Assembly: GCA_001822065.1 (NCBI GenBank)
Contig: MHPJ01000015.1
Coordinates: 7,186-71,185 of the forward strand
Origin: Candidatus Staskawiczbacteria bacterium RIFOXYB1_FULL_37_44
GTDB lineage: Bacteria; Patescibacteriota; Minisyncoccia; Minisyncoccales; Staskawiczbacteraceae
Direction of reading: 5' to 3'
DNA: 64,000 bases
The notes under the pieces are model-generated. The model ran no database searches and was not told the origin of the DNA. It was given only the letters and a program-made list of their open reading frames with translations. The translations under genes and the position numbers were made by a program. Below, in pieces: positions 1-64,000 of this stretch; positions within the stretch are counted from its first letter, which is position 1; each line of letters begins with the position of its first letter.

Positions 1-5
1 AAAAT

Positions 6-1697
6 ATGGAAAGCCAAATTAAAATTTGCCAAAATTGCAAAAAGGACTTTGTAATCGAGCCCGATGATTTTGCATTTTATGAAAAAATGAAAGTGCCCCC
101 GCCAACCTGGTGCCCGGAGTGCAGAATGCAAAGAAGATTTACTTGGCGAAACGAATGGAAGTTGTTTAGAAAAAAAGATGTTCATGGTAAAGAAATTTTT
201 TCTAATTTTCATGAAGATTCTGCGGTTAAAATAATGGAAGTGGCAGAATGGTATTCTGATTCTTGGAATCCAATGCAATATGGCCGCGAGTATGATTTTT
301 CAAAACCATTTTTTGAACAGTTTAAAGAAATAATGTGCCAAGTTCCCATTATGTCTAGATCGGTCTCTAGGCCGGTAAATAGTGATTACTGTTCTAATGC
401 TTCACAGCCCAAAGACTGTTATCTTACATTTGGTTTATCGTATGTAGAAAATTCTGCATATTCTATTTGGGGTGCCAATTCCAAAGACATTTTTGATTGC
501 CATATTTATAGCGAATCAGAGCTTTGTTATGATTGCGTTAATATTACAAAGTGCTATAAAACTTTATATTCTATAGACTGCGAAGGATGCAATGATGTGA
601 TGTTTTGCAAAAATTGCGTTGGATGCAATAATTGTTTTGGATGTATAAATTTAAAAAATAAATCTTATTATATTTTTAATGAAGCATATTCTAAAGAAGA
701 TTATATAAAAAAATTAAAAGAGTTTGGCATAACTTCAAGAATTAATATTGAAGCTCTGCGAGAAAAAAGCATTAAGCATTGGATGCAGTTTCCAAATAAA
801 TTTATTCATGGCAGGCACAATGCCAATGTTTCGGGAGATTATATTTCTAATTCCAAAGATGCCAGAAATTGCTGGCGAATTATTGGAGCCGAGAATGTTA
901 AATATTGTCAAAATTTTACCATGGGTCCTGCAAAAGATTCATATGACCACAGCAACTTTGGAGATGGAACTGAACTAATTTATGAATCGCTTATTGTGGG
1001 TGATGGTGCTTATAATGTGGCGTTTTCATGCCAGTGCTATGTTTCTGTTGCTAACTTGCAATACTGCTTTTACTGCAACAATTCTTCACATTTGTTTGGG
1101 TGCATCAGTTTACATAATAAACAATATTGCATTTTAAATAAGCAATATACAAAAGAAGAGTATGAGGCGCTGGTTCCAAAAATTATTGAGCATATGAAAT
1201 CAACCGGCGAGTATGGAGAATTTTTCCCGGCAGAGATGAGTCCGTTATCATATAATGAATCGTTTGCTGGCGAGATTTTTCCGCTCACAAAAGAAGAAGT
1301 TGAAAAACGCGGGCTTGTTTGGCGAGAACCAAAAGAAAAACAATTTAATGCGACAATGTCCAGCAATGATGTGCCAGATGACATTGCAAATGTTGACGAA
1401 AGCATTACTAAAGAAGTTATCAGTTGCGCCCACGGAGCAAAATGCAAGCATGAGTGCGCGGGCGTGTTTAAGATTACGCAACAAGAACTTCGTTTTTATA
1501 AGTTGCTTAATATTCCTTTGCCTCGCATATGCCAAAACTGCCGGCATTATGCGCGATTTGCCTGGCGCAATCCAGCCAAACTCTGGCATAGGAAATGCAT
1601 GAAACCCGGGTGCACTAATGAATTTGAGACCAGTTATGCTCCAGACCGCCCAGAAATTATTTACTGCGAGCAGTGTTACAATGCCGAAGTGGCGTAG
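6..1697 (+). CDS. Cysteine-rich protein with duplicated terminal zinc-ribbon modules and a central CxxC-rich region (function unknown)
   Basis: 563-aa ORF. N-terminal ICQNCKKDF..FYEKMKVPPPTWCPECR..WRN and C-terminal FKITQQELRFYKLLNIPLPRICQNCR..WRN look like internal duplicates. The middle is dense in CxxC (CEGCNDVMFCKNCVGCNNCFGC). Confidence 0.6.
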   Translation: MESQIKICQNCKKDFVIEPDDFAFYEKMKVPPPTWCPECRMQRRFTWRNEWKLFRKKDVHGKEIFSNFHEDSAVKIMEVAEWYSDSWNPMQYGREYDFSKPFFEQFKEIMCQVPIMSRSVSRPVNSDYCSNASQPKDCYLTFGLSYVENSAYSIWGANSKDIFDCHIYSESELCYDCVNITKCYKTLYSIDCEGCNDVMFCKNCVGCNNCFGCINLKNKSYYIFNEAYSKEDYIKKLKEFGITSRINIEALREKSIKHWMQFPNKFIHGRHNANVSGDYISNSKDARNCWRIIGAENVKYCQNFTMGPAKDSYDHSNFGDGTELIYESLIVGDGAYNVAFSCQCYVSVANLQYCFYCNNSSHLFGCISLHNKQYCILNKQYTKEEYEALVPKIIEHMKSTGEYGEFFPAEMSPLSYNESFAGEIFPLTKEEVEKRGLVWREPKEKQFNATMSSNDVPDDIANVDESITKEVISCAHGAKCKHECAGVFKITQQELRFYKLLNIPLPRICQNCRHYARFAWRNPAKLWHRKCMKPGCTNEFETSYAPDRPEIIYCEQCYNAEVA

Positions 1698-1726
1698 TTG
1701 GTAAAAATATTCTATAATAATTTAAT

Positions 1727-2812
1727 ATGAAAACTTTAAAAGATTTTAGTGTGGCGGATAAGCGCGTTTTAGTGCGGTGTGATTTTAACGTGCCGTTGGA
1801 TGAAAAAGGAAATATTTTAGACGATTTTAGAATTCAAAAAACCTTGCCGACAATAAAATATTTAATTGAGCATAAAGCAAAAATTATTTTAATGAGCCAT
1901 TTGGATCCTAAAAGCACGGGCGTGGCTGATAAAAAATATAATTTAAATAATGTGGCGCAAAGATTGGGCGACCTTCTAAATATGACGATAGAAAAAGAAG
2001 ATGATTGCACGGGGCCAGATGCGGAAAGCGAGTCAAATAAACTGGAAACTGGAAAAATTTTATTGCTGGAAAATTTAAGATTTCATAAGGAAGAAACCCT
2101 TCAACCTGGTTCAGGGCAGGCAGAAAACGATTTGGATTTTGCAAAAAAACTTTCGTATTTGGGAGATATTTATGTAAACGAAGCTTTTTCAGTTTGCCAC
2201 AGAAGTAACGCGTCGGTTAGCCTTGTGCCGCAATTTTTACCAAGCTGCGCGGGATTATTGCTGGAAAAAGAAATTGAAGTTTTAGAAAAGATTTTAGGAA
2301 AATCCCTGCCTGCCGGCAGGCAGGCCGAAAAGCCGATGGTTGCTATTATTGGCGGGAAAAAAGTTGAAACAAAATCAAAATTTATTGATAAAATTTCAGA
2401 GGTGGCGGATTTTGTTTTAATTAGCGGGCTTCTTGCAAAAGAAGTTGTAGAAAAAAACATTAAATTTAAATATCCAGAAAAAATTATATCGCCGGCCGGC
2501 CAGCTTGATTCATTGGATATTAATGAAGAGTCTGTAAAATTATTTCAGGCAAAAATTGCAACGGCAAAAACAATTTTATGGAATGGGCCTTTTGGAAAGT
2601 TTGAGGATGAAAAATACGCAAAAGGAACTTTGGCAATTGCAGAAGCAATAATTAAAAGCAACGCATTTTCTGTTGTCGGGGGAGGCGAAACTGTTGAATT
2701 TTTACAAAAACAAAGTATGATGGACAAGTTCAGCCATGTGTCAACCGGAGGCGGAGCAATGCTGGCATATTTATCGGGAGAAGAATTGCCGGGAATAGAG
2801 GTCTTGAAATAA
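1727..2812 (+). CDS. pgk: Phosphoglycerate kinase
   Basis: 361-aa ORF with KRVLVRCDFNVPLD N-terminal signature, IIGGKKVETK (GGAKV-like) and C-terminal STGGGA motif. Carries two short GC-rich in-frame inserts. Confidence 0.95.
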   Translation: MKTLKDFSVADKRVLVRCDFNVPLDEKGNILDDFRIQKTLPTIKYLIEHKAKIILMSHLDPKSTGVADKKYNLNNVAQRLGDLLNMTIEKEDDCTGPDAESESNKLETGKILLLENLRFHKEETLQPGSGQAENDLDFAKKLSYLGDIYVNEAFSVCHRSNASVSLVPQFLPSCAGLLLEKEIEVLEKILGKSLPAGRQAEKPMVAIIGGKKVETKSKFIDKISEVADFVLISGLLAKEVVEKNIKFKYPEKIISPAGQLDSLDINEESVKLFQAKIATAKTILWNGPFGKFEDEKYAKGTLAIAEAIIKSNAFSVVGGGETVEFLQKQSMMDKFSHVSTGGGAMLAYLSGEELPGIEVLK

Positions 2813-2922
2813 TTTTATAATTTTTAATTTTGTAATTTTATAAATAATGTCTTAATTTTTTGAAATTGAAACATTTAAAAATTATTTAAAAATTAAAAAT
2901 TGGAAAAATTTAAAAATTCGCG

Positions 2923-4068
2923 ATGCAAAAGATAAAAAACATACAACTTGCGGCAGACAGGATAAGAAAAGCGGTCGCCAACAACGAGCGTATTATTTTG
3001 TATGGCGACTCTGATTTGGACGGAATATCTTCGGTTGTAATTTTGGAAGAAGCAATTAAAAGTTTGGGCGGACACATTGATGTTGCTTTTTTTCCGGACA
3101 GGGAAAAAGACGGCTATGGAATAAATTTACGGGCGCTTGAAATGTTAAAACAAAAAGCTCCGGCTCTTTTCATTACATTAGATTTGGGAATTGGAAATAT
3201 AAAAGAAGTTGAAATTGCGAATAAACTGGGTTTTGAGGTGATAATTGTTGACCATCACGAAACATTGTTTGGCATTCCCGCGGCTGCCATAATTGTCGAT
3301 CCAAAACAATTGGAAGATGATTATCCGTTTAAGGGTTTGGCAAATGTCGGAGTTACTTACAACCTTTGCATGGAATTATTGGGAAAAAATATTTCGCAAA
3401 ATTTAATGAACAGTTTTTTTGAGCTGGCAGCTTTGGGCACAATCGCGGATATGGTTCCGCAGGTTGAGCAAAACCAAGAAATAATTGAAAAAGGCTTAAG
3501 ATCGCTAAAAAATACTTTCCGCCCCGCGCTGAGGGCGTTTTTGGAAATTTTAGGAAACGGTGAAGTTTTTGAAGGTTCTTTGCCAAAAATAATTTCGGCT
3601 TTAAATGCTGCCGAATCATTAAATTTTGAAAACGAATCTTACGAGCTTTTAACAGGATCCGACAATAAAAAATGCAAAGAGCTTGCGGAAATGCTTTTAG
3701 GCAAAAATTTTAATAAACAGCTTCAAATTAAAAACATAGTAGAAGAAGTTGAACGGAGAATTTCTAAAAAATCGGAACAGGCAATTATTTTTGAGGGAGA
3801 TCCGGCATGGCACTTAACTTTGGCGGGGTCCGTTGCCTCAATAATGTGTTCAAAGTACAAAAAGCCGGTTTTTATTTTTAAAAAAATGGATGAAGAATCC
3901 TGCGGTTCGGTTAGAAATCCAAAAGGAACAAATTCGGTTGAGGCAATGAAGACCTGCGCCGATTTTTTAATAACTTACGGCGGGCACGCGCAGGCATCGG
4001 GGTTTCGCGTAAAAAATGAAAATTTAAAAAAATTGGAAAGCCGCCTCAATGACTTTTTCAAAAATTGA
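2923..4068 (+). CDS. DHH/DHHA1 phosphoesterase, RecJ-like exonuclease core
   Basis: 381-aa ORF with DSDLDG, IIVDHHE (DHH) and GGHAQASGF (DHHA1) motifs. Shorter than full-length RecJ. Confidence 0.8.
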   Translation: MQKIKNIQLAADRIRKAVANNERIILYGDSDLDGISSVVILEEAIKSLGGHIDVAFFPDREKDGYGINLRALEMLKQKAPALFITLDLGIGNIKEVEIANKLGFEVIIVDHHETLFGIPAAAIIVDPKQLEDDYPFKGLANVGVTYNLCMELLGKNISQNLMNSFFELAALGTIADMVPQVEQNQEIIEKGLRSLKNTFRPALRAFLEILGNGEVFEGSLPKIISALNAAESLNFENESYELLTGSDNKKCKELAEMLLGKNFNKQLQIKNIVEEVERRISKKSEQAIIFEGDPAWHLTLAGSVASIMCSKYKKPVFIFKKMDEESCGSVRNPKGTNSVEAMKTCADFLITYGGHAQASGFRVKNENLKKLESRLNDFFKN

Positions 4069-4100
4069 CAATAGTTTTTAAAAATGTTAATCTGAAATTG

Positions 4101-4404
4101 CCTTAGCAAGGCGGGTGATCGCTCCCGAAAGGGGGAGGAAAGTCCGAACACTTCCTTAAATTTTAAGGAGAAAGGTAGCGGGTAATTCCCGTCCACGGCA
4201 ACGTGCGAGGTGCGAACAGTGACGATACCCCCGCTTAGCGGGGGAGTGAAACGGCTAAATCCTTACCCAAGTGCAAGAACAAAGCCTATATCATTGTTTC
4301 ATCAGTGAAAAGGGTTAAAAGTAGTTCGCTTGACTCTGGCAGTAATGTCATGAGCAGACAGATGATCACATAATACAGAATTCGGCTTACAGCCTTGCTA
4401 AGGC
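4101..4404 (+). ncRNA. rnpB: RNase P RNA (bacterial, compact ~304 nt)
   Basis: Conserved GGAGGAAAGUCCGAACAC (CR-I) at 4134-4151 and ACAGAAUUCGGCUUAC (CR-V) at 4375-4390. Terminal P1 helix ccttagcaaggc (4101-4112) pairs with gccttgctaagg (4392-4403). Confidence 0.9.
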
Positions 4405-4467
4405 CTGCCTGCCGGCAGGCAGGCAACAAAAAAATCGTCTCAAACTTGTTGAAGGACGATTTTTTTG
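4404..4467 (+). terminator. Two hairpins after rnpB: a 20-nt perfect GC palindrome, then a stem plus T-run
   Basis: cctgcctgccggcaggcagg at 4404-4423. Then atcgtc...gacgat (4434-4460) followed by tttttt. Confidence 0.5.
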
Positions 4468-4547
4468 TTAAGATTAACCCAGTTAAATAGCCCTTTGGGC
4501 TAATTTTTTAAATTTTTTAAAAATTATTTAACTGGGTAAACATTATT

Positions 4548-6194
4548 ATGCGTCGCAACTTTCTTAATTCGCAAACAAAAAGCATCAGTTCTGCTTCCTT
4601 AATCCTGGCGGTTTCCTATTTGGCAAGCGCTGTTTTAGGTTTACTGAGAGACCATTTGCTGGCAGGGACTTTTGGAGCCGGAAACGAACTGGACATTTAT
4701 TATTCGGCATTTACTGTTCCGGATTTTATTGCTTTAATTTTAATTTTTGGAGCAATTTCGGCGGCCGTGATTCCAATTTTTAGCGGATATTTATTAAAGG
4801 ACAAAGAGGAGGCGTGGAAATATGTTGCAACTTTGTTAAATGTTTTTCTTGGATTTTTAATTATTATTTGCGTAATTTTAATAATTTTTGCGCCGGCGAT
4901 TGTTTCCATAACAGCACCCGGTTTTTTGGGCCACAAAAAAGATTTGGCGGTTATGCTAATGCGCATTATGTTTTTAAGCCCGATAATTTTGGGGGCTTCA
5001 AATTTAATAAGCGGAATTTTGCAAGTTTTCCACAGGTTTTTGGTAACAGCTTTAGCTCCTTTGCTTTATAATTTGGGAATAATTATCGGCATTGTTTTCT
5101 TTGTGCCAAAATTCGGTTTGGTCGGGCTTGCCTTTGGAGTGGTGCTTGGAGGCGTTTTGCATTTGACAATCCAGCTGCCATCATTTTTACATTCGGGATT
5201 TAAATATCGGTTAAATTTTAATTTTAGAGATCCCGGAATTGTAAAAACAATAAAACTTATGGCGCCCAGGTCTCTTGGTTTGGGAGCGGGACAATTAAAC
5301 ACAATTGCCACCACAGCCATTGCTTCCACTTTAATGGCCGGATCTATCGCGGTTTTTAATTTGGCAAATAATTTGTCGTTAATTTTTATCAATGCAATTG
5401 CCGTTTCTGTTACCACCGCCGCTTTTCCTTCAATGTCTATGGCTTTTTTAAAAAATGAAGGCGATGAATTTTTAAATAAATTTTCCAGCATTTTTAGGCA
5501 GATGATTTTTATAACAACTCCTTTGGCTTTACTAATTTTAATTTTGCGCGCGCAAATTGTAAGGGTTGTTCTGGGAGCAGGCCGTTTTGGCTGGGCCGAC
5601 ACAAAACTAACCACTGCTTGCCTTGGAATATTAGCTTTTAATTTGATCGCGCCTCAGCTGATTTTGTTTTTATCTAAAACTTTTTACGCCGCCCACAACA
5701 CAAAAATTCCGGCAATAATCAGCGGAGCAACAGTTGTTTTTAATATTTGCCTAAGTTTATTTTTGGTGTGGTTCATAAAAGTTTCACCCGGATTTTATAT
5801 ATTTTTGCAAAACTTTTTACGGTTGGGAGGAGCCCAAAATGTTGGAGTTATCGGTCTGGCGTTGTCATATTCAATTTCAGGAATTTTACAAACTTCTTTG
5901 CTATTGTTTATGTTTTATAAAAAATTTCCAAATTTAAAAATAAAAGAAATTTTAAATTCTTTATACAAAGTTTTGATTGCCAGCGCAATAATGTTTACCG
6001 TAACTTTTATTGCAAGGCAAATTTTAGGTTCGGTTGCAAACTTACAGACCTTCTGGGGCGTATTTTTCCAGCTTGTAATTTCTGGCATAATCGGCGTTGC
6101 CACTTACGCCCTTGCCACACACCTATTAAAATCCCCGGAAAACAAAACTATTATTGATTCGTTGTTGAAAAAGTTTGTCTACTCGGCAAAATAA
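4548..6194 (+). CDS. murJ: Lipid II flippase MurJ/MviN
   Basis: 548-aa polytopic membrane ORF with N-terminal SASLILAVSYLASAVLGLLRDHLLAGTFGAG..LDIYYSAF pattern typical of MurJ. Confidence 0.9.
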   Translation: MRRNFLNSQTKSISSASLILAVSYLASAVLGLLRDHLLAGTFGAGNELDIYYSAFTVPDFIALILIFGAISAAVIPIFSGYLLKDKEEAWKYVATLLNVFLGFLIIICVILIIFAPAIVSITAPGFLGHKKDLAVMLMRIMFLSPIILGASNLISGILQVFHRFLVTALAPLLYNLGIIIGIVFFVPKFGLVGLAFGVVLGGVLHLTIQLPSFLHSGFKYRLNFNFRDPGIVKTIKLMAPRSLGLGAGQLNTIATTAIASTLMAGSIAVFNLANNLSLIFINAIAVSVTTAAFPSMSMAFLKNEGDEFLNKFSSIFRQMIFITTPLALLILILRAQIVRVVLGAGRFGWADTKLTTACLGILAFNLIAPQLILFLSKTFYAAHNTKIPAIISGATVVFNICLSLFLVWFIKVSPGFYIFLQNFLRLGGAQNVGVIGLALSYSISGILQTSLLLFMFYKKFPNLKIKEILNSLYKVLIASAIMFTVTFIARQILGSVANLQTFWGVFFQLVISGIIGVATYALATHLLKSPENKTIIDSLLKKFVYSAK

Positions 6195-6240
6195 AATGCA
6201 AGAGCAGTAATTCGCTCAAACACGTCTGAGCGAATATTAA

Positions 6241-6303
6241 CCAGCCCAAAAAGGCTGTTTTTTCTTTGACTACTTTATGCTAAAATTATATGATTAGTTA
6301 ATA
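6241..6303 (+). promoter_or_regulatory. Conserved RM-cassette leader, copy 1 (hairpin/T-run, then TTGACT-17 nt-TATGAT promoter)
   Basis: ccagcccaaaaaggctgttttttctttgactactttatgctaaaattatatgattagttaata. Matches 8811-8873 with about six differences. Confidence 0.55.
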
Positions 6304-7778
6304 TGCTGGGCGCAATAAAAATAAAATCAAGTGTAAAAAATCAAGGGAGAATCTATACTCCTAATTTTATAGTAAAGAACATACTTGATTTGTCGGGCTA
6401 TCAGAATGATATTTTAAAAAAGAATATAATTGATAATAGCTGTGGAGACGGAGCATTTTTGCAGGAAGTGGTAAATAGATATTGCGAATCATTTTTGGTT
6501 CAAAATAAAAATTTGGAAGAATTGAGAGAGCAGTTACAAAAATATATACATGGTATTGAGATTGAAGAAAAAGAGGCTGAAAAATGCATTCAGAATTTAA
6601 GCAGCGAAGTCCAAAAATTTGGGATTTATGATGTAAAATGGGATATTATTTGTGCAGATACATTAGATGTCAAAATTTTCGATGGTAAAATAGATTTTGT
6701 TGTAGGGAATCCTCCATATGTAAGAGTGCATAATTTAGCTGAAAGTTATAACAAGGTTAAACAATTTTCTTTTAGTCAAAATGGAATGACGGATTTGTAC
6801 ATTGTCTTTTTTGAAATAGGATTTAGAATGATAAACAAGACGGGAAAAATGTGCACGATAACTCCAAGTTCCTGTCTTAGAAGTAAGGCCGGAGATAATT
6901 TCAGAAAATTTATTTTTCAGGAAAGAAATTTAAAAGCAATTGTTGACCTCGGCCATTTTCAGCCGTTCGAAGCCACGACATATACAATGATAACTTTGTT
7001 TGAAAACGGTAGTAAAAATAATTCAATAGAATATTACGATTATAATGAAGAAGGAAAAAATCCAGGCGAGAAAGAGTTACTATCTTATTCAGATATTTTT
7101 GTAAATGGAAAGATACATATTTCAAAAAAACACAGCCTATCGTTACTACATAATTTGGAGAATTATAATAATAGCGTTTCAAATAATATTTCGGTAAAGA
7201 ATGGTTTTGCGACTCTTGCGGACAGTGTGTTCATTGGAGATAAAAACTTCAAAGGATTAACAATTGATATTCTCAAGGCATCTACTAATAAATGGTATAA
7301 GTGTATTTTTCCATATGATTTAGGTGGGAAGCCATTAAATATTTTAAATATAAAGAAGCATTCTGATGTTTATGATTATCTTTTAAGTCAAAAAGATTTA
7401 TTAGAGCAAAGAAGTCTTGCTTCAAAAGATGGGTGGTATCTATTTGGCAGAACTCAAGCCATAAAAGATGTATTCAAAAATAAAATTGCAGTAAATAGTA
7501 TTGTAAAAGACAAAAATAGTATTAAGATTGAGCAAGTTCCAGCTGGGGCAGGAGTTTATAGCGGACTATATATTCTTTCAGATTTTTCTTTAAAAGAAAT
7601 AAAAGAAGTGCTGATAAATGATGAGTTTATAGAGTACCTAAAATTATTGAAAAACTATAAAAGTGGGGGGTATTATACTTTTTCTTCATCTGATTTACAA
7701 AAATTTTTAACCTATAAATTAAGAAAAAATAATCATGAACAATCAACAATTTTTACAAACAATAGGTGCTTCGCTTAG
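6303..7778 (+). CDS. N6-adenine DNA methyltransferase (gamma-class; TaqI/Eco57I-like)
   Basis: 491-aa ORF. Motif I IIDNSCGDGAFL precedes motif IV VVGNPPYV. Long C-terminal target-recognition region. Confidence 0.85.
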   Translation: MLGAIKIKSSVKNQGRIYTPNFIVKNILDLSGYQNDILKKNIIDNSCGDGAFLQEVVNRYCESFLVQNKNLEELREQLQKYIHGIEIEEKEAEKCIQNLSSEVQKFGIYDVKWDIICADTLDVKIFDGKIDFVVGNPPYVRVHNLAESYNKVKQFSFSQNGMTDLYIVFFEIGFRMINKTGKMCTITPSSCLRSKAGDNFRKFIFQERNLKAIVDLGHFQPFEATTYTMITLFENGSKNNSIEYYDYNEEGKNPGEKELLSYSDIFVNGKIHISKKHSLSLLHNLENYNNSVSNNISVKNGFATLADSVFIGDKNFKGLTIDILKASTNKWYKCIFPYDLGGKPLNILNIKKHSDVYDYLLSQKDLLEQRSLASKDGWYLFGRTQAIKDVFKNKIAVNSIVKDKNSIKIEQVPAGAGVYSGLYILSDFSLKEIKEVLINDEFIEYLKLLKNYKSGGYYTFSSSDLQKFLTYKLRKNNHEQSTIFTNNRCFA

Positions 7779-8445
7779 GAGGTTTTTGCAGACTCATTCA
7801 AGAAGTAACGAAAAGCTAAAAGTGCTTCATGCAAAAATAGCCGAGGATATTCAGAGCAGATTAGGTAATTCCTATATGATAAAATCTCTTGGCACAGGTG
7901 ATGGGAAAGAGGGCGAAATGATTGGACGTTACATCGACAAAACTGTCGATATTATAATTTCTAAAGATGGGAAAAATCTTGCTGGAATTGGAGTGAAGTT
8001 TGTGATGAATAATTATTCGCAAAATTCTAATAACTATTTTGAAAATATGCTAGGCGAAACAGCCAATATAAGAGCCAACAAAGGAAAGTATTTTCAGGTT
8101 TTTGTATTGCCAGAAGAAATGCCATATTACGACAACACCGGAAAAATACAGAAATGGGAAAAAGTTACAGTCCATAATATTAAAAAATATATCGCGCTTT
8201 CGAATGACAATACGGACACATATTTACACACCCCCATTAAAACCCTATTATTTATTGTTAAATTCCCAGCTTGTGACCTAAAACTTATAAAAACAAGAGA
8301 AAAATATAAAAAATGTTATTTGAAAAACAAAAATATAGAAATACAAACGTCAAATGTTATCTCGGGTAATTTTGGTGATGCAATAATTCTCAACGATTAT
8401 AATAGTTTCGCGGAGAAAGTGGTTTACAATATAAAAAGTATATAA
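7735..8445 (+). CDS. Putative type II restriction endonuclease (partner of the 6303 methyltransferase)
   Basis: 236-aa ORF overlapping the methyltransferase gene end by 44 nt. PD-(D/E)xK-like VDIII..(x11)..IGVKF. Assignment rests on context. Confidence 0.5.
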   Translation: MNNQQFLQTIGASLRRFLQTHSRSNEKLKVLHAKIAEDIQSRLGNSYMIKSLGTGDGKEGEMIGRYIDKTVDIIISKDGKNLAGIGVKFVMNNYSQNSNNYFENMLGETANIRANKGKYFQVFVLPEEMPYYDNTGKIQKWEKVTVHNIKKYIALSNDNTDTYLHTPIKTLLFIVKFPACDLKLIKTREKYKKCYLKNKNIEIQTSNVISGNFGDAIILNDYNSFAEKVVYNIKSI

Positions 8446-8468
8446 AAATTAATTGAGAAATAAAAATT

Positions 8469-8771
8469 ATGGATTATTTAACAATAATACTCATTTTTAT
8501 AATTACGGGGTTGGGGGTGTGGATTTGGCAACTTTTGAGAGTCAGGGTAAGGCCGGGAATTATTGAAAAACAGGCAGAGAAGATGGCGACAAATAGGCAG
8601 GAAGTTTTAAAATTTTTGGAAAATGTGGAAAGAATTAGAAATAATGATGTTGAAAAATTACTGAAAGTTTCCAACGCCACAGCAGAAAGATATTTGGCCG
8701 AACTGGAAAAAGAAGGAGTTTTAAAGCAGGTGGGAGATATTGGGCAGGGAGTGTATTATGTAAAAATATAG
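8469..8771 (+). CDS. Membrane-anchored winged-helix DNA-binding protein
   Basis: 100-aa ORF. N-terminal TM helix, then a DeoR/wHTH-like VEKLLKVSNATAERYLAELEKEGVLKQVG segment. Confidence 0.5.
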   Translation: MDYLTIILIFIITGLGVWIWQLLRVRVRPGIIEKQAEKMATNRQEVLKFLENVERIRNNDVEKLLKVSNATAERYLAELEKEGVLKQVGDIGQGVYYVKI

Positions 8772-8810
8772 CAAAGCATAAATAGCTCACCGCGACGAGT
8801 TATTCTGACC

Positions 8811-8873
8811 CCAGCCCCAAAGGCTGTTTTTGTTTTGACTAGTTTATGTTAAAATTATATGATTAGTTAATAA
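8811..8873 (+). promoter_or_regulatory. Conserved RM-cassette leader, copy 2
   Basis: ccagccccaaaggctgtttttgttttgactagtttatgttaaaattatatgattagttaata. Same hairpin plus TTGACT-17-TATGAT layout as 6241-6303. Confidence 0.55.
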
Positions 8874-8877
8874 AAAT

Positions 8878-10164
8878 ATGAAAACAAATCATAAAATTGT
8901 AATCGGCGACTCACGGAGTATGATGGAATTGCGTGACAAGTCAGTCCATTTAATTGTTACATCGCCTCCTTATTGGCAATTAAAAGATTATGGAACGGAT
9001 ACGCAAATTGGTTTCAATGACAGCTATGAAGATTATATTAATAATTTAAATTTAGTTTGGAATGGATGCCATCGAGTCTTGGAAAATGGATGTCGATTGT
9101 GTATAAACATAGGAGATCAATTTGCCCGTGCTGTCTATTATGGTCGTTATAAAGTAATCCCGATAAGGACAGAAATAATAAAATTTTGTGAAATAATCGG
9201 GTTTGACTACATGGGGTCTATTATCTGGCAAAAGACAACGACGATGAACACAACCGGAGGGGCAACTATTATGGGCAGTTTTCCATATCCCAGGAATGGA
9301 ATTTTAAAATTAGATTATGAGTTTATTTTGATATTTAAAAAACAAGGTCAATCCCCGAAAATTGATAGGGAGATAAAAGAAAAATCTAAATTAACCAAAG
9401 AAGAGTGGAACGAATATTTTCAAGGGCACTGGAATTTTTCAGGAGCAAGGCAGGACGGGCATATCGCCATGTTTCCAGAAGAATTGCCGAAAAGACTCAT
9501 CAAAATGTTTTCTTTTGTCGGAGACACTGTTTTGGATCCATTTTTAGGAAGTGGCACGACATCTTTGGCTGCGAAAAATCTTGAGCGAAATTCAGTCGGA
9601 TATGAAATCAACTCAAATTTTATATCAAACATAAAAAATAAAGTTGAAACAAACTCCGCGAACGCTATTTTTACATATGCAAAACAAGATTCTAAAAAAT
9701 ATAATTTTTCTGAAATGGTTAAAAATCAGGCATATTTATTTAAGGATCCGCATAAATTAGATAAGAAAATAGATATAAAAAAATTGCAATTTGGTTCGAA
9801 AATAGATGATAGCGCAACACGGGCGAATGAAATTTTTTATACAGTCAAAGAAATTCTTGGTCCTGAAAAAATAAAATTAAACAACGATCTAATTGTTCGA
9901 CTGTTGGGCGTCAAACCTAATCCAGAAATAAATGAAATCGCGATCGATTTTTTGACAAATAAAATAAAGGGGCAAAAAGTATTTATGAGATTTGATGATT
10001 TAAAATACGATAACCAAAATAATCTTTTATGCTATTTATATTTACAAAATAAAACTTTTATAAACGCTCATCTAATAAAAGGTGGGTATGCATTAGTTAA
10101 TAATGAAATGGATTACAAATACAAAGAAAAATTTAATAATTTATTAATAACCTATGGCAAATAA
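8878..10164 (+). CDS. DNA methyltransferase (beta-class N4C/N6A) with C-terminal SNase-like domain
   Basis: 428-aa ORF. Motif IV IVTSPPYW precedes motif I LDPFLGSGTT. C-terminus IVRLLGVKPNPE...NLLCYLYLQNKTFINAHLIKGGYALV resembles staphylococcal-nuclease fold proteins but lacks the usual GIDAPE. Confidence 0.85.
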   Translation: MKTNHKIVIGDSRSMMELRDKSVHLIVTSPPYWQLKDYGTDTQIGFNDSYEDYINNLNLVWNGCHRVLENGCRLCINIGDQFARAVYYGRYKVIPIRTEIIKFCEIIGFDYMGSIIWQKTTTMNTTGGATIMGSFPYPRNGILKLDYEFILIFKKQGQSPKIDREIKEKSKLTKEEWNEYFQGHWNFSGARQDGHIAMFPEELPKRLIKMFSFVGDTVLDPFLGSGTTSLAAKNLERNSVGYEINSNFISNIKNKVETNSANAIFTYAKQDSKKYNFSEMVKNQAYLFKDPHKLDKKIDIKKLQFGSKIDDSATRANEIFYTVKEILGPEKIKLNNDLIVRLLGVKPNPEINEIAIDFLTNKIKGQKVFMRFDDLKYDNQNNLLCYLYLQNKTFINAHLIKGGYALVNNEMDYKYKEKFNNLLITYGK

Positions 10165-10861
10165 AATATCAAAAAAGTTTTCGGCAGAATTTGGTAAAAA
10201 AGAAAAAGTTCTTAACTACGCCTGTCAAACCTATCAACTATCCCGGCCCAATAAAGTTGGGGCAGTGATGTCCTTAATAAGAGAATGCCAGCCGAAAACA
10301 ATAAACGAATGGGAAAAGTGGTATTTTGAAAAAGCATTTACTGAAGGCAAAAGTCCTATAAAAATAACACCAGAAATTTTGAATGAATTAGGCGAGCGTT
10401 TGTATGAAAAAATTACTGAAGTTGTAATCCCCGAATGGCAGGCAGCATTTAACGAACTATCTCTGGAGGATTGTAAAGATTATGTTTATAATTTAACGGT
10501 AAGACGCACTTACGACGGTTTTATACGCGAGAAGTCGGTCGTGAACGATGGGTTGTCGAAAATTTTTCTAGAGGTAAAATTTATTGAAAGCGAAAACGAC
10601 CTTGATCATGCTGGAGATATAGACTATCTGGGTTTTGTGGATAAATTTGCTTTTGGGATACAAATAAAACCAATTACAGCAAGGGCAAATTTTGGGAATT
10701 ATTCTGTATCTGAAAGGATGAAAAATAATTTTATTGATTTCGAAAATAAATATAAAGGTAAGGTTTTTATTATTTTCAGTTTAGATGGGGAGATAGGCAA
10801 CAAAGAAGTATTAAAAGAAATTCAAAAAGAGATAGGAAGATTAAAAAATTTTAAAACTTAA
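10154..10861 (+). CDS. Putative type II restriction endonuclease (partner of the 8878 methyltransferase)
   Basis: 235-aa ORF overlapping the methyltransferase gene stop by 11 nt. PD-(D/E)xK-like GDIDYLG...GIQIKP. Confidence 0.5.
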   Translation: MANKISKKFSAEFGKKEKVLNYACQTYQLSRPNKVGAVMSLIRECQPKTINEWEKWYFEKAFTEGKSPIKITPEILNELGERLYEKITEVVIPEWQAAFNELSLEDCKDYVYNLTVRRTYDGFIREKSVVNDGLSKIFLEVKFIESENDLDHAGDIDYLGFVDKFAFGIQIKPITARANFGNYSVSERMKNNFIDFENKYKGKVFIIFSLDGEIGNKEVLKEIQKEIGRLKNFKT

Positions 10862-10883
10862 AAATTAATTGAAAAATAAAAAT

Positions 10884-11042
10884 ATGGGGAAAATAAATAC
10901 CGAGTGGCATAAAAAAAACAAAATGCCGAAGAATCCGAAGCTTGAAGGAAAAATTAAATGGCACGAAGGCCACGCGAAAAATTGCAGTTGCCGGGATTCC
11001 TTGGGCCTTTGGGCAAAACTCAAAAAATCCAATAAGCTTTGA
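10884..11042 (+). CDS. Small basic protein, 52 aa (below the ORF-track cutoff)
   Basis: Hand translation: MGKINTEWHKKNKMPKNPKLEGKIKWHEGHAKNCSCRDSLGLWAKLKKSNKL. Starts right after the conserved right flank of the RM cassette. Confidence 0.35.
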   Translation: MGKINTEWHKKNKMPKNPKLEGKIKWHEGHAKNCSCRDSLGLWAKLKKSNKL

Positions 11043-11142
11043 AATAAAGTTTTGCGGTTAACCCATGTTAACCTGAACCCGCCAAAGAGCGGTTTTTTAG
11101 TTGAATAAGAAGGGATTTTTTGATAAGATAACGTTAAATTCA

Positions 11143-13011
11143 ATGCAAGAGAACATTCGAAATTTTTCTATCATAGCTCACATTGATCATGGGAAGTCTA
11201 CTTTGGCAGACAGGCTTTTGGAATTGACCGGCACTATAGACCCAAAAAAAATGATGCCGCAGTTTTTAGATTCAATGGATTTGGAAAGGGAGAAAGGAAT
11301 TACCATCAAGCTAAAATCAATTAGAATGGAGTTGGACGAATTGAAAATTGAAAATTTAAAATTGAAAATTCCAAGTTCAAGATATATCTTGAACTTGGTA
11401 GATACTCCCGGGCACGTGGATTTTTCTTATGAAGTTTCAAGGTCTTTGGAAGCTGTTGAAGGCTGCTTGCTTTTAGTGGATGCAACGCAGGGAATTCAAG
11501 CGCAAACGTTGGCAAATTTGGAATTGGCTCTCGGGCATAGCCCTACGGGCGAGCCCAAAAAACAAAATTTAAAAATAATTCCTGTTGTAAATAAAATTGA
11601 TTCGCCAATTGCGAAAGTTGAGGAGTCTGTTGAAGAGCTTTCAAATTTGTTGAACATAATGCCAGATGAAATTATAAAAATTTCTGCAAAAGACGGAACA
11701 AATGTAATGCAGGTTTTAGAGACTATAATAAAAGAAGTGCCGGCTCCCGCGAATACCGGGAATTCGCGGGAGAGTGTTTTTAGGGCGTTGATTTTCGATT
11801 CTGAATATGATTCTTTTAAGGGTGTAATTGCTTTTGTGCGCGTTGTGGATGGAGAAATCTCTGTTAATGAAAAAATTAATTTGATGGCTACAAATACAAA
11901 TGCCGAAGTAAAAGAACTTGGTTATTTAACTCCAGCATTTTCTGCGCAGAAAAAACTTTTAGCAGGTGACATCGGGTATATTGCAACCGGAATTAAAGAG
12001 CCGGGAAAAGTTACAGCCGGAGATACTATAACGAAACTCGAAGCACGAAATCCGAAATCCGAAACAGTTGAACCGTTGCCAGGATATAAAAAACCCGTGC
12101 CAATGGTTTTTGCCAGCTTGTATCCTGAAAATCCGGATGACTTTGACACGTTAAAAGTTGCTTTGGGAAAATTAAAATTAAACGATCCGGCTTTGGTTTT
12201 TGAGCAGGAAATGAAAGAGGCTTTGGGAAGGGGATTTAATTGCGGTTTTTTGGGAACCTTGCATATTGAAATTATTTCCGAAAGATTGCAGAGAGAATTT
12301 GGTTTGAGTTTGGTAATTTCAACTCCATCTGTGGTTTATAAAGTTTTTGATATGAAGGGAAAAGAAATTTTAATTCATTCCGCAACCGATTGGCCAGATC
12401 AATCCAGCATAAAAAGTTCTGAAGAGCCGTGGGTGTCTTTGGAAGTTGTGGCGCCGTCTAACCAAATGGGAAAATTAATGGAAATTTTAAAAAGTTTGAA
12501 GGGTAATTATTTGCAAACAGATTATTTAAGTCCGGAGAGGGCAATTATAATTTTTGAAACTCCTTTACGGGGGATTATTGCGAATTTGTATGACAAAATA
12601 AAAACAGCCAGCCAAGGTTATGCTTCAATGAATTATAAAATGCTGGGATTTAGGCCCGCGAAATTGGTAAAAATGGAAATTCTAATTGCGGGCCAAAAAG
12701 AAGAAGCATTTTCAAAAATCGTGGCGGAAAATGAATCTTACAATGAGGGGAAAAAAATAGTTGAAAAATTAAAAGATGTTTTGCCTCCCGAGCAGTTTTC
12801 TGTTGCGTTGCAAGCGGTAATCGGCGGCAAAGTAATTGCAAGAGAAACAATTAGTTCAAGAAGAAAAGATGTTACAGGATATTTGTATGGCGGAGATGTG
12901 ACAAGAAAAAAAAAGCTTTTGGAAAAACAGAAAAAAGGAAAAAAATTGATGAAGCAAAAGGGGAAAGTAAATGTTCCCACAAAAGCTTTTTTGGAAGTTT
13001 TTCGAGCTTAA
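11143..13011 (+). CDS. lepA: Translation elongation factor 4 (LepA)
   Basis: IRNFSIIAHIDHGKSTLADRL, LVDTPGHVDF and NKID GTPase motifs; LepA-type C-terminus. Start moved to the ATG at 11143; the ORF-track start at 11101 is TTG. Confidence 0.95.
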   Translation: MQENIRNFSIIAHIDHGKSTLADRLLELTGTIDPKKMMPQFLDSMDLEREKGITIKLKSIRMELDELKIENLKLKIPSSRYILNLVDTPGHVDFSYEVSRSLEAVEGCLLLVDATQGIQAQTLANLELALGHSPTGEPKKQNLKIIPVVNKIDSPIAKVEESVEELSNLLNIMPDEIIKISAKDGTNVMQVLETIIKEVPAPANTGNSRESVFRALIFDSEYDSFKGVIAFVRVVDGEISVNEKINLMATNTNAEVKELGYLTPAFSAQKKLLAGDIGYIATGIKEPGKVTAGDTITKLEARNPKSETVEPLPGYKKPVPMVFASLYPENPDDFDTLKVALGKLKLNDPALVFEQEMKEALGRGFNCGFLGTLHIEIISERLQREFGLSLVISTPSVVYKVFDMKGKEILIHSATDWPDQSSIKSSEEPWVSLEVVAPSNQMGKLMEILKSLKGNYLQTDYLSPERAIIIFETPLRGIIANLYDKIKTASQGYASMNYKMLGFRPAKLVKMEILIAGQKEEAFSKIVAENESYNEGKKIVEKLKDVLPPEQFSVALQAVIGGKVIARETISSRRKDVTGYLYGGDVTRKKKLLEKQKKGKKLMKQKGKVNVPTKAFLEVFRA

Positions 13012-13098
13012 AAACTTATCAACAGCCCCTTGCATGGCGCAGGGGGTTTTTATTTGCTATAATATAGTAATTAGTATTTATAGTGTTTTTAAAATTTT

Positions 13099-14787
13099 AT
13101 GAAACTTAAAATATTTTTGGCAGTATTATTATCGGTATTGATTTTTGCAGTTACCGGACAAGCACTCGCAATTTCTTGGTGTCATACATTTAACACCAAT
13201 TTAGGATATGCGCAGTCTAACTCAAATGATATTGCGACAAAATTAGAAGTAATGAGCCTGCACGTTGCTTTGTTGGATCAAGGAATATCTTACGATCCTG
13301 ACGGGGCCGTAACATATTCAACCGGAACATCGGAAGGTGTAAAACAATTTCAGTCAAAATATTTTATTAGTCCGCAGTCCGGCTGGACGGGGCCTTTAAC
13401 AAGAACAAAATTAAACCAGCTTTACGGTTGTACGTCATCGGGCAACCCGTCTGTTTCTGTTCCTGCCTGTACTGAAAGTAACTGGACATACGTATTGTCT
13501 CCTTCAACGTGTCCGTCATTTGAAATGCAAACTAAAACATGGACAAGAATTGGCAATTGCACAGGAGGAACAACTCATCCTGCAAGCGAAACAATATTTT
13601 GCAATTACAAGCCATCTGTGCCCGTTTGCTTATCATTTACATATTCTAATTGGTCGCTTTGCGCTTCGTCTGGAGTAAAAACAAGAACAGTGGTTTCTTC
13701 TTATCCGGCAGGTTGCGCCGGAGGAAATCCAGTGCTTTCACAATCTTGCGTTTCAAATACGACTGATGCAAACACAAACACCGACACAAATACAAACATA
13801 AACACAAATACCTGCGTTCCAGACTGGGTTTGCAGCGATTGGTCAGATTGCGCCAATAGCCAGCAAACCAAAATATGCGTAGATTTTAACGGATGCGCGG
13901 TTTTAACCAATAAACCTTCAGAAACTCAGTCATGCGCTATGCCGCCGACAGTAGACATTAAGGCATGGGTTGCAACCAGAGCGGATTTGTCAGATGGGCC
14001 GATACTTATATCGAGTAATAAAGGTGTTTATTTGCAATGGACATCGTCAAATGTTGATTCGTGCGTAGCTTCCGGCGGCTGGATAGGAACAAAAAATACA
14101 ACAAACTCAGCCGGATTTTATACCGGCCAATTAACATCTTCGCAAACATATACTATCTCCTGCGCAGGAGCTGGCGGAACTGTAACAGACAGCGTAACTG
14201 TAAATCCGACAATCTCTCCGATTACAGATATTAAAGCTGAAAATGTTAACGGCCCTATTACTATATCCAACAACGGCACTGCAACTTTGAGCTGGGAAAC
14301 TGCAAATGTTAGCTCGTGTTCCTTAATTCCGGTTACATATTGCGTGGGATGCAATCCGGACTACGAAGTAGAAGGGACTCCTGAATCTGTTTTGGATCAC
14401 GGAACAAAATCTGTAACACTTTCTTACAGCCAATATGTGCCTAAAAAGAGTTATATTATTTCCTGTAAAGATTCCTCAGGGAACATTGTGAGCGATACGG
14501 TTTTGGTAAATGTAAGCCAATTAAATGCTCCGAGCGTCGCATTAAGGGCAAACGGAAGATTGAGTTCTGCTGCTATTTTTGAAGGCAATTCAGTAAGTTT
14601 AACATGGACTTCGTCGGGAGCCGACACATGCACGGCGTCTGAAAAATGGAGCGGATCAAAATCTGTTTCTGGTTCTGAAACTGTAACAATGCCCGATTTT
14701 TCCGGATTAACTTATGAATATTCTTTGACCTGTTCCGGACCAACCGGAAAGGCAGAAAGTTCTGTCAAGGTCAGTAGAATTCCTTGA
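13099..14787 (+). CDS. Secreted surface protein: signal peptide, peptidoglycan-binding-like domain, Thr/Asn linker, Ig-like repeats
   Basis: 562-aa ORF. N-terminal hydrophobic leader, a PG_binding_1-like segment (GVKQFQSKYFISPQSGWTGPLTRTKLNQLY), a TDANTNTDTNTNINTNT linker, then repeated ~90-aa Ser/Thr-rich modules each with a Cys pair. Confidence 0.7.
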   Translation: MKLKIFLAVLLSVLIFAVTGQALAISWCHTFNTNLGYAQSNSNDIATKLEVMSLHVALLDQGISYDPDGAVTYSTGTSEGVKQFQSKYFISPQSGWTGPLTRTKLNQLYGCTSSGNPSVSVPACTESNWTYVLSPSTCPSFEMQTKTWTRIGNCTGGTTHPASETIFCNYKPSVPVCLSFTYSNWSLCASSGVKTRTVVSSYPAGCAGGNPVLSQSCVSNTTDANTNTDTNTNINTNTCVPDWVCSDWSDCANSQQTKICVDFNGCAVLTNKPSETQSCAMPPTVDIKAWVATRADLSDGPILISSNKGVYLQWTSSNVDSCVASGGWIGTKNTTNSAGFYTGQLTSSQTYTISCAGAGGTVTDSVTVNPTISPITDIKAENVNGPITISNNGTATLSWETANVSSCSLIPVTYCVGCNPDYEVEGTPESVLDHGTKSVTLSYSQYVPKKSYIISCKDSSGNIVSDTVLVNVSQLNAPSVALRANGRLSSAAIFEGNSVSLTWTSSGADTCTASEKWSGSKSVSGSETVTMPDFSGLTYEYSLTCSGPTGKAESSVKVSRIP

Positions 14788-15106
14788 TATGGCCCGGTTG
14801 CAATCGATATCCTACAAATTGGTCTTTTTGTGCTAAGCCCGATGCCATTACGGGCAAAAATTGTTCTTACAGCAGTCCTTGTCCGACGGGATATTTTTGC
14901 AGTTGCAATTACATAGATAACTGGTATTCCAGCGGCTGTGAAACTCCTCCTTATTATTTTAGCAAGCAATGCTTTAAAAAGGGAAGTTAGGGGATAAAAA
15001 AATAATTTTAAAAACTGCGGGGTAAAAGCCCGCGGTTTTTTTGTGCCTTGATTCGCTTTATTTTTTGTGTTAAAGTAATTTTATTACACAATAAATATGT
15101 AATCAT

Positions 15107-15459
15107 CGCGCTGTGGAGGAGTAGTACCTCGGCAGTCTCATACTGAAGCCCCGTGTAATTGGGGCGGATGCGTGACCCTATGCGGTAACGCGTAGTGGAA
15201 AATTCCTTAAATTGCTGGAAAATCATTAAGTTTTTCTCGCTACAGCATAATCTGAAAAGATAAGTGCGAATGCGTAAAAAGCAGAAAAAATTTGACAATC
15301 AGCATCCAAACCTACAAAATTTTGTGGGGAGGTTCAGAGACTATAATAGGAATCGCCATTCTAATAGGAATTAGAAGGGCGAATGGTATAGTCCATTCCT
15401 TTTAGAAATAAAAGGTATAAAAGAAGCTGCAGGCCCCCGTGCAATTCGGGGCAGCGCAA
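15107..15459 (+). tRNA. Initiator-type tRNA(CAU) split by a group I intron (exons 15107-15141 and 15424-15459)
   Basis: Joined exons fold as a 71-nt cloverleaf with anticodon loop CUCAUAA. C1xA72 mismatch, G2:C71, C3:G70 and A11:U24 match bacterial initiator hallmarks. D-loop AGUAGUA and T-loop UGCAAUU are atypical. Confidence 0.8.
15142..15423 (+). ncRNA. Group I intron (self-splicing ribozyme core)
   Basis: P-like aaattgctggaaaa (15209-15222), Q-like aatcagcatcc (15297-15307), R gttcagagactataa (15332-15346) and S aatggtatagtcc (15382-15394). The 5' exon ends in U and the intron ends in G (15423). Confidence 0.8.
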
Positions 15460-15519
15460 CATATTGCAATTGTCTTGGACTGACGGTATAATAAAATAAA
15501 TATTATATTCGTTAGTCCA

Positions 15520-16218
15520 ATGGCAAACATAATAGAAAAAAATAAAGCCTTGAAATTAAGGCTTGAAGGAAAAAGCATAAGTGAAATTGCGGAAAAATTG
15601 AATGCTCCGAAAAGCACGATTGGTGTTTGGTGCAGAAATATAAAATTAGGGAAAAAACAGATTGAAAGACTGGAAAAAAGACAAATTTCAGGAAGCTATA
15701 AAGGCAGGATGAAATTTTTAGAAAAAATTAGAAGCGAGAGATTATTGCAAACAAAAAAATTAAAGCAGGAAGGACTAAACGATATTAAAAATATTACAAA
15801 GAGAGATTTGTTTGTATCGGGAATAGCAATGTACTTGAGCGAAGGAGCGACATCTGAAAGCAGTGAAGAAGTAAGTTTTACAAATTCAGATTTCCGAACG
15901 ATTATTTTTATGAAGAAATGGTTTATGGAGATTTGCGGAGTATTGGCAGATAAATTTGTAATTCAAATTAGAATCAATGAGGCGCATAAGAATAAAATAA
16001 AAAATACGGAAAATTATTGGTCAAAAATAACTGGTGTTCCATTGAGCCAGTTTACGAAAACTATTTTAATAAAAAGTAAATCAAAAAAAGTTTATCCAAA
16101 AAATAATATTTATTATGGAACGATTAGATTGAAGGTGAGACAGGGTACTCAGTTGAGAAGAAAAATAAACGGATGGGTTGAAGGGTTGTTAAAAAATATA
16201 AACAACATGTCGGGGTAG
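15520..16218 (+). CDS. Free-standing HTH plus LAGLIDADG-like homing endonuclease
   Basis: 232-aa ORF. N-terminal resolvase-type HTH (GKSISEIAEKLNAPKSTIGVW). LAGLIDADG_3-like FVSGIAMYLSEGA...VSFTNSDFRTIIFMKKWF...ENYWSKITGVP. Own TTGCAA-17-TATAAT promoter at 15463-15491. The stop codon lies inside the next tRNA. Confidence 0.55.
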   Translation: MANIIEKNKALKLRLEGKSISEIAEKLNAPKSTIGVWCRNIKLGKKQIERLEKRQISGSYKGRMKFLEKIRSERLLQTKKLKQEGLNDIKNITKRDLFVSGIAMYLSEGATSESSEEVSFTNSDFRTIIFMKKWFMEICGVLADKFVIQIRINEAHKNKIKNTENYWSKITGVPLSQFTKTILIKSKSKKVYPKNNIYYGTIRLKVRQGTQLRRKINGWVEGLLKNINNMSG

Positions 16219-16282
16219 CTCAGTTGGTAAGAGCGTGGCACTCATAACGCCAAGGTCGTGGGTCCGACTCCCACCCTCGACA
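16209..16282 (+). tRNA. tRNA(CAU), elongator Met or Ile2 (undetermined)
   Basis: Cloverleaf by hand: acceptor gtcgggg/cctcgac, D-arm gctc-agttggtaa-gagc, anticodon loop ctCATaa, T-arm gtggg-tccgact-cccac. The T-loop has C at position 55. No encoded CCA. Confidence 0.8.
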
Positions 16283-16300
16283 CACAATAAAATAATTTAT

Positions 16301-16379
16301 GCGGGCATAGTCCAGCCTGGTTCAAGACGCCTCCCTGTCACGGAGGAGATCGGGGGTTCAAATCCCCCTGCCCGCGCCA
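16301..16379 (+). tRNA. tRNA-Asp(GUC), CCA encoded
   Basis: Acceptor gcgggca/tgcccgc, anticodon stem-loop cctcc-ctGTCac-ggagg, canonical T-arm ggggg-ttcaaat-ccccc, discriminator g, then cca (16377-16379). Confidence 0.9.
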
Positions 16380-17984
16380 CTGTGAACGAACAGAGTCTAA
16401 AAGCTCTGTTTTGTTCGTAAAATGGCCTGTTTTTGTTGGTTCTAACCTTAAATAAGCCCGTTCCAATGCGGGATAGTTATTTATGATTGGTTGAAACCAC
16501 TCATTTGGTTCAATTACCAGTTTTCCCTCTTGGATAACTGGCCTTTGGCCTAAGGTCATCAGTATTTCCTTTTTCAGTTCTAACCCTCCTTGCTCAAACC
16601 TTATTCTGGCGTAAGTTGCGAAAGTAAAGGTCTTTTCTGTGAGTTCCAGCCATCTTTCTGCTCGGCTCTCGGTTTCATTCACTTTTTGTCTAAGTTGGGC
16701 AATTTTAGCTTTTAAGTTATTTTTTTCTTTAAGAAAAGTTTCGTCATCAATCAAAAGGCGATACCTCATTTTGGTTAATTCATCTAATTCGGTTTGCGCT
16801 TGGGCTAATGCTTTCTGTTGCGTTTCATAAATTTTGCTCCTGTCCTCAATTTCCGTATCATTCTTTTCGTTTAAGTCCTCTAATGCCCAATTTAGAAATT
16901 CTGGGAGTATGGTGTATTTACCAAGCTCATTATCAATTTGCTCCTCTAAATTTTGTTTGGTTAAAACTTTTTTTTGCGAACACTTAATATCTTTACTTCT
17001 TCTGGTGCAATAATAATATGTGAAGGTTTTTATTTTGCCAGTGCCTTTTATAAGTTTTTCTTTTTCAATTGCAGTAAAGAAACATCCGCACTCTGAACAG
17101 CGGAGAGAACCAGTAAAAGCAAAGTGATGTTTTCGTTGTCTTGGTTTTCCTTTTCTCCCAAGAAGCATCTGAACTCTGTCATATTCGTCAAGAGTTATCA
17201 TTTTTGGGTGTTTGCCTTCGTATTGCATCCTTACTTTTCCATATTCAAAAAAACCAGTATAAAAAATGTTGTTAAACATTTTATAAATTCCCGTTCTTGA
17301 TAACGGAACTCCACCAGTCCTTTTTGTCTTTCTTGTTCTATACCCCCATTGATTATTTGCGATGTCTAAAATTTGTGGCGGGGTATAGTTGCCCGTAAGC
17401 ATTAAGTCCCACATTTTTCTAACTAACGGAAATCTTTCGGGGTCTATTGAAATGTCATTATCGCCCCTATCTTTAATTTTGCTGTTTAGATAACCTTGTG
17501 GCGCAGTAGTCGGCAACCATCCTTTTGCCAGTTTGCTATCAATGCCCCTTTTAACGCTTTTTCTCAAATCCAAAATAAACTGGTTGGCCGAGCCAGTTTC
17601 AACATTAAAGAGAATTACATTGTCGTCTGGGAGATATTGCCTGTCTATCGTCTGAATTGATTTAATAAGTCCTTGTTGCAACATCCAGCTTAATTTACCG
17701 CTATCAATAGGGTTTCGGGATAGTCTATTTATCTGCCAACATAGAATACCGTTTGCTTCACCGTTTTCAATTCGCCTGAGCATTTCGTCAAAAAGTGGAC
17801 GGTTGTTTGGTTTTTTGGCAGACTTTGACTCTGTATATGTTTTTTTGATGGTTATATTCAAATCTCCCGCAAGTTGCCTTAACCTGTTAAGCTGGTCATC
17901 AATTGATTGAATTTGTCTATCCTCGCTTTCAGAAGATTTACGAGCATAGAGAAAATATGTAAGTTTATTGTTTTCTTTTTCCAT
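16338..17984 (-). CDS. Large serine recombinase/integrase no. 1
   Basis: 548-aa ORF. N-terminal YARKSSESEDRQ..SIDDQ resolvase catalytic domain, a Cys4 zinc-ribbon recombinase domain (CSECG...YYYCTRR) and a coiled-coil region. The last 14 codons and the stop read through the antisense strand of tRNA-Asp. Confidence 0.9.
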   Translation of the reverse strand: MEKENNKLTYFLYARKSSESEDRQIQSIDDQLNRLRQLAGDLNITIKKTYTESKSAKKPNNRPLFDEMLRRIENGEANGILCWQINRLSRNPIDSGKLSWMLQQGLIKSIQTIDRQYLPDDNVILFNVETGSANQFILDLRKSVKRGIDSKLAKGWLPTTAPQGYLNSKIKDRGDNDISIDPERFPLVRKMWDLMLTGNYTPPQILDIANNQWGYRTRKTKRTGGVPLSRTGIYKMFNNIFYTGFFEYGKVRMQYEGKHPKMITLDEYDRVQMLLGRKGKPRQRKHHFAFTGSLRCSECGCFFTAIEKEKLIKGTGKIKTFTYYYCTRRSKDIKCSQKKVLTKQNLEEQIDNELGKYTILPEFLNWALEDLNEKNDTEIEDRSKIYETQQKALAQAQTELDELTKMRYRLLIDDETFLKEKNNLKAKIAQLRQKVNETESRAERWLELTEKTFTFATYARIRFEQGGLELKKEILMTLGQRPVIQEGKLVIEPNEWFQPIINNYPALERAYLRLEPTKTGHFTNKTELLDSVRSQWRGQGDLNPRSPP

Positions 17985-17987
17985 ACA

Positions 17988-18058
17988 CCTTAAAGGGACA
18001 TCTGGTCGCCCAACTCGTTATCCCGAAGGATGCGTTATTGGCAGATGCCCCTTTAAGG
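17988..18058 (-). promoter_or_regulatory. Inverted repeat in the leader of recombinase no. 1
   Basis: ccttaaagggacatctg (17988-18004) and cagatgcccctttaagg (18042-18058). 17-nt arms with one mismatch, starting 4 nt upstream of the start codon. Confidence 0.35.
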
Positions 18059-18121
18059 CAACAACGCAACCATAAAAAAATTCGGGACAATAATAAGTTA
18101 GGCGACAATTTAATTATAACG

Positions 18122-19252
18122 CTAATTTTTAATAAGGCAAGTGTCATCTGGCTTCATAATTTTGAAATCAACTAATTGCGTTCTGCAATCGTCAAAAACT
18201 TGTTTTAATGTGAAAGACGGTAGGGAGTATTTACTTATCAATTCTTTTATTTTTTCATCGGCCTTAGCTCGTTGTTGTCTTGTGTAAAATTCGTCTGATA
18301 TGAGCTTTAACTGCTGTGAGCCTGCTTGTTGTGTGGCCAAGCACCTGCCGAGCCAAGTATATGCGTTTTCAAGGGGCATATTGGCTTGCTTGGTTCTCTT
18401 GAAAAATTCGTGTATTGGGAGCAGGGGCGTATCCATTGCCCTAATGTTTAATGTGTTATTGATTTTATCAAAACTTTCTAAAAGTATGTCTTGGCATAGT
18501 TTGTCGTTGAACACTTCTGCAAAGTGTCTTTCCTGTCCGTAAGTGCCACCAATCCTTGTTTTAAGATGCCTTTTGAGGGTATATCTGTTTTGGTAGGTTA
18601 TTTCCATACGAATTATCTTGTCTGGGAGTTGGCCGTGTTTTAATTTAATGGCTATGTCTTTTTCTGTCCTATTCTTGGCATTAGCTATTATTTCAGCTCC
18701 CTTATCATACATTTTCCAGCTAACTTGTTTGTTATAAATTCTACCACAGAAACCGAACCTGTCGCTTTCTGTGTAAAATGTATCTTTTCTTTTGTTATAA
18801 TTCTTACCTATATCTAAAAAGGGTATGACTTTAAGATATTCAATAGGGTAGCCATAGTTTTGCGAGAGTATAAAGTTAAACGAAAAAGCTATGTTTTTGA
18901 TGTTGGCGTAATCCAGCATTTCTTTTTTGATTGGCGACCCCCTAAAAATATAGCAGAGTTTATCATAAAGAGCGTCCGTAAACAGATTTTTATCAGTTTG
19001 GCTAATGCCGTAATAATTGGTGTTGTGCAGTATTTTGGGAGCTGAAAATTCTATGTCTGTGCTTACTGTGTATAATCCTGATTGTCCTTCGGCCTTTTTT
19101 ACGGTAATTCTTGGCAGATAAGCGCCGAGCGAGGAGTCTGGGTTGAAGATATACTTTATCCTACCTTCGCTTCGGCTTGCCTTAAAAAATTGTAAGTTTT
19201 TGTCGGGAATATCTAACCTTTCTATCTGCAAAGTGAGAGTGTCTATCATCAT
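18122..19252 (-). CDS. Putative replication initiator (Rep_trans/phage CRI-like)
   Basis: 376-aa ORF. GRIYNKQVSWKMYDKGAE and IIRMEITYQNR segments resemble rolling-circle Rep_trans family motifs recalled from memory; not verified. Confidence 0.4.
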   Translation of the reverse strand: MMIDTLTLQIERLDIPDKNLQFFKASRSEGRIKYIFNPDSSLGAYLPRITVKKAEGQSGLYTVSTDIEFSAPKILHNTNYYGISQTDKNLFTDALYDKLCYIFRGSPIKKEMLDYANIKNIAFSFNFILSQNYGYPIEYLKVIPFLDIGKNYNKRKDTFYTESDRFGFCGRIYNKQVSWKMYDKGAEIIANAKNRTEKDIAIKLKHGQLPDKIIRMEITYQNRYTLKRHLKTRIGGTYGQERHFAEVFNDKLCQDILLESFDKINNTLNIRAMDTPLLPIHEFFKRTKQANMPLENAYTWLGRCLATQQAGSQQLKLISDEFYTRQQRAKADEKIKELISKYSLPSFTLKQVFDDCRTQLVDFKIMKPDDTCLIKN

Positions 19253-19260
19253 AAGCAGAA

Positions 19261-19485
19261 TTACTTGGTTGTAGTATTACTCCCTTGCTTGGAAGACGGC
19301 TCATCGGCTTTGTTTAGGCGCTTTTGCAATTCTTGGTATTCTTTTTCAGTAATTGGCCTGTAAACCAACTGAACCATACGAACCAGCTTAGCGCCTTTTT
19401 CATAAGCGTCTTCTTTACTTAACTCTTTGCCAAAATGCTTTTTATAAAGAGCTTGAAATTTTGCTATCCTTTCTTCAGACAACAT
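19261..19485 (-). CDS. Hypothetical small protein (74 aa)
   Basis: ORF packed tightly between neighbouring same-strand ORFs. No recognisable motif. Confidence 0.45.
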   Translation of the reverse strand: MLSEERIAKFQALYKKHFGKELSKEDAYEKGAKLVRMVQLVYRPITEKEYQELQKRLNKADEPSSKQGSNTTTK

Positions 19486-19489
19486 ATGA

Positions 19490-19777
19490 TTAGTTGCTGT
19501 AAATGCGGTTTTTTAACATCTTTATATTGTCAAAGAACGCACGAGCTTTTATTTCAAGTTTATTAGCCCAGTAATCGTTAACGACCTTTTCTATGCCAGC
19601 CCCAAGATAGAATGAGAATTTAATCTTACGAGGATTAGTCCTGTCTAATGAAAAAAGTTCAAACCCAGCCGTAATTAGCGAAGCAGATACGCCCAAATCA
19701 TAAGTGCTTAAGAACCCATTGTCTGAGGTAGCGTTTTTATTTTTAGGTAATTGATTTTTTGATAATTTTTTGGTCAT
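19490..19777 (-). CDS. Hypothetical protein (95 aa), DUF5659-like
   Basis: The pattern YDLGVSASLITAGFELFSLDRTNPRKIKFSF resembles small phage/mobile-element proteins. Low certainty. Confidence 0.45.
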   Translation of the reverse strand: MTKKLSKNQLPKNKNATSDNGFLSTYDLGVSASLITAGFELFSLDRTNPRKIKFSFYLGAGIEKVVNDYWANKLEIKARAFFDNIKMLKNRIYSN

Positions 19778-20086
19778 ATAATTTATGTTAAAATTTCAAA
19801 AAACCAGACAAAAAAACCAACAGTTATTTACTGCTGGTTTTATATTGTGAGCTTATGTGGAAATGAAAAAGCCAAAACAACAAATACCAGTCTATTAAAC
19901 AAACTGTTATTCATTGTCTTGGCTTCTTAGCTACCCATAGAACGGGTAGATTACCTAAAAAATCTTGAACAAGGCTCGCATTATGTCAGACCCATAAAAG
20001 GGGTAAGCCCATAAATTGATGCAAATTTTTGATTGATTTTAAGAACTTTACCTTATTATACTTTATTTAACTGCGCTATGTCAAGT

Positions 20087-21088
20087 TTATTTAACGGGAG
20101 TGAAACCAAAACGATTTTTTATTTTTTGTTTTTTTCTCTTTTCTAACTCCTTTTTAATTTCGCTGAGGGGTAATTTTTTTGTAGTCATAAATTTTATTTT
20201 TCCATTTTTATCTATGCTGAAGTAGTTTCTTTTTCGGCATTTATAGCACACTCTAAATTTACGGACACGAAAATCATTTAGATAGTCAGATATTTGTTTT
20301 TCTTCAGTGAGGTTTTCTTGTAGGAAGTGTCCACAACTTGCGCATCGCCAATCTGTATCATTATTTTTTTGCAGAAATAAACTAATCCTTTTTTGCAACG
20401 ATGTATTGGTTAGTTTCCTTATTTCTTCTTCTAATTTTTTAATGGGGTCTGCGATTATTACGAAACTTTTTGGCACTGCCGATACGCCCATTATTTGCGG
20501 TCTTGGCAGGTCTTTCCATTCAACATCTGGCTCATCGTCATAAAGTATTTTTATATTGCCAGAATAATCTGCTATCCAAGAAGCAACATCTAAATACTTA
20601 TTATCTAAATCGGAAAACTCAATCATTCTTTTTGGAAGGAAAACCTGAAAAGAGGCGAGTGCTTCAAGAACATAATTTAGTTCCTTTTTCTTTTTATATT
20701 CTTGGGGTATTTTATACAGTTTATCTTTTGCGATTTCTATAAATTCAATTAGCTTGTTTTTTGTCAGATAAAGTTCAATAAAATCGTGTGAAGAATAGTC
20801 ATATTTATCTTCTTCATTTATAAATTTGATTGCGCCCCTGTATTCAAGCCTCATCAAGGACTCTATCAAACTACTGTCTGATAAATCATAAATATCTTCT
20901 TTCCCTGATTTTAGTATTTCAGAAACATCTGCCCCATCTAATTTTATGTAATTATTGCTCAAAAGTATGTTTGGCTTTTCAGTGATAATTTTTAACAGCT
21001 TTTCTGCCACAAAAAGGTTTTGATTTTCAATCGCTTTTTTTTGCATATCAATATAATTTTTATTGTAATTTTGCCTTATTTTTAACAT
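20087..21088 (-). CDS. Hypothetical protein with C-terminal zinc ribbon
   Basis: 333-aa ORF. WRCASCGHF...VCYKCRKRNYF Cys4 motif near the C-terminus. No other recognisable domain. Confidence 0.55.
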   Translation of the reverse strand: MLKIRQNYNKNYIDMQKKAIENQNLFVAEKLLKIITEKPNILLSNNYIKLDGADVSEILKSGKEDIYDLSDSSLIESLMRLEYRGAIKFINEEDKYDYSSHDFIELYLTKNKLIEFIEIAKDKLYKIPQEYKKKKELNYVLEALASFQVFLPKRMIEFSDLDNKYLDVASWIADYSGNIKILYDDEPDVEWKDLPRPQIMGVSAVPKSFVIIADPIKKLEEEIRKLTNTSLQKRISLFLQKNNDTDWRCASCGHFLQENLTEEKQISDYLNDFRVRKFRVCYKCRKRNYFSIDKNGKIKFMTTKKLPLSEIKKELEKRKKQKIKNRFGFTPVK

Positions 21089-21221
21089 ATTTAGGCCACT
21101 TTTTCAATTATGGCTTTAAGTTGCGGACTTTATCTTTTTTTAATTTTAAGATAGTATAAATATAACAATTTAATAATGAGCCTAACCCTTATGAGTTCTG
21201 AAATTTATAAGGTATGGCACA

Positions 21222-21359
21222 AAAACGGTTCAGGCCATTAAGCTCTCAGTCAGAGCACCTGAACCATCATATTCCGAAAGGTATATGGGTGTCGCAAGAC
21301 ATCGCTGGCTGGGAGCTTTATGTTTCCAGCGAGCGAAGGCATAAATAAAACGGTTCAGG
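21222..21359 (+). promoter_or_regulatory. Structured leader of the type III mod gene with three mutually complementary 8-13 nt elements
   Basis: aaaacggttcagg at 21222-21234 and again at 21347-21359 (abutting the ATG at 21361). Complementary cctgaacc at 21258-21265. Nested hairpins gctct-cagtc-agagc, a GCAA-loop stem, and cgctgg...ccagcg. Confidence 0.4.
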
Positions 21360-21360
21360 T

Positions 21361-23028
21361 ATGCCAAATGAAAAAGAACTTCTTGAAGAAGTTAAATTTC
21401 TTAAAGAAGAAATAAAGAAAATAAAACCTAAAAAATACGGCCTTCTTTGGGAAACCAAAGACGAGGATGTTGTTTTGCAGTGCAAGGAAGAATTACCAGT
21501 TTTGATAGAAGATGACAAGAAGGAAATAAAAACAGATAAAAGCAAGCCCGTAAACATTCTAATTGAAGGAGATAATTATCACGCTCTTTCTGTTTTGAAT
21601 TACACTCATCAAGGAAAAATTGATGTCGTTTACATTGACCCGCCATATAATACTGGCGCAAAAGACTGGAAATATAATAATCATTTTGTTGATAATCTTG
21701 ATACCTATCGGCACAGTAAATGGATTTCAATGATGAACAGCCGTATTCGTTTAGCAAAGAAATTATTACAAAATACAGGGATTTTTATCTGTGCCGTAGA
21801 CCATTATGAACTTTTTAATTTAGGCCTGCTTTGTGATGAAATTTTTGGAGAAGAAAACAGATTGGGAGTAATTACAGTTGTCCATAAGCCAGAAGGAAGA
21901 CAGTTTGCAAATTTTTTTAGTCCTTCAAACGAGTTTATGCTGGTATATGCTAAAAATAAAAATTTAGCTAAATTTCAGGATGTTGTTTTAAGCGAGGGAA
22001 AATTAGAAGAATTTAACGAAGAAGATGAAAAAGGAAAATTCAAACTGCAAAATTTTATAAGGTTGACTGATGGAAAATATAGTTTAAGAAAAAATAAGCC
22101 CGCAGGATTTTATCCAATTTATGTAAGTAGTGATTTGATGAAATTTAGTCTTGAGAAAAAGGCCAACTATGAGGAGGCCTTACCAATAACAAATAAGGGG
22201 ATAGAGAGAGTATGGAAAACTTTTGGAGATACTTTTATGGAAAAGGTTGAAGATGGAGTTATTGTCGCAAAAAGAGAAAATGGAAAGTTAGTTTTATATG
22301 AAAAATTAAGGCCGAGCCAAGTATTGACGACTCATTGGATTGATAAAAAATATCACGGCTATCACTATGGCACGAAACTTTTAGAAGAAATTCTTGGAGA
22401 AAAAGTATTTGATTTTCCAAAATCGCTATATTTACTAATTGATATACTTAAAATTACGACCAACGAAAAAGCCATTATATTAGATTTTTTTGCTGGTTCA
22501 GGCACTACTGGACACGCAGTTTTGGAATTGAATAAAGCCGATGGTGGTAATCGGCAGGTAATTTTATGCACGAATAATGAAAACAAAATCGCAGAAAATG
22601 TTTGCTATCCAAGAATGAAGAAAGTTATTGATGGTTATTCATCTAACAAAGGGTTGGGCGGAAACTTAAAATACTACAAAACTGATTTCGTTGATGCTGA
22701 ACCAACAGACATAAATAAGAAAAAACTTGTTGATAAGTCAACAGAAATGTTGTGTCTTAAAGATGACTGTTTTAATGAAATAAAAAGAACTAAAACTTAT
22801 AGCATTTTTACCAATAATTGGGGCAAAAATTTAGGCATTATCTACGATGATGCTGGCATAGCTCCCTTCAAAAAAGAGGTGGAAAAGATAAACAAAAAAT
22901 TTATTGTTTATGTTTTTTCTTTAGATGAAAGCGCAAGAGAAGAAGAATTTGAAGATATAAAAAAGTTGGTTGAATTAAAGCCAATCCCAGCAGTTATTCT
23001 TAATGTGTATAAGCGTATATTCAAATGA
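21361..23028 (+). CDS. mod: Type III restriction-modification methyltransferase (Mod)
   Basis: 555-aa ORF. Motif IV VVYIDPPYNTG before motif I LDFFAGSGTTGHAV (beta-class) with a central variable region. Overlaps the downstream res gene by 4 nt. Confidence 0.9.
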   Translation: MPNEKELLEEVKFLKEEIKKIKPKKYGLLWETKDEDVVLQCKEELPVLIEDDKKEIKTDKSKPVNILIEGDNYHALSVLNYTHQGKIDVVYIDPPYNTGAKDWKYNNHFVDNLDTYRHSKWISMMNSRIRLAKKLLQNTGIFICAVDHYELFNLGLLCDEIFGEENRLGVITVVHKPEGRQFANFFSPSNEFMLVYAKNKNLAKFQDVVLSEGKLEEFNEEDEKGKFKLQNFIRLTDGKYSLRKNKPAGFYPIYVSSDLMKFSLEKKANYEEALPITNKGIERVWKTFGDTFMEKVEDGVIVAKRENGKLVLYEKLRPSQVLTTHWIDKKYHGYHYGTKLLEEILGEKVFDFPKSLYLLIDILKITTNEKAIILDFFAGSGTTGHAVLELNKADGGNRQVILCTNNENKIAENVCYPRMKKVIDGYSSNKGLGGNLKYYKTDFVDAEPTDINKKKLVDKSTEMLCLKDDCFNEIKRTKTYSIFTNNWGKNLGIIYDDAGIAPFKKEVEKINKKFIVYVFSLDESAREEEFEDIKKLVELKPIPAVILNVYKRIFK

Positions 23029-25211
23029 TTGAGCTAAAAGATTACCAAAAAAAAGCAGTAGAAAATCTGCATAGAAAAATAGAAAACTCTTTAAGGTCTT
23101 CTGATAATGAAGTAGTTATTTTTCAAGCCCCAACTGGTTCTGGTAAAACAGTGATGGTTTCTGAATTACTTAAGGAGCTTATTTCGGGCAGAGAAGACGA
23201 CAAAAAGTTTTCTTTTGTTTGGGTTTCCGTAAGGATGTTGCACGAACAAAGCAAAGAGAAATTAGAAGTTTATTATGAAGACAACAGGTCTTTGAAATGC
23301 TCATATTTTGAAGATTTGGAAGACAAAAAAATAGGCGAGAACGAAATCCTATTTATAAATTGGCACAGCATAAACAAAAAAGACATCAACCTTTTTGTAA
23401 GAGATAATGAGCAGGATAATAACTTAAATTCAATAATAAAAAATACAAAGGATGATAATAGAACCATTATTTTAATTATTGACGAAAGTCATCACACAGC
23501 AAACTCGGAAAAATCAAAAGAACTTATTGAAATAATTAGTCCAAAAATAACATTAGAGGTTTCTGCTACCCCGCATTTAACCGAAAACATAGCCGAGATA
23601 GAAAAAGTCCGCTTGTTTGATGTTAAGGCAGAAGAAATGATTAAATCTGAAATTTCTGTAAACCCAGAATTTCTTGATGCTAAAATCGGCACTAAAAGCT
23701 CGGACGAGGTTGTTATTGAGGAGGCCTTAAAAAAAAGAGAGGAGCTGGCCAAAATGTATAAAAAAGAAGGTTCAAAAATAAATCCTTTGATGCTTATTCA
23801 GCTACCAGATAATAAAGCTGGCCTGATTAGTAAGCAGGAAGGAGTCATCAAAATTTTAGGAAAAAAGAGAATAACAGAAAAAAACGGTAAGCTGGCTATC
23901 TGGTTGTCAGAAGAGAAATCAGACACCCTGCCCGATATAGAAAAAAATAATAGCGATGTTGAAGTCTTAATTTTCAAACAGGCCATTGCTCTTGGCTGGG
24001 ATTGCCCCAGAGCTTCAATTTTAGTAATTTTTAGGGAGTCTAAAAGTTTTACCTTTACAATACAGACTATTGGTAGAATAATGAGGATGCCCGAATTAAA
24101 ATACTATTCAAAAGAACCAGACCTGAATAATGGTTTCGTTTTTACTAATCTTCCGAGCATTGAGATAACCGAAGAATATGCTAAAGACTACATCACTATT
24201 TATGAGGCAAAAAGAGATAACAAAATTTATAAAGATATTTCTTTGCCATCCATCTATTTGAAAAGGCAAAGAGAAAGAACTCGTTTGTCGGGAGAATTTC
24301 TAAAACTTTTCTTGAAGGTTGCAGTAGAAAACGATTTGGCGCAGAAGGTTAATCTTAAACCAGTTAAGATAATAAGCCCAATAATAGCTGATGGCAAAAT
24401 TGTTGATATTGATAAGTTTGGAGAAATAGAACATAAGGGAACGATAAGCGTTGCGCTTAATGAAAAAGAACTACAAGAAAGGTTTGATAAATTCATTTTT
24501 CAAAACTGCACCCCCTATGCACCAGTTGATTCCAGCGACAGAATGAAAACTGCTTTATATCAATTTTTTAACCAAAAATTTAAGTTTGAAAAATACGACC
24601 CGAAAGTCCAAAGAATTGTTTTGGGGAAAGAAAATGTTCAGCTATTTGTAGATGCCATCAACTTGGCCAAAGAAAGATACAAAAAGGAAGTCATTGAAAA
24701 ATTAAGCGAGAAGAGGGAACTGCAAGAAACTCCCAGTTGGGAAGTGCCGATGTTTATTACCTATAACAGTAGATATAAGGCCGAGATACAGCCCCTTTCT
24801 GCCGTAAAACCCTTCTACACGGCCAAACCAAGCGAACCAGAGCGATTATTTATAGAGATGCTCAATGGTTCAAAGGAGATTAAATGGTGGTATAAAAATG
24901 GCGATACCGAGATAAAATACTTCGCCGTTTTGAGGGAAGATGATTTTGCTTTCTACCCAGACTTTATATTTCAGATGAAAGACGGCACTATTTGGATACT
25001 TGATACTAAGTCTGGCAGGACGGCTGAAACAAGTGATGCTAAGCCGAGAGCCGAAGCCTTACAAAAGTATATCAAGACTCAAAACAAAAAAGGTAAAAAT
25101 CTTATGGGAGGCATTGCGGTTTATGTGAATGGAACTTGGAGATACAACGATAACGAAAAATATGAATACGACCCGAACGACCTATCAAGCTGGAAAGTGC
25201 TTGGATTGTAA
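23025..25211 (+). CDS. res: Type III restriction enzyme Res subunit (SF2 helicase plus PD-(D/E)xK nuclease)
   Basis: 728-aa ORF. Walker A QAPTGSGKT, motif II IIDESHH, C-terminal nuclease-like FYPDFIFQMKDGTIWILDTKSG. Confidence 0.9.
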   Translation: MIELKDYQKKAVENLHRKIENSLRSSDNEVVIFQAPTGSGKTVMVSELLKELISGREDDKKFSFVWVSVRMLHEQSKEKLEVYYEDNRSLKCSYFEDLEDKKIGENEILFINWHSINKKDINLFVRDNEQDNNLNSIIKNTKDDNRTIILIIDESHHTANSEKSKELIEIISPKITLEVSATPHLTENIAEIEKVRLFDVKAEEMIKSEISVNPEFLDAKIGTKSSDEVVIEEALKKREELAKMYKKEGSKINPLMLIQLPDNKAGLISKQEGVIKILGKKRITEKNGKLAIWLSEEKSDTLPDIEKNNSDVEVLIFKQAIALGWDCPRASILVIFRESKSFTFTIQTIGRIMRMPELKYYSKEPDLNNGFVFTNLPSIEITEEYAKDYITIYEAKRDNKIYKDISLPSIYLKRQRERTRLSGEFLKLFLKVAVENDLAQKVNLKPVKIISPIIADGKIVDIDKFGEIEHKGTISVALNEKELQERFDKFIFQNCTPYAPVDSSDRMKTALYQFFNQKFKFEKYDPKVQRIVLGKENVQLFVDAINLAKERYKKEVIEKLSEKRELQETPSWEVPMFITYNSRYKAEIQPLSAVKPFYTAKPSEPERLFIEMLNGSKEIKWWYKNGDTEIKYFAVLREDDFAFYPDFIFQMKDGTIWILDTKSGRTAETSDAKPRAEALQKYIKTQNKKGKNLMGGIAVYVNGTWRYNDNEKYEYDPNDLSSWKVLGL

Positions 25212-25422
25212 GTTGAAAAAAGTTTAATAAAAAAGGGAGCAAACAAAAAGCTCTCTTTTTTCGTATAAATATAATAGGTAGTTAAATCGTTAATTTAATC
25301 TTCATATAATTAGGTTATTATTGTATATTACTGTATGATAAAGGAACTTGATTGTTTGGGGAAAATATGCTATTGACACTGTATCCATATTTTGAGAAAA
25401 TATACTAATCTAATATAACATT

Positions 25423-26136
25423 ATGGTATTCAAAGCTATCAAAACTAATCGTAGCCTTAGAATTCCACCGAAGAAGTCAGAGGCATATTTGTCTGACCTT
25501 TTTTTTATTTTATATTTTATATATCTCAATAAAGACAAAACAAGGAGCAAGATAAATATACAAAAAGGAATAGTATATGTTTTAGAAAAACTTTTGGAGA
25601 AGGGTAAATTAGACGATATAAAAGTATTCAACCTCCCATTTTATCGCTGGACATTCGGCGATTATAACAAATATATTGCTACGGGTTATTTGCCAGAGCT
25701 TATGGGTGGAAATCTCATTGATGAAGGCGAACAACCTTACAACTATAAAACAACAGAAAAGGCGAATAAATTTCTTGAAAGATTTGAAAAGGAAAATAGC
25801 TCTAATGAGGACTTATTATTGATAAAAGATATTATAAATTCTTATCCCAATGAAAACGACTTTTGGAAACCATTCAGGTTCTCTCACGAGAGGAAGGTAA
25901 AAGTTGGTGAACAAGAAAAATCAGTGGATAGCTTGGAAAAAGATGAAAGTATAGCAATAGCATATAATTCTAACCCAGAAGACGAAGACGGCTCTAAGTC
26001 AAACATAATTTCTACGAGCTATCTTTTGGCCTTAAATTCGTTATTGGAAGAAACGAAAATTGGACAACCGAAGGAGTCAGATTTAATAACATCTGAAATA
26101 ATAAGCAAACTCTTTGAAAGTGCGGGAATAGAGTAA
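25423..26136 (+). CDS. Hypothetical protein (237 aa), weak resemblance to Panacea/SocA-type antitoxin domains
   Basis: IQKGIVYVLEKLL...FNLPFYRWTFGDYNKYI resembles the KLQKLLY...F.AW.YGPV pattern recalled from memory. Acidic C-terminus. Uncertain. Confidence 0.45.
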   Translation: MVFKAIKTNRSLRIPPKKSEAYLSDLFFILYFIYLNKDKTRSKINIQKGIVYVLEKLLEKGKLDDIKVFNLPFYRWTFGDYNKYIATGYLPELMGGNLIDEGEQPYNYKTTEKANKFLERFEKENSSNEDLLLIKDIINSYPNENDFWKPFRFSHERKVKVGEQEKSVDSLEKDESIAIAYNSNPEDEDGSKSNIISTSYLLALNSLLEETKIGQPKESDLITSEIISKLFESAGIE

Positions 26137-26145
26137 AATATAGAT

Positions 26146-26592
26146 ATGAAACTCTTTCCTGCAAGTAATCTTGTTCTACTACACACGAGCTTTGAAGTGA
26201 AGCTCGCTTATTTATTTTGTCATAACCCAGAAGCCAAGAAGAATATAACGACCATATTAAAGAGGTTAGAAGAATTTTCAAAAAATCTAAATTTAGCCGA
26301 TGGCACATTAGAGGGAGTAAAAAGGTTCAAGGAGGCGCAGGGGTTAGAAATTTCACGAACTTTCCCTAAGCCATATTTTGATAGTGGTTTCCATAAAGCA
26401 GACGACCTCTTTTTTTATCTAAAAGAGCAAGATGTTAATGGTTATTGGGTAGTTGGTATAGACTTGTTCTTTCCACATCTTTTATCTGAACAGTCTTTGG
26501 CCGAAGAATTAAGGAGTTGCTCTTTTATGGGAGGGTATCCATCATCTAATGATTTAAGGTTCTGCGAAATATACAATATAACTTACAATTAA
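26146..26592 (+). CDS. Hypothetical protein (148 aa)
   Basis: ORF 9 nt downstream of the previous gene (likely co-transcribed). No recognisable motif. Confidence 0.45.
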   Translation: MKLFPASNLVLLHTSFEVKLAYLFCHNPEAKKNITTILKRLEEFSKNLNLADGTLEGVKRFKEAQGLEISRTFPKPYFDSGFHKADDLFFYLKEQDVNGYWVVGIDLFFPHLLSEQSLAEELRSCSFMGGYPSSNDLRFCEIYNITYN

Positions 26593-26669
26593 ATTAAGAA
26601 ACTGGTATTTGGCCTTTATTAGATAGGTCTGGGATGTAAATATACTCTTTTTGTTGTTGTATTGTGGTT

Positions 26670-28214
26670 CTAATAGTGTTCACGAGGTTGCGCAATAATA
26701 AAACTTTTTTCTTTTTTCCCGACGAAATCGTGGGCGGCCGAAATGGCCGCCCAGTGTTTTTGTGAGGGGAAATCCGTTCCGCTCGGCGCGCTGCGGCGCA
26801 CCTCGCGATTTGCCAAAACGAGGTTCAATCCGAAAATTTCTTTAGTAGCAGCCTTTTTATTCAAAAGGCTGCTTTCGTTTGCGGTTTTTGCTATGGTTTG
26901 TGCATAATTTATCCAATTTTGCATAGGTTCAACCCAGCCGAATCGCTTTTGTTCAAGAGTGTTGATTTTTTCTTCCAGCGATTTCTTTTCGCTTACCAGC
27001 TCTGATTTTTTGGCAAGATAAATTTCTCGTTCAACAACTTGGTCAAGGTACGAATCCAGAAGTCGCTGAATTTTAACAGAAATGTTTTCGATTTTTTCTT
27101 GCGCCTCTTGAACAAAAGCGGTGAAAGATTGGGCGGTTTCTATTTTGTCTTTTTCAAGTTTTTTATTTAACTCTTCGGCCCAATCTTTTTTCAAAGAAAA
27201 TTTTTGAAGCAAAGAGGAAATTTGTTTGTCTAAAATTTCTTGCCGCACAGGCGGTTCAGCGCATTTTATTGTTTTTGATTTTCTTGAACATCGGTAATAA
27301 ACATAATGGTGGACATTTCCATTTTTTTGTTTTTTGATTCTTTTTTCCGCAGTTATCATCATTCCGCAGGTTCCGCACCTCAATAATCCGCAAAACGCTT
27401 GCGGTTGGTTTTTACTGCTTTTTCTTATTTTTCCTCTTTGCTTTAAAATTTCTTGAACTTTATCAAAAATTTTCTTTGAAACTATCGGCTGGTGTTTGCC
27501 TTCGTATATTTCTTTGGTATAGCGGAACAATCCAACATAGAACGGATTTTGAAGAATAAACGAAACCCTATCTTTGTGGATTCGCTTTCCGGTTTTTGAT
27601 AATATGCCGTTTTGCGCCAAAAAGTTGGCGATATCTTCCAATCTACTTTCGTTTTTAGCGTAAAGCTCAAATGCTTTGCGGATAATTATACTTCGTTTTT
27701 TGTGAACCATAATTGATTTTGTCCGCACATCATTTATGTAGCCAATCGGCGCAAGCCCTGGATATTCTCCGCGTTTGGCTTTTTGGCGTTGTCCTCGTTT
27801 CGTGTTTTCGGAAAGCGAATCAATGTAGTATTTGCTTTGTCCGAAAGCGATGTTTAGCATAAATTTTCCCTGTGGCGTTGGTTCAAACCAAAATGTTGAA
27901 AATTTTAACGCTTGCAAATGCCCGCAGTCTACAAGATAAATTATTTTTCCGCCGTCAACAGAATTGCGCGCCAGCCTGTCAGGATGCCATGCCAAAATTC
28001 CGTTAGCTTCGCCTTTTTCAATTCGTTTTATCATTTCGTTGAAAATTGGTCTGCCCGGAATTTTGGCAGATTGTTTTTCAATTAACTCATCAACAATTTC
28101 TAAATTTTCCTTTTCGGCAAAATCGCGCAATTCAGCGATTTGGTCTTCAATAGACCTGACTTGTCGTTCTTCCTCATCTGTGGACTTGCGGGCATATAAA
28201 AAGAATTTTTGCAT
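26670..28214 (-). CDS. Large serine recombinase no. 2
   Basis: Start set to MQKFFLYARKSTDEEERQVRSIEDQ (ATG at 28214). Resolvase catalytic domain, zinc ribbon CGTCG...YYRCSRK, coiled coil. The last ~45 codons lie in repeat copy A. Confidence 0.9.
   Translation of the reverse strand: MQKFFLYARKSTDEEERQVRSIEDQIAELRDFAEKENLEIVDELIEKQSAKIPGRPIFNEMIKRIEKGEANGILAWHPDRLARNSVDGGKIIYLVDCGHLQALKFSTFWFEPTPQGKFMLNIAFGQSKYYIDSLSENTKRGQRQKAKRGEYPGLAPIGYINDVRTKSIMVHKKRSIIIRKAFELYAKNESRLEDIANFLAQNGILSKTGKRIHKDRVSFILQNPFYVGLFRYTKEIYEGKHQPIVSKKIFDKVQEILKQRGKIRKSSKNQPQAFCGLLRCGTCGMMITAEKRIKKQKNGNVHHYVYYRCSRKSKTIKCAEPPVRQEILDKQISSLLQKFSLKKDWAEELNKKLEKDKIETAQSFTAFVQEAQEKIENISVKIQRLLDSYLDQVVEREIYLAKKSELVSEKKSLEEKINTLEQKRFGWVEPMQNWINYAQTIAKTANESSLLNKKAATKEIFGLNLVLANREVRRSAPSGTDFPSQKHWAAISAAHDFVGKKEKSFIIAQPREHY
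26698..26832. repeat. Recombinase-3'-end module, copy A (inside the recombinase no. 2 CDS)
   Basis: ~135 bp, GC-rich, with hairpin gggcggcc-gaaat-ggccgccc and a GC-rich arm pair that is imperfect in copy A (ggtgcgc/gcgcgcc). Direct orientation relative to 30652-30783; inverted relative to 28395-28530. Confidence 0.85.
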
Positions 28215-28394
28215 AAATTTGTTTTGTTTAATTTTAATCAACTTAAATGGCCGCCCCGGTGCACTCAATCCAAGTTGCCTTGAACTGTCCGAGACGGCCA
28301 TTGAAAAAGACAACTTGTTCGACTGAGTGCAATTTTATTATATCACAGCCAGAAGAAAAGCAAAAATTCTTTTTATCGGGCAAAGCAAATACTA

Positions 28395-28712
28395 AACCTC
28401 GTTTTGGCAAATCGCGAGGCGCGCCAAAGCGCGCCGAGCGGAACGGATTTCCCCTCACAAAAACACTGGGCGGCCATTTCAGCCGCCCACGATTTCGTCG
28501 GGAAAAAAGAAAAAAGTTTTATCGTTGCGTATCTTTACGACGAAGTTAGAACCTATTTTGTAGAAAACTCCTAAAATTTCCCGCCCCGCCAGCTGGCGGG
28601 GCGGGCAGAAACAAAATCGGAAAAATCGGCTCGGGTGCAAAAAATTCTTTTGGGGTGTGGGGCAAAAGGAAATTTTTTGCGTCCTCGCCGCCGCGAAATT
28701 TTTTTATAATTA
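28395..28712. repeat. Left inverted repeat (copy B): recombinase-3'-end module plus ~180-bp extension
   Basis: Reverse complement of 30461-30776. Its plus strand keeps an open frame ...NLVLANREARQSAPSGTDFPSQKHWAAISAAHDFVGKKEKSFIVAYLYDEVRTYFVENS*. Contains a 26-nt perfect palindrome at 28580-28605. Confidence 0.9.
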
Positions 28713-28791
28713 GATACAGCCCCTTGATTTTTTGTTAAAAAGGGGTCAAACTTAAATAATAGGTTATTTTCAATAGGCAGGCGAAAGAACA

Positions 28792-29019
28792 ATGGAAAAT
28801 AAAAAAGATTTAATAATTGGTATAATTGTTTTGGTAGTTATAGGAATTAGCGTTCTCTATACTATTTTTACAGAACCCATTTCTAATAAAATCCCTACGG
28901 CTGAAGAGGAAAAGGCCTTAGAGAAAAAAATTTTGGATAGATATGGAAGTTGGGAAAACGCAGAATACCAAGCACAACAAAATGAACAGGAATGTTTTAA
29001 TCCACCACTTTGTAGATAA
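28792..29019 (+). CDS. Small membrane-anchored protein (75 aa)
   Basis: One TM helix (LIIGIIVLVVIGISVLYTIF) and a short soluble tail. First ORF of the repeat-bracketed cassette. Confidence 0.5.
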   Translation: MENKKDLIIGIIVLVVIGISVLYTIFTEPISNKIPTAEEEKALEKKILDRYGSWENAEYQAQQNEQECFNPPLCR

Positions 29020-29028
29020 CAAAAATTT

Positions 29029-29916
29029 ATGAAACAGTTTATAAAAATTTATATTTCTATATTCATTGGATTTTTTTTACCAACTCTCTTATTTTATTTG
29101 TGGATGGTCATTTTTGGTGGACGAGAAGGAATTAGTGTGGGCAAACTTTTTTATATGATCTCTATTTTTTCTGTTATATGTTCTGTTGTAATTGGTTCGG
29201 CAATGCTCCTCTTAAATATTTTCAGAAAGAAATTTAAAATTTATAAATGGGAAAGTATAATAATTTGGATTATCGCTGTTTTGACCCCGATAGCGGTTAT
29301 TAGTATCTCTGGTCAAAAGGGCATGTCTTTATCTAAAAATTTAGTTGGACAGTTTTTAGATATTTTATTCGGTGTATTTCTTAACACTCTTGTGTTGGCG
29401 ACTATATTTATTTTGCTTAATTGGTTGCACAAAAAATTAAAAATTAAATTTCCTCAATTATTAAATTTTAATAACACTTCTGTGAAAATTTTTTTAAAAG
29501 AAAACTGGTTCAAATTAATAATTTGCATAGCGATAGCCTTAATTGGTTTTTCTATTTTTTATTATTTTGTAGTTTTAGGAACGCAAAAAAATCAATCTTC
29601 TATAGAAGCGAAAGAGGAGGAAATAAGATTAAAACAAGAAAAGCAGTCAGTAGAATTTAATCAACAAAAAGAGGAAGAAACTGCGAAAAACTTAAACGCA
29701 GAAAATTTAGTTGGTTGCTTAAACACCGCAGAAATCAATCGTAATACAGATGTTAAATATTGGATTGATTGGGGAGACCCATATTGTAAACAATACAGCG
29801 GGGACGCGGGGCTGTATGGCCATTGCTTAGATGAGTTGCAAAAGAATATTGACAAAGTTAAAGCACAGGAGTCGCAGGCCAAAAATGATTGCTATAAACG
29901 ATACCCCCAAAATTAA
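29029..29916 (+). CDS. Polytopic membrane protein with C-terminal Cys-containing soluble domain (295 aa)
   Basis: About 6 hydrophobic helices, then a charged coiled segment and a Cys-containing tail. No recognisable family. Confidence 0.6.
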   Translation: MKQFIKIYISIFIGFFLPTLLFYLWMVIFGGREGISVGKLFYMISIFSVICSVVIGSAMLLLNIFRKKFKIYKWESIIIWIIAVLTPIAVISISGQKGMSLSKNLVGQFLDILFGVFLNTLVLATIFILLNWLHKKLKIKFPQLLNFNNTSVKIFLKENWFKLIICIAIALIGFSIFYYFVVLGTQKNQSSIEAKEEEIRLKQEKQSVEFNQQKEEETAKNLNAENLVGCLNTAEINRNTDVKYWIDWGDPYCKQYSGDAGLYGHCLDELQKNIDKVKAQESQAKNDCYKRYPQN

Positions 29917-29968
29917 GTCTAAAATTCAGTTTGTGCGGGAGAGATATATCTATAATCTAAAAAGATAA

Positions 29969-30463
29969 ATGATTTTATACCCAAAAGATTTTATAAAAGA
30001 AGTTTTAATCAAGGAAATAGGAGATATTGCTAATAAGCACGCTTATTTATCCTTTACTTTAATTTGTTGTGGAATTGAGTTTCTCGGAAAATGTTTAGAT
30101 ACTCAAGTCGAAGATTTTAATGAATATAAACAAAATAGTGGAGAGCAGTTTAAATGTGCAATAATTAAACTATTTCCAAATAAATATCATGATCATTGCC
30201 AATTGTTATGGCAAGGACTACGCAATGGATTAGTGCACGCAAACACGCCAAAATCTCAGATAGGATTATTTAGTAAAAATGATGAAATTTATTATAAAAT
30301 TTTGTATGAACAACACCCCGTTTTTGATAAAAAAGAAGATAAACTAATAATTGGAGTAGAATATTTTTATGACGATTTTGTAGAGGCGTGTAAAAAAATT
30401 TTAGAAATGGAGTTTTCGGCAGACAAAATGAATAAGCCCTTATTGAACACTCCATCAAAATAA
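29969..30463 (+). CDS. Hypothetical protein with HEPN-like Rx4H motif (164 aa)
   Basis: LLWQGLRNGLVHAN (R85-H90, nt 30221-30238) fits the RNxxxH HEPN ribonuclease signature. The stop codon is the first triplet of the right inverted repeat. Confidence 0.5.
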   Translation: MILYPKDFIKEVLIKEIGDIANKHAYLSFTLICCGIEFLGKCLDTQVEDFNEYKQNSGEQFKCAIIKLFPNKYHDHCQLLWQGLRNGLVHANTPKSQIGLFSKNDEIYYKILYEQHPVFDKKEDKLIIGVEYFYDDFVEACKKILEMEFSADKMNKPLLNTPSK

Positions 30464-30783
30464 TTTAAAAAAATTTCGCGGCGGCGAGGACGCAAAAAAT
30501 TTCCTTTTGCCCCACACCCCAAAAGAATTTTTTGCACCCGAGCCGATTTTTCCGATTTTGTTTCTGCCCGCCCCGCCAGTTGGCGGGGCGGGAAATTTTA
30601 GGAGTTTTCTACAAAATAGGTTCTAACTTCGTCGTAAAGATACGCCATGATAAAATTTTTTTCTTTTTTCCCGACGAAATCGTGGGCGGCCGAAATGGCC
30701 GCCCAGTGTTTTGTAAGGGGAAATCGTTTCCGCTCGGCGCGCTTTGGCGCGCTTCGCGATTTGCCAAAACGAGGTTCAATCCG
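30461..30783. repeat. Right inverted repeat (copy C): extension plus a degenerate recombinase-3'-end module
   Basis: Its distal ~175 bp differs from copy B at a single position, the centre of the palindrome at 30567-30592. The recombinase-homologous part has roughly ten substitutions and a 1-nt deletion that breaks the frame. Confidence 0.9.
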
Positions 30784-30842
30784 CTTCCTTGAAAAGTGGT
30801 TTCTCGTTTGATTTGGGTGCCATTTTTTGATAAAGTAATCTA

Positions 30843-31439
30843 ATGGCTTTAAAACAAATTTTTGAATATGTATTTCCCCAAAAAAGATTTAACAGGGCGT
30901 TGATAATTTTGATTACATCAAATACTGCGATGGTTTTTGTTATAGGCTTGTTAACTCCTTTTTATGCGGTTTTTGTGCAGAAAATAGGAGGGAATATTGC
31001 TTCGGCCGGATTTTCATGGGCAGTTTTTTCAATTGTAGCGGGAGTTCTTACGCTCCTATTTGCTAAATGGCAACTCAAAGTAAAAGAACAAGAGCTATTG
31101 TTGGCTTTAGGATATTTAATCCGTGGATTAGTTTTTTTAAGCTATGCCTTTATGGGCAGTATTGCTCAATTAATATTTACACAAGTTCTTTGGGGTGTTG
31201 GAGCTGCCCTTGGAACGCCTGCTTTTGATGCCGTCTATAGTGCGCATACCAACAAGGAAGATTCAATAGTTCAATGGGGCCAATGGGAAGGTATCGCCGC
31301 TATAGCCACAGGATTAGCCGCTATCGTCGGCGGTATTTTAATTCAGGAGGTAGGATACCCGGTTGTCTTTATAGGAATGGCTGTTATATGCTTTTTGCTC
31401 GGAATATATATCTGGAAGCTTCCCCGGGAAGTTTTATAA
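30843..31439 (+). CDS. Six-TM membrane protein resembling the C-terminal half of an MFS transporter
   Basis: 198-aa ORF with about 6 predicted helices and an MFS-like loop pattern. Half the usual MFS length, so possibly a fragment. Confidence 0.55.
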   Translation: MALKQIFEYVFPQKRFNRALIILITSNTAMVFVIGLLTPFYAVFVQKIGGNIASAGFSWAVFSIVAGVLTLLFAKWQLKVKEQELLLALGYLIRGLVFLSYAFMGSIAQLIFTQVLWGVGAALGTPAFDAVYSAHTNKEDSIVQWGQWEGIAAIATGLAAIVGGILIQEVGYPVVFIGMAVICFLLGIYIWKLPREVL

Positions 31440-31469
31440 AAAATAATCTCTTAATTTATTCCAAAAACA

Positions 31470-32260
31470 ATGGATCAGTTTTGGTCAATTATTATCGGAG
31501 TATTAGTTTTAACCAGCATAATAGTGTTTGGTTTTATTTTTTTTCAGGTGCATGAGTAACAGGCATCCTTAGTTTCTGATTTAAAATACAGAACTCAGAT
31601 TCTTTCGGAGAGCTTTAAAGAATCAATAGAACCTATATATATTGCAAACTCCAAGACTTCTTTGCAGAAAATTTTAGACAAATTTGCTGACAAGCAGAGG
31701 TTAATGGATTAGCGGTATATGACAATAAGGGAAATGTTGTGGCATCTTCTGCCGGGCTTTCAGACAAAATAGTTAATAGCGCAACTCCAACCAAAGAAAT
31801 GGACGCAGACAATGCCTCTGGTAATTTTGTGGTAGCAGAAAACAACAAAGTTTATGAGTTTATAAATCCAATGCATCAGGACAATGCAGTTATCGGGGCC
31901 ATTATGGTCGTGCAAAATGCCGACTATATAGGATCAGATGTAAATAAAATTTGGACAACCAATCTTCTGCGTTTGTTTTTACAGGTGTTGGTTTTTGCTA
32001 CTGCGGCAGTTCTTGTGCTTAGATGGTTGATTCTTAGGCCTATTCTAAAAATGATTAAGTTTATAAAATCCATTCGTTCGGGAAATATAGAACAGGGATT
32101 TGACGGCTTAGAAAAACACTCTTTCTTTAGGCCATTAGCCGATGAAATCGCTAAAATATCAGACAGTTTATCAAGAGCCGGATCAGCGGCTTCAGAAGAG
32201 GCAAGGCTGAGGATGGAAAAATTAGATACTCCATGGACTGCGCATTTTGTATTGACATAG
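31470..32260 (+). pseudogene. Disrupted and 3'-truncated gene for a TM-sensor-TM-HAMP-type N-terminal region
   Basis: ATG at 31470, in-frame TAA at 31557-31559, frameshift near 31715-31722 (RLMD* versus RLMGLAVYDNKGNVV in the adjacent frame). HAMP-like LRWLILRPILKMIKFIKSIRSG. No output domain follows. Confidence 0.6.
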
Positions 32261-32305
32261 TTTTTTGTGTTATAATTAAAAAATAATTATTAAGAAATAA
32301 AAAAA

Positions 32306-32545
32306 ATGAATAATAAAGTTATTTTGATAGTTGTTTCTGCGATAGCGTTACTGCTTATTGCAGCCGCAAGTTGCTTTTATGTTGGATTTCTTGTCGGCGG
32401 TAGAAATGGTTTTATAGCCGGAAAAGAGCAGGGTTTTAAGGATGGGCAAAAAGCGACGCTGGAAATTAGAGACATGGCAAACCCATATGCCGAGTTAGAA
32501 GCCGTGGCAAATCCTTTTCAGCAAGAGTACGAAAACCCTTTTTAA
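32306..32545 (+). CDS. Small membrane-anchored protein (79 aa)
   Basis: Single N-terminal TM helix (VILIVVSAIALLLIAAASCFYVGFLVG). Confidence 0.5.
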   Translation: MNNKVILIVVSAIALLLIAAASCFYVGFLVGGRNGFIAGKEQGFKDGQKATLEIRDMANPYAELEAVANPFQQEYENPF

Positions 32546-32567
32546 TTAAAATTATTAATTTAAAAAT

Positions 32568-34097
32568 ATGAGAATTAATAAATTATTATTTATATTTTTC
32601 ATTCTTTTTGTGTCGATACCTATCACAACCTTTGCCGCCAATTTAGATAACGTTAATTATCCGATTGCTGCGCTTGGCAATTGTGATTTCAAACAAGCTT
32701 GCCACGATTATTGCAACAAAGAGGAAAACCATTTAGCTTGCATTGAGTTCGCAAAAAATAAAGAAATATACAGTGATGAAAAAGCTGACAGGATGGCGAA
32801 CATGGAAAAATTTAAAAGGGGAATGGAGTCAGCGTTTGAGGATACTCCTGGTGGATGTGTTTCCCCTCGCGAATGTGATGCCTATTGCAGGATAGAAGAG
32901 CATTTGGATGAATGTCTAAATTACAGTGTTAAAATTGGTCACGCAACTCAAGAAGAAGCAGATAAAATAAGAGAAAAAGCAAACAAGGGCGGACCCGGAG
33001 GGTGCAAGTCAAAAGAAACCTGTAAAGGATATTGTACTATGCCCGAGCATTTTGACGAATGCGCAAATTTTTTGGTTGAAGACGGGAAACTTTCGGCGGA
33101 AGATGCAAAATTTGCCGCCGAGGCAATGCGCGAAGCCGAAGAGTTTAAAAACCAAAAACCTGCGGAAGTTAATCAGAAAAAAGCTGCTGAAATTTTGAAA
33201 ATTGGCTCAGGTCCTGGCGGATGCGTTAATGTGGAGGAATGTAGTAAATTTTGCTCTGGACCAGAGCATATGGATGAGTGTCTCGCATTTGCGCAAAAGA
33301 ATAATTTGATTGCGCCTGAAAATTTAGAAAAAGCAAAGAAATTGATGGCCGCTGGAGGACCTGGGGGATGCAGGGGACAAACAGAATGTAAAGCTTATTG
33401 CAATCAGGAGGAGCACAGCCAGGAATGCATGGATTTTTCTCTTAAAAACGGGACTATGACTCAAGGGCAATATGATAAAATGAATAAATTAAGGAATATG
33501 ATGGAAAAAACTAGTCAACCGCAGGCTGCCAGGCCAGGAGGATGCAAAACAGATGAAGAGTGCAACAAGTATTGCACTGATTCCTCTCGCATAGAGGAAT
33601 GTATTGATTATGCGCTTGGCGGAGGAAGACTTAATGGAGAAATAATCAAAAATATGATGGGTAAAAGCGAGAGCGCTCGCCAGAAGTTTGAGGAAATGAG
33701 GCAAGAATTAGAAAAATTTAATCAATCAGAAGGCGGGCAAATGCCTCCAGCGGGCGGAGTAGGTGGCCAGGGAGAAAAATATCAAGTGCCGCCGAATACG
33801 GCTCGACCACCTGTTCAGGGCGAAGGTAATTATGGTCCGCCAGAGGGATACGGCCCGCCACCAGGAAATTATGGCCCTCCACCTGGATACAACGGCCAAA
33901 TGCCGCCTCCGGAAGTTATACAAAAAATGATTCAAGGCGGCCAGATGCCGCCAGAGGATTTTCGGCCCGGTGAACAGTCGTCTCCTGGTTATCAACCAGG
34001 TCAACAACCTCCGCCACCAAGCAGTTTTATTATAAACAAGGATTCTCTTGTCGGCTCATTAATTGATGCCGCATTCAAATTTTTTACCAAACGTTAA
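32568..34097 (+). CDS. Secreted protein with six 4-Cys repeat modules and a Pro/Gly/Gln-rich tail
   Basis: Signal peptide, then six copies of (P)GGCxxxxECxxYCxxxEHxxECxxF, then GYGPPPGNYGPPPGY-type low complexity. Confidence 0.7.
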   Translation: MRINKLLFIFFILFVSIPITTFAANLDNVNYPIAALGNCDFKQACHDYCNKEENHLACIEFAKNKEIYSDEKADRMANMEKFKRGMESAFEDTPGGCVSPRECDAYCRIEEHLDECLNYSVKIGHATQEEADKIREKANKGGPGGCKSKETCKGYCTMPEHFDECANFLVEDGKLSAEDAKFAAEAMREAEEFKNQKPAEVNQKKAAEILKIGSGPGGCVNVEECSKFCSGPEHMDECLAFAQKNNLIAPENLEKAKKLMAAGGPGGCRGQTECKAYCNQEEHSQECMDFSLKNGTMTQGQYDKMNKLRNMMEKTSQPQAARPGGCKTDEECNKYCTDSSRIEECIDYALGGGRLNGEIIKNMMGKSESARQKFEEMRQELEKFNQSEGGQMPPAGGVGGQGEKYQVPPNTARPPVQGEGNYGPPEGYGPPPGNYGPPPGYNGQMPPPEVIQKMIQGGQMPPEDFRPGEQSSPGYQPGQQPPPPSSFIINKDSLVGSLIDAAFKFFTKR

Positions 34098-34168
34098 AAT
34101 ATGGCTCAACGAGTTGAGCCATAAAACCGCCTTTTAATTGAGGTGGTTTTTTGATAGGATAAATTAAT

Positions 34169-35185
34169 ATGAAAAACAAAGCACGAGTTACCACTGAATA
34201 CAAGGGGGCATATAAAGTTAAAAATGAACACGGAGAATTTCTGGCGAAAGTCACCGGAAAGCGGATTTTTGATGCTTTATCCAGAGAGGACTATCCTGCT
34301 GTGGGAGATTGGGTAATTATTGAAGAACTTCCAGAACAGCAAGCAGTGATCAAGAAAATTTTACCAAGAAAAACAGTAATAAAAAGAATGCATAAAGACA
34401 GGAGCAGAATCGGCGGAAAAAATGAAACGCAAATTATAGCGACCAACATTGACGTTGCTTTTGTTGTGGAATCGGTTGATAGAGATTTTAATCTGAATCG
34501 TTTTGAAAGGTATTTTGCCATAGCTAAAGACGGAGGCGTAAAGCCTACCATTATATTAAATAAAATAGATTTAATCTCTAAAGAAGAATTAGATATAAAA
34601 TTAGCTCAAGTAAAGAATAGATTTAATGATGTTGATTTTATTCCGACTAGTATTATTACCGATGAGGGGTTGAGTGAATTAAAAATGTATATGAAAAAGG
34701 GAAAAACATATTGCTTCCTTGGCTCTTCCGGGGTTGGTAAGTCTTCTTTAATTAACAAACTGCTTGGAGAAAATATCATAAAGACGGAAAATATAAGTAT
34801 TAGCACGGGGAAAGGGAAGCATACTACAACAAGCCGAGAAATGTATTTTCTGGAAAATGGCGCTATTGTTGTAGATAATCCGGGAATGCGAGAAGTAGGA
34901 ATGACGGATACGGGCTTAGGCATAGATAATTTATTTGACGAAATAATGATTTTAGCCAAAAATTGCAAATATGTTGATTGCATACATATTCACGAGCCGG
35001 GATGCAAGGTATTGTCTGCTGTAAAATCTGGAGAATTGGATAAAGATAAATATTTAAATTACGTCAGCTTAAAAAGGGAAGTCGAACATTATGAAATGAC
35101 TAAACTTGAAAAAAGAGAGAAAGATAAACAATTTGGTAAATTTGTTAAAAATGCGAAAAAAGAATTAAAAAAATATAAGCATTAG
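34169..35185 (+). CDS. rsgA: Ribosome small-subunit-dependent GTPase A
   Basis: Circularly permuted GTPase: LNKIDL, GSSGVGKSSLINKL, GKGKHTTT, and a zinc knuckle CKYVDCIHIHEPGC. Confidence 0.9.
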   Translation: MKNKARVTTEYKGAYKVKNEHGEFLAKVTGKRIFDALSREDYPAVGDWVIIEELPEQQAVIKKILPRKTVIKRMHKDRSRIGGKNETQIIATNIDVAFVVESVDRDFNLNRFERYFAIAKDGGVKPTIILNKIDLISKEELDIKLAQVKNRFNDVDFIPTSIITDEGLSELKMYMKKGKTYCFLGSSGVGKSSLINKLLGENIIKTENISISTGKGKHTTTSREMYFLENGAIVVDNPGMREVGMTDTGLGIDNLFDEIMILAKNCKYVDCIHIHEPGCKVLSAVKSGELDKDKYLNYVSLKREVEHYEMTKLEKREKDKQFGKFVKNAKKELKKYKH

Positions 35186-35186
35186 T

Positions 35187-35921
35187 ATGGAAAAAGATAA
35201 AATAAAAAAAATTGTAAGAGATGCATATAAAGAAATAGCCGTTAGTGGCGCGGGCTGCGGGTGCAGCTGCAATCGCGCAAAAAATATCTCAAAAAGCATT
35301 GGATATTCTGATGAAGAGTTAAAAATAGTGGGCGAGGCTAACCTTGGCTTGGGATGTGGAAACCCTTTGGCTTTTGGAAAAATAAAAGAAGGAGATACTG
35401 TATTGGATTTGGGTTCTGGGGCGGGGATTGATGCAATTTTAGCTGCTCAAAAAGTAGGAGAAAAAGGTAAAGTTATTGGCGTAGATATGACAAAAGAAAT
35501 GATAGAGAAAGCAAAAGAAAATGCCAAGAAACAGGGCGTTAAAAATGTAGAGTTTTTGTTGGGTGAAATAGAAAACCTGCCGCTTAAAGATAATTCAGTT
35601 GATACAATTGTTACAAATTGTGTTGTAAACCTAACGCCCGACAAAGCAAAAACATTTAGCGAGGCATATAGAGTTTTAAAATCGGGCGGAAGAATTTATT
35701 TATCTGACATTGTTTTACTGGAAGAATTAACAGAAGAACAAAGGAATAATAAAAAGCTTATTTCCGGCTGTGTGGCAGGCGCTTTATTGAGAGATGATTA
35801 TTTAAACAAGATAAGGGAAGCTGGATTTGGTGTGAAGATTTTATATGAAAATACCGGAATTAGTAAGGAGCAGTACAATGGAATACCCCTAGAAAGCATA
35901 ATGGTTGAGCTAACTAAATAA
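35187..35921 (+). CDS. SAM-dependent methyltransferase, ArsM-like
   Basis: VLDLGSGAGIDA, GVDMTKEMIEKA, VDTIVTNCVVNL..DK, RVLKSGGRIYLSDIV. N-terminal Cys cluster GCGCSC. Confidence 0.8.
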   Translation: MEKDKIKKIVRDAYKEIAVSGAGCGCSCNRAKNISKSIGYSDEELKIVGEANLGLGCGNPLAFGKIKEGDTVLDLGSGAGIDAILAAQKVGEKGKVIGVDMTKEMIEKAKENAKKQGVKNVEFLLGEIENLPLKDNSVDTIVTNCVVNLTPDKAKTFSEAYRVLKSGGRIYLSDIVLLEELTEEQRNNKKLISGCVAGALLRDDYLNKIREAGFGVKILYENTGISKEQYNGIPLESIMVELTK

Positions 35922-35971
35922 ATCTACAGTACTATTAATAAATTATTAACCTTTTAAAAATATAATTAAAA

Positions 35972-36550
35972 ATGATGGAAGATAATTATATAAAAAAAGA
36001 CGGATACAAAAAAAGGCCATTGTGGCAATGGATTTTATTGTACGTTGTGGCAGCCGGAGCTGCTTATGGTTTGATATATTATTTTTTCTTCGGGAAAAAT
36101 AATGACTATGTTTATAATCAAAGTCAGAACCAAACCAATAATCAGCAAAACACCGGTGCGATATCCAACGATTATTTTTTAAATTTAAGTAATAATGGGC
36201 TAACAAGTTTATCACAATCTATTTTTGACCAAACAAATTTACAGGAACTTGATATATCGAACAATTCGCTTACTGGCGCCATTCCTGCTGAAATAAGAAA
36301 ACTAAAAAATTTAATAATTCTTAATGCCAGTTATAATCAAATGACTGGTGTGCCTGCAGAAATTGGCCAATTATTAAATTTGCAAGTTCTTGATTTGTCC
36401 TACAATCAAATAACTGGTTTGCCCAATGAACTGGGAAATTTAAAAAATTTGAAAACGTTAAATTTATCTGGTAACGCATATTCTCAGCAAGACCTTAATG
36501 GCATACGCAGCAAGCTTCCGACAACTGTAAATATTATTATAAGCCAGTAG
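35972..36550 (+). CDS. Membrane-anchored leucine-rich-repeat protein
   Basis: TM helix followed by about five LxxLxLSxNxLTGxIPxEIGxLxN repeats. Confidence 0.75.
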   Translation: MMEDNYIKKDGYKKRPLWQWILLYVVAAGAAYGLIYYFFFGKNNDYVYNQSQNQTNNQQNTGAISNDYFLNLSNNGLTSLSQSIFDQTNLQELDISNNSLTGAIPAEIRKLKNLIILNASYNQMTGVPAEIGQLLNLQVLDLSYNQITGLPNELGNLKNLKTLNLSGNAYSQQDLNGIRSKLPTTVNIIISQ

Positions 36551-36648
36551 CGCATTTTACGGAAAACGCTTTTATATGAGGCGTTTTTTGTTTAACGCAA
36601 AGTTAATTATAATTTTGTATTCTAAATTTAAGAATTAAAAATAAAAAA

Positions 36649-36837
36649 ATGCCAGTTTTGGAAGCATCTCAAATATTATTTAATTTTATAATATCGTCCG
36701 CGGTAGTTGTTATAACAATATTTATCAGTTTAATAGCAGTTGATGCTATAAAGCTTCTCAAAACCGTTAGAAAATTTTTAGAAAGCGTTTTAAACTTATC
36801 AATTGTTTCAAAATTTTTTAAGAAAAAAAATAAGTAA
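36649..36837 (+). CDS. Small membrane protein (62 aa)
   Basis: One TM helix. Sits directly upstream of the YtxH-like gene. Weak support. Confidence 0.35.
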   Translation: MPVLEASQILFNFIISSAVVVITIFISLIAVDAIKLLKTVRKFLESVLNLSIVSKFFKKKNK

Positions 36838-36847
36838 AAATAAAAAT

Positions 36848-37174
36848 ATGTCAAAAGGTAATACATTAAAATTTTTAGAGGGAGCTGCCGTGGGGCTGGC
36901 TTTAGGCGTGGCAGCTAATATGTTTTTAGATTCAAAAAAGGGAAAAGCATTAAAAAACGACATAGAAAGCATAATGGCAGATTTTTATAAATATGCTTCT
37001 CCTAAAGTTAAAAAAATAAAAAAATTGGGTGAGAAAGAATATAAAATATTTATGAAAGGCGCGGCAGAGAATTATGCCAAGCTAAAAAAAATATCCGGCA
37101 ATATGGCAGAGCAAATTATAGAAAAAGCCCAAGAATCATGGGAGAGCTTTTCCAATAACCAGCAAGAAAAATAA
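36848..37174 (+). CDS. YtxH-like protein
   Basis: Start moved to MSKGNTLKFLEGAAVGLALGVAANMFLDSKKGKALKNDI, a YtxH-type glycine-zipper helix followed by a helical region. Confidence 0.6.
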   Translation: MSKGNTLKFLEGAAVGLALGVAANMFLDSKKGKALKNDIESIMADFYKYASPKVKKIKKLGEKEYKIFMKGAAENYAKLKKISGNMAEQIIEKAQESWESFSNNQQEK

Positions 37175-37241
37175 TTTTTACAAAGCCACCTTTTATTTTG
37201 GGCGATTTTTTAGTATAATTATCAAATTAATTAATACAAAT

Positions 37242-38246
37242 ATGAAAATTGCTTTTTTTGAAATAGAGGATTGGCAAAAAGATTATTTAATAGAAAAACT
37301 CGCAGGTCACGAGCTGTCTTTTTTTACAGAGCCGCTGTCTTTAGAAAATATTAGCTCGGCAACGGGTTGCGCCATAATTTCTCCATTTATTTATTCTCAA
37401 ATTAATAAAGATATTTTGCAAAAACTTCCCGATTTAAAAATGGTCAGCACGCGCTCAACCGGGTTTGACCATATTGATATTCAAAAAGCAGAAGAAAACA
37501 AAATTGCTGTGTGTAATGTGCCGTATTACGGTGAAAATACGGTGGCCGAACACACCTTTGCGCTCATTACGGCTTTATCGAGGAAATTAACTGACTCTGT
37601 TGAGCGGGCCAGAAAGGGGGACTTCACTTTAGACGGATTGCGGGGATTTGATTTAAAAGGTAAAACTTTAGGCATTATTGGAACAGGCCACATTGGTCTG
37701 CATGTTGCCAGAATTGCCAATGGTTTTGAAATGGAAGTTTTGGCTTTTGATACGAAACCGGATAAAAAATTGGCTAAGAAAATAGGATTTAAATATGTTG
37801 ATATGGAAAATTTGCTGGCAAAATCCGATATTATAACCTTGCATATTCCAGACAACGAATCAACGCATCATTTAATCAATTCAACAAACATAAATTTAAT
37901 TAAAAAGGGCGCATATTTAATAAATACTGCGAGAGGCGGATTAATAGAAACGCAAGCTTTACTGAAGGCGCTATCCGGCGGAATTTTAGCGGGAGCGGGT
38001 TTAGATGTTTTAGAAGAAGAATGTTTTGTAAAAGAAGAGGCCCAGCTTTTATCAAAAGAATTTCCTAAAACTTGTGATTTAAAAACTGTTTTGCAAAATC
38101 ACATTTTATTACAGCAGAAAAATGTTATAATAACTCCTCATAATGCCTTTAACTCGCGGGAAGCTTTAAAAAGGATTCTTGATGCAACCGTAGAAAATAT
38201 AAATGGTTTTAAGGCAAACAAACTCATAAATATTGTGAAGAAATAA
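37242..38246 (+). CDS. D-isomer-specific 2-hydroxyacid dehydrogenase (D-lactate dehydrogenase-like)
   Basis: NAD-binding GIIGTGHIGLHVA, catalytic-region NTARGGLI and ITPHNAF motifs. Confidence 0.85.
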   Translation: MKIAFFEIEDWQKDYLIEKLAGHELSFFTEPLSLENISSATGCAIISPFIYSQINKDILQKLPDLKMVSTRSTGFDHIDIQKAEENKIAVCNVPYYGENTVAEHTFALITALSRKLTDSVERARKGDFTLDGLRGFDLKGKTLGIIGTGHIGLHVARIANGFEMEVLAFDTKPDKKLAKKIGFKYVDMENLLAKSDIITLHIPDNESTHHLINSTNINLIKKGAYLINTARGGLIETQALLKALSGGILAGAGLDVLEEECFVKEEAQLLSKEFPKTCDLKTVLQNHILLQQKNVIITPHNAFNSREALKRILDATVENINGFKANKLINIVKK

Positions 38247-38255
38247 ATAATTAAA

Positions 38256-39410
38256 ATGAAAAAAAACGTTTCTTTGGCAAAAAAATCATTGGATTACCAT
38301 AAAAAGCTGAATGGAAAAATTGGCATTTTTTCTAAAGCGCCGCTAAAATCTCTGGAAGATTTACAACTTTCGTACACGCCGGGCGTGGGAGCTGTGAGCG
38401 CTTTTTTGTCGCTTCATAAAGATCAAATAAAAAAATATACAATTAAAAAAAATGCCGTTGCCGTGGTTTCGGACGGTTCGGCGGTATTGGGTTTGGGAAA
38501 CATCGGCGTTGAGGGAGCTTTGCCTGTAATGGAAGGAAAGGCAATGATTTTTAAAGAGTTTGCAAATATCGATGCTTTTCCAATAGTTTTAGACACGCAA
38601 GATGTTGAGGAAATTATAAAAACCATCAAGCATATTGCTCCGGTGTTTGGCGCAATAAATTTGGAAGACATTTCCGCGCCCCGTTGTTTTGAAATTGAAA
38701 AAAGGCTTCAAGACGCGCTGGATATTTTTGTAATGCACGATGACCAGCACGCAACAGCAATTGTTGTTTTGGCCGGGCTGATAAATGCTTTTAAGGTTGC
38801 AAAAAAAGATTTGAAAAAGAGTTCAATTACAGTTATTGGAGCAGGTTCAGCTGGAACCGCAGTAACTAAGCTTTTATACGCTTATGGGGTCAGAAATATT
38901 ATTGTGGTGGATACAAAGGGAATTTTATCTAAGTGCAGGGGAAATATGCTAGCTCATCAAACAGAGCTGGCTGATATAACAAATGAAAACTGCAGAGAAG
39001 GAACGCTTCAAGATGCTTTTGTAAAAGCCGATGCAGTCGTGGGGCTTTCTGCGCCCAATATTATAAAACCAGAATACATAAAAACAATGAATGAAAGGCC
39101 GATTATTTTTGCTTTGGCAAATCCGGTGCCCGAAATAATGCCCGGCATTGCCAAAAAAGCCGGCGCATTTATTGTTGCCACGGGCCGGTCGGATTTTGAA
39201 AACCAGGTGAATAACGCTTTGGTTTTTCCCGGAATTTTTCGCGGAGCTTTGGATTATAACATAAGAAAAATAACCGATGAAATGCAAATTAACGCAGCCA
39301 AAAAACTTGCAGGAATTATAAAAAATTCAAAAGCCAATAATATTATTCCATCAATTTTTAACCCAAAAATTGTCAAAGCCATTGCTTTAAGCCTGAAACA
39401 TGAAGTTTAA
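38256..39410 (+). CDS. NAD(P)-dependent malic enzyme (short form)
   Basis: YTPGVG, VVSDGSAVLGLGNIG, NLEDISAPRCFEIE and GAGSAG motifs. Confidence 0.9.
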   Translation: MKKNVSLAKKSLDYHKKLNGKIGIFSKAPLKSLEDLQLSYTPGVGAVSAFLSLHKDQIKKYTIKKNAVAVVSDGSAVLGLGNIGVEGALPVMEGKAMIFKEFANIDAFPIVLDTQDVEEIIKTIKHIAPVFGAINLEDISAPRCFEIEKRLQDALDIFVMHDDQHATAIVVLAGLINAFKVAKKDLKKSSITVIGAGSAGTAVTKLLYAYGVRNIIVVDTKGILSKCRGNMLAHQTELADITNENCREGTLQDAFVKADAVVGLSAPNIIKPEYIKTMNERPIIFALANPVPEIMPGIAKKAGAFIVATGRSDFENQVNNALVFPGIFRGALDYNIRKITDEMQINAAKKLAGIIKNSKANNIIPSIFNPKIVKAIALSLKHEV

Positions 39411-40224
39411 CCGCGAGCAAGTTATTATTGGGAGAGTTAAAGCTTTTTATTGGGAAAAAAATAAAACCCAGAAAAAAGTTATTATTTTCCTGCACGGTTT
39501 TCCGGGAAACCATAAAATTGTAATTGATATGGCGCGCAATTTTAAAAACTTTAGGGTAATAATTCCCGATCTGCCCGCATGCGGACTGTCAGATCCTTTA
39601 AATGAAAAACATACTTTAAATAATTATGCAGACTGGGTAAACGAACTTTTAAAAAGTTTATCTGTAAATAAAGCAGTTGTTGTTGGATATTCTTTTGGCT
39701 CAAGAGTTGCTTTGACTTTTTGTGAATCTTATGAAAAAGCAGTTGAAAGGTTGGTTTTAATAACCCCGGTTGTAAAAGCAGATAGTTTGATTGCCAGGAT
39801 TGCTCTTTTAGAATATGAGATTGCCGAAGTTTTGCCCGATTTTTTACAGAAAACATGGCTCAATAATAGGGTATATCATACGGCCAGTAACATTATAATA
39901 TTTAAATCTGCCAGTAAAAAAAGGCGCGAGAAATTAATACTGGCAGACAAAAAAGAAACAAACCATTTGTACCCAAGAGCTAATATTGAATTATTTAATG
40001 AATTTTTAAACTCAAAGCCAATATCAAAAGGTCCAAGAATTACCGCAAAAACTTTATTGATTGCCTGCGATAAAGACGAGGTTGCAACTGTAAAAACAGT
40101 TGAAGAATTAATGGACAGGTTTTCCAATGCTGCAATGGAAATTATAAAAAATTCAGGTCATATTGTCCCGGCCGAAAGGCCCATAAAAACAGCAAAAATT
40201 ATTTTAGACTGGTTAAATAATTAA
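39400..40224 (+). CDS. Alpha/beta-fold hydrolase
   Basis: HGFPGN oxyanion region, nucleophile elbow GYSFGS, C-terminal GH. Confidence 0.75.
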   Translation: MKFNREQVIIGRVKAFYWEKNKTQKKVIIFLHGFPGNHKIVIDMARNFKNFRVIIPDLPACGLSDPLNEKHTLNNYADWVNELLKSLSVNKAVVVGYSFGSRVALTFCESYEKAVERLVLITPVVKADSLIARIALLEYEIAEVLPDFLQKTWLNNRVYHTASNIIIFKSASKKRREKLILADKKETNHLYPRANIELFNEFLNSKPISKGPRITAKTLLIACDKDEVATVKTVEELMDRFSNAAMEIIKNSGHIVPAERPIKTAKIILDWLNN

Positions 40225-40244
40225 TATTATTAAATAATAAATAT

Positions 40245-41012
40245 ATGGATATTTTTGTATATTATATTTTAGGAGTTGTGGTTATAATTGCGCTTTCGGG
40301 AATTAGAGTTATCAAAGAGTATGAAAGGGCGGTTATTTTCTTTTTGGGAAAACAAACTAATATTCGGGGTCCGGGCTTAATATATTTGATTCCCATTTTT
40401 GAACAAATGGTCAAAGTAAGTTTTAGAACAGTAACGATGGGAATTCCTTCGCAGAAAATCATTACAAAAGACAATGTGTCTATTGATATTGCAGCTGTGG
40501 CATATTACCACGTGGTTGATCCAAAAAAGGCGGTTATTGCCATTGAGGATGTTTTTTCTGCTGTGAACCAAATAAGTCAAACAACTGTAAGAAATGTGGT
40601 TGGGCAGTTTATGCTGGATCAGCTTTTGTCGCAGACTTCAGATATTAATAACCAGATAAAAAACGTTATTGATAGTCACACAGAACCTTGGGGAGTGCAA
40701 GTGACCGCAGTTGAAATTAAGGATATTTTTTTACCAGAAAATATGCAGAGAGCCATGGCAAAAGAAGCTGAAGCAGAACGAGAGAGGAGGGCAAAAATTG
40801 TGGCAGCTCAGGGAGAATTTCAGGCCGCTGAAAAGCTTGGCCAGGCAGCTGATCTAATTGCCGCTCATCCTGTTGCCTTACAGCTTAGAACATTACAGAC
40901 AATGGCGGAAATAAGCGTTGAAAAAAATTCAACTATTATTTTTCCGGCACAATTTATGACAACAGTAAAAGAGGCGATTGAGTCCATAAAGTCTGATAAT
41001 TTAAATAAATAA
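40245..41012 (+). CDS. SPFH/band-7 (stomatin-like) membrane protein
   Basis: N-terminal TM, YERAVIFFLGK, and the EAEAERERRAKI coiled region typical of the SPFH family. Confidence 0.9.
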   Translation: MDIFVYYILGVVVIIALSGIRVIKEYERAVIFFLGKQTNIRGPGLIYLIPIFEQMVKVSFRTVTMGIPSQKIITKDNVSIDIAAVAYYHVVDPKKAVIAIEDVFSAVNQISQTTVRNVVGQFMLDQLLSQTSDINNQIKNVIDSHTEPWGVQVTAVEIKDIFLPENMQRAMAKEAEAERERRAKIVAAQGEFQAAEKLGQAADLIAAHPVALQLRTLQTMAEISVEKNSTIIFPAQFMTTVKEAIESIKSDNLNK

Positions 41013-41058
41013 CCAGTAAAACAAAAGCACCCGTACGGGCGCTTTTGTTTTATGAGAA

Positions 41059-41316
41059 TTAAGAAAGGTGTTTTGAGACCAATTTTGTCATTTCAAACAT
41101 ATTTACTGTGGCCTTTCCGCCGAAAACTGATTTTAGTTTATCATCGGCGTTTATGTTTCTTTTGTTTTTTGGATCCTGAAGCCCGTTCTTTTTTATGTAA
41201 GCCCAAAGTTTTTTTACGACTTCAGACCTCGGCATCGGACCCTTTCCTACAACTGCTTCTAAATCTGCTGTGAGCTTTAGCGGCTTCATAAAAGCCGAGT
41301 TTGCTTTTCCTGGCAT
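41059..41316 (-). CDS. SWIB/MDM2-domain protein
   Basis: 85-aa ORF. LEAVVGKGPMPRSEVVKKLWAYIKKNGLQDPKNKRNINADDKLKSVFG matches the SWIB pattern. Confidence 0.85.
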   Translation of the reverse strand: MPGKANSAFMKPLKLTADLEAVVGKGPMPRSEVVKKLWAYIKKNGLQDPKNKRNINADDKLKSVFGGKATVNMFEMTKLVSKHLS

Positions 41317-41329
41317 AATATTTTAAAAC

Positions 41330-41358
41330 TCGAAATTCGAATATCGAAAGTCGAAACG
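41330..41358. repeat. Four degenerate tandem heptamers: tcgaaat tcgaata tcgaaag tcgaaac
   Basis: Read directly. Lies in the divergent intergenic region between the SWIB gene and the DMT gene. Confidence 0.8.
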
Positions 41359-41401
41359 CGTTTTTGAATTTTTTTTGAAAATTCTAATTTGTTTCGGATT
41401 T

Positions 41402-41432
41402 CGGATTTCGGATTTCGGATTTAGTTTTTTTA
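41402..41432. repeat. Four perfect tandem heptamers (tttcgga)x4
   Basis: Read directly. The reverse complement of 41401-41420 is identical to lepA nt 12046-12065. Confidence 0.85.
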
Positions 41433-41501
41433 TTATCTATTGTGATAATATCATACAATACAAGCAAAAACAACTATTTTGTGTTATAATACTAAAATAT
41501 T

Positions 41502-42404
41502 ATGTTAACTTGGCTTTTTGTAATAATTTTAGCATATTTATTTTTCAGCCTGGCTTATCTTGGCGATAAGCTTGTTTTGTCCGGCCCGCCAAAACCCGCG
41601 TCTTATACTTTTTTTGTTGGCATATTTAGCGTGGTAATGGCTTTGTTGCTGCCATTCGTCGGTTTTGCTTTGCCAAGCAGCGCGCTTTTGCCGTGGATTA
41701 TTATAACCGCAATTGTTTATGTAACGGGACTCTACTCAATGTTTTGCGCTTTAGAAAAATTTGATGTTTCTAAAGTAATGACAACAATTGGAGCCACTCA
41801 GCCAATTTTTATTTTTGTTTTGGGCTGGCTATTTTTTGGGTCGGGAACGATGGGCAAAACAAATATTTTTGCTTTTGTTCTTTTGCTTTTGGGAAGCGTT
41901 ATAAGCTCTTTTGAAAAGAGCCGGAAAGCAACAGGGGAATATTTAAAAATTACAATTTTTTCGTCGCTGATGTTTTCTTTAGATTATATTTTGCAAAAAA
42001 ACATTTATACTAATGCGGATTTTTGGCACGGCTTCATATGGATTAGACTGTTTGTATTTTTAATTGCCTTGTTTTTTCTTTTTAGCAAAAAAGCGCGAAA
42101 AGATATTTTTGCGAAAAGGGGAGTTTTAGATAAAAAAAACCGGATAGTTTTTTTCTTTTCGCAAACATCCGGAGGAATTGCAAATGTTTTGCAGAGCTTT
42201 GCTATTTTTTTGGCACCGGTGGCTTTTTTGCCCATACTGAATTCGTTGCGAGGCATACAATATATTTTTCTTTTTCTGATTGTTTTATTTTTTTCAGTTT
42301 TTTTGCCGAAAATTTTAAAAGAAGAAATATCTGGAAAAATTATTTTGCAAAAAATTGTTTCTATAATTTTAATTGCGGCGGGCTTAGCTTTCTTGGTTTT
42401 TTAA
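41502..42404 (+). CDS. EamA/DMT-type membrane transporter (about 10 TM)
   Basis: 300-aa highly hydrophobic ORF with a two-fold repeat of about 5 helices. Confidence 0.65.
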   Translation: MLTWLFVIILAYLFFSLAYLGDKLVLSGPPKPASYTFFVGIFSVVMALLLPFVGFALPSSALLPWIIITAIVYVTGLYSMFCALEKFDVSKVMTTIGATQPIFIFVLGWLFFGSGTMGKTNIFAFVLLLLGSVISSFEKSRKATGEYLKITIFSSLMFSLDYILQKNIYTNADFWHGFIWIRLFVFLIALFFLFSKKARKDIFAKRGVLDKKNRIVFFFSQTSGGIANVLQSFAIFLAPVAFLPILNSLRGIQYIFLFLIVLFFSVFLPKILKEEISGKIILQKIVSIILIAAGLAFLVF

Positions 42405-42484
42405 GGTGAAAATTTAAAATAAAACAAGCGGGGTGTCGCGTGTGACACTCCGCTTTCTGTTGAGCATTGGTAGCCCCATTGGGT

Positions 42485-42685
42485 TTATGAGCGAGAAATT
42501 TCGCGCGCTTGAACCATGTCGTCCTCCATGTCGAAAAGCGGATTACAATACTCAATTAGAATTAGGCCGTTTTCATCGGGATCTGCGGCCACTTTTGCCA
42601 CAAGGCCGTTGCGTTCGTCCACAACGAGTTCGCCGATAAAAAACATGGATTCTCTAACGTCGCTTTCGGTAATTACGCTCGCCAT
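42485..42685 (-). CDS. Small acidic protein (66 aa) in a locally GC-rich patch
   Basis: Start set to MASVITESD, preceded by aaggag 7 nt upstream. No known motif. Confidence 0.4.
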   Translation of the reverse strand: MASVITESDVRESMFFIGELVVDERNGLVAKVAADPDENGLILIEYCNPLFDMEDDMVQAREISRS

Positions 42686-42822
42686 TTCAGACTCCTTTTG
42701 TCTTGAGGTTAGCGTATTTTCAATGACCTGCCACATTTAAATATTACCACAATTTTATAAAAAAACAAGCAATTTGGGGGTGTTGCTTTTGTCTACAAAA
42801 AGGGGTAAAATAAGAGAATATC

Positions 42823-43965
42823 ATGAGAAATAATATAATTATAAATGACGAAAAAGAGCAGGAATTAATTTTAGATCTGCAAAAACGTACAGACATTAAG
42901 GCAGAAAGAATTAAACGGCTTTTATCTTTGCCCGACCTCACAAAGAAAGAAAATTCTCCTGTAAAAATTATAAATGATAAAATATTGGAGCTACCAATAT
43001 GGGCTGATTTTGATATAGTTGATATTCCTAAAATTGTAACTGTTCAAGACGATTTCGATCTTTTAAATACGCCAAAGGACCATCCAAGCAGAAGAGAATC
43101 AGACACTTATTATTTGGATAAAACTCATATTTTGAGAACCCAGATGACCGTGATGTGGCCTTATTATTTTAGAGATAAAGAAGTTTTGGAGAGATTAAAA
43201 AAAGATGGTGAAGTCGGATCGCTGTCACCGGGAATTGTTTGGCGCAAAGACGAAATTGACCGTAAACATTTTCCGGCTTTTCATCAAACAGATTTTTTGT
43301 ATGTGTGCAGGAAAGATAAAAGAATTATTACGCTTAAAGAGCTGCAAGATGTTCAAGCAGATGCGGTAAGGACAATCTTTGGCGACATTGAATTTAGATT
43401 TTTAGTTGATACTTTTCCTTTTACCGACCCATCAACTCAAGTTGAAATAAATTGGGGAGGAAACTGGATTGAGATAACTGGAGCTGGGCTTGTGCATCCT
43501 AATTGTTTGAAAAATTTTGGATTGGATCCAGAAATTTATAACGGTTATGCCGGTACATTTGGATTGGACAGAGTTGCAATGGTAAAAATGGGAATTTCTG
43601 ATATCAGAATTTTTTGGTCTGAAGACCAGAGAATTACGAGTCAGTTTAAAGATATAAATTCAAAATACAAAGAAGTCAGCAAATATCCTGAAACTTCGCG
43701 CGATATATCTTTTATAATAGACAAGAATATAAATTTAAATAATTATTACGAAATTGTAAGAGATTTTGCGGAAAATTTAATTGAAGAAGTAAAACTGGTT
43801 GACAGTTATGAAGATGACGCAAAGTTTGGCAATAATAAAAAAAGTTATACATTCAGAATTATTTACCGCAGTCCGGAAAAAACTTTAACCAATGAAGAAA
43901 TTAATGTTATTCAAGAAAAAATCCGCATCAAAACAGCGCAAGACCTAAACGCAATTTTGCGATAA
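42823..43965 (+). CDS. pheS: Single-chain phenylalanyl-tRNA synthetase, mitochondrial (FARS2)-like architecture
   Basis: Class II core (DHPSRRESDTYYL, FPFTDPS, GAG..HPNCL, GLDRVAMVKMGISDIRIFW) fused to a C-terminal FDX-ACB-type anticodon-binding domain (SKYPETSRDISFII...YTFRIIYRSPEKTLTNEE). Confidence 0.8.
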   Translation: MRNNIIINDEKEQELILDLQKRTDIKAERIKRLLSLPDLTKKENSPVKIINDKILELPIWADFDIVDIPKIVTVQDDFDLLNTPKDHPSRRESDTYYLDKTHILRTQMTVMWPYYFRDKEVLERLKKDGEVGSLSPGIVWRKDEIDRKHFPAFHQTDFLYVCRKDKRIITLKELQDVQADAVRTIFGDIEFRFLVDTFPFTDPSTQVEINWGGNWIEITGAGLVHPNCLKNFGLDPEIYNGYAGTFGLDRVAMVKMGISDIRIFWSEDQRITSQFKDINSKYKEVSKYPETSRDISFIIDKNINLNNYYEIVRDFAENLIEEVKLVDSYEDDAKFGNNKKSYTFRIIYRSPEKTLTNEEINVIQEKIRIKTAQDLNAILR

Positions 43966-44078
43966 GTCTATTTGTATTGTCATTCCCGCGGAAGCGGGAA
44001 TCCAGAGTACGCAGGTTAACACATGTTAACCTGAAAATTAAAAAAAACGTTGGTTATCACGTGATAACCTTAAAAATT

Positions 44079-44822
44079 ATGAACGAAACACCAAGTAGCG
44101 AATCGCAAAATTTTGAGAGTGAAAATACCGATAAGGTTGAGAGGTATAAGGAGATGGTGGGTGATTCAAGGGCAATTTTTATTTTATCTGCCAGCGAAAG
44201 GGAAATAGGAAAAAGCGGAAAAAAATACAGGCCCGATTCTTATGGCGATTTGGACAATAAAAGCCTTTTGGCCGGAGGCCACGCCCGAGTTATAGCTGCA
44301 GCAGAAATCGGAAATTATTTTCCAGATATAAAATTGATAACAGACAGCGCGCCAGAGAAAGCAAAAGAATCTCTTGCAAAGATATACGCAGATGAACTTA
44401 AAAGGTTAGGAATCTCGGAGGCGCAAATTGATTTGGAGGAAAGATCAACAGATACCATCACTGAATTAGCTGAAATGATGAAAATTGCTAGAATAAACAA
44501 TTGGGAAAAAGTTGCCGTACTTACATCGGGATATCATGTTGAGAGAGTATCTGAGATGTTAAGCCATCTAAAGGAAATTATAAAGAATATGGGTATAAAA
44601 GATGGAGAATTTGATAATGCTTGGGAATATTTTGATGGGGGAAACAAATTAGAAGTTCGTTTTTTGTCGGCAGAAGAAATACTCCCTTTAAGAAATATAA
44701 AGTACCAAGAAATTATAGATAAGGTCAGAGATTCTGAATCATACAAAAAAAGAGTGGCATCAGAAAAAAGGGGCATTCAGCAAATAAGAGAAGGAACTTA
44801 TGGAGTAAAAAATAAAAACTAA
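44079..44822 (+). CDS. DUF218/YdcF-like protein
   Basis: Start moved past a REP-derived N-terminus. GGHARVIAAAE and LTSGYHVERV segments resemble the DUF218 family. Confidence 0.55.
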   Translation: MNETPSSESQNFESENTDKVERYKEMVGDSRAIFILSASEREIGKSGKKYRPDSYGDLDNKSLLAGGHARVIAAAEIGNYFPDIKLITDSAPEKAKESLAKIYADELKRLGISEAQIDLEERSTDTITELAEMMKIARINNWEKVAVLTSGYHVERVSEMLSHLKEIIKNMGIKDGEFDNAWEYFDGGNKLEVRFLSAEEILPLRNIKYQEIIDKVRDSESYKKRVASEKRGIQQIREGTYGVKNKN

Positions 44823-44824
44823 TT

Positions 44825-46909
44825 ATGATGAAATTAAATATAAAAGAAAAAGATGAGGAAAATATTGAGGCAGAGCCCGTGAAGGCCGAGTTTGCAATGA
44901 CTAAGGGGGCGAAAGAGCCTGCAAAAAAAGAAGAAAGAAAAACTGAAGTGAAAAAAGAAGAACCTAAAAAAGAATCTCCAAAAATAGAAGCGAAAAAAGT
45001 TAGAAAAGAAGGGGAGTACACTGCCAAAGACATTTATGTTTTAAAAGGATTAGAGCCCGTAAGATTACGTCCCGGAATGTACATTGGCTCTACTGGAATT
45101 GACGGCCTGCACCATTTAATTTGGGAAGTTGTGGACAATTGTTTAGACGAAGCAATGGCAGGATATGCCAAAAATATTGAAGTAACTTTACTGCCGAATA
45201 ACAGGGTAAAAGTTTCTGATGACGGCAGAGGAATTCCGGTTGAAAAACATCCCGACACAGGAAAATCAACTTTGGAAACCGTTCTGACAACTTTGCACGC
45301 GGGAGGAAAATTTGGCGGAGAAGCTTATAAGGTTTCCGGCGGATTACATGGCGTGGGAATTTCGGTTGTATGCGCTTTGTCCACCTATATGCTGGCTGAA
45401 GTCAAAAGAGACGGGGGAGTGTACCAGCAGGAATATTTCAGAGGAGCGCCAAAAACATCAGTCAAAAAAATTGGAGACAGCAAAAAAACCGGAACAACAC
45501 AGACTTTTGACGCAGACCCGCAAATTTTTTCAGAAATAAAATACGACCCAAAACGGATTTTGAACCATTTACGCCAGCAAGCATATCTGACAAAAGGGGT
45601 AAAAATAGCTTTTAAAGACGAAAGAATAAAAGGCGAAGAATCTTCCTACACATTCTATTTTGAAGGCGGAGTCGGCTCGTATGTAAAATATTTGGTTTTA
45701 GGAAATCATCCAAGGCATTCAAATATTTTTTCAATTTCAACGGAAAAAGACAATATTGCTGTTGAAGCAGCTTTTCAGTATACGCAGGAAATGGAGTGCA
45801 CCGAAGAATCTTTCGCAAATAATATTTATACAGTTGAAGGCGGAACGCATATTTCCGGATTTAGAACTGCGCTGACAAGATCATTAAATGACTATGCAAG
45901 ACGCGAAGGATTTTTAAAAGAAAAAGATGAAAATTTTTCAGGAGACGATGTTAGGGAAGGTTTGACCGCGGTTGTTTCTGTAAAAATTAGAACTCCGCAA
46001 TTTGAAGGCCAGACAAAAGCAAAACTGGGAAATCCCGAAGCAAAACCAGCCGTAGAAGCAGCCACGGCTGAAGGTTTGTCTGATTATTTGGAAAGAAATC
46101 CATCTGACGCAAAGTCTATAATTGAAAATTGTTTACTGGCAACCAAAGCCAGATTGGCTGCAAAGGCAGCAAGGCAAACAGTTTTGAGGAAGGGCGCCCT
46201 GGAGGGTTTGGCGTTGCCCGGAAAATTAGCAGACTGTCTTTCCAGAAAACCAGAAGAATCTGAAATTTATATTGTTGAGGGAGATTCCGCCGGCGGTTCA
46301 TCAAAACAAGCCAGAGACAGGCGGTTTCAGGCAATTTTGCCTTTGCGCGGGAAAATTTTAAATGTAGAGCGCGCCAGGCTGGACAAAATGTTGGCTTCAA
46401 AAGAAATTAAAGCTTTAATCATTGCCATGGGCACGGGCATTGGCGAAGATTTTGACATTGAAAAATTGCGCTATCACCGTATTGTAATTATGACCGATGC
46501 CGATGTTGACGGAGCTCATATTCGCACCTTGTTGCTGACATTTTTTTACAGGCATTTTAAACCTGTTGTTGACGCTGGCCACATTTACATTGCACAGCCG
46601 CCTTTGTATAAAATTTCTTTTGGAAAAAATGCGCAGTACGCGTATTCAGACGGCCAGCGCGATAAGATTGTAAAAGAAATGGGAAAATCTACCGCTTCAA
46701 TCCAGCGATATAAAGGCTTGGGAGAAATGAATCCCGAACAGCTTTGGGAAACAACAATGAATCCTGAAAACCGCACGTTGCTGCAAGTGGCCGTTGAGGA
46801 GGCTCACGAAGCAGATAAAACTTTAGACATTTTAATGGGGGAGGAAGTTGAACCTCGCAAAAAATTCATTCAAACCCACGCCAAAGCAGCCAGAAACATA
46901 GACATTTAA
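44825..46909 (+). CDS. gyrB: DNA gyrase subunit B
   Basis: LEPVRLRPGMYIGST, GGLHGVG, Toprim EIYIVEGDSAGGS and PLRGKILNVE motifs. Lys/Glu-rich N-terminal extension of about 65 aa. Confidence 0.95.
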   Translation: MMKLNIKEKDEENIEAEPVKAEFAMTKGAKEPAKKEERKTEVKKEEPKKESPKIEAKKVRKEGEYTAKDIYVLKGLEPVRLRPGMYIGSTGIDGLHHLIWEVVDNCLDEAMAGYAKNIEVTLLPNNRVKVSDDGRGIPVEKHPDTGKSTLETVLTTLHAGGKFGGEAYKVSGGLHGVGISVVCALSTYMLAEVKRDGGVYQQEYFRGAPKTSVKKIGDSKKTGTTQTFDADPQIFSEIKYDPKRILNHLRQQAYLTKGVKIAFKDERIKGEESSYTFYFEGGVGSYVKYLVLGNHPRHSNIFSISTEKDNIAVEAAFQYTQEMECTEESFANNIYTVEGGTHISGFRTALTRSLNDYARREGFLKEKDENFSGDDVREGLTAVVSVKIRTPQFEGQTKAKLGNPEAKPAVEAATAEGLSDYLERNPSDAKSIIENCLLATKARLAAKAARQTVLRKGALEGLALPGKLADCLSRKPEESEIYIVEGDSAGGSSKQARDRRFQAILPLRGKILNVERARLDKMLASKEIKALIIAMGTGIGEDFDIEKLRYHRIVIMTDADVDGAHIRTLLLTFFYRHFKPVVDAGHIYIAQPPLYKISFGKNAQYAYSDGQRDKIVKEMGKSTASIQRYKGLGEMNPEQLWETTMNPENRTLLQVAVEEAHEADKTLDILMGEEVEPRKKFIQTHAKAARNIDI

Positions 46910-46991
46910 GCTAATATTTGTAAAAACCGCGCGCTATTGACACGCGGTTTTTATTATGCTATAATTAAATAATAAGATAAGAGGAGGGTTT

Positions 46992-47144
46992 ATGGACAAT
47001 CTTGACGCGTTAGACGATTTGTCAGCGGGCAACCCGTCCCAGCCTCAGCCAGATTGGGTTGAGGAAGACATTATCTTTCATCGGCAGCAAGACCCCTTTC
47101 CTGACCATCGGGAAGACGAAGAGGCCATAACCGCTAACACGTAA
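46992..47144 (+). CDS. Small acidic protein (50 aa), below the ORF-track cutoff
   Basis: Hand translation MDNLDALDDLSAGNPSQPQPDWVEEDIIFHRQQDPFPDHREDEEAITANT. Strong SD (gaggagg) 4 nt upstream. Locally GC-rich. Confidence 0.3.
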   Translation: MDNLDALDDLSAGNPSQPQPDWVEEDIIFHRQQDPFPDHREDEEAITANT

Positions 47145-47301
47145 GCGGATGCTGTTGAGAAGGTTTGGCCCTGCGAAGTTGCAATTTGCGCTCGTGGGGC
47201 TTTTTTATTATTTTGTGGTATAATAGTTTAAAGCCTTGACTTAAATGCAGGATTCGGCTATCATAAAAATAGATAGCCCCGCTTGCGGGGTTTTAAAAAA
47301 C

Positions 47302-47496
47302 ATGGCAATTACACAAAAAGCAAATATATTTTTTAAGGAAGTTTTGGTTGAAATGAAAAGAGTAAGCTGGCTTTCGCAGAAAGATGTTTTAAGGTACACA
47401 CTAATTGTATTGGGAGTTACAATTGGCTCGGCTGCATTTTTGGGGGGATTGGATTTTATTTTTACAGAAATAATTAAAAGATTTATCCTAAAATAA
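47302..47496 (+). CDS. secE: Preprotein translocase subunit SecE
   Basis: FFKEVLVEMKRVSWLSQKDVLRYTLIVLGVTI pattern. Position immediately upstream of nusG. Confidence 0.85.
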   Translation: MAITQKANIFFKEVLVEMKRVSWLSQKDVLRYTLIVLGVTIGSAAFLGGLDFIFTEIIKRFILK

Positions 47497-47497
47497 A

Positions 47498-48046
47498 ATG
47501 GCAAAGCAACAAATAGAACAAGACCGAAATTGGTATGTTATACATACTTATTCCGGGTATGAAGACGCAGTTGCAAAAAACCTCAAACAGAGGATCGAAT
47601 CTTTGGCAATGGAAGATAAAATTTTTAACGTGATTGTCCCCAAAGAAAAGAAAATAAAAATTAAAAACGGAAAAAGAAAAACAGTTGAAGAAAAAATTTA
47701 TCCAGGCTACGTGCTTGTGGAAATGGTTGTTACCGACGAGTCATGGTATGTTGTTAGAAATACGCCAAGAGTAACAGGATTTTTGGGGGCGGGGACAACG
47801 CCAATTCCGGTTTCAAAAGTTGAAATGGAAGACTTAATAAAGCGTATGGATGCGGGCGAGCCGGAGTTTACAATTGATTTTGAAATTGGAGCCACAGTAA
47901 AAGTTAATGACGGGCCGTTTAAGGGTTTTGAAGGAAAAGTTTCAGAAATTGACAAAGAAAGAGGGAAAATAAAAGTTTTGGTAAATATGTTTGGAAGAGA
48001 TACGCCAGTGGAACTGGATTCTTTGCAAATCAAAAAAGTTTCTTAA
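47498..48046 (+). CDS. nusG: Transcription termination/antitermination factor NusG
   Basis: WYVIHTYSGYE NGN domain and C-terminal KOW (VKVNDGPFKGFEGKVSEID). Confidence 0.95.
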   Translation: MAKQQIEQDRNWYVIHTYSGYEDAVAKNLKQRIESLAMEDKIFNVIVPKEKKIKIKNGKRKTVEEKIYPGYVLVEMVVTDESWYVVRNTPRVTGFLGAGTTPIPVSKVEMEDLIKRMDAGEPEFTIDFEIGATVKVNDGPFKGFEGKVSEIDKERGKIKVLVNMFGRDTPVELDSLQIKKVS

Positions 48047-48158
48047 ATAACACTAATATACAAATTTTATAACTAATCTACAAAAACACTAATCTACAAA
48101 TTCGTAATTCGGATTTTTGCAGATTAGGATAAAATTAGTAGATTAGTATTATACCCTA

Positions 48159-48584
48159 ATGGCAAAAGAAATAAAAGCTATTGTAAAAATACAAATCCCA
48201 GCTGGTAAAGCAACTCCGGCGCCTCCAATTGGACCGGCCTTGGCCCAGCACGGTTTGAATATTGCGGAGTTTTGCCAAAAGTTTAATGCGGCAACTCAGC
48301 AATTGGCAGGTTACAAAATTCCGGCAGAAGTTACAATTTATAAAGACAGGTCTTATGTTTTTAAATTGAAAACTCCTTTGGCAGCCGAACTTATAAAAAA
48401 AGTAATTGGAATTGAAAAGGGAAGCGGAGTTCCAAACAAAACCAAAGTTGGAAAAATTACAAAATCCCAATTGAAAGAAATTGCCGAGAAAAAAATGCCC
48501 GACCTAAACACCACAGATATAGAACAGGCAATAAAAATTATTGCCGGCACCGCCAAAAACATGGGCGTGGAAGTAAAAGATTAA
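48159..48584 (+). CDS. rplK: 50S ribosomal protein L11
   Basis: [26 protein letters not shown] signature. Confidence 0.95.
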
Positions 48585-48744
48585 ATCTAAATTAAACAAT
48601 AAAAAGCAGTTCTGTAAAGAATTGCTTTTTATTTTACATAAGTGGTAGAATGGGTATACTAAAATTATTAAATTCACCCAGTTAGATAATTTTGCTTTGG
48701 CAAAATTAAAATCCCGAAGGATTTTATTTAACCGGGAAAAAAAT

Positions 48745-49338
48745 ATGGAAAATCAAAAACACGTTCGTCCATCATGGGATGATTATTTTTTAAATTTATT
48801 AGAGCCAATTGGAAGCAGGGGAAGCTGTGACAGAGGCAGGAGTGGAGCTGTAATTGTTGGGTCAGGTCACACAATAATTGCAACCGGATATGTGGGAGCT
48901 GCTCCGGGGCAGCCGCATTGCGACGAAGTTGGGCATATGATGAATACTGTTATTCATGAAGACGGAACCCAGTCTCAGCATTGCGTCCGAACCTTGCATG
49001 CGGAAGAAAATGCAATTTTGCAATGCGCGAAAGACGGTATAAGCGTTGCGGGCTCTACAATTTACACAAAAATGGTTCCTTGTTATAATTGCGCAATGAG
49101 AATTGTAAGAGTTGGAATTAAGAGGGTGGTTGCAACAAAAAGATATCATTCCGATCAATTGTCGGTAAAACTTTTTAGGGATGCAGAAGTTAATTTGGTA
49201 GTTATGGATAATGCCGTGGAAGAATACAAAAATCAAAGCAATACAGTGAATGATACGCCAAAAGAATTTAAAAGCATAAAAGAAATTTTTGTAGAACAGG
49301 GGAAAACAATAGATGTTAATAAAATAGAACAAGCTTGA
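48745..49338 (+). CDS. dCMP deaminase (ComEB/Dcd-type zinc deaminase)
   Basis: Start at MENQKHVRPSWDDYF. HAEENAI and PCYNCA zinc-binding motifs. Confidence 0.85.
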   Translation: MENQKHVRPSWDDYFLNLLEPIGSRGSCDRGRSGAVIVGSGHTIIATGYVGAAPGQPHCDEVGHMMNTVIHEDGTQSQHCVRTLHAEENAILQCAKDGISVAGSTIYTKMVPCYNCAMRIVRVGIKRVVATKRYHSDQLSVKLFRDAEVNLVVMDNAVEEYKNQSNTVNDTPKEFKSIKEIFVEQGKTIDVNKIEQA

Positions 49339-49341
49339 ATC

Positions 49342-50490
49342 ATGGATAAAAATGACGAGCAAATTTTAGTGGTGCCGAGCGAAATTATTTTTGCTAAGGA
49401 AAAATGGCAAGGATTAAAAACAGACAATCTTGATTATTATTTGGATTTGATAAAAAATAATTGCCAGTTCAAAAGAAGGGGTGACATGGAAAATGATCCG
49501 TCTTTCCAACAGATAATTCCATATATGCTGTTTAGTTTTGGCGATAAATTTTTTGCTTATAATTATTTAAAAAACGCGGGAGAACAGCGTTTGGTAAACA
49601 CAGACTACCAGCTCGGTGTGGGTGGCCATATAAACAAAGACGACATAAATGGAGACACAGACGTTTTGGAAACCGGCATGGCGCGAGAGTGGGAAGAAGA
49701 AGTGGATTTTAAAGGGAATTTTTTGCAAAAAAGATTGGTTGGCATAATAAATGACGACTCGCGCGAAGTGGAAAAAGTGCATTTGGGTTTGGTTTATCAT
49801 TTTGTTGGAGACAGCCCAGAAATTCTTGTTAAAGAAACAGATAAAATGAAGGGCAAACTTTTTGACCTAAAAGATATTTCAGAAAATATCAGCCACAGCC
49901 CGTGGATGCAAATAGTCTACAAAAATTATTTATTTAAGTTTTTAAAAACTAAAAAAATTATCGGCGTAACCGGAGAAATTGGGGCGGGCAAAGATACTTT
50001 TTGCCAGTATGTAAAAGAAAACTTTCCAAATGTTTCTATCTTTAGATTTTCTGATGCGTTGACAGAAGTTTTAAAAATATTTTTTGATTCGGTAAAAAGG
50101 GATGACCAGCAATGGATCAGCACTCAATTAAGAGAAAGATTTGGTCAGGATATTTTGGTAAAAGCCTTGATTAAAAAAATAAACAATATAAGCGAAGGAG
50201 TAGTTATTTTAAATGGAGTTCGTAGGCCCGGAGATTTTACGGCTTTAAAACAAATTGCCGGAAAGCTTGTTTATGTAGGAGCTGACGTAAGAAAGAGATG
50301 GGAAAGAGTTGTGTTAAGAAAAGAAAAAGCAGATGACGATGTGCCTTTCGAAAAATTTTTAGAGCTGAGCGGAGCCGAAGCCGAGCAGCAAATTTCCGCA
50401 ATTGGCGGACAAGCTGATTTTAGAATAGAAAACAACGGCTCAAAAGAAGAATTTTTTTCACAAATAAAAAAAGTAATAGATTTAATATAA
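49342..50490 (+). CDS. Fusion: Nudix-like hydrolase domain plus P-loop nucleotide kinase domain
   Basis: N-terminal half has a Nudix-box-like GGHINKDD..ETGMAREWEEEVDF. C-terminal half has Walker A GVTGEIGAGKDT, resembling dNMP/dephospho-CoA kinases. Confidence 0.6.
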   Translation: MDKNDEQILVVPSEIIFAKEKWQGLKTDNLDYYLDLIKNNCQFKRRGDMENDPSFQQIIPYMLFSFGDKFFAYNYLKNAGEQRLVNTDYQLGVGGHINKDDINGDTDVLETGMAREWEEEVDFKGNFLQKRLVGIINDDSREVEKVHLGLVYHFVGDSPEILVKETDKMKGKLFDLKDISENISHSPWMQIVYKNYLFKFLKTKKIIGVTGEIGAGKDTFCQYVKENFPNVSIFRFSDALTEVLKIFFDSVKRDDQQWISTQLRERFGQDILVKALIKKINNISEGVVILNGVRRPGDFTALKQIAGKLVYVGADVRKRWERVVLRKEKADDDVPFEKFLELSGAEAEQQISAIGGQADFRIENNGSKEEFFSQIKKVIDLI

Positions 50491-52658
50491 TGGAAAAAGG
50501 GAAATTTTTTGTGTTTGAGGGCATAGACGGATGTGGCAAAGCAACTCAAACAAGATTATTGACGGAGTATTTTGGGCAAGAGGGTTTTGACGTGGAAAAA
50601 ATTGATTTTCCCCAGCACGGAGAGCGGTCTTCTGCTATGGTTGACGATTATTTGACTGGAAAATATGGAGAATCAAAATCTGTGCCGGAAAAGGTTGCCT
50701 CAATTTTCTACGCAACAGACAGATATGATGCCAGCTTCAAAATTAAAAAATGGTTAGATGAAGGAAAAATTGTGGTTTCGGACAGATATTTGGTTTCAAA
50801 CATCGGGCACCAAGGTGGAAAGGTTGTAAATGACGCAGAAAAATGGAAAAATTATGTAAATTGGCTGTATGATTTGGAATACGGAATTTTCGGAATTCCA
50901 AAACCAGACTATACTTTTATTTTGAAAACTTCGGCGGAGTTTTCAATGAAATTGGCAAATAAAATAACTGACCCAGAAAAAAAACAGACAAGAATAAACT
51001 ATTTGGGCGATGATAAAAAACAGGATATACACGAAAAAGACGGAAGCCATTTGGAAAACGCCCTAAAGTCTTATTTAATTGCGGCGAAAGAATTTCCAAA
51101 CGATTTTGCAGTTGTGGAATGCTTGGAAAATGGAGAAATGCTGCCCGCTGAAATTATAAATAAAAAAATAATAAATATAATTGAAAATAAGAAAAAAATT
51201 ATGCCAGCAGAAAGACGAATTTATGCGTTGCCGAATAATTTAATGCCCGAAGTAAAAGCGGTAACTTTTGCCAAGTGTTCAAGGTCGGCGGAACCTTTTG
51301 ATAAAATTGCGCAGGAACTTACCGATGAAAAGTCAGCCGAATTCCATGAAAAGTGGGTGGTGGGTTTTGGACATTCGTCAATTGCCGAGCATGCAGTAAT
51401 TTCTTTGGCAGTTGAAAATGTTTCAAACATTGCCACAAAAGTTATTGAAGATTCGAGGCTGGCTTCTTTTACAGAAAAATCTTCGCGCTACCAAATTTTC
51501 AACAAAGACAAATTGTATATGCCAGAAGGAATAATGAATTCTGATTTAAAAGATATATATTTGAATGCTGTAAATTTATTAATGGATGCTTATGAAGAAA
51601 TGACAGCGCCTATGATGGATTTTGTAAAACAAAAATATCCAAAACCCGATGATCAAGATGAAAAGCTTTACAATATGGTTTCAAAAGCCAGAGCCTGCGA
51701 TAATTTGAGATATTTATTGCCTTCTGCTGTTTTAACAAATCTGGGAATGACAATTAACACAAGAGAACTCGAACATTTAATTGCAAAATTATTATCGCAT
51801 CCACTAAAAGAAATGCAGGATATTGGAAAAGAAATGAAAGAAAAAGCAATGGAAGCGGTTCCTACTTTATTAAAATTTGCAAACAAAAATAATTATATTG
51901 CTGAAACAAAAAAGCAGTTGTCAAATATTGCAAAATGGGAATTGGGTAGGGAAGCGGGAAATAACCAAGCAGTAACAATTGTGAATTATGATAAAGACGC
52001 AACAGATAAATTAATTGCAGGAATTTTATATCCGTATTCCGATTTGTCGTATGAAGAAATTGCGAGGAAAGTTAAGAATTTGCCAAACGATAAAAAAGAA
52101 AAAATAATTGATGAAACGTTGAGCCGCAGAGAAAAGTTTGACCAGCCTTTGCGCGAGCTTGAGCACATCTATTATACCTTTGATATTTTGCTTGATTACG
52201 GAGCATTTCGCGATGTTCAGCGCCACAGAATGTGCACGCAATCAAACCAGCCCGTAACTGTAGTGCATGGATACGATTTACCGCCCGAAATTCGCGAAGC
52301 GGGTTTTGAAGACAAATTTAGGGCAGTGGTGGAAAAAGCAGCCGATGCTTTTCAAAAAATTTATGAGAAATTTCCAGATGAAGCGCAATATGTTGTTCCA
52401 ATGTGTTTTAGAAAACGAGTTTTAATCACCTGGAATTTGCGCGAATTGCATCACTTTATTTCCTTACGGTCTGGCAAGAAAGGCCATGCATCTTACCGCA
52501 GAATCGCGCAAGAGTGCTGGAAAAAATTAAATGAAATCCAGCCTTTGCTGGCAAAATATATCCGCTGCGATATGGATGAAATGTCTGTTTCATGGGCAGC
52601 CTCGTTGGAAAACAAAGATTTTTACTACAACCCCTACGCCGCCCGCGTAAAATCCTAG
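50490..52658 (+). CDS. Fusion: thymidylate kinase plus tandem (pseudo-dimeric) flavin-dependent thymidylate synthase ThyX
   Basis: Tmk: FFVFEGIDGCGKATQ, DRY. ThyX-like domain 1: GFGHSSIAEH...SRLASFTEKSSRY (RHR replaced). ThyX-like domain 2: FRDVQRHRMCTQS...NLRELHHFISLRSG..GH. Confidence 0.8.
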   Translation: MEKGKFFVFEGIDGCGKATQTRLLTEYFGQEGFDVEKIDFPQHGERSSAMVDDYLTGKYGESKSVPEKVASIFYATDRYDASFKIKKWLDEGKIVVSDRYLVSNIGHQGGKVVNDAEKWKNYVNWLYDLEYGIFGIPKPDYTFILKTSAEFSMKLANKITDPEKKQTRINYLGDDKKQDIHEKDGSHLENALKSYLIAAKEFPNDFAVVECLENGEMLPAEIINKKIINIIENKKKIMPAERRIYALPNNLMPEVKAVTFAKCSRSAEPFDKIAQELTDEKSAEFHEKWVVGFGHSSIAEHAVISLAVENVSNIATKVIEDSRLASFTEKSSRYQIFNKDKLYMPEGIMNSDLKDIYLNAVNLLMDAYEEMTAPMMDFVKQKYPKPDDQDEKLYNMVSKARACDNLRYLLPSAVLTNLGMTINTRELEHLIAKLLSHPLKEMQDIGKEMKEKAMEAVPTLLKFANKNNYIAETKKQLSNIAKWELGREAGNNQAVTIVNYDKDATDKLIAGILYPYSDLSYEEIARKVKNLPNDKKEKIIDETLSRREKFDQPLRELEHIYYTFDILLDYGAFRDVQRHRMCTQSNQPVTVVHGYDLPPEIREAGFEDKFRAVVEKAADAFQKIYEKFPDEAQYVVPMCFRKRVLITWNLRELHHFISLRSGKKGHASYRRIAQECWKKLNEIQPLLAKYIRCDMDEMSVSWAASLENKDFYYNPYAARVKS

Positions 52659-52716
52659 CAATTAAAAAACAGCTTGAAATAAGAGCTGTTTTTTAGTATA
52701 TTAAATTAATAAATAT

Positions 52717-54177
52717 ATGGCGTATAAACCAACAATTGGGCTTGAAATTCATGCGGAGCTAAAAACGCAGAGCAAAATGTTTTGTAGTTGCAAAAATGAC
52801 GCAGATGAAAAACGGCCAAATTTTAATATCTGCCCTGTTTGCACAGCTCAGCCGGGCGCGCTTCCGGCGGCAAACGAGGAAGCAGTAAAAATGGTTATAA
52901 AAACCGGGCTGGCTTTAAATTGTGAAATTGCAAAAAATTCAAAGTTTGACAGGAAAAATTATTTTTATCCGGATTTACCGAAAGGATATCAGATAAGCCA
53001 GTATGATCAACCCTTGTGTATGGGTGGATTTTTGGATATTAGCGGTAGAAAAATACGAATTACAAGAATACATTTAGAGGAGGACACCGGGAGTTTGGTG
53101 CACCCCGATGGCGCAGAATATTCTTTAGTTAATTTAAATAGGGCAGGGGTTCCTTTAATGGAATTGGTTACAGAGCCCGATATAGCTTCGGGAAAAGAGG
53201 CAAGGGAGTTTGCAGAAGAGCTTCAGGCGATTTTTAAATATTTGGAAATTTCTGATGCTGATATGGAAAAAGGCTTGATGCGAGTTGAGGTAAATATCAG
53301 TGTTAGCGATAGCCATAAATTGGGGACAAAAGTTGAAATTAAAAATTTGAACTCGTTTAAAGTTGTAGAAAAAGCAGTTGATTTTGAAATTAAGAGGCAG
53401 GCAGATTTATTAAGTGGTGGAGAAAAAATAGTACAGGAAACCCGCGGTTGGAACGATAAAAAAGAAATTACGTTTTCCCAAAGAGAAAAAGAAGAAGCTC
53501 ACGATTACAGATATTTTCCCGAACCCGATTTGCTTGCGATGAATTTTACGAGCGATTATATCGAAAAAATAAAAACAGAAATTCCCGAATTACCGGAGCA
53601 AAAAAGGGCGAGATTTAAAAAAGAATACGGCATGGACGGAGATCCGGCGGAATTTTTTGTGGCAAATAAAGATTTGAGCGAATATTTTGAAGAAGTAGTT
53701 TCAGAATTTGAGGAATGGACACAAGAAGACGATAATCATAAAAAAGCAAGTAAATTAGCAGCCAACTACTTAATTTCTGACGTGCAGGGGTTATTAGCCG
53801 GCAAGGAATTTTCCGCCCAAAGCGGACCAGCTTCGGGCTGGAAAATTACTGCAGAAAATTTTGCTGAGTTTATTAAGATGATTTATAAAAATGAAATTTC
53901 CAGTAAGGTTGCAAAAATGGTTTTGCTTGAAATGTTTAATACGGGAGGCGACCCGTCAAGCATTGTTGAAGAAAATAATTGGGGCCAAATGTCTGACAAC
54001 GGCGAGCTGGAAAAAATTATAAAAGAAATTATTTCAAAAAATCCAAAAGCAGTTGCAGATTACCATGCCGGCAAGCAAAACTCTTTGCAATTTTTGGCCG
54101 GTCAAGTAATGGCTGTAACTCGCGGCACCGCCAAGCCCGAAAGGGCGCAGGAGTTGCTAAAGAAATTGCTGGACTAA
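52717..54177 (+). CDS. gatB: Asp/Glu-tRNA amidotransferase subunit B
   Basis: IGLEIHAEL, NICPVC...PGALP, DRKNYFYPDLPKGYQISQ, HLEEDTG. Confidence 0.95.
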   Translation: MAYKPTIGLEIHAELKTQSKMFCSCKNDADEKRPNFNICPVCTAQPGALPAANEEAVKMVIKTGLALNCEIAKNSKFDRKNYFYPDLPKGYQISQYDQPLCMGGFLDISGRKIRITRIHLEEDTGSLVHPDGAEYSLVNLNRAGVPLMELVTEPDIASGKEAREFAEELQAIFKYLEISDADMEKGLMRVEVNISVSDSHKLGTKVEIKNLNSFKVVEKAVDFEIKRQADLLSGGEKIVQETRGWNDKKEITFSQREKEEAHDYRYFPEPDLLAMNFTSDYIEKIKTEIPELPEQKRARFKKEYGMDGDPAEFFVANKDLSEYFEEVVSEFEEWTQEDDNHKKASKLAANYLISDVQGLLAGKEFSAQSGPASGWKITAENFAEFIKMIYKNEISSKVAKMVLLEMFNTGGDPSSIVEENNWGQMSDNGELEKIIKEIISKNPKAVADYHAGKQNSLQFLAGQVMAVTRGTAKPERAQELLKKLLD

Positions 54178-55044
54178 ATTTTTCGTTTCTTTATAGCTTT
54201 TAATCCACTTTATTTTTTTGTCCGCGTTAAACCATGTTATCTGGCGTTTGGCATAATGCCATGTGTTTATTTTCATTTCTGCTGTTGCCTTTTCTAAAGT
54301 TTTTTTATTTTTTAAAAAATCAATAATTTCCCTGTATCCAATGGCGTCAAAAGCCTGCTGTTTTGAGCCATATTTATTTATCAAATTTTCAACTTCATTT
54401 ACTAGCCCGTTTTTTATCATTTCATCAACGCGTAAATTTATTCTGTCTTTTAAATTTTCGTTCGGGACGCTTATTCCTATCTCTAAAATATCAAAGAGAG
54501 GCATGCCGGATTTCCGTTGTTGGGAAAATGGCTTTTTTGTGAGGAGCGTAATTTCCAAAGCTCTTATGACTCTTCTTGGATTTTTAGCATCTATAACATA
54601 AGCTGCTTCCGGATCAAGTTTTACTAATTTTTGGAAAATATATTCTAGCCCCTTTTCTTTAACCTCTTTTTCAATTTTCGCGCGCAAAAGGGGATTAGCC
54701 TTTATTTTTGGAATATCTAAATTTTCTACAATAGCCTTAACATAAAGCCCCGTTCCTCCGGTTAAAATGGGGAGTTTGCCTCTTTTTTGGATATCTCTAA
54801 TTATTTTAACAGCATCTTTTTTATATTCAGCCACAGTGTACGCCCTGTTCGGATTTTTAATATCTAAAAGCCAGTGGGGAATTTCCCGTAAATCTAACGG
54901 CTTAGCCGTACCGATGTCCATTTCTCTATAAATTTGCCGCGAGTCAGCCGAAACAATCTCAGCATTATATTTTTTGGCAAGTTTTATTGAAAGCTCAGTT
55001 TTTCCCGAAGCAGTCGGTCCAACTATAACTATTAATTTATTCAT
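54157..55044 (-). CDS. miaA: tRNA dimethylallyltransferase
   Basis: IVGPTASGKT P-loop, SADSRQIYREMDIGTAKP, GGTGLY. Confidence 0.9.
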   Translation of the reverse strand: MNKLIVIVGPTASGKTELSIKLAKKYNAEIVSADSRQIYREMDIGTAKPLDLREIPHWLLDIKNPNRAYTVAEYKKDAVKIIRDIQKRGKLPILTGGTGLYVKAIVENLDIPKIKANPLLRAKIEKEVKEKGLEYIFQKLVKLDPEAAYVIDAKNPRRVIRALEITLLTKKPFSQQRKSGMPLFDILEIGISVPNENLKDRINLRVDEMIKNGLVNEVENLINKYGSKQQAFDAIGYREIIDFLKNKKTLEKATAEMKINTWHYAKRQITWFNADKKIKWIKSYKETKNLVQQFL

Positions 55045-56141
55045 TTTTTATTCACTAGATTTATCAAAATTTTTTCACGGCGCTTTTTTTCTGCCCAAGC
55101 TACATCATCTTTCATTTTTGCGGCTGCGGTTCCCTCGCGCGGGGAGTACTTGTTTATAAAAGCAACGCCATACCCTATTTCTTTTAATGTTTTTACTGTG
55201 TTGTTAAATTGTTTTTTTGTTTCGCCCGGAAAGCCCACAATTATGTCTGTAGAAAGTCTGATGTTTGGCAAAGCTTTTCTGATTTTTTTTACCAGATTTT
55301 TATATTGCAAAACCGTGTATGGCCGGTTCATTCTTTTTAAAACTTCGTCGTCGCCAGACTGGATCGGTAAATTTAAATCCGTTGAAAGCTTTTTACATTT
55401 TACCATTGTTTCGATTAATTCATCTGAAAAATCTTTTGGGTGGCTGGTGGTAAAATTCAAAACGAATTCGCCGGAAATATCATTTACCATTTTTAACAAT
55501 TTTGGAAAATTTATGGCTTGTCCTGAGCCCGTCGAAGGGTCTTTGTAGGAATTAACATTCTGTCCAATCAGCCAGATTTTTTTGTAACCTTTTTTGATAA
55601 GATTTTTTATTTCCGTAATAACTTCTTTTGCCGGCCTTGAAATTTCTCTACCTCTTGTGTGCGGCACAACGCAATAGGAGCAAAAATTGTTGCACCCCGT
55701 CATTATCGGAACATTGGCCGAAAATTTATTTGAATATTTTGGAGTAACATCAAAATAATTGTTACTATTTCTTAGCTGTGCAAAATTTTCACGATCGTGA
55801 ATTTTATGTATAGCTGGCTTTTTTAAGATTTTTGGCCAATTTGGCAAATCCTTTATATTGAAAACATAATCAAAAATTTTTGAAAATTTATTTTCGTCTT
55901 TTTTCAAAATACAGCCGGCTAAAATTGTGGTTATTTCCTTTTTATTTTTTTTTAGTTTTTCAACCAATCCATAAATGCGATCAATCGCCGGCTGTCTTAC
56001 CGAACAGGCGTTTATTACAATCAAATCAGCTTCGCTAATTTCTTCGGCTGGCTTGTATCTCATACTCCCTAAAACAGCGGCGATTCTTTCAGAATCGCTT
56101 AAATTCATCTGGCAGCCATAAGTAACCACATAGTATTTCAT
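55041..56141 (-). CDS. miaB: Radical-SAM methylthiotransferase (MiaB-like)
   Basis: Start at MKYYVVTYGCQMN (UPF0004 domain). Radical-SAM CNNFCSYC. Overlaps miaA by 4 nt. Confidence 0.8.
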   Translation of the reverse strand: MKYYVVTYGCQMNLSDSERIAAVLGSMRYKPAEEISEADLIVINACSVRQPAIDRIYGLVEKLKKNKKEITTILAGCILKKDENKFSKIFDYVFNIKDLPNWPKILKKPAIHKIHDRENFAQLRNSNNYFDVTPKYSNKFSANVPIMTGCNNFCSYCVVPHTRGREISRPAKEVITEIKNLIKKGYKKIWLIGQNVNSYKDPSTGSGQAINFPKLLKMVNDISGEFVLNFTTSHPKDFSDELIETMVKCKKLSTDLNLPIQSGDDEVLKRMNRPYTVLQYKNLVKKIRKALPNIRLSTDIIVGFPGETKKQFNNTVKTLKEIGYGVAFINKYSPREGTAAAKMKDDVAWAEKKRREKILINLVNKK

Positions 56142-56309
56142 TAGAATACTATAACATTGCAAAATGGTTTTTTCAAGCCCACCTATTGACAACGTCATTA
56201 TAATATGCTATACTTAATTTAGTACATTGACCTTGATAAATAATAAAATTACGGGTTTTTGCCGTTCGGCAAAAACCCGTAATTTTTGAAAAAACTCCAA
56301 CTTGCTTTA

Positions 56310-57323
56310 CTATATTGTTTTTTCGGAAACACATTTTCCTTCTATGCATTTAACTGCGGGAGGGCATTTCGCTGTTCCGTCATCTTTTTGAATGCAGGGC
56401 GACATTATTTGCGGGCAGTCGCTGTCTGTTGTGCAAATCTTTTGGCCGTTTGCAGGAAATATTTTGCAACTGAAATTTATTGCGCATTCCTTTGAGTCTC
56501 TTTCAACTTTCACTATTCCTCCTTTGCAAAAATCAGCAACCGGTTTTGTAACAGCAGGGCAATTCTTTTCACCATTTTTTTCTGTTGCTTTTTCTATTAA
56601 TTTATCATTTACTTTTTCTCTTACGTTCTCTTTTATGCCCTCTAATTTTTCTTTTACATTATCTGGCATTTTGTTTTTAATCCTTTCTAAAACTTCAGGA
56701 TTGTTAGAATCTCCATTTTGCAGGGCATTTTTAATTTTTTCCGCAACTTTTTCTTTATTGTCTTCCAGTTTTGTCATCACTTCTTTAAATCTTTCCAGGT
56801 GTTTTTCTCTGGCGTCTTTGATTTTTTGCAAAACATCTTTTGGAACTTGGCCTTCCAATTTTTGCAGGATTTTTTCGTGCAGGACCTGCTGATTGGTGAA
56901 TTTTTCCAAAAACTTATTTACGTTTTCATCTTTTGACGCTTTCTCTTTTATTGTGTCTGCCCGTTCTTTTATTTTGGCCATTGTCTGCTCGTATTTTTCA
57001 GTTGCTTTTTTCAGTATATCCGGGCTTGCTTTTCCTTCTTCAACTAATTTTTTTAATTCCAGCAGCCGTTCGTTTGAAAATTTTTGTTCAAGTTCGGTTT
57101 TTTTAAGCTGGCCGAACGCAAAAAAAGACTGCACTCCGCGACTCCATTCTTTCAAAAAATAAAACGGGTTGTTGGGAAGCAGGTTTTGGTCTGAAGTTCC
57201 CAGATCGCTTGCCGATATTTGTGTTTCTGTCGCCTGGCTGTCTGGCGTTTCTTCTGCAACGGCATTCGCGCCAAATGATGCCATAAGACAAACAATAACC
57301 GCTATTAAAATAATTTTTTTCAT
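56310..57323 (-). CDS. Secreted coiled-coil protein with Cys-rich C-terminus
   Basis: Signal peptide MKKIILIAVIVCLMASFGANA, a long Lys/Glu helical region, and about 12 Cys in the last 90 aa. Confidence 0.65.
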   Translation of the reverse strand: MKKIILIAVIVCLMASFGANAVAEETPDSQATETQISASDLGTSDQNLLPNNPFYFLKEWSRGVQSFFAFGQLKKTELEQKFSNERLLELKKLVEEGKASPDILKKATEKYEQTMAKIKERADTIKEKASKDENVNKFLEKFTNQQVLHEKILQKLEGQVPKDVLQKIKDAREKHLERFKEVMTKLEDNKEKVAEKIKNALQNGDSNNPEVLERIKNKMPDNVKEKLEGIKENVREKVNDKLIEKATEKNGEKNCPAVTKPVADFCKGGIVKVERDSKECAINFSCKIFPANGQKICTTDSDCPQIMSPCIQKDDGTAKCPPAVKCIEGKCVSEKTI

Positions 57324-57357
57324 ATTTTTATATTATTAATTTTATTATTGCCGACCT

Positions 57358-58977
57358 TTAGCGCATTTCTTCTTTGCGTTCTTTAATAAAGTAGCGCCAT
57401 TTTTCTATAAACTCAACAAAGGCAGAAAAAGGCATATCAATTAATGCGTTAAAAAATGCGGCAAGAGCGTTGTATCTTTTCCATTTATTAGAGATCCATT
57501 GTCCAAGGCCGTGCATTGGCAGAAAAAAGACATCGGAAACAAAACTGAAAAATCCCTCTTTTTCATCTTCCATTGTGAGCTCTTGCGCCCGTTTTGAGAC
57601 CGCCGTTCCAGCGAACAAAATTAAAGCGATAAAGATAATGTCTATTAGAATCGAGGTGATGGGAAAGCCCAACCCTTTTAAAATTAAAAAAATCGTTCCA
57701 AAAGTTATAAAGGCCGAAAAGACGTAAATCAGCGACAAAATGGTTTTCATTGTTGCGCCTCTTTTTTTTCTCATTTTTATTTCATATGTATCGCCGGTTT
57801 CTTTTTTGTAGGCAATTTTCATTGTTTCAATAATAACAATGTTTATATTTTTTCTTGAAGGCCGTTTGATTAACGAGACCATTACAAACATTAAAGCTGT
57901 CGGTATTAGCACATCGGCAGAAAGCGCCAGCGCGTTTAGCTTGCTTCCAATTACTTCTTCAATTATCGCTTCCAAGAGAACCAAAGATAAAACCTTGGTT
58001 GCAAAAATTGAAATTGTAGAATAAACAGCTGCTCTGGAAATTCTAGCCTTTAATGTGGACATGCGCTTTGAGTAAGCTTCTTTTATATAGTTCTCCAAAA
58101 CAGACGGTTCTGAAATTTGTTTTCCGGTTTCAGCGCCATTACTTGCCGACAATATGTCTCCCATTAATAAATAGGGCGTGTCGTACTTTTCGCATATATT
58201 ATAAAATTTATTGGCAACAGGATTTGCCAAATCCTCTTCGGTTTTTTGCCATATTTTAAATATCTTTTGGGAAATTTCCAGAATTAATTGCTGGCCTCCC
58301 TTGTCCCATTCGGGGTATCTATATTTTATTAAGTGATAGCTTATTATTGATTTGTCCAGCTTAAAAAGCGCCTGGCATACAGCAATATATATTTGAACAT
58401 ATGTAAAATCTTTTTTTAAAAGCCCCGACTCGTAAATTTTATCGGAAACTCGGATTTTTTCTTTCATTGCTGAAAACATATAATCTATTAGGGCCATTTC
58501 TCTGACAGCCGGCGCTAAAGTTTCTTCTATTTCGCAGGCGCATACTTCTATTAACCAATTGTAAAATTGCAGCCCGGCCTTGCCCTGCTTGTTTTCGGGA
58601 TTATTTTTTAATATAAAAATATACTTGTTTATTATATTTTGGACGCTGTTTATTTTAAATTCTTCAATTTTATCATTGGGAAAGTGCCCGCCGCGAATTA
58701 ATTCCAAAACCAAAGATTCCGCAACGCCATCGGCAGAAGAATAATTGTTCATTTCTAAGTCAAAAAATCTTCTTTTTAACTTTCTTATAATTGCGGCTCT
58801 CCGCATTAAATGCTCTTCTTTCCAGTCAACAATTGTCCTTATCTGCTCGTAAAAAGCCGCTACACGCAAAGCAACCTCGTCAACGTGTATTGTTGGGGAA
58901 TCCGGATTTTGAGCATCGCGTTTTTTTGCTAAAGCGTACTGTGATATGAGTTTTTTTGTGGCTTCGGATAGTTCCAT
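57358..58977 (-). CDS. Membrane protein of unknown function (539 aa)
   Basis: N-terminal soluble region of about 320 aa followed by 4-5 TM helices. No recognisable motif. Confidence 0.6.
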   Translation of the reverse strand: MELSEATKKLISQYALAKKRDAQNPDSPTIHVDEVALRVAAFYEQIRTIVDWKEEHLMRRAAIIRKLKRRFFDLEMNNYSSADGVAESLVLELIRGGHFPNDKIEEFKINSVQNIINKYIFILKNNPENKQGKAGLQFYNWLIEVCACEIEETLAPAVREMALIDYMFSAMKEKIRVSDKIYESGLLKKDFTYVQIYIAVCQALFKLDKSIISYHLIKYRYPEWDKGGQQLILEISQKIFKIWQKTEEDLANPVANKFYNICEKYDTPYLLMGDILSASNGAETGKQISEPSVLENYIKEAYSKRMSTLKARISRAAVYSTISIFATKVLSLVLLEAIIEEVIGSKLNALALSADVLIPTALMFVMVSLIKRPSRKNINIVIIETMKIAYKKETGDTYEIKMRKKRGATMKTILSLIYVFSAFITFGTIFLILKGLGFPITSILIDIIFIALILFAGTAVSKRAQELTMEDEKEGFFSFVSDVFFLPMHGLGQWISNKWKRYNALAAFFNALIDMPFSAFVEFIEKWRYFIKERKEEMR

Positions 58978-58984
58978 ATGCGGG

Positions 58985-59091
58985 TGTCATTGCGAGCGAA
59001 GTTCGCCCTTTGGGGCGACGAGTGTGGCAATCCATGAGTTCGTGAATATACTATAGGTTGCCGCGTCGCCTGCTGGCTCCTCGCAATGACA
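58985..59091. repeat. MITE/REP-like palindromic element (termini tgtcattgcgag / ctcgcaatgaca)
   Basis: 12-nt perfect terminal inverted repeats at 58985-58996 and 59080-59091. Internal hairpin tcgccc-tttg-gggcga. Confidence 0.75.
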
Positions 59092-59097
59092 AGATAT

Positions 59098-60861
59098 TTA
59101 TTTTTTAGATTTTATTTCTTCGCTAATTTTTTCTACGAATTTTTCCATTTGCATCTGTCCCACGTCACCCTTTCCACGTTCACGAACGGAGATATGCTGC
59201 CCTTGGGCTTCTTTGTCGCCCAAAATTAACAAATATGGAATTTTTTGCATTTCAGCTTCGCGGATTTTTTTGCCCAAAGTTTCGTTTTCATTTTTTATTT
59301 CAACTCTGATATTTATATTTTTTAATTCTTCAGCAACTTTTTTTGCATACTCAAAATGCTTTTCCGAAATTGGAATTACCGCAACCTGAATAGGGGACAG
59401 CCACACCGGAAACGCCCCAGCATAGTGTTCAATTAAAAATCCAATTGTTCTCTCATGAGTTCCGAGAGGTGCTCGATGAATGCAAATCGGCGTTTTTTGC
59501 TGGCCACTTTTATCGATGTAGGTTAGGCCGAATCTTTCGGGCACTGCAAAATCTACCTGGTTTGTCGCCAGAGTAAACTCTCTGCCAATGGCAGACCAAA
59601 CTTCCACGTCAATTTTTGGGCCATAGAAAGCAGCTTCGTTTGCCACTTCCTTGAACGGAATTTTTTCTTTAATTAAAATATTTCGCACCATTGCTTCGGT
59701 TTTTTTCCACAACCCTTCATTGTCAATATATTTTTTTCCAAGTCCTTCTTTTGAGTGAGTGCTTAAGCGCATTACATATTTTTCAATTCCAAAAATTTTG
59801 AAATACTCTAAGTATAATTTTACAACAGCCAAAAATTCTTCGGCGAATTGTTCTTCTGTGCAATATATATGAGCATCATTCATTTGCATTGACCGCACAC
59901 GCATCAAGCCAAACAATTCTCCAGACTTTTCGTAGCGATAGCACATTCCGTATTCCGCCAGTCGTAACGGCAAATCTTTATAACTTTTTTGTTCGGTTAA
60001 AAAAATCTGGTGATGATGAGGGCAGTTCATCGCCTTTAAATAATATTTTACTTTTTTTCCTTCTTCCTCCAAAATCATTGGTGGAAACATTGTGTCCGCG
60101 TAATACGGTAAATGTCCTGAAGTTTTGTACATTATTTCTTTTGCAACGTGCGGAGTTTTTACCTGTAGATATCCGCCTTTGTCTTCCATTTCTCTGGCAA
60201 GTTTCTCTAATTCTTGGATAATTATTGTTCCATTAGCCAGCCACAAGGGTAATCCAGGGCCGACCATTTCTGAAAAAGTAAAAAGTTTTAAATCTTTTCC
60301 AAGTTTTCGGTGGTCGCGTTTTTCGGCTTCTTCCTGCATTTTTACATAATCTTGCAGTTCTTTTTCTGTTTCAAAAGCCAGGCCATAAATTCTTGTCAGC
60401 ATTTTATTTTTTTCATTTCCTTTCCAATAAGCTCCCGCAATTTTTGTGAGCTTAAACCCAACATTTTCTTTTGCCTGCCCTGAACGAAGCTGAAGGGTGT
60501 TTTTAATGTGCGGGCCTTTGCATAAATCAACAAATTCTCCATTCTGAAAAATGGAAACAGTTTGGCCAGGCAAGTCTTTTATAAGTTCTAGCTTATATGG
60601 CTGAATGGCAAATAATTTTTTTGCTCTTATTTTTGAAATTTCTTGCTTTTTAAATTTTTGCTTTTGCAGAATCAGTTCTTTCATTCTTGCCTCAATTTTT
60701 TCTAAATCTTTTTCTTCCAGTGGTTTTGACATTTGAAAATCGTAGTAGAATCCATTTTCAATTGCCGGCCCCATTCCCAGCTTTGTTTTCGGCCAAATTT
60801 CCAAAACGGCCTGCGCCATTATGTGGGCAAGCGAATGCCGTATTTTTTCAATATTTTCCAT
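59098..60861 (-). CDS. thrS: Threonyl-tRNA synthetase (no N-terminal TGS domain)
   Basis: Starts at the HSLAH editing/SAD region. Class II motifs (FRYEKSGEL-like CYRYEKSGEL, HRAPLGTHERTIGFLIEH). Anticodon-binding C-terminus. Confidence 0.95.
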   Translation of the reverse strand: MENIEKIRHSLAHIMAQAVLEIWPKTKLGMGPAIENGFYYDFQMSKPLEEKDLEKIEARMKELILQKQKFKKQEISKIRAKKLFAIQPYKLELIKDLPGQTVSIFQNGEFVDLCKGPHIKNTLQLRSGQAKENVGFKLTKIAGAYWKGNEKNKMLTRIYGLAFETEKELQDYVKMQEEAEKRDHRKLGKDLKLFTFSEMVGPGLPLWLANGTIIIQELEKLAREMEDKGGYLQVKTPHVAKEIMYKTSGHLPYYADTMFPPMILEEEGKKVKYYLKAMNCPHHHQIFLTEQKSYKDLPLRLAEYGMCYRYEKSGELFGLMRVRSMQMNDAHIYCTEEQFAEEFLAVVKLYLEYFKIFGIEKYVMRLSTHSKEGLGKKYIDNEGLWKKTEAMVRNILIKEKIPFKEVANEAAFYGPKIDVEVWSAIGREFTLATNQVDFAVPERFGLTYIDKSGQQKTPICIHRAPLGTHERTIGFLIEHYAGAFPVWLSPIQVAVIPISEKHFEYAKKVAEELKNINIRVEIKNENETLGKKIREAEMQKIPYLLILGDKEAQGQHISVRERGKGDVGQMQMEKFVEKISEEIKSKK

Positions 60862-60875
60862 TGTTTTATATTATT

Positions 60876-60950
60876 CGTCATTGCGAGGAGTGAAACGACG
60901 AAGCAATCTAAACATGTTTATGAGATAGCTTCGCTTCGCTCACAATGACG
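60876..60950. repeat. MITE/REP-like palindromic element (termini cgtcattgcgag / ctcacaatgacg)
   Basis: Terminal inverted repeats with one mismatch. Same gtcattgcgag terminus as the element at 58985. Confidence 0.7.
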
Positions 60951-61112
60951 CGTAAGTTTGATTGTCTAATCTTACCACCTTTGGGTTAAGCGTAAAAGTA
61001 TTGACATGGTGTCTAAAATATGATATGATAATATTGTTAGCACACAATAGGTTTTGTTCTTAGCGGAGCTTGTCGCAAAGCAAGGAAAAACCAAAACAAT
61101 GAGGACACTCTC

Positions 61113-61457
61113 ATGCAAGATGGAACTTCGGATTCGCTTACCAGCATGTCGTTTGACAAGTTGTCTTTCAGGTATGTTTTTTTCTCGCTGATAGTAGCTT
61201 GCGCTCTTGTGCCAGTGATTGCGACTGGCGTTGCGTTGTATCTTTGGGGAGACCAGCAGACGCCGGCGGAAAAAGAAGAAGTGGAAAAGACAGCAAATGT
61301 CTATGCTTTCACTGAAGCGATCCGATATGCGAAGGATCCGAGAACTGGTCTTTGCTTCGCATATGTGACAAGCGGTTTCTCAACTTCAATGGTGCTGGTC
61401 CCCGAGGAAAAGATTCCTTGTGAGCTTCTTGGAGTCGCAAAACCGAGAGTGGATTAG
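61113..61457 (+). CDS. Membrane-anchored hypothetical protein (114 aa) in a GC-rich patch
   Basis: TM helix FFSLIVACALVPVIATGVALYLW. TTGACA-17-TATGAT promoter upstream at about 61004-61032. Confidence 0.45.
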   Translation: MQDGTSDSLTSMSFDKLSFRYVFFSLIVACALVPVIATGVALYLWGDQQTPAEKEEVEKTANVYAFTEAIRYAKDPRTGLCFAYVTSGFSTSMVLVPEEKIPCELLGVAKPRVD

Positions 61458-61631
61458 GTTACAAATGGTCTGAGCAGGCCGACTGCTTACCGCATCAGAG
61501 AATGCGGTTTTCTTTTACTAAATTTTTTCAAAAATGAAATTACAGCTTACCGTTCAATTTTTGACGATCGTCAAAAAGTTGGCGGAAGAAGATAAAAAGA
61601 GATATAATTAAACAAATGATTATAAGCACGG

Positions 61632-62225
61632 ATGGTTATAAATACTGAAATAATAAATAAAAAAATGAAATCAAAGCCACCCTTAAAAGAAAAAATTTTG
61701 TTATCGCTTCTTGCCGGTATTGCATTTGGGTGCGCGGTTACTCCAAGCCAACAGAGCAGAGTTTTACGGTATTTCGCGAAAATATGGGAAAGCTCCGCTA
61801 AACAAATTTCAAAGGAGGTCAGAAATTTAAAACGATCAGATTTGATTAAAAAAATAGTTAAAACAAAAAGTGGCGAGTATAAAATTGAACTTACTGAAAA
61901 AGGGAAGTTAAAGGCAATTGAATATAATTTTTTGAGGAAATTAAAAATCAAAGATAAAAAATGGGACGGAAAATGGAGAATGTTGATTTTTGATGTGCCC
62001 GAGCGCCTGCGCAGCGGAAGAAACGCATTGAGATGGAAAATTAAAAAACTGGGATTTCACGAACTCCAAAAAAGCGTTTTTGTAATTCCTTTTGAATGTA
62101 AAAAAGAGATAGATTTAGTTGCAAATTATTTTGATTTAAAACTATATATCTATTATGGAATTTTGGAAATAGCGGGGGAGGAGATAAATAAAAAACTTAA
62201 AAAGCATTTCGGTCTTGCGGCATAA
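61632..62225 (+). CDS. PaaX-like transcriptional regulator (wHTH plus C-terminal domain)
   Basis: WDGKWRMLIFDVPERLRSGRNALRWKIKKLGFHELQKSVFVIP resembles the PaaX-family W.G.W..v.YdiPe..R..R pattern. Confidence 0.5.
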   Translation: MVINTEIINKKMKSKPPLKEKILLSLLAGIAFGCAVTPSQQSRVLRYFAKIWESSAKQISKEVRNLKRSDLIKKIVKTKSGEYKIELTEKGKLKAIEYNFLRKLKIKDKKWDGKWRMLIFDVPERLRSGRNALRWKIKKLGFHELQKSVFVIPFECKKEIDLVANYFDLKLYIYYGILEIAGEEINKKLKKHFGLAA

Positions 62226-62326
62226 AATTGGCGATCGTCAAAAATTTGTCATACGTGAAATAACCAAGCGCGCATACACATACTTGACAAGGTTAATTAT
62301 AATATGCTAAATTTAATTTAGCGCAA

Positions 62327-62545
62327 ATGGGTTTTTCCTCACTTTTTTTGGAGGCGATCATGGCTGTCCAGCAAGACAGAGAAATAGATCGTTTGGAAGT
62401 TGTTAGCAACAACAAGGACGTGTTTGAACAAGAGTTAGATATCTTGGAAGACCAAGGATGGAAGATCAAAACAACGTGGACTGAAGGGAGTGATTTTTTT
62501 GCCTTTCTTGTCAAACCTAAAAAACGGATTATAGGGGAGATGTAG
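62327..62545 (+). CDS. Small acidic hypothetical protein (72 aa)
   Basis: ORF in a locally GC-rich patch. No motif. The internal start MAVQQ is also possible. Confidence 0.35.
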   Translation: MGFSSLFLEAIMAVQQDREIDRLEVVSNNKDVFEQELDILEDQGWKIKTTWTEGSDFFAFLVKPKKRIIGEM

Positions 62546-62623
62546 TATGGCTTCAGCGCCGCCATGGCGCCAACGCAGAAATGCTTTGGCGCCAACGCAG
62601 AAATGCTTTGGCGCCTTTTTTGT

Positions 62624-64000
62624 TTAAGCTTCGCGAGGCGTTAAAATTTCTTGGGCGTCGTCGGCGACAATTTTTATTTCGCCGTTGCGGTCGTCAACTC
62701 GGCCTGCAACGAATACTATTTTATTCTCTTGCAGCGCGGCGGGGTTGCGCTCTAACAAATTCGGGAAAATTACAACCTCCATTTTTCCGGTTAGATCTTC
62801 CACTTTTATAAACAGCATTGGCTGGCCTTTTTTGGTAATAATTTTTTTAACAGAGGAAACCATTCCGCCGATTATGAGTTTTTTATCCACAAATGACGCG
62901 TCAATTTTTGAGATTGGAACGGTTTTGTTTTCCAAAAGTTTTTTAAAACTATATAAAGGATGCGAACTTACATACAACCCAAGCAATTCTTTTTCCCAAC
63001 TAAGTTTTTCAAAATTGGTTGCGGGCGTTGCCTGGTCTAATTTTATTTCACTGCTGATTTTTACATTAGAGCTGGCAAAAAGCCCAATTTGTTTTGAGTT
63101 GCCGTTTTTGTTATTTTCACGGGCAATTTCAAGCATTTTTTCCAAATTTCCCAAAAGCTGGTTCCGCTCGGCAAACTCATCAAAGGCGCCGGCTTTTATT
63201 AAAGCCTCCATTGATTTTTTGTTTAAATCTTTCGATTTTACTCTATGTATAAAATCGCTGATGGTTGCAAATTTGCCATTGATTTTTCTTTCCTCGACAA
63301 TTGCATCAATTATGTTTACGCCCACATTTTTAATTGCCAGAAGCCCGAATCGTATTTGTCCGCCAGCTGACGGATTTCTCTCAACAACTGTGAAGTTTTT
63401 TAAGGATTCATTTATATTCGGAGCCAAAACTTCCACTTCCATTTTTTTACATTCGTCGATTAAAAATGAAATGCGTTCAACGTCGGCTTTTTCTGAAGTT
63501 AAAACCGATGCCATAAATTCAACAGGGTAGTGAGCTTTTAAATATGCAGTCTGGTAGGCAATTGTGGCGTAAGCTGCAGAGTGCGATTTATTAAATCCAT
63601 AGGCGGCAAAAGGCAAAATCCACTGCCAAAGTTCTTTTGCAACTTGTTTTGAAGCGCCGTTTTCTATGGCTCCATTTGTAAATTTATCTTTTTGCGCGTC
63701 TAAAAGATCTTTAATTTTTTTACCGATAGCTTTTCTTAAAACATCTGCCTGGCCCAAAGTAAATCCGCAAACTTCTTGCGCAATTTTCATAAGCTGTTCT
63801 TGGTAAATGCAAATGCCCTGCGTGTCTTTTAAAATTGGTTCAAGTTTTGGATGTAAATATTCAATTGTTTGGTTGCCGTGTTTCCTGGCAATATAATCTG
63901 GTATAAATTGCATCGGGCCTGGCCTGTATAACGCAACCATTGCGGTAATATCTTCAAAAGTTGACGGTTTCAGCTCTTTTAAATATCTTTTCATCCCGTC
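62624..64000 (-). CDS. dnaE: DNA polymerase III alpha subunit, C-terminal part (5' end beyond the window)
   Basis: ALYRPGPM, HGNQTIEYLHPKLEPILKDTQGICIYQEQ, FNKSHSAAYA motifs. The frame stays open to the window edge. Confidence 0.9.
   Translation of the reverse strand, partial: DGMKRYLKELKPSTFEDITAMVALYRPGPMQFIPDYIARKHGNQTIEYLHPKLEPILKDTQGICIYQEQLMKIAQEVCGFTLGQADVLRKAIGKKIKDLLDAQKDKFTNGAIENGASKQVAKELWQWILPFAAYGFNKSHSAAYATIAYQTAYLKAHYPVEFMASVLTSEKADVERISFLIDECKKMEVEVLAPNINESLKNFTVVERNPSAGGQIRFGLLAIKNVGVNIIDAIVEERKINGKFATISDFIHRVKSKDLNKKSMEALIKAGAFDEFAERNQLLGNLEKMLEIARENNKNGNSKQIGLFASSNVKISSEIKLDQATPATNFEKLSWEKELLGLYVSSHPLYSFKKLLENKTVPISKIDASFVDKKLIIGGMVSSVKKIITKKGQPMLFIKVEDLTGKMEVVIFPNLLERNPAALQENKIVFVAGRVDDRNGEIKIVADDAQEILTPREA

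Follow-up and report, generated by a model that had tools for sequence, protein, structure and literature searches.

By sequence comparison, region 26691–30642 of the window (the whole 64,000-nucleotide stretch analysed here) is identified as an integrated mobile element of ~3.95 kb, belonging to a large family in Patescibacteria (CPR bacteria) whose sole conserved gene encodes a large serine recombinase (LSR). The repeat in this region corresponds to the conserved 3′ end of the LSR gene, with the element's attP predicted inside it. Judged from its relatives, the family targets the ends of tRNA genes and retains a spare, inverted copy of its site. The locus in the window is probably a pile of three successive insertions at tRNA-Asp; element identity, attP position and this locus history together are given a probability of about 0.8. 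The features of the element and its target are as follows.

16301–16379, + strand: tRNA-Asp, the presumed original target (attB) of the stacked elements (ARAGORN and Rfam)
26670–28214, − strand: recombinase 2, an LSR with 514 aa when the ATG at 28214 is taken as start (Pfam, translation)
26691–26832, − strand: copy A, segment t (codons ~464–507 of recombinase 2), the P arm of attP at an attR-type junction
26731–26753, + strand (that of the tRNA): GC hairpin followed by a T-run, within the t coding sequence (terminator scan)
28215–28394, − strand: region u upstream of recombinase 2, conserved in the close relative L002 and containing a promoter-like TATAAT box
28395–28712, + strand: copy B, a complete spare inverted attP
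28395–28529: segment t of copy B
28530–28574: native tail n of copy B, with its stop codon at 28572–28574
28580–28605: palindromic terminator of copy B (26-nt palindrome; 30567–30592 in copy C), followed by the distal segment d up to 28712
28467–28489 (− strand) and 30683–30705 (+ strand): further copies of the GC hairpin (terminator scan)
28713–30460, + strand: cargo cassette with three ORFs
30461–30642, − strand: distal part of copy C (d and n, inverted), the element's far end, P′ arm and attL side
30643–30783, − strand: recombinase-homologous part of copy C, the probable relic t of an older, decayed element

BLAST recovered all three copies of the recombinase 3′ end where the original prediction had placed them, and no further copy of the module in the 64-kb window. 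A and B are inverted relative to each other (26691–26825 vs. 28395–28529; 135 nt, about 96% (95.6%) identity, E 6e-59), as are B and C (28395–28712 vs. 30461–30776; 318 nt, 96.5%, E 4e-149), and A and C are in direct orientation (26691–26832 vs. 30643–30783; 92%, 1-nt gap). The alignment of B and C shows 9 differences over the 135-bp recombinase-homologous part, C's 1-nt deletion included, close to the ten or so previously described, while over the distal ~183 bp a single difference was seen, at the centre of the 26-nt palindrome as claimed. Translation bears out the alternative tail proposed for copy B: its frame is open and ends in ...KSFIVAYLYDEVRTYFVENS and a stop, whereas the live gene ends in ...KSFIIAQPREHY and a stop. 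The relic t in copy C is frameshifted and covers 7 nt more of the gene body than does copy B. The hairpin predicted for every copy was detected in all three by the terminator scan, and the local GC fraction is 0.5–0.6 vs. a background of 0.2–0.4. Copy B begins 180 bp upstream of recombinase 2, counting from the ATG at 28214, in agreement with the spacing given earlier. Since independent assemblies carry the same sequence (with 100% identity over 5.5 kb in L182), the region is not an assembly artefact, and the identical recombinase 2 protein is present on 22 contigs.

Recombinase 2, which would have 543/547 aa from alternative upstream starts, is identical to P0121 from Candidatus Staskawiczbacteria. 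Its Resolvase (PF00239), Recombinase (PF07508) and Zn_ribbon_recom (PF13408) domains all score over the Pfam cut-offs, and the YARKST motif is without variation in the alignment. In the AlphaFold model, helices 343–390 and 396–426 follow the zinc ribbon, as predicted for a zinc-ribbon domain that contains a long coiled-coil insertion. SPbeta SprA and the A118 integrase are distant matches, with the aligned region extending up to residue ~424, and all annotated phage integrases share less than 28% identity with recombinase 2. Region u carries its putative promoter.

Comparison of the relatives places attP within the recombinase ORF, at its 3′ end. A conserved C-terminal segment, FGSNLxLxNREAR..WAAL.AAHE..KSFIV, is shared by 120 homologues, and after ...KSFIV two tail classes are found, either native (..LYxxxRTYF.. 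up to the stop) or antisense of a tRNA gene. Over 129 loci, the tail is of the tRNA class in 92, native in 14 and other in 23. The C-terminal tail swapping that had been suggested for this gene is therefore real across the family. The crossover falls just past ...KSFIV, ~15 codons ahead of the native stop, and maps to 26690/26691 in A, 28529/28530 in B and 30642/30643 in C; the idea that the recombinase's own 3′ end serves as substrate is supported, since this segment contains attP. The crossover core is short, usually TGGTG or TGGAG, the antisense of the tRNA discriminator-CCA end, and for most of 33 loci the boundary of the repeat falls 4 nt within the 3′ end of the tRNA. The sequence common to attL, attP and attR amounts to at most 8 nt, usually 2–6 (11 loci). 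The targets comprise tRNA genes for Gly, Glu, Val, Lys, Leu, Ile, Cys, Thr, Tyr, Asn, Arg, Phe and Asp, and two close relatives of recombinase 2 (L001 and L002) directly abut the 3′ end of tRNA-Asp.

As the comparison shows, integration joins the gene body and t to the tRNA antisense, with the last ~15 codons, the conserved native tail, being swapped for arbitrary residues, and native tail, terminator and distal segment (n-d) are displaced to the element's far end. Integrated recombinase genes are still full length, the tail alone being replaced. On the tRNA side, the motif GAAC begins at +15 in 26/33 loci; its position on the native side is +19 in 28/33 loci. The P′ arm may thus be a mimic of the tRNA T-arm, which would account for the use of many different tRNA targets. 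The GC hairpin is kept by compensatory changes (53 loci), as 77.6% of the hairpin cells are paired vs. 33–47% with the partner slid, and both-side changes occur in 15 of 16 hairpin pairs. Together with the T-run, it may end the tRNA transcript and protect the recombinase gene from antisense read-through.

Among the 129 related loci, 104 have an inverted 3′-end copy upstream of the gene; where 600 nt or more of upstream sequence is available, only 6 loci lack it. The identity of the inverted arms has a median of 99.1% within a locus vs. 51% between loci, and the A/B arms of the window fall below this family median. Because the inverted copy recurs at this frequency with near-identical arms, copy B is regarded as a hallmark of the family. 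Its boundary (codon ~464), orientation and spacing are constant in the 104 loci, at protein identities of 51–94%; the native tail is in frame in the B copies of relatives, and their far-end n-d copies stop at the crossover. The comparison indicates that the arms are held near-identical by gene conversion. As a tentative suggestion, copy B may serve as a spare attP and native 3′ end, from which homologous exchange restores an intact gene; on the same guess, the arms would permit exchange of cargo. No published description of a spare inverted attP was found. The isomer expected if integration used copy B, with the tRNA beside the upstream copy, occurs in 0 of 110 loci. A model with two equivalent attP copies leaves the absence of this isomer unexplained.

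Between tRNA-Asp and recombinase 2 lies a second element, whose features are as follows.

16380–26690, no strand assigned: recombinase-1 island of ~10.3 kb (Pfam, Rfam; boundaries inferred), which also contains a LOOT RNA (Rfam)
16338–17984, − strand: LSR gene of recombinase 1
21361–23028 (Mod) and 23025–25211 (Res): type III restriction-modification pair (Pfam)

When the flanks of this island are joined (A side ...gttttattattgcg, tRNA side cgggcaggggg...), they reproduce the junction of L002 except for 2 SNPs. The recombinase of L002 is 94% identical, and this element is located at tRNA-Asp and has copy B and the spacer in common with the window. Inverted GTTCAC/GTGAAC arms are found at the ends of the island, and the last 7 codons of recombinase 2 (AQPREHY, then stop) come from its end. 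The outer flank of copy A is thus probably the end of a later-inserted island. For copy C, the divergence from B jumps exactly at the crossover (9/135 vs. 1/183), and most t changes unique to one copy belong to C. Relic t sequences beside attL are also clear in L108 and L114 and probable in L122. Copy C would then consist of the element's far end (n-d) and the relic 3′ end of an older element.

We infer the following history. An older member of the family would have occupied tRNA-Asp, and the recombinase-2 element then entered where tRNA-Asp met the old t, giving rise to copy C (new n-d plus old t). The body of the older element was presumably lost, and the unrelated recombinase-1 island would later have entered the tRNA-Asp/copy A junction, giving recombinase 2 its present tail and destroying its attR, so that the element is probably trapped. 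To our knowledge, integration at an attR-like site, with old t as the second half, is nonstandard for the characterised phiC31, Bxb1 and A118 integrases. Homologous recombination is an alternative for the step joining the new element to old t; however, C-specific bases 4 nt from the crossover favour a joint at the attP core.

The cargo consists of three + strand ORFs, at 28792–29019 (75 aa), 29029–29916 (295 aa, hydrophobic) and 29969–30463 (164 aa), none of which has a Pfam family match. The cargo differs between relatives, and no conserved directionality factor was found in it; an Xre-type HTH in 5/17 cargos is the sole exception to the lack of a conserved small cargo gene. Two sister strains show exchange at the locus. 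In L183, 6 of 7 differences over 5.5 kb sit in 30713–30745 and match the states of copy A, marking an A-to-C gene-conversion tract, in line with the earlier proposal that the copies interact. In L187, the recombinase, t and n are identical and distal d and cargo are different, the cassette having been replaced.

The inverted geometry had been taken to permit inversion, A x B or B x C; a reversible switch of this kind is not supported. No inverted isomer was found in 110 related loci or in 22 contigs of this genome, and the contigs of this genome that span the region all keep the window's gene order; because its arms are symmetric, B x C inversion would cause no local change. A self-acting switch, in which the recombinase or RecA regularly flips the gene body between A and B, would alternate the junction-encoded and native tails, with the enzyme being locked or excision-/integration-competent, respectively. 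The retention of inverted arms in 104/129 relatives (median 99%), the in-frame native tail of the B copies and the exchange seen in L183 agree with such a switch, and the missing integrated native-tail isomer would suit a short-lived state before excision. However, the tRNA is never beside the upstream copy, the 14 native-tail genes are all confined to short contigs lacking host DNA, and gene conversion would suffice to account for the identity of the arms, which makes the switch rather improbable. Inverted flanking sites are shared with the Hin/Gin/Cin invertases and shufflons, as the A/B and B/C repeats hold the core or an arm; unlike these systems, the family shows no flipped recombinase segment in 110 loci and a constant gene order on this genome's contigs. 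The search of relatives thus found the inverted module with the recombinase but not the second orientation (0/110).

The A x C excision product envisaged in the original prediction would match two native-tail contigs (L005 and L086) in gene content and order. These carry recombinase, repeat and cargo, with partial inverted repeats at both contig ends, which would also suit a free replicon like the yeast 2-micron plasmid. Here, the natural form would be a 3.6–5.5-kb circle split by two site-bearing inverted repeats into recombinase and cargo segments, inter-repeat recombination would serve copy-number amplification or isomerisation, and the integrated copy would merely inherit the repeats. The presumed free circle of our element would likewise be divided by two long site-bearing inverted repeats, as with 2-micron FLP/FRT; in contrast, FLP is a tyrosine recombinase and the 2-micron plasmid replicates autonomously. 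The cargo holds no conserved replication gene, the family was not found in IMG/VR, and we know of no attP x attP activity of serine integrases. The native-tail contigs are all below 5.4 kb and end within repeats, compatible with a circle or with tandem element arrays, and the ends of L005 and L086 within the second repeat copy fit such an array equally. This reading is considered unlikely. Far less credible still is pure debris, with B and C as functionless truncated recombinase genes left by nested insertions. This description suits the recombinase-homologous part of C, with its frameshift and most of the single-copy changes, and nested insertion also holds for A's outer flank; copy B, a conserved part of the element with constant boundary, orientation and spacing over 104 loci and near-identical arms, contradicts the debris reading. 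Least plausible of all is that a host REP-like or ncRNA module serves as the attachment site. The module is GC-rich and hairpin-bearing, but its three copies in 64 kb all lie at this locus and are recombinase-linked, contrary to an abundant generic repeat. Moreover, the Rfam search at E up to 5 gave nothing beyond chance miRNA-type hits, more than 100 homologues conserve the segment at the protein level, it occurs only together with the recombinase, and the actual target is the tRNA end.

The integrated element preferred here resembles phiC31, Bxb1, A118/LI and SPbeta SprA in combining resolvase, recombinase and zinc-ribbon domains with a long coiled coil. By analogy, recombinase 2 is a putative attP x attB integrase with directionality-controlled excision. 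Short att sites with few common crossover bases are shared with phage serine integrases, and the half-site motif is offset between attP and attB as with the A118 integrase, for which integrase-DNA structures reportedly reveal this offset. Unlike those integrases, the element has attP in the enzyme's own ORF, targets the CCA end of many tRNA genes and holds a second, inverted attP, and no conserved directionality factor was seen.

Other known systems share single traits with the element. Islander-type islands integrate at tRNA 3′ ends, restore the tRNA end and stack in tandem in the same manner, but use tyrosine integrases and duplicate tens of tRNA bases (PMC4383910), whereas only the discriminator-CCA core is involved here. 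In mycobacteriophage BPs and its relatives, attP also lies within a coding sequence, and integration changes the C-terminus and behaviour of the protein; there, the altered gene is the repressor and the integrase a tyrosine recombinase (PMC4557955), while here the recombinase itself is altered. The SSV-type 'suicidal' integrases of archaeal viruses and plasmids likewise have the site within the integrase ORF, which is changed upon tRNA integration, but these are tyrosine recombinases, and the split leaves their gene in two inactive parts (PMC7253208). In contrast, the serine recombinase of this element loses only its last ~15 codons and keeps a spare copy.

All three occurrences of the 3' end of the recombinase 2 gene were recovered by repeat finding and BLAST where the original prediction had placed them. 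Copies A and B are inverted repeats of 135 nt with 96% identity, B and C are inverted repeats of 318 nt with 96.5% identity, and A and C are direct repeats of 142 nt with 92% identity.

Features of the recombinase 2 locus and of the neighbouring recombinase-1 island (window positions)
26691-26832, minus strand: copy A, which forms the end of recombinase 2
28395-28712, plus strand: copy B, from repeat finding and BLAST
30461-30783, minus strand: copy C, from repeat finding and BLAST
26690/26691 (A), 28529/28530 (B) and 30642/30643 (C): crossover in the window
16380-26690: recombinase-1 island, ~10.3 kb at tRNA-Asp
16338-17984: recombinase 1, the second large serine recombinase, in the recombinase-1 island
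21361-23028 (Mod) and 23025-25211 (Res): type III restriction-modification pair, in the recombinase-1 island

An alignment of the three copies bore out their predicted fine detail. Over the 135 positions of the recombinase-homologous part, B and C show 9 differences, one of which is a 1-nt deletion in C; over the ~183 positions of the distal part there is only 1, at the centre of a 26-nt palindrome. Copy B keeps an open frame ending ...KSFIVAYLYDEVRTYFVENS before its stop codon, and the live recombinase 2 gene ends ...KSFIIAQPREHY. An independent assembly has 100% identity to the locus over 5.5 kb, and the identical recombinase 2 protein is found on 22 contigs from several samples, which excludes assembly error as the source of the copies. 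It had also been considered that the module is a host repeat, either a REP-like element or a non-coding RNA. BLAST and repeat searches found no further copies in the 64-kb window, so the module is not a generic repeat, and an Rfam search of the region gave chance-level matches only, which points to no known RNA family. In addition, the module-encoded peptide FGSNLxLxNREAR..WAAL.AAHE..KSFIV is conserved in 120/120 best homologues (the best 120 of thousands). This conservation at the protein level identifies the module as the true 3' end of the recombinase gene and rules out the host repeat.

Recombinase 2 belongs to the large serine recombinases and combines resolvase, recombinase and zinc-ribbon domains. 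SPbeta SprA and the A118 integrase are distant relatives of it, and its identity with any annotated phage integrase is <28%. A homology search yielded about 7,900 related proteins, from Patescibacteria in all named cases, and at least 589 family loci lie among species-representative genomes. Since a scan of IMG/VR returned only two distant relatives (44% identity), a phage origin of the family appears unlikely. In Patescibacteria, whose genomes are tiny and in which few mobile elements have been described, this element family is very common. Directly after ...KSFIV, the C-termini of the best homologues split into two classes, namely a conserved native tail (..LYxxxRTYFxxN and stop), present on short contigs only, and strings such as ERVTGIEP.., which arise when a tRNA T-arm is read in antisense. 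Confidence in the AlphaFold model extends only to about residue 474, and the rest of the 3'-end segment and the tail (residues 474-522) have pLDDT <50. The model is therefore silent on how the tail acts; the low-confidence end would fit a segment shaped mainly by DNA-level constraints.

For a comparison at the DNA level, 171 related loci from genomes and metagenomes were examined (L-numbers denote individual loci or contigs), 129 of which have a complete recombinase 3' end. The gene reads into an opposite-strand tRNA gene in 92 of these, carries the native tail in 14 and has another tail in 23. Among the 33 loci with an adjacent tRNA, 13 tRNA types are used as targets, and the repeated segment stops 4 nt inside the tRNA 3' end in most cases. 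The core at the crossover is usually TGGTG or TGGAG, the antisense of the discriminator plus CCA. With t denoting the 3'-end segment before the crossover, n the native tail and d the distal segment, the junctions host/n, t/n and t/tRNA have no more than 8 nt in common at the crossover, typically 2-6 (11 loci compared), and such a small shared core is what a serine integrase produces. GAAC is found at +19 on the native side in 28/33 loci, and the T-loop GAAC lies at +15 on the tRNA side in 26/33 loci, which suggests that the enzyme reads the tRNA T-arm. Structures of A118 integrase bound to DNA reportedly display a half-site shift between attP and attB, and the fixed GAAC offset appears to resemble this shift. 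Taken together, the repeat end, the core, the small shared junctions and the GAAC offset place attP inside the recombinase ORF, such that integration at the CCA end of a tRNA gene swaps the last ~15 codons of the enzyme, as this comparison shows.

An inverted copy of the 3' end, starting from codon ~464 and located a median of 180 bp upstream of the gene, is present in 104 of the 129 loci and is missing in only 6 loci with enough upstream sequence. Median identity between the arms of one locus is 99.1%, whereas between loci this segment reaches only 51%, a pattern of concerted evolution. The comparison thus shows the spare inverted attP to be both conserved and kept identical. The upstream copy nearly always runs on into an intact native tail and terminator, and a second inverted n-d copy, situated 1.5-7 kb away, marks where the element ends on the far side and extends no further than the crossover. 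In the direction of the recombinase, the general layout is host DNA, n-d, cargo, inverted d-n-t, promoter region, recombinase (body and t) and tRNA. One relative, L002, whose recombinase shares 94% identity with recombinase 2, is located at tRNA-Asp and has the same copy B and spacer. A search for the same arrangement in recombinase 1, which is only 33% identical to recombinase 2, found no inverted 3'-end copy. The three cassette ORFs of the window gave no Pfam matches, and the search for a conserved cargo gene that could act as a directionality factor or replication protein returned only an Xre-type HTH in 5/17 cargos and none in the cargo of the window.

A G-rich motif, GGGGTGTGGGG, lies in the d segment at window 28652-28662 and, inverted, in C; the loci covered also include L011, L015, L022, L047, L108 and others. 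In several relatives, the motif is in the loop of a GC stem, GGCGCGGCGGAA...TTCCGCCGCGCC, and other relatives have GGAGGGGTTTTAGGGGAGG at this position; it could serve as a promoter or, being at the repeat's inner end, as a binding site. In many loci (L006-L171), the contig ends 150-530 nt upstream of the recombinase gene. The probable reason is that the inverted n-d repeat stops assemblers, which in practice fragments Patescibacteria MAGs and accounts, for annotation, for the frequent contig breaks just upstream of genes labelled "recombinase family protein".

On the strand of the tRNA, t contains a GC hairpin with a T-run behind it, ~40 nt past the tRNA end, and a second hairpin beyond that. 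Compensatory changes preserve both hairpins across 53 non-redundant loci, with 77.6% of the hairpin cells paired compared with 33-47% when the partners were slid, and with changes on both sides in 15/16 hairpin pairs. All three copies in the window were terminator-like in a terminator scan. The element would hence supply a putative terminator for a tRNA cut off from its own, and this hairpin and T-run would in turn block antisense transcription into the recombinase.

The geometry of the copies had been predicted to permit inversion and excision. Two sister strains show exchange between copies; there is no sign of inversion. Over 5.5 kb, L183 and the window have 7 differences. Six fall within 30713-30745 (copy C), where L183 has the bases of copy A, and mark a gene-conversion tract. 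Through the seventh change, equivalent to window position 28592, the centres of the B and C palindromes become complementary. In L187, the recombinase, t and n are identical to those of the window and the same recombinase-1 island is present, but from window position 28646 outwards the distal segment and cargo are different (L187:1-260 compared with window 28600-28712), as is the palindromic terminator beside copy B. This is a replacement of the cassette with its breakpoint inside the repeat, and the cassette is thus exchangeable within one population. In contrast, the flipped isomer, with the tRNA next to the upstream copy, was found in 0/110 loci, and the contigs of this genome crossing the region follow the gene order of the window with no inversion seen. 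The product of A x C recombination, a 3.95-kb circle, would match the native-tail contigs L005 and L086 in both gene content and gene order; each of these contigs ends inside a second repeat copy at both ends. These contigs fit a free circle; tandem arrays would also fit, because the n-d of a newer element restores the native tail of the older gene.

The outer flank of copy A in the window is not a tRNA. When the A side (...gttttattattgcg) is joined to the antisense of tRNA-Asp (cgggcaggggg...), the junction of L002 is obtained bar two SNPs. The intervening 10.3 kb starts with recombinase 1, a gene that reads into tRNA-Asp; this segment carries the type III restriction-modification pair, and its ends bear arms in inverted orientation to one another (GTTCAC/GTGAAC). 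We conclude from these junctions that a second island probably came in later between tRNA-Asp and recombinase 2, which would explain both the odd AQPREHY tail of recombinase 2 and its destroyed attR. Copy C comprises the expected far-end n-d, nearly identical to that of B, and adjoins another t instead of host DNA. This t holds most of the changes unique to a single copy, including the frameshift, and continues into the gene body for 7 nt past the limit of copy B, and the jump in B/C divergence falls exactly at the crossover. An attL adjoining a relic t of a different family member is clear in L108 and L114, and probable in L122. The composition of copy C and these parallels suggest that the recombinase-2 element integrated at the junction between tRNA-Asp and an old t, the older element having since decayed. 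This would make three layers of insertion at one tRNA, in the order proposed here; the comparison of loci shows that such elements stack at one tRNA.

The recombinase-1 island also carries a DUF5659 protein, and it restores an encoded CCA on tRNA-Asp, where the recombinase-2 type of junction has CAA (L001, L002). A LOOT RNA (Rfam RF03000, 76.8 bits; window 21179-21303, plus strand) is located just upstream of the gene for the type III methylase in this island; as an orphan RNA motif linked to a restriction-modification operon, it may merit attention. On the other side of the locus, an MFS transporter ORF of 198 aa (30843-31439) covers the N-terminal half of the family profile only, short ORFs without matches follow to ~34100, and recognisable host genes (RsgA GTPase) resume at 34169. 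The stretch from 30843 to ~34100 may be what is left of the older element, or a host gene that has decayed.

As to the role of copy B, it would preserve an intact attP and native 3' end from which homologous exchange restores the full gene, and the inverted arms flanking the cargo would permit cassette swaps between elements. This preferred but tentative reading of copy B, as a gene-restoring spare combined with cargo-exchange arms, is given a probability of about 0.3. We consider it unlikely that the spare inverted attP and native 3' end are a built-in control device working without a separate directionality factor. In that case, integration via the in-gene attP would remove the conserved C-terminal peptide and thereby lock or re-direct the recombinase, and homologous exchange with the spare would give the enzyme its native tail back and make it competent for excision again. 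The isomer expected from integration via copy B was never seen among 110 loci; it could be unstable because it keeps a fully active enzyme, which would make the tail the control element. If true, the element would be a minimal self-contained serine-integrase vector for the universal T-arm/CCA end of tRNA genes.

The locus is a serine-integrase element with an unusual, conserved architecture. No published account of this recombinase family was found in the literature, only conceptual neighbours. The nearest are the archaeal SSV-type "suicidal" integrases, which also have attP in the integrase ORF but are tyrosine enzymes, unlike the serine enzyme here (PMC7253208). The integration-dependent immunity of mycobacteriophage BPs (PMC4557955) is close in concept to an element with attP in its ORF, and tRNA-targeted islands in general (PMC4383910) to an element at a tRNA end. 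The literature search likewise yielded no described serine integrase that combines all four features, namely an attP in its own reading frame, the discriminator-CCA of many tRNAs as target, its own tRNA terminator and a gene-converted inverted second attP. For recombination biology, the family offers a natural test of C-terminal peptide control over the activity or direction of a serine integrase, and in genome engineering a compact integrase reading the conserved tRNA T-arm could serve as a landing-site tool.

Elsewhere in the window, a group I intron match (RF00028, 69.5 bits; 15156-15415, plus strand), where no obvious host gene is called, lies just upstream of an HTH protein ORF (15520-16218) and a tRNA-Met/tRNA-Asp pair. 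An ordinary RNase P RNA of bacterial class A (129 bits; 4103-4405, plus strand) places the window in a bacterial chromosome.

Follow-up and report, generated by a model that had tools for sequence, protein, structure and literature searches.

A single chain of 380 amino acids, encoded in a 64-kb stretch of genomic DNA (the window) from Candidatus Staskawiczbacteria, is probably the working phenylalanyl-tRNA synthetase (PheRS) of this organism, in a reduced, editing-free, single-chain housekeeping form. The source is a Parcubacteria-type CPR/Patescibacteria MAG of a tiny-genome groundwater bacterium. The heterotetrameric organization is conserved in all known prokaryotic PheRSs, according to a review from the Safro laboratory (PMC3275996). 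The mitochondrial PheRS consists of the alpha catalytic module plus domain B8 and is the only known monomeric synthetase with a class II catalytic module, and PheRS editing resides in domains B3/B4 (PMC3275996). We infer that the Staskawiczbacteria protein synthesizes Phe-tRNAPhe, acts without a full beta subunit and is the only PheRS in its genome.

The gene occupies positions 42823–43965 of the forward strand, starts with ATG and ends with a stop codon at 43963–43965. The initial annotation had described a PheS-type class II core and a C-terminal ferredoxin-fold anticodon-binding domain (FDX-ACB) in this one 380-aa chain, and the ORF list and Pfam searches confirmed both. The catalytic core, aa 39–275 (42937–43647, forward strand), matches PF01409 (tRNA-synt_2d; 175 bits, E 2.3e-51), and aa 286–380 (43678–43962, forward strand) match PF03147 (FDX-ACB; 89 bits, E 2.7e-25); both matches are far beyond chance, and Pfam and NCBIfam recognized no further domain in the chain. 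The C-terminal domain has its homolog in the PheRS beta subunit (PheT), namely domain B8: positions 675–798 of the TIGR00472 (pheT_bact) model match aa 256–380, and PheT chains in the PDB match only aa 284–380, which is the B8 domain. The N-terminal segment, aa 1–38 (42823–42936, forward strand), is specific to the family and stands in place of the long coiled coil of canonical PheS. It contains a DIKAERIKRLLxLPDLTKK stretch kept across the family, and the AF2 model predicts two helices in it, at aa 10–21 and aa 25–34. No match to the Phe_tRNA-synt_N domain (PF02912) was found in the protein by Pfam, and about 55 N-terminal residues of E. coli PheS have no counterpart in the alignment.

Canonical (alpha-beta)2 PheRS thus shares two parts with the window protein. 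The core of canonical PheS (TIGR00468) is 35–40% identical to that of the window protein (35% for E. coli PheS) and has all the class II motifs in common with it, and the B8 domain of PheT (TIGR00472) is homologous to its C-terminal domain. In contrast, the window protein lacks the PheS N-terminal domain, has B8 fused to alpha, and carries none of the B3/B4 editing, B5 and B6/B7 domains. A protein 100% identical to it is recorded as hypothetical protein A2528_00230 of Candidatus Staskawiczbacteria RIFOXYD2_FULL_37, and the gene was also found on contig MHPV01000016.1 of GCA_001820515.1. The product is named 'hypothetical' at NCBI and 'alpha chain' at JGI. No T-box or other Rfam match was detected near the gene, and a promoter and terminator scan of the upstream region gave nothing better than shuffled sequence.

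The catalytic and Phe-pocket residues are intact, as in canonical and mitochondrial PheRS: DHPSR, the motif 2 Arg, FHQxD, F198-P-F200-T201, GxGxVH (here GAGLVHP), A243 and the motif 3 Arg. Motif 2 of the core reads GIVWRKDEIDRKHFPAFHQTD, the Phe-pocket loop FPFTDPS and motif 3 AGTFGLDRVAM. The strings quoted in the initial annotation (DHPSRRESDTYYL, FPFTDPSTQVEI, GAGLVHP, FGLDRVAMVKMGISDIRIFW, SKYPETSRDISFIIDKN and KKSYTFRIIYRSPEKTLTNEEIN) all occur in the translation. T201 and A243 align with T251 and A294 of E. coli PheS, which we take to be determinants of pocket size. Conservation of the motifs and pocket residues extends to all 81 family sequences extracted (81/81). In one sub-clade the loop reads FPYTVES and motif 3 is shorter by a one-residue deletion, whereas the window protein shows the standard FPFTDPS and a motif 3 of full length. 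The Asp of FHQxD, in place of the usual Glu of FHQxE, is family-wide; since many mitochondrial-type sequences, eukaryotic ones included, also have it, this Asp does not disqualify the protein as a PheRS.

Relatives of the gene are widespread in the CPR. Across one genome per GTDB species, a scan recovered them in at least 388 genomes, of which the best 80 are all Patescibacteria (Staskawicz-, Nealson- and Moranbacteria, Paceibacterota and some automatically labelled bins). More than 120 database clusters are 72–100% identical to the window protein; all are about 380 aa long with both domains, and those that are named are all CPR. More distantly, a protein with 38% identity (P0128) is encoded next to an F-type ATP synthase operon, by a gene in which in-frame TGA codons stand at conserved Gly positions, an indication of a genetic code 25 CPR lineage; a 45%-identical homolog occurs in one Oligoflexia MAG. 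The predicted single-chain form is characteristic of Parcubacteria-type CPR, and is also present in the genetic code 25 CPR lineage.

The surroundings of the gene are those of a housekeeping locus. Downstream in the window lie, on the same strand, a DUF218-domain gene (43977–44822; PF02698), which separates the PheRS gene from gyrB in this lineage, and gyrB itself (44825–46909; Pfam domains), the conserved neighbour, followed by secE, nusG and rplK. Among the 80 related species loci, 57 have gyrB within 4 kb downstream, in the order gyrB-secE-nusG-rplK, and at about ten others the gene is beside tyrS and/or leuS. The window's PheRS is 79% identical to that of one syntenic locus (L011), for which the corresponding values are 80% for NusG, 70% for GyrB and 56% for GatB; the PheRS identity is on a par with that of the syntenic core genes, so the gene evolves like a core gene. 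In several Staskawicz-type genomes, however, GyrB is 87–94% identical to that of the window and PheRS only 70–73%, whereas genomes with GyrB near 70% have a PheRS 79–86% identical to the window's. This discordance, together with the presence of the window's PheRS subtype also in the tyrS/leuS context, points to gene exchange among CPR lineages, often at the same locus.

The initial annotation had noted that no pheT adjoins the gene, and this holds over a wider range: no other pheS-like or pheT-like ORF is present within the 64-kb window, and neither pheS nor pheT occurs in the adjoining 10 kb of the contig on its upstream side. These regions make up about 74 kb, about one tenth of a genome of roughly 0.73 Mb. 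The flanks of the genes in 80 relatives, about 1.1 Mb in total, contain no canonical pheS or pheT apart from the small PheT fragment described below, and no homologs of B3/B4, B5 or B6/B7. The table of single-copy genes in the source study lists one 'PheRS alpha' in each of four Staskawiczbacteria genomes that are 93–99.9% complete, the gene counted being left unspecified, and the same table gives one in Nealson-, Moran- and Giovannonibacteria genomes too. We did not adopt this table as a discriminator between PheS-like genes: for Giovannonibacteria, in which a window-type and an SrmL gene occur together on one contig (see below), a count of 2 might be expected, and two genomes score 1, so the pipeline may not count every PheS-like gene.

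With about 74 kb of the genome inspected, a canonical pheS-pheT pair might lie elsewhere, the single chain then being an accessory paralog that serves as a backup or stress isoform or supplies aminoacyl-tRNA to another pathway. Precedents come from SrmL ('PheS-related mystery ligase'), a family of bacterial single-chain PheS-like paralogs that exist beside other PheRS genes: true SrmL occurs in large-genome Actinomycetota, presumably together with canonical PheRS, and also in CPR. According to statements in PMC5370408, moreover, many CPR PheRS beta subunits lack B2, from which it follows that some CPR bacteria keep a beta subunit. Nevertheless, we consider an accessory role unlikely. The genomes have only about 830–850 genes, so a redundant aminoacyl-tRNA synthetase would be unusual; the gene has a place in core synteny and matches nusG and gyrB in conservation; its pocket is PheRS-like and not remodelled; 'PheRS alpha' is single-copy in the four tabulated Staskawiczbacteria genomes; and the flanks covered in the relatives (about 1.1 Mb) are devoid of canonical pheS and pheT. 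One Giovannonibacteria contig carries both an SrmL gene (404 bits) and, about 6.4 kb away, an ortholog of the window protein (380 aa, 44% identity, E 1e-122), such that the window-type enzyme accompanies SrmL on this contig as canonical PheST presumably does in SrmL-carrying Actinomycetota. No SrmL-type gene was found in the window or in the flanks of the 80 relatives.

A further point against an accessory paralog is a neighbouring remnant of PheT in some relatives, which fits the loss of a full-length beta subunit. When E. coli PheT was compared with the 80 loci by tblastn, 9 of them showed a strong match to residues 1–153, with 40–47% identity, directly upstream of the single-chain gene and on the same strand. 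The match corresponds to a complete ORF of 142–165 aa with tRNA_bind (B2, PF01588) as its sole domain, a 'mini-beta' that retains only B1/B2, and the gene order at these loci is tyrS, mini-beta, PheRS, leuS. A database search revealed a large family of such single-domain proteins, 108–207 aa long; the best 120 matches are all short stand-alone proteins, and several members, labelled 'beta chain' at JGI, share contigs with close homologs of the window protein. Neither the window nor the gyrB-type loci have a mini-beta near the gene. These arrangements suggest that the beta subunit may have been dismantled in these lineages, with B8 fused to alpha, B1/B2 surviving as a free protein and the remainder not seen in the flanks. 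The mini-beta upstream and the co-occurrence with SrmL both support a housekeeping role of the window-type gene. The mini-beta also tempers the term 'monomeric' used in the initial annotation: the single-chain architecture stands, but some relatives keep a stand-alone B1/B2 fragment beside the gene, so the term may not hold strictly across the family.

The mini-beta raises another alternative, namely that the alpha-B8 chain is not autonomous but belongs to a rearranged multi-subunit PheRS, working with the B1/B2 protein and possibly with a B3–B7 protein that lacks B2 and B8, and such an assembly may keep editing. The position of the mini-beta directly upstream in 9 of 80 species and the size of its family are in keeping with this arrangement, and the CPR beta subunits without B2 mentioned in PMC5370408 would be the complementary piece. 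However, the mini-beta is missing from the window and from the gyrB-type loci, and no flank among the 80 relatives has a homolog of B3/B4, B5 or B6/B7. Moreover, the mitochondrial PheRS, which has the same two domains, is active alone (PMC3275996), and canonical PheRS reportedly does not require B2 for aminoacylation, to judge from the title of Roy and Ibba (2006) as cited in PMC5370408. We think that an obligate multi-subunit enzyme, too, is improbable.

The relation to SrmL bears on what the protein does. The curated NCBIfam cutoffs are 300 bits for SrmL (NF051887), 258.35 bits for pheS_mito (TIGR00469) and 237.45 bits for pheS (TIGR00468), and the window protein stays under all three, with 243, 236.8 and 176.2 bits, respectively. 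Its top raw score is thus to SrmL, which could suggest a different chemistry, such as an SrmL-like ligation of a non-Phe substrate to tRNAPhe, or a role outside translation; the family-wide Asp in place of the Glu of FHQxE, and the sub-clade with FPYTVES and a shortened motif 3, might be taken in the same sense. SrmL has in common with the window protein that it is a bacterial single chain of similar length with a PheS core and an FDX-ACB domain. True SrmL members, however, score 404–526 bits, are only 26% identical to the window protein and co-occur with its type as a separate gene. Their pocket is remodelled (HPYT, LECG and no DHPxR), whereas none of these changes is found in the window protein, which has FPFT, TGAG and DHPSR at these places. 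Since FHQxD is also present in many mitochondrial-type sequences, including eukaryotic ones, and neither the FPFTDPS loop nor the length of motif 3 departs from the standard in the window protein, we judge a different chemistry to be very unlikely. The existence of an NCBIfam model for SrmL indicates that one related bacterial family was already known to curators.

The protein had initially been called 'mitochondrial-type', with a close line-up to human FARS2. The line-up was borne out: the alignment places skypavindisfw and hcyrityrhmertlsqre of FARS2 opposite the stretches quoted, and human mitochondrial PheRS is the best relative in a PDB sequence search (E ~1e-48), followed by bacterial PheS chains (E ~3e-39), which match in the core only. 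The AlphaFold model (mean pLDDT 84.6) has as its best whole-chain fold match 3tup_A, the tRNA-bound open state of human mitochondrial PheRS (E 2.9e-30, TM 0.63), and here too bacterial PheS chains match only the core. Mitochondrial PheRS (FARS2, yeast MSF1; PDB 3CMQ, 3TUP) likewise combines a PheS module and a B8-type FDX-ACB domain in one chain that is without the coiled coil, B1–B7 and an editing domain, and its Phe pocket is of the same type, with Thr at the position of E. coli T251. The two nevertheless differ in several respects. The CPR host is bacterial and the gene lies in housekeeping synteny; the overall identity is only about 28%; the CPR protein carries an insertion after motif 1 and begins with a conserved N-terminal segment of its own; and some CPR relatives pair the enzyme with a stand-alone B1/B2 protein.

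Profile scores and phylogeny limit the term further. Assignment to pheS_mito failed, the 236.8 bits of the window protein being under the 258.35-bit cutoff, and the cutoff for bacterial pheS was missed too. A full search of 1.84 billion representatives returned 190 proteins at E ≤ 1e-30, and a neighbour-joining tree was computed from 206 core columns with 200 bootstraps, a limited method and sampling. In this tree canonical PheS is split from all single-chain cores with 100% bootstrap support; the close CPR family alone has 100% support and the CPR family plus its distant relatives 80%, and the SrmL clade is recovered at 100%. An affinity with the mitochondrial-type enzymes was not recovered, as the CPR and mitochondrial-type sequences grouped in 0 of 200 replicates. 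On average, the cores of the CPR family are 40% identical to those of canonical PheS, 38–39% to those of mitochondrial-type enzymes and 33% to those of SrmL. The CPR core is therefore as close to canonical PheS as to the mitochondrial type, and 'mitochondrial-type' describes an architecture, not a specific affinity. The earlier term is right as to architecture and best solved match, by sequence and by fold, and unsupported as to curated family and clade. The predicted CPR enzyme represents a bacterial lineage of its own within the single-chain design and is not a member of the mitochondrial family. Among the canonical PheS sequences, the one closest to the query (P0212) comes from a Gram-negative bacterium that carries Mla genes, and no pheT adjoins it; the other canonical-like PheS representatives include no CPR names.

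Some other members of the search set do belong with the mitochondrial enzymes. The 'long' representatives are mitochondrial enzymes of eukaryotes (Schizosaccharomyces Msf1, Pteridium, Salpingoeca), and a more distant relative, P0121, scores 264 bits, above the pheS_mito cutoff. Several proteins of 345–357 aa are above this cutoff as well, and are encoded on a 340 kb phage-like contig and a giant-virus-like contig; a 635 kb uncultured phage also encodes a two-domain homolog. These huge-phage-like and giant-virus-like proteins share the two-domain architecture in a compact form (345–357 aa), but group with the mitochondrial types and not with the CPR clade. The closer non-eukaryotic relatives of FARS2 are those on phage-like and giant-virus-like contigs, not the CPR type. 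In a phage database, the matches are mostly to fragments of canonical pheS, in entries that bear a phage label. A viral origin of the CPR type was considered and is ruled against by the absence of its relatives in a scan of a viral contig collection. Contamination of the assembly, or a recent acquisition of the gene from a virus, a eukaryote or an organelle, which the otherwise textbook mitochondrial architecture and the related genes on virus-like contigs might bring to mind, is hardly credible given that the same gene in the same synteny recurs in many independent assemblies and in hundreds of CPR species, that the CPR clade (80–100% bootstrap) is never sister to the mitochondrial types, that the viral collection holds no relatives and that the GC content of the gene is similar to that of its surroundings.

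If the single chain is the working PheRS, its PheS-type core would bind Phe and ATP, form Phe-AMP and transfer Phe onto tRNAPhe, and the fused B8-type FDX-ACB domain would read the GAA anticodon. The FDX-ACB domain may swing relative to the core on tRNA binding, on the model of human mitochondrial PheRS. As the chain has no B3/B4 editing site, its accuracy would have to come from the synthetic site alone, and in some lineages the mini-beta probably aids tRNA binding in trans.

Beyond this organism, we tentatively advance a broader scenario in two parts, to be taken together. In Parcubacteria-type CPR and in at least one genetic code 25 CPR lineage, the (alpha-beta)2 PheRS may have been replaced by an alpha-core-B8 chain of about 380 aa, aided in some lineages by a mini-beta of about 140 aa and devoid of B3/B4 editing; and all single-chain forms (CPR, SrmL, viral and mitochondrial) may go back to one ancient alpha-B8 fusion, such that the mitochondrial enzyme would have been taken from a pre-existing prokaryotic or viral lineage and would not be a eukaryotic invention. 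The initial annotation had proposed that the gene bears on the origin of the mitochondrial enzyme. This stands to the extent that the alpha-B8 fusion exists outside eukaryotes, apart from canonical PheS; the CPR clade is, however, not the sister of the mitochondrial clade, and the bearing of the CPR enzyme on mitochondrial origins is indirect.

In the literature that we searched, we came across no paper that describes SrmL, a single-chain PheRS from CPR or other bacteria, or the loss of pheT from Patescibacteria. The labels in use ('hypothetical' at NCBI, 'alpha chain' at JGI and 'beta chain' for the mini-beta) mean that surveys based on product names would miss the reduction. Should the single chain prove to be the sole PheRS, the generalization that PheRS is a heterotetramer in all known prokaryotes would be overturned by a whole bacterial radiation. 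Such a radiation would also provide a natural example of a minimal bacterial PheRS that lacks an editing domain, and one may ask how these organisms control mischarging with Tyr and m-Tyr. The alpha-B8 fusion together with free B1/B2 proteins would then be natural 'split' intermediates that show the dismantling of a multidomain synthetase. Finally, the origin of the mitochondrial enzyme would become testable, as the alpha-B8 fusion occurs in bacteria and viruses and is separated from canonical PheS at full bootstrap support.

The initial annotation had described a single-chain phenylalanyl-tRNA synthetase (PheRS), and a contig of Giovannonibacteria (locus L098) carries two single-chain PheRS-like genes: the 'PheS-related mystery ligase' SrmL (L098:10001-11116, + strand) and an ortholog of the window's PheRS (L098:17551-18693, - strand). 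The former, a true SrmL, scores 404 bits for NF051887, and the latter is 44% identical to the window's protein; locus L099 has this pair as well. The presence of both genes on one contig establishes that SrmL also exists in CPR bacteria, as a separate paralog.

At nine of the loci around homologs in other genomes, a stand-alone gene for a protein of 142-165 aa, here called mini-beta, lies directly 5' of the single-chain gene (L081:9561-9989 and L086:9484-9981, plus L019, L046, L060, L069, L073, L084 and L091), in the order tyrS, mini-beta, PheRS, leuS. Its product consists solely of the PheT N-terminal B1/B2 region (tRNA_bind, PF01588) and shares 40-47% identity with residues 1-153 of E. coli PheT. 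Similar short proteins form a large family, named 'PheRS beta chain' by JGI. The window contains no mini-beta gene.

Homologs also occur in more distant settings. A 456-aa family member adjoining an F-type ATP synthase operon (L014:9463-10833) has in-frame TGA codons where Gly is conserved, which indicates that its host is a CPR lineage using genetic code 25 (Gracilibacteria/Absconditabacteria-type). In the Oligoflexia MAG GCA_019694465.1, a 414-aa homolog with 45% identity (L009:10001-11245) is surrounded by metabolic genes that are not CPR-like in appearance; it may have been acquired from a CPR bacterium, or be mis-binned. Compact single-chain PheRS genes whose products score above the pheS_mito cutoff are encoded by a huge-phage-like contig of 340 874 bp (L006:10001-11047), with PhageMetallopep, PcfJ and numerous unannotated ORFs, and by a giant-virus-like contig (L013:10001-11074) with Kelch repeats, PTH2, NAD-dependent ligase and GIY-YIG genes. 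An uncultured phage of 635 kb has a two-domain homolog (LR745206.1, 613875-614897; 89% query coverage).

Elsewhere in the window, a tRNA gene with anticodon CAU (15107-15460) is split by a group I intron (RF00028, 15156-15415, + strand, 69.5 bits), and in silico excision of about 270 bases allows ARAGORN to predict a tRNA-Met. The split gene is followed by an ORF with an HTH domain (15520..16218) and by a tRNA-Met and a tRNA-Asp gene, both intact. Two large serine recombinases (16338-17984 and 26670-28313, both - strand), each with Resolvase, Recombinase and Zn_ribbon_recom domains, flank a LOOT RNA (21179-21303), a DNA methylase (21361..23028) and a ResIII helicase (23025..25211). The bracketed region, a possible integrated mobile or defence island, adjoins tRNA genes. 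The contig has a second restriction-modification cluster (6303-10861; N6_Mtase/Eco57I, N6_N4_Mtase and RE_MjaI), which is dense for a genome of around 0.73 Mb. In a 722-aa ORF (50490-52658, + strand), thymidylate kinase (PF02223) and ThyX (PF02511, matched in two stretches) are joined in one chain. An 85-aa protein (41059-41316, - strand) has a SWIB/MDM2 domain, a type known chiefly from chromatin remodellers of eukaryotes; in 13 of 80 related loci its gene is conserved 5' of the PheRS gene.

When loci L015-L094 were compared with the window from the PheRS gene to gyrB (42823-46909), identities of PheRS and its neighbours proved discordant. In a subset of genomes GyrB is 87-94% identical to that of the window, yet PheRS is just 70-73% identical; in others GyrB is only about 70% identical, against 79-86% for PheRS. 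The window's PheRS subtype is also found in tyrS/leuS-type loci. Taken together, these sequence comparisons suggest that the PheRS gene has been exchanged or replaced between CPR lineages.

Follow-up and report, generated by a model that had tools for sequence, protein, structure and literature searches.

A dTTP-synthesis operon of Candidatus Staskawiczbacteria encodes a tandem ThyX with its active-site motif split between two domains

Our analysis of a 64,000-nucleotide stretch of contig MHPJ01000015.1 (here, the window) identified a densely packed dTTP-synthesis operon of three genes, all on the plus strand at positions 48745 to 52658, in which the last gene encodes a tandem ThyX whose two halves differ in their active-site losses. 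This split motif is not confined to the window locus but characterizes a very large family of tandem ThyX proteins, with at least 590 species loci spread across Patescibacteria, DPANN archaea, NC10, Anaerolineae, and others. The layout common to this family appears to be undescribed, since the searchable literature returned no description of a tandem ThyX or of its split active-site arrangement; the PDB holds no tandem ThyX structure. We consider it likely that the operon as a whole provides a housekeeping thymidylate supply, with the tandem ThyX, a recent Tmk fusion, and a Nudix-kinase protein as its second gene. A first-pass annotation had proposed a dTTP-synthesis cluster built from fused enzymes. 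Domain annotation agrees, with the fusion affecting only part of the cluster: profiles matched the deaminase, the gene 2 kinase, Thymidylate_kin, and Thy1 twice, and the Nudix domain was recognized through a homologue profile, not through Pfam.

The third gene (50490 to 52658) encodes a 722-aa protein previously read as thymidylate kinase joined to two ThyX-like domains, and this composition was confirmed. Residues 1 to 237 (50490 to 51200, plus strand) match Thymidylate_kin (E = 2.7e-20), while Thy1 matches the ThyX part over two stretches (E = 1.3e-56), and the protein scores 111 bits against TIGR02170, above its cutoff of 87.9. Domain 1, the putative dUMP-side half (residues 238 to 472; 51201 to 51905, plus strand), was aligned to 3GWC and 3N3Y, and domain 2, the putative FAD-side half (residues 473 to 722; 51906 to 52658, plus strand), to 2AF6, 3FNN, and 3AH5. 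The possibility that only one ThyX domain is present is ruled out by the two Thy1 stretches together with a profile-profile comparison (hhalign) in which the halves are homologous at a probability of 96.9% (E = 1.8e-10). An AlphaFold2 (AF2) model of the ThyX part (pLDDT 79, pTM 0.80) likewise contains two ThyX-like halves, and Foldseek matched it exclusively to single-domain ThyX chains, with TM-scores relative to the target of 0.6 to 0.75.

The motif stretch of domain 1 is DSRLASFTEKSSRY (51450 to 51491) and that of domain 2 is RHRMCTQSNQPVTV (52221 to 52262). Relative to the canonical RHR-x7-S-x-RY, these read DSR-x7-S-x-RY and RHR-x7-P-x-TV, respectively. The description of domain 2 as keeping RHR and losing SxRY therefore stands as first given. 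For domain 1, SxRY is indeed kept, but alignment to the ThyX proteins of Mycobacterium tuberculosis and Helicobacter pylori places the RHR position at D-S-R, not at S-R-L, so that the third Arg is retained and the earlier register was one residue off; every other sequence feature listed in the first-pass annotation is present. Residue by residue, domain 1 retains H295, S297, R323, E329, S331, R333, Y334, R407, N423, and R425; D321 and S322 have taken the place of the first Arg and the His of RHR, and L434 that of the Arg174/Arg199 equivalent. Domain 2 retains R578-H579-R580, N649, R651, R660, and H666. Its Ser-x-Arg-Tyr loop has given way to P588, T590, and V591, Q633 stands where the Arg147/Arg172 equivalent would be, and the helix 3 His/Ser is gone.

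These losses were compared with the subunit roles known from single-domain ThyX. In one account, the M. tuberculosis site draws RHR 95 to 97 and Arg199 from subunit A, Ser71 and Arg190 from subunit B, and Ser105, Arg107, and Tyr108 from subunit C (PMC6514825); in another, Arg78 and the 86-97 loop lie apart from His53, which a third monomer contributes (PMC11940539). Domain 2 thus keeps only the RHR/Arg199 (FAD-side) role and domain 1 only the dUMP-loop and His/Ser-helix roles, so that the losses all hit the same two of the four possible sites. In this assignment we count Arg147/Arg172 among the roles of the other two subunits, i.e., on the domain 1 side.

An internal duplication has probably taken over the part of two subunits in what is usually a homotetramer, after which the halves would have divided the labor. 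Domain 2 would serve FAD binding and dUMP activation through RHR and the equivalent of Arg174 (Thermotoga maritima)/Arg199 (M. tuberculosis), and domain 1 would supply the share of the other two subunits, namely the Ser-x-Arg-Tyr substrate loop, the Arg147 equivalent, and the His53/Ser helix. A 222-symmetric assembly would then hold two complete sites, each formed by domain 2 and two copies of domain 1, and two dead ones. On this basis we infer that two tandem chains pair and carry two FAD, where the usual tetramer carries four. The earlier suggestion of a pseudo-dimer with complementary half-motifs fits the subunit assignments and the conservation across the family insofar as composite sites would form across domains. 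One composite site per chain does not follow, since a ThyX site needs three subunits and a single chain cannot form it on its own. Degeneration is not total, because the Asn163/Arg165 equivalents remain in both domains and the third RHR Arg remains in domain 1; some residual binding at the "dead" sites is conceivable.

Both halves match the fold and profiles of canonical homotetrameric ThyX (T. maritima TM0449, M. tuberculosis Rv2754c, and H. pylori; 1O26, 2AF6, and 3N3Y). Each catalytic or binding residue is present somewhere in the tandem chain, and the same chemistry (dUMP to dTMP with FAD, NADPH, and CH2H4folate) would be expected. In contrast to the canonical enzyme with its four identical sites, the tandem form consists of two fused, nonequivalent domains, neither with the full RHR-x7-S-x-RY, and is predicted to have two sites; the window protein further adds an N-terminal Tmk. 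A similar logic is seen in the monomeric dUTPase of herpesviruses, a duplicated trimeric-dUTPase fold in which five motifs are shared between the halves to form one site. There too an enzyme with interface sites was duplicated and fused, with complementary motif subsets and fewer complete sites. The fold and reaction are unrelated, however, and the herpesvirus enzyme is a monomer with one site, whereas three domains per site in a two-site dimer are expected here.

We aligned the window protein with 137 representatives that are mutually no more than 50% identical (138 sequences), and ran a separate conservation check on 120 homologues. The complementary losses hold in the 137 representatives. 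In domain 1, the loop Ser and Arg are present in 138/138 and the Tyr in 132/138, as are the Arg147 equivalent in 137/138 and the helix 3 Ser in 138/138. The first RHR position is D in 104, S in 16, and E, N, or A in 3 each (129/138 together, with Arg outside the top five), and the Arg174 position is mostly hydrophobic (L in 96 and M in 33 of 138). Domain 2 shows the R, H, and R of its motif in 138, 130, and 137 of 138 and the Arg174 equivalent in all 138, with a freely variable loop Ser position (P/L/D/E/V) and Q/A/S at the Arg147 position. Degenerate duplicated domains are common, and one copy could instead be a catalytically irrelevant scaffold, with the activity residing in either half or in just one and the complementarity meaningless; the Asn/Arg pair present in both halves, which means that the losses are not perfectly partitioned, would suit this view. 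Yet a scaffold should drift, and in both halves the retained residues show no variation, or almost none, among these divergent representatives. Moreover, the full residue set is in neither half, with domain 1 lacking two RHR residues and the Arg174 equivalent and domain 2 the entire substrate loop, and the losses follow the A versus B/C subunit roles exactly. We regard a scaffold as unlikely and favor divided labor between the halves, with the window protein belonging to a large and probably old subfamily.

The N-terminal Tmk domain matches M. tuberculosis TMPK (4UNP; 6.8e-15), although it scores under the NCBIfam dTMP kinase cutoffs, and its P-loop EGxDGxGK, Asp77-Arg78, Arg99-Tyr100, and Asp140 are invariant among 24 aligned Tmk-containing homologues. 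AF2 models this domain well (pLDDT of about 90), but the model of the full 722-aa protein is poor (pTM 0.38) and uninformative on Tmk docking or channelling. Tmk and ThyX occur together in about 30 of the best 120 homologues. The first-pass annotation had raised the doubt that faulty assembly or a frameshift had joined separate genes, and close relatives at loci L003 and L033 do have separate, overlapping tmk and thyX. The fusion is nonetheless real: the identical 722-aa Tmk-ThyX-ThyX protein is found on 17 contigs from several sources, relatives from independent genomes at 63 to 88% identity are likewise fused in a single frame, and the ancestral thyX start codon is kept as the now internal Met238 (51201 to 51203, plus strand). 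Junction alignment of the window with loci L001 and L002, each one open frame, shows the tmk stop codon gone in frame and the ATG retained, and still longer fusions exist among relatives (929, 1118, and 1155 aa). An artifact is thus extremely improbable, and the fusion is probably recent, produced when the stop codon of tmk was lost where the gene overlapped thyX. Consecutive thymidylate-cycle enzymes also share one chain in the bifunctional DHFR-TS of protozoa and plants. Fusion of neighboring dTMP steps may bring a benefit in stoichiometry or channelling in both cases, but the partners there are DHFR and ThyA rather than Tmk and ThyX, and the ThyX reaction yields no dihydrofolate.

The first gene encodes the dCMP deaminase with HAEENA and PCYNCA motifs that had been noted from the sequence, and dCMP_cyt_deam_1 confirms it (E = 2.7e-19). 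The protein is 197 aa long from the ATG at 48745 (48745 to 49338, plus strand; translation might instead begin at a TTG at 48697), carries the zinc motifs (HAE and PCxxC), ends in a tail of about 45 aa, and matches ComEB (TIGR02571) at 6.5e-33, under the family cutoff. Family membership and intact catalytic motifs suggest that this deaminase would supply dUMP, the tandem ThyX would methylate it to dTMP, and the fused Tmk would convert dTMP to dTDP.

The second gene (49342 to 50490) is, as first described, a Nudix-like domain fused to a P-loop kinase. A Pfam search of residues 1 to 200 (49342 to 49941, plus strand) gave no significant match to NUDIX or any other family, but a homologue profile matches TM1382 (PDB 3E57; E = 1.6e-42), of COG4112, labeled a "predicted NUDIX family phosphoesterase." The Nudix-box core REWEEEV lies at 49684 to 49704, and R115, E116, E119, and E120 of this RE-x2-EE core are invariant across the TM1382-type family; the domain is probably an active TM1382-type Nudix pyrophosphohydrolase. 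Deoxynucleotide metabolism is a link shared with this family, of which we take Bacillus subtilis YmaB (nrd operon) to be a member. Preliminary dNTP pyrophosphohydrolase activity is recorded for YmaB (PMC5960316). Residues 203 to 382 (49948 to 50490, plus strand) match AAA_18 (5.9e-09) and PRK08356 (5.5e-19) in the AAA_18/UPF0200/DNMK-like group, with SSO1041 (3LW7; E = 9e-11) as the nearest solved structure and 3H0K at about 1e-10, and appear to form a dNMP-kinase-like P-loop kinase. The Nudix-kinase fusion is rare, and in relatives the kinase normally stands alone at about 180 aa. The Nudix domain itself is fused in relatives to many dTTP-pathway enzymes: dCMP deaminase, dCTP deaminase (DCD), MazG, DHFR, Tmk, HAD-Tmk, Tmk-ThyX2, and kinase-Tmk-ThyX2. 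As a best guess drawn solely from gene fusions, the Nudix domain may take dUTP or dCTP to the monophosphate that feeds the pathway, and the kinase may act on a different dNMP where the pathway branches at dCMP. Depending on what these two domains act upon, the gene order may mirror the pathway, as the first-pass annotation had proposed.

AvcD-type dCTP deaminases join a P-loop kinase to a dCMP-deaminase-like domain, raising the question of whether genes 1 and 2 are such an enzyme split in two, serving anti-phage nucleotide depletion rather than biosynthesis. The PADLOC "dCTPase" model does match gene 1 (3.5e-18) and the gene 2 kinase (3.9e-13), as does NCBIfam NF041025. However, the gene 1 match is restricted to a zinc core of 50 residues, the NCBIfam hits reach 57 and 24 bits where the cutoff is 400, and the two parts lie in separate genes in reversed order. 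Fusions in relatives link the Nudix domain found in gene 2 to the deaminase, to Tmk, and to ThyX, and one protein, P0009, joins the kinase to Tmk-ThyX2 and equals genes 2 and 3 joined. The deaminase-kinase pair also sits in a conserved housekeeping context, with the order nusG-rplK-(rplA)-dCMP deaminase-kinase-thyX2-(tmk)-gatB repeated in many Patescibacteria loci, which indicates vertical housekeeping inheritance and not a defense island. A defense role is accordingly very unlikely, and we retain thymidylate supply as the preferred reading.

The cluster had been described as occupying the usual place of rplA after rplK. In most Patescibacteria the cluster lies downstream of rplA, a gene absent from its ancestral site in the window, and we rejected the idea that the cluster moved into the place of rplA. 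The absence of rplA is a lineage loss consistent with the published OD1-L1 group, which is without rpL1 (PMC5220378), and the operon position is ancestral. The host belongs to the tiny, uncultured Candidatus Staskawiczbacteria (Patescibacteria/CPR).

Within the operon, a 3-nt gap (TGA atc ATG) lies between genes 1 and 2, and genes 2 and 3 overlap by 1 nt (TAATG). Upstream, the rplK stop codon (48582 to 48584) is followed by a hairpin at 48601 to 48630 (plus strand), AAAAAGCAGTTCT-gtaa-AGAATTGCTTTTT, with a 13-bp stem including one G-T pair and then a T-run (ATTTT). Read by eye and missing from the computed scan list, it looks like a terminator parting rplK from the operon. A sigma-70-like promoter candidate follows at 48633 to 48660 (plus strand; TTTACA, 16-nt spacer, TATACT; 10/12 matches), for which the evidence is weak because chance alone would give 17.7 such sites in this region, where 19 were counted. 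Directly 3' of the operon stop codon, a perfect 11-bp hairpin at 52664 to 52694 (plus strand), AAAAAACAGCT, a 9-nt loop, and AGCTGTTTTTT, was also found by eye, its loop of more than 8 nt explaining why the computed scan missed it, and looks like a terminator ahead of gatB.

The 722-aa product of gene 3 (50490..52658, +) contains two ThyX domains, here domain 1 (~238-472) and domain 2 (~473-722). The Thy1 family (PF02511) matches the protein in two stretches (E 1.3e-56), and TIGR02170 scores it at 111.1 bits, above the cut-off of 87.9. Profile-profile comparison finds the two domains homologous to each other (probability 96.9%), with domain 2 gapped opposite the Ser-x-Arg-Tyr segment of domain 1. 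With Thy1 matching twice and the halves homologous, the second domain is a genuine ThyX domain, as the first-pass annotation had proposed, and not an unrelated insert.

To place the catalytic residues, we aligned both domains to the M. tuberculosis and H. pylori ThyX proteins. Domain 1 reads D321-S322-R323-x7-S331-S332-R333-Y334 (DSR-x7-S-S-RY) and domain 2 reads R578-H579-R580-x7-P588-V589-T590-V591 (RHR-x7-P-V-TV). The full RHR-x7-S-x-R-Y signature is found in neither domain alone and is complete only over both, a pattern shared by 137 family representatives. The complementary losses described in the first-pass annotation are thus real, although its reading of domain 1 as SRL was one residue out of register; the triplet is DSR, and its third Arg is kept. 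Outside the signature, the His/Ser of helix 3 (Tm His53; Mtb Ser71) is kept in domain 1 (H295, S297) and lost from domain 2, and Arg147(Tm)/Arg172(Mtb) is kept in domain 1 (R407) and replaced in domain 2 (Q633). Arg174(Tm)/Arg199(Mtb) is lost from domain 1 (L434) and kept in domain 2 (R660), and the Asn163/Arg165 equivalents are kept in both.

A search with a double-domain profile recovered 1356 cluster representatives at E <= 1e-30, the best 150 of which are nearly all end-to-end matches. We aligned the window protein with 137 representatives that are mutually <=50% identical. Across this alignment the retained residues vary little or not at all, and the "lost" positions among the 137 representatives are either fixed as non-catalytic residues or freely variable; the split is also present in 120 closer homologues. 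Judged from these alignments, the split motif is a trait of the whole double-domain family and not of the window alone. Double-domain ThyX (thyX2) is encoded in at least 590 species-representative genomes, including many Patescibacteria, Woese-, Aenigm- and Iainarchaeota, Methylomirabilota, Armatimonadota, Anaerolineae (among them the cultured Longilinea arvoryzae KOME-1, whose copy is stand-alone), Blastocatellia, Entotheonella, Myxococcota and Nitrospirota.

Canonical ThyX, which converts dUMP to dTMP in a reaction dependent on FAD, NADPH and CH2H4folate, is a homotetramer; its four active sites are identical, and three subunits contribute to each. In the M. tuberculosis enzyme, subunit A contributes RHR 95-97 and Arg199, subunit B contributes Ser71 and Arg190, and subunit C contributes Ser105, Arg107, Tyr108, Arg87 and the Gln103 backbone (PMC6514825). 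An independent source likewise places His53 on a third monomer, separate from Arg78 and the 86-97 loop (PMC11940539). By alignment, the residues that domain 2 keeps are exactly those of the A role, and those that domain 1 keeps are those of the B and C roles. Among the domain 1 roles we count Arg147, whose subunit assignment is our assumption.

This partition suggests how the tandem enzyme might assemble. In a 222-symmetric tetramer the four sites would be (A,B,C), (B,A,D), (C,D,A) and (D,C,B). Were domain 2 to occupy positions A and D and domain 1 positions B and C, two sites would be complete and the other two would take every lost residue; each site would then comprise domain 2 and domain 1 from one arrangement together with a second domain 1. 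Since the losses all fit into two of the four sites, we infer from the residue pattern that tandem ThyX chains pair into a dimer carrying two FAD/dUMP sites. The pseudo-dimer suggested in the first-pass annotation is retained in its complementary halves, which match the A versus B/C subunit roles, and is corrected to a predicted two-site dimer of chains.

An AF2 model of residues 236-722 (mean pLDDT 79, pTM 0.80) shows the secondary-structure pattern of one half recurring in the other, and its confidence drops only at the termini and in the His/Ser helix-3 loop. This loop is known to be mobile in ThyX (PMC11940539). A Foldseek search of the PDB for a tandem ThyX matched single-domain ThyX chains only, including 2AF6, 1O26 and 3N3Y (TM-score 0.6-0.75 relative to the target and <=0.35 relative to the query), which indicates that the PDB holds no solved tandem ThyX. 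The full-length 722-aa model is poor (pTM 0.38, with many ThyX stretches at pLDDT <50) and is uninformative on Tmk docking.

Databases annotate the large family of the window protein simply as "FAD-dependent thymidylate synthase". Within the searchable full texts, our literature search returned no paper on a tandem ThyX or a Tmk-ThyX fusion, and no description of a division of labor between ThyX halves or of a two-site dimer. Chlamydial ThyX, at ~529 aa, might be a characterized member of the tandem family. Chlamydia was, however, absent among the tandem-family cluster representatives of 496-539 aa that we looked up, which come from Myxococcota, Armatimonadota, Tectomicrobia, Woesearchaeota and Nitrospirota.

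The N-terminal part of gene 3 (residues 1-237) is a thymidylate kinase. It matches PF02223 (E 2.7e-20; 73.3 bits, cut-off 27), its best match in the PDB is M. tuberculosis TMPK, to which residues 8-176 align, and it scores under both NCBIfam cut-offs (TIGR00041, 72.6 versus 83.25 bits; PRK07933, 96.8 versus 193). The motifs required of a Tmk, namely the P-loop GxxGxGK, the dTMP-binding Asp-Arg and (D/S)RY, are found as EGIDGCGKAT, D77-R78 and D98-R99-Y100 and show little or no variation among 24 homologues that contain Tmk. About 30 of the best 120 homologues have both Tmk and ThyX, the others being stand-alone double-domain ThyX proteins of ~485 aa.

One alternative is that the fusion is a frameshift or assembly artefact joining separate genes. 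We reject this possibility on three grounds. A Candidatus Staskawiczbacteria (Patescibacteria/CPR) protein with the very same 722-aa sequence (100% identity) is recorded on 17 contigs; tmk and thyX form a single open frame at two loci from species-representative genomes (L001 and L002); and an alignment of the junction shows that the tmk stop codon is gone and the thyX ATG persists as Met238. In L003, from another Staskawiczbacteria, and in L033, tmk and thyX are separate overlapping genes. The Tmk-ThyX fusion, put forward in the first-pass annotation, is real and recent. Relative to thyX2, tmk is located downstream in most lineages and upstream, as a fusion partner, in the Staskawiczbacteria group. 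Longer fusions also occur: Nudix-Tmk-ThyX2 (929 aa), Nudix-kinase-Tmk-ThyX2 (1118 aa, equivalent to window genes 2 and 3 joined) and Nudix-HAD-Tmk-ThyX2 (1155 aa).

Gene 2 (49342..50490, +) combines two domains. Residues 1-200 gave no match in a Pfam search, yet a profile of homologues of this N-terminal domain matched TM1382 (PDB 3E57, an uncharacterized T. maritima protein) with an E value of 1.6e-42, making the domain clearly homologous to the TM1382/COG4112 branch of Nudix hydrolases; its JGI family name is "predicted NUDIX family phosphoesterase". Measured against the consensus G-x5-E-x7-R-E-U-x-E-E-x-G-U, the core R-E-x-x-E-E of the Nudix box is invariant in the gene 2 family (R115, E116, E119, E120), and Asp/Asn, preceded by a variable insertion, stands in place of the upstream Glu. 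The Pfam NUDIX model gives no significant match for the window copy and weak ones in relatives (E 0.001-0.17). Residues 203-382 are a small P-loop kinase that matches AAA_18 and PRK08356, with S. solfataricus SSO1041 ("AdkA-like") as the nearest solved structure (~1e-10). In relatives this kinase is nearly always a separate protein of ~180 aa, and many of these proteins match a T4-gp1-like DNMK family in Pfam. The domain content expected from the first-pass annotation was recovered for Thymidylate_kin, for Thy1 in two stretches and for the kinase as AAA_18, but not for Pfam NUDIX at significance.

Fusion partners of the TM1382-type domain in relatives are dCMP deaminase, dCTP deaminase (DCD), MazG, DHFR, Tmk, HAD-Tmk and Tmk-ThyX2, and this guilt by association ties the domain strongly to deoxypyrimidine metabolism. 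The domain may be a dUTP/dCTP pyrophosphatase supplying dUMP or dCMP, a role that would match the DCD and dCMP-deaminase fusions both. We presume that B. subtilis YmaB belongs to the same Nudix family. Preliminary dNTP pyrophosphohydrolase activity has been described for YmaB (PMC5960316). The TM1382/COG4112 family, for which a structure is solved, gains a testable functional context in the conversion of deoxypyrimidine triphosphates to monophosphates. In CPR bacteria the domain is a promiscuous fusion partner: among the related proteins P0126, P0130, P0158, P0178, P0156 and P0123 it is joined to DCD, dCMP deaminase, MazG, DHFR, HAD-Tmk and even a PD-(D/E)XK nuclease domain. The DHFR and nuclease fusions are at odds with a simple dUTPase role.

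Gene 1 (48745..49338, +, with an alternative TTG start at 48697) is a dCMP deaminase, in agreement with its initial annotation: the zinc-binding motifs H-A-E and P-C-x-x-C are present as HAEENA and PCYNCA, and the protein matches PF00383 (dCMP_cyt_deam_1, E 2.7e-19). Its score against the ComEB equivalog, 113.8 bits, lies below the cut-off of 219, so it is a member of the dCMP deaminase family and not a ComEB equivalog. The gene 2 kinase and the gene 1 deaminase core also match parts of the anti-phage "dCTPase"/AvcD models, the PADLOC matches being partial. AvcD, as defined by NF041025 with its cut-off of 400 bits, joins a P-loop kinase at the N-terminus to a deaminase at the C-terminus of a single chain. 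Here NF041025 scores are 57.1 and 24.2 bits, and the two domains lie on two genes in the reverse order that are inherited with housekeeping genes. Given these scores, the architecture and the conserved housekeeping synteny, we reject the defense-system reading and regard genes 1 and 2 as a housekeeping relative of the AvcD architecture. A dCMP deaminase and a small P-loop kinase are conserved neighbors in Patescibacteria (window 48745-50490; loci L004-L008, L017, L022, L023, L032, L054 and L068).

The three genes are tightly packed, with a 3-nt gap between genes 1 and 2 and a 1-nt overlap between genes 2 and 3 (TAATG). Inspection by eye shows a hairpin with a trailing T-run 3' of rplK (48601-48630) and a perfect 11-bp hairpin 3' of gene 3 (52664-52694). 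A promoter-like site at 48633-48660 scores 10/12, but the operon region is not enriched in such sites over shuffled sequence (19 found versus 17.7 expected by chance in a promoter/terminator scan). The surroundings are housekeeping genes: pheS-like, DUF218, gyrB, secE, nusG and rplK upstream, and gatB, miaA, miaB, thrS and dnaE downstream.

Many Patescibacteria loci share the order nusG - rplK - rplA - dCMP deaminase - kinase - thyX2 - (tmk) - gatB. The window and L001 are without rplA, with the deaminase directly 3' of rplK, and a search for an L1 homologue across the whole window found none. A reading in which the cluster had taken the place of rplA does not hold, since in 13 other Patescibacteria loci rplA sits between rplK and the same dCMP-deaminase cluster (window 48584-48745 compared with L004-L011, L017, L023, L032, L054, L068 and L078). 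The order in these lineages indicates that the cluster is in its ancestral place and that rplA is missing from its own. Its absence fits a lineage lacking rpL1, such as "OD1-L1", a large Parcubacteria group defined by that lack (PMC5220378).

With these corrections, the earlier interpretation of a dTTP cluster with a split ThyX is largely right. Taken together, the evidence is compatible with a joint reading that we offer tentatively, judging it slightly less probable than its negation. Double-domain ThyX, found in at least 590 species that include DPANN archaea, NC10, Anaerolineae, Entotheonella and most of the Patescibacteria sampled, would be an undescribed structural class of obligately dimeric enzymes, built from two tandem chains and having just two composite sites. 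FAD binding and dUMP activation would fall to one specialized half, and the substrate loop and folate-side helix to the other. In CPR bacteria this ThyX would lie at the heart of a dTTP "assembly line" whose enzymes are physically linked, the partners in its fusions being Tmk, dCMP/dCTP deaminases, a dNMP kinase and a TM1382-type Nudix enzyme that serves as dUTP/dCTP pyrophosphatase.

ThyX is an antibacterial target whose three-subunit site is hard to dissect, the four sites being identical. A natural enzyme with non-overlapping site residues in each half would be a ready-made heterotetramer, in which each subunit role could be mutated separately, and, if the proposed arrangement is true, it would also show that two sites suffice. 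The operon illustrates how dTTP supply is organized in minimal genomes (CPR, DPANN), and motif-based checks of ThyX will wrongly call both halves defective.

Several other features of the window merit mention. A 380-aa PheRS-like protein (42823-43965, +) carries a class II catalytic core (tRNA-synt_2d, 2.3e-51) and, for anticodon binding, a C-terminal FDX-ACB domain (2.7e-25) in one chain, the layout of the mitochondrial monomeric PheRS and not of the bacterial alpha2-beta2 enzyme; pheT does not adjoin it. A 192-aa leucine-rich-repeat protein (LRR_4, 4e-22) is encoded at 35972-36550 (+), amid an otherwise housekeeping stretch of a small genome. Large serine recombinases at 16338-17984 (-) and 26670-28313 (-) bracket a segment (16338-28313) that may be a mobile island; between them lie a type III restriction-modification pair (methylase, 21361-23028; Res helicase, 23025-25211) and several ORFs without a Pfam match. 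A second restriction-modification cluster (6303-10861) comprises an Eco57I-like methylase (6303-7778), an N4/N6 DNA methylase fused to a staphylococcal-nuclease domain (8878-10164) and an MjaI-like endonuclease (10154-10861).
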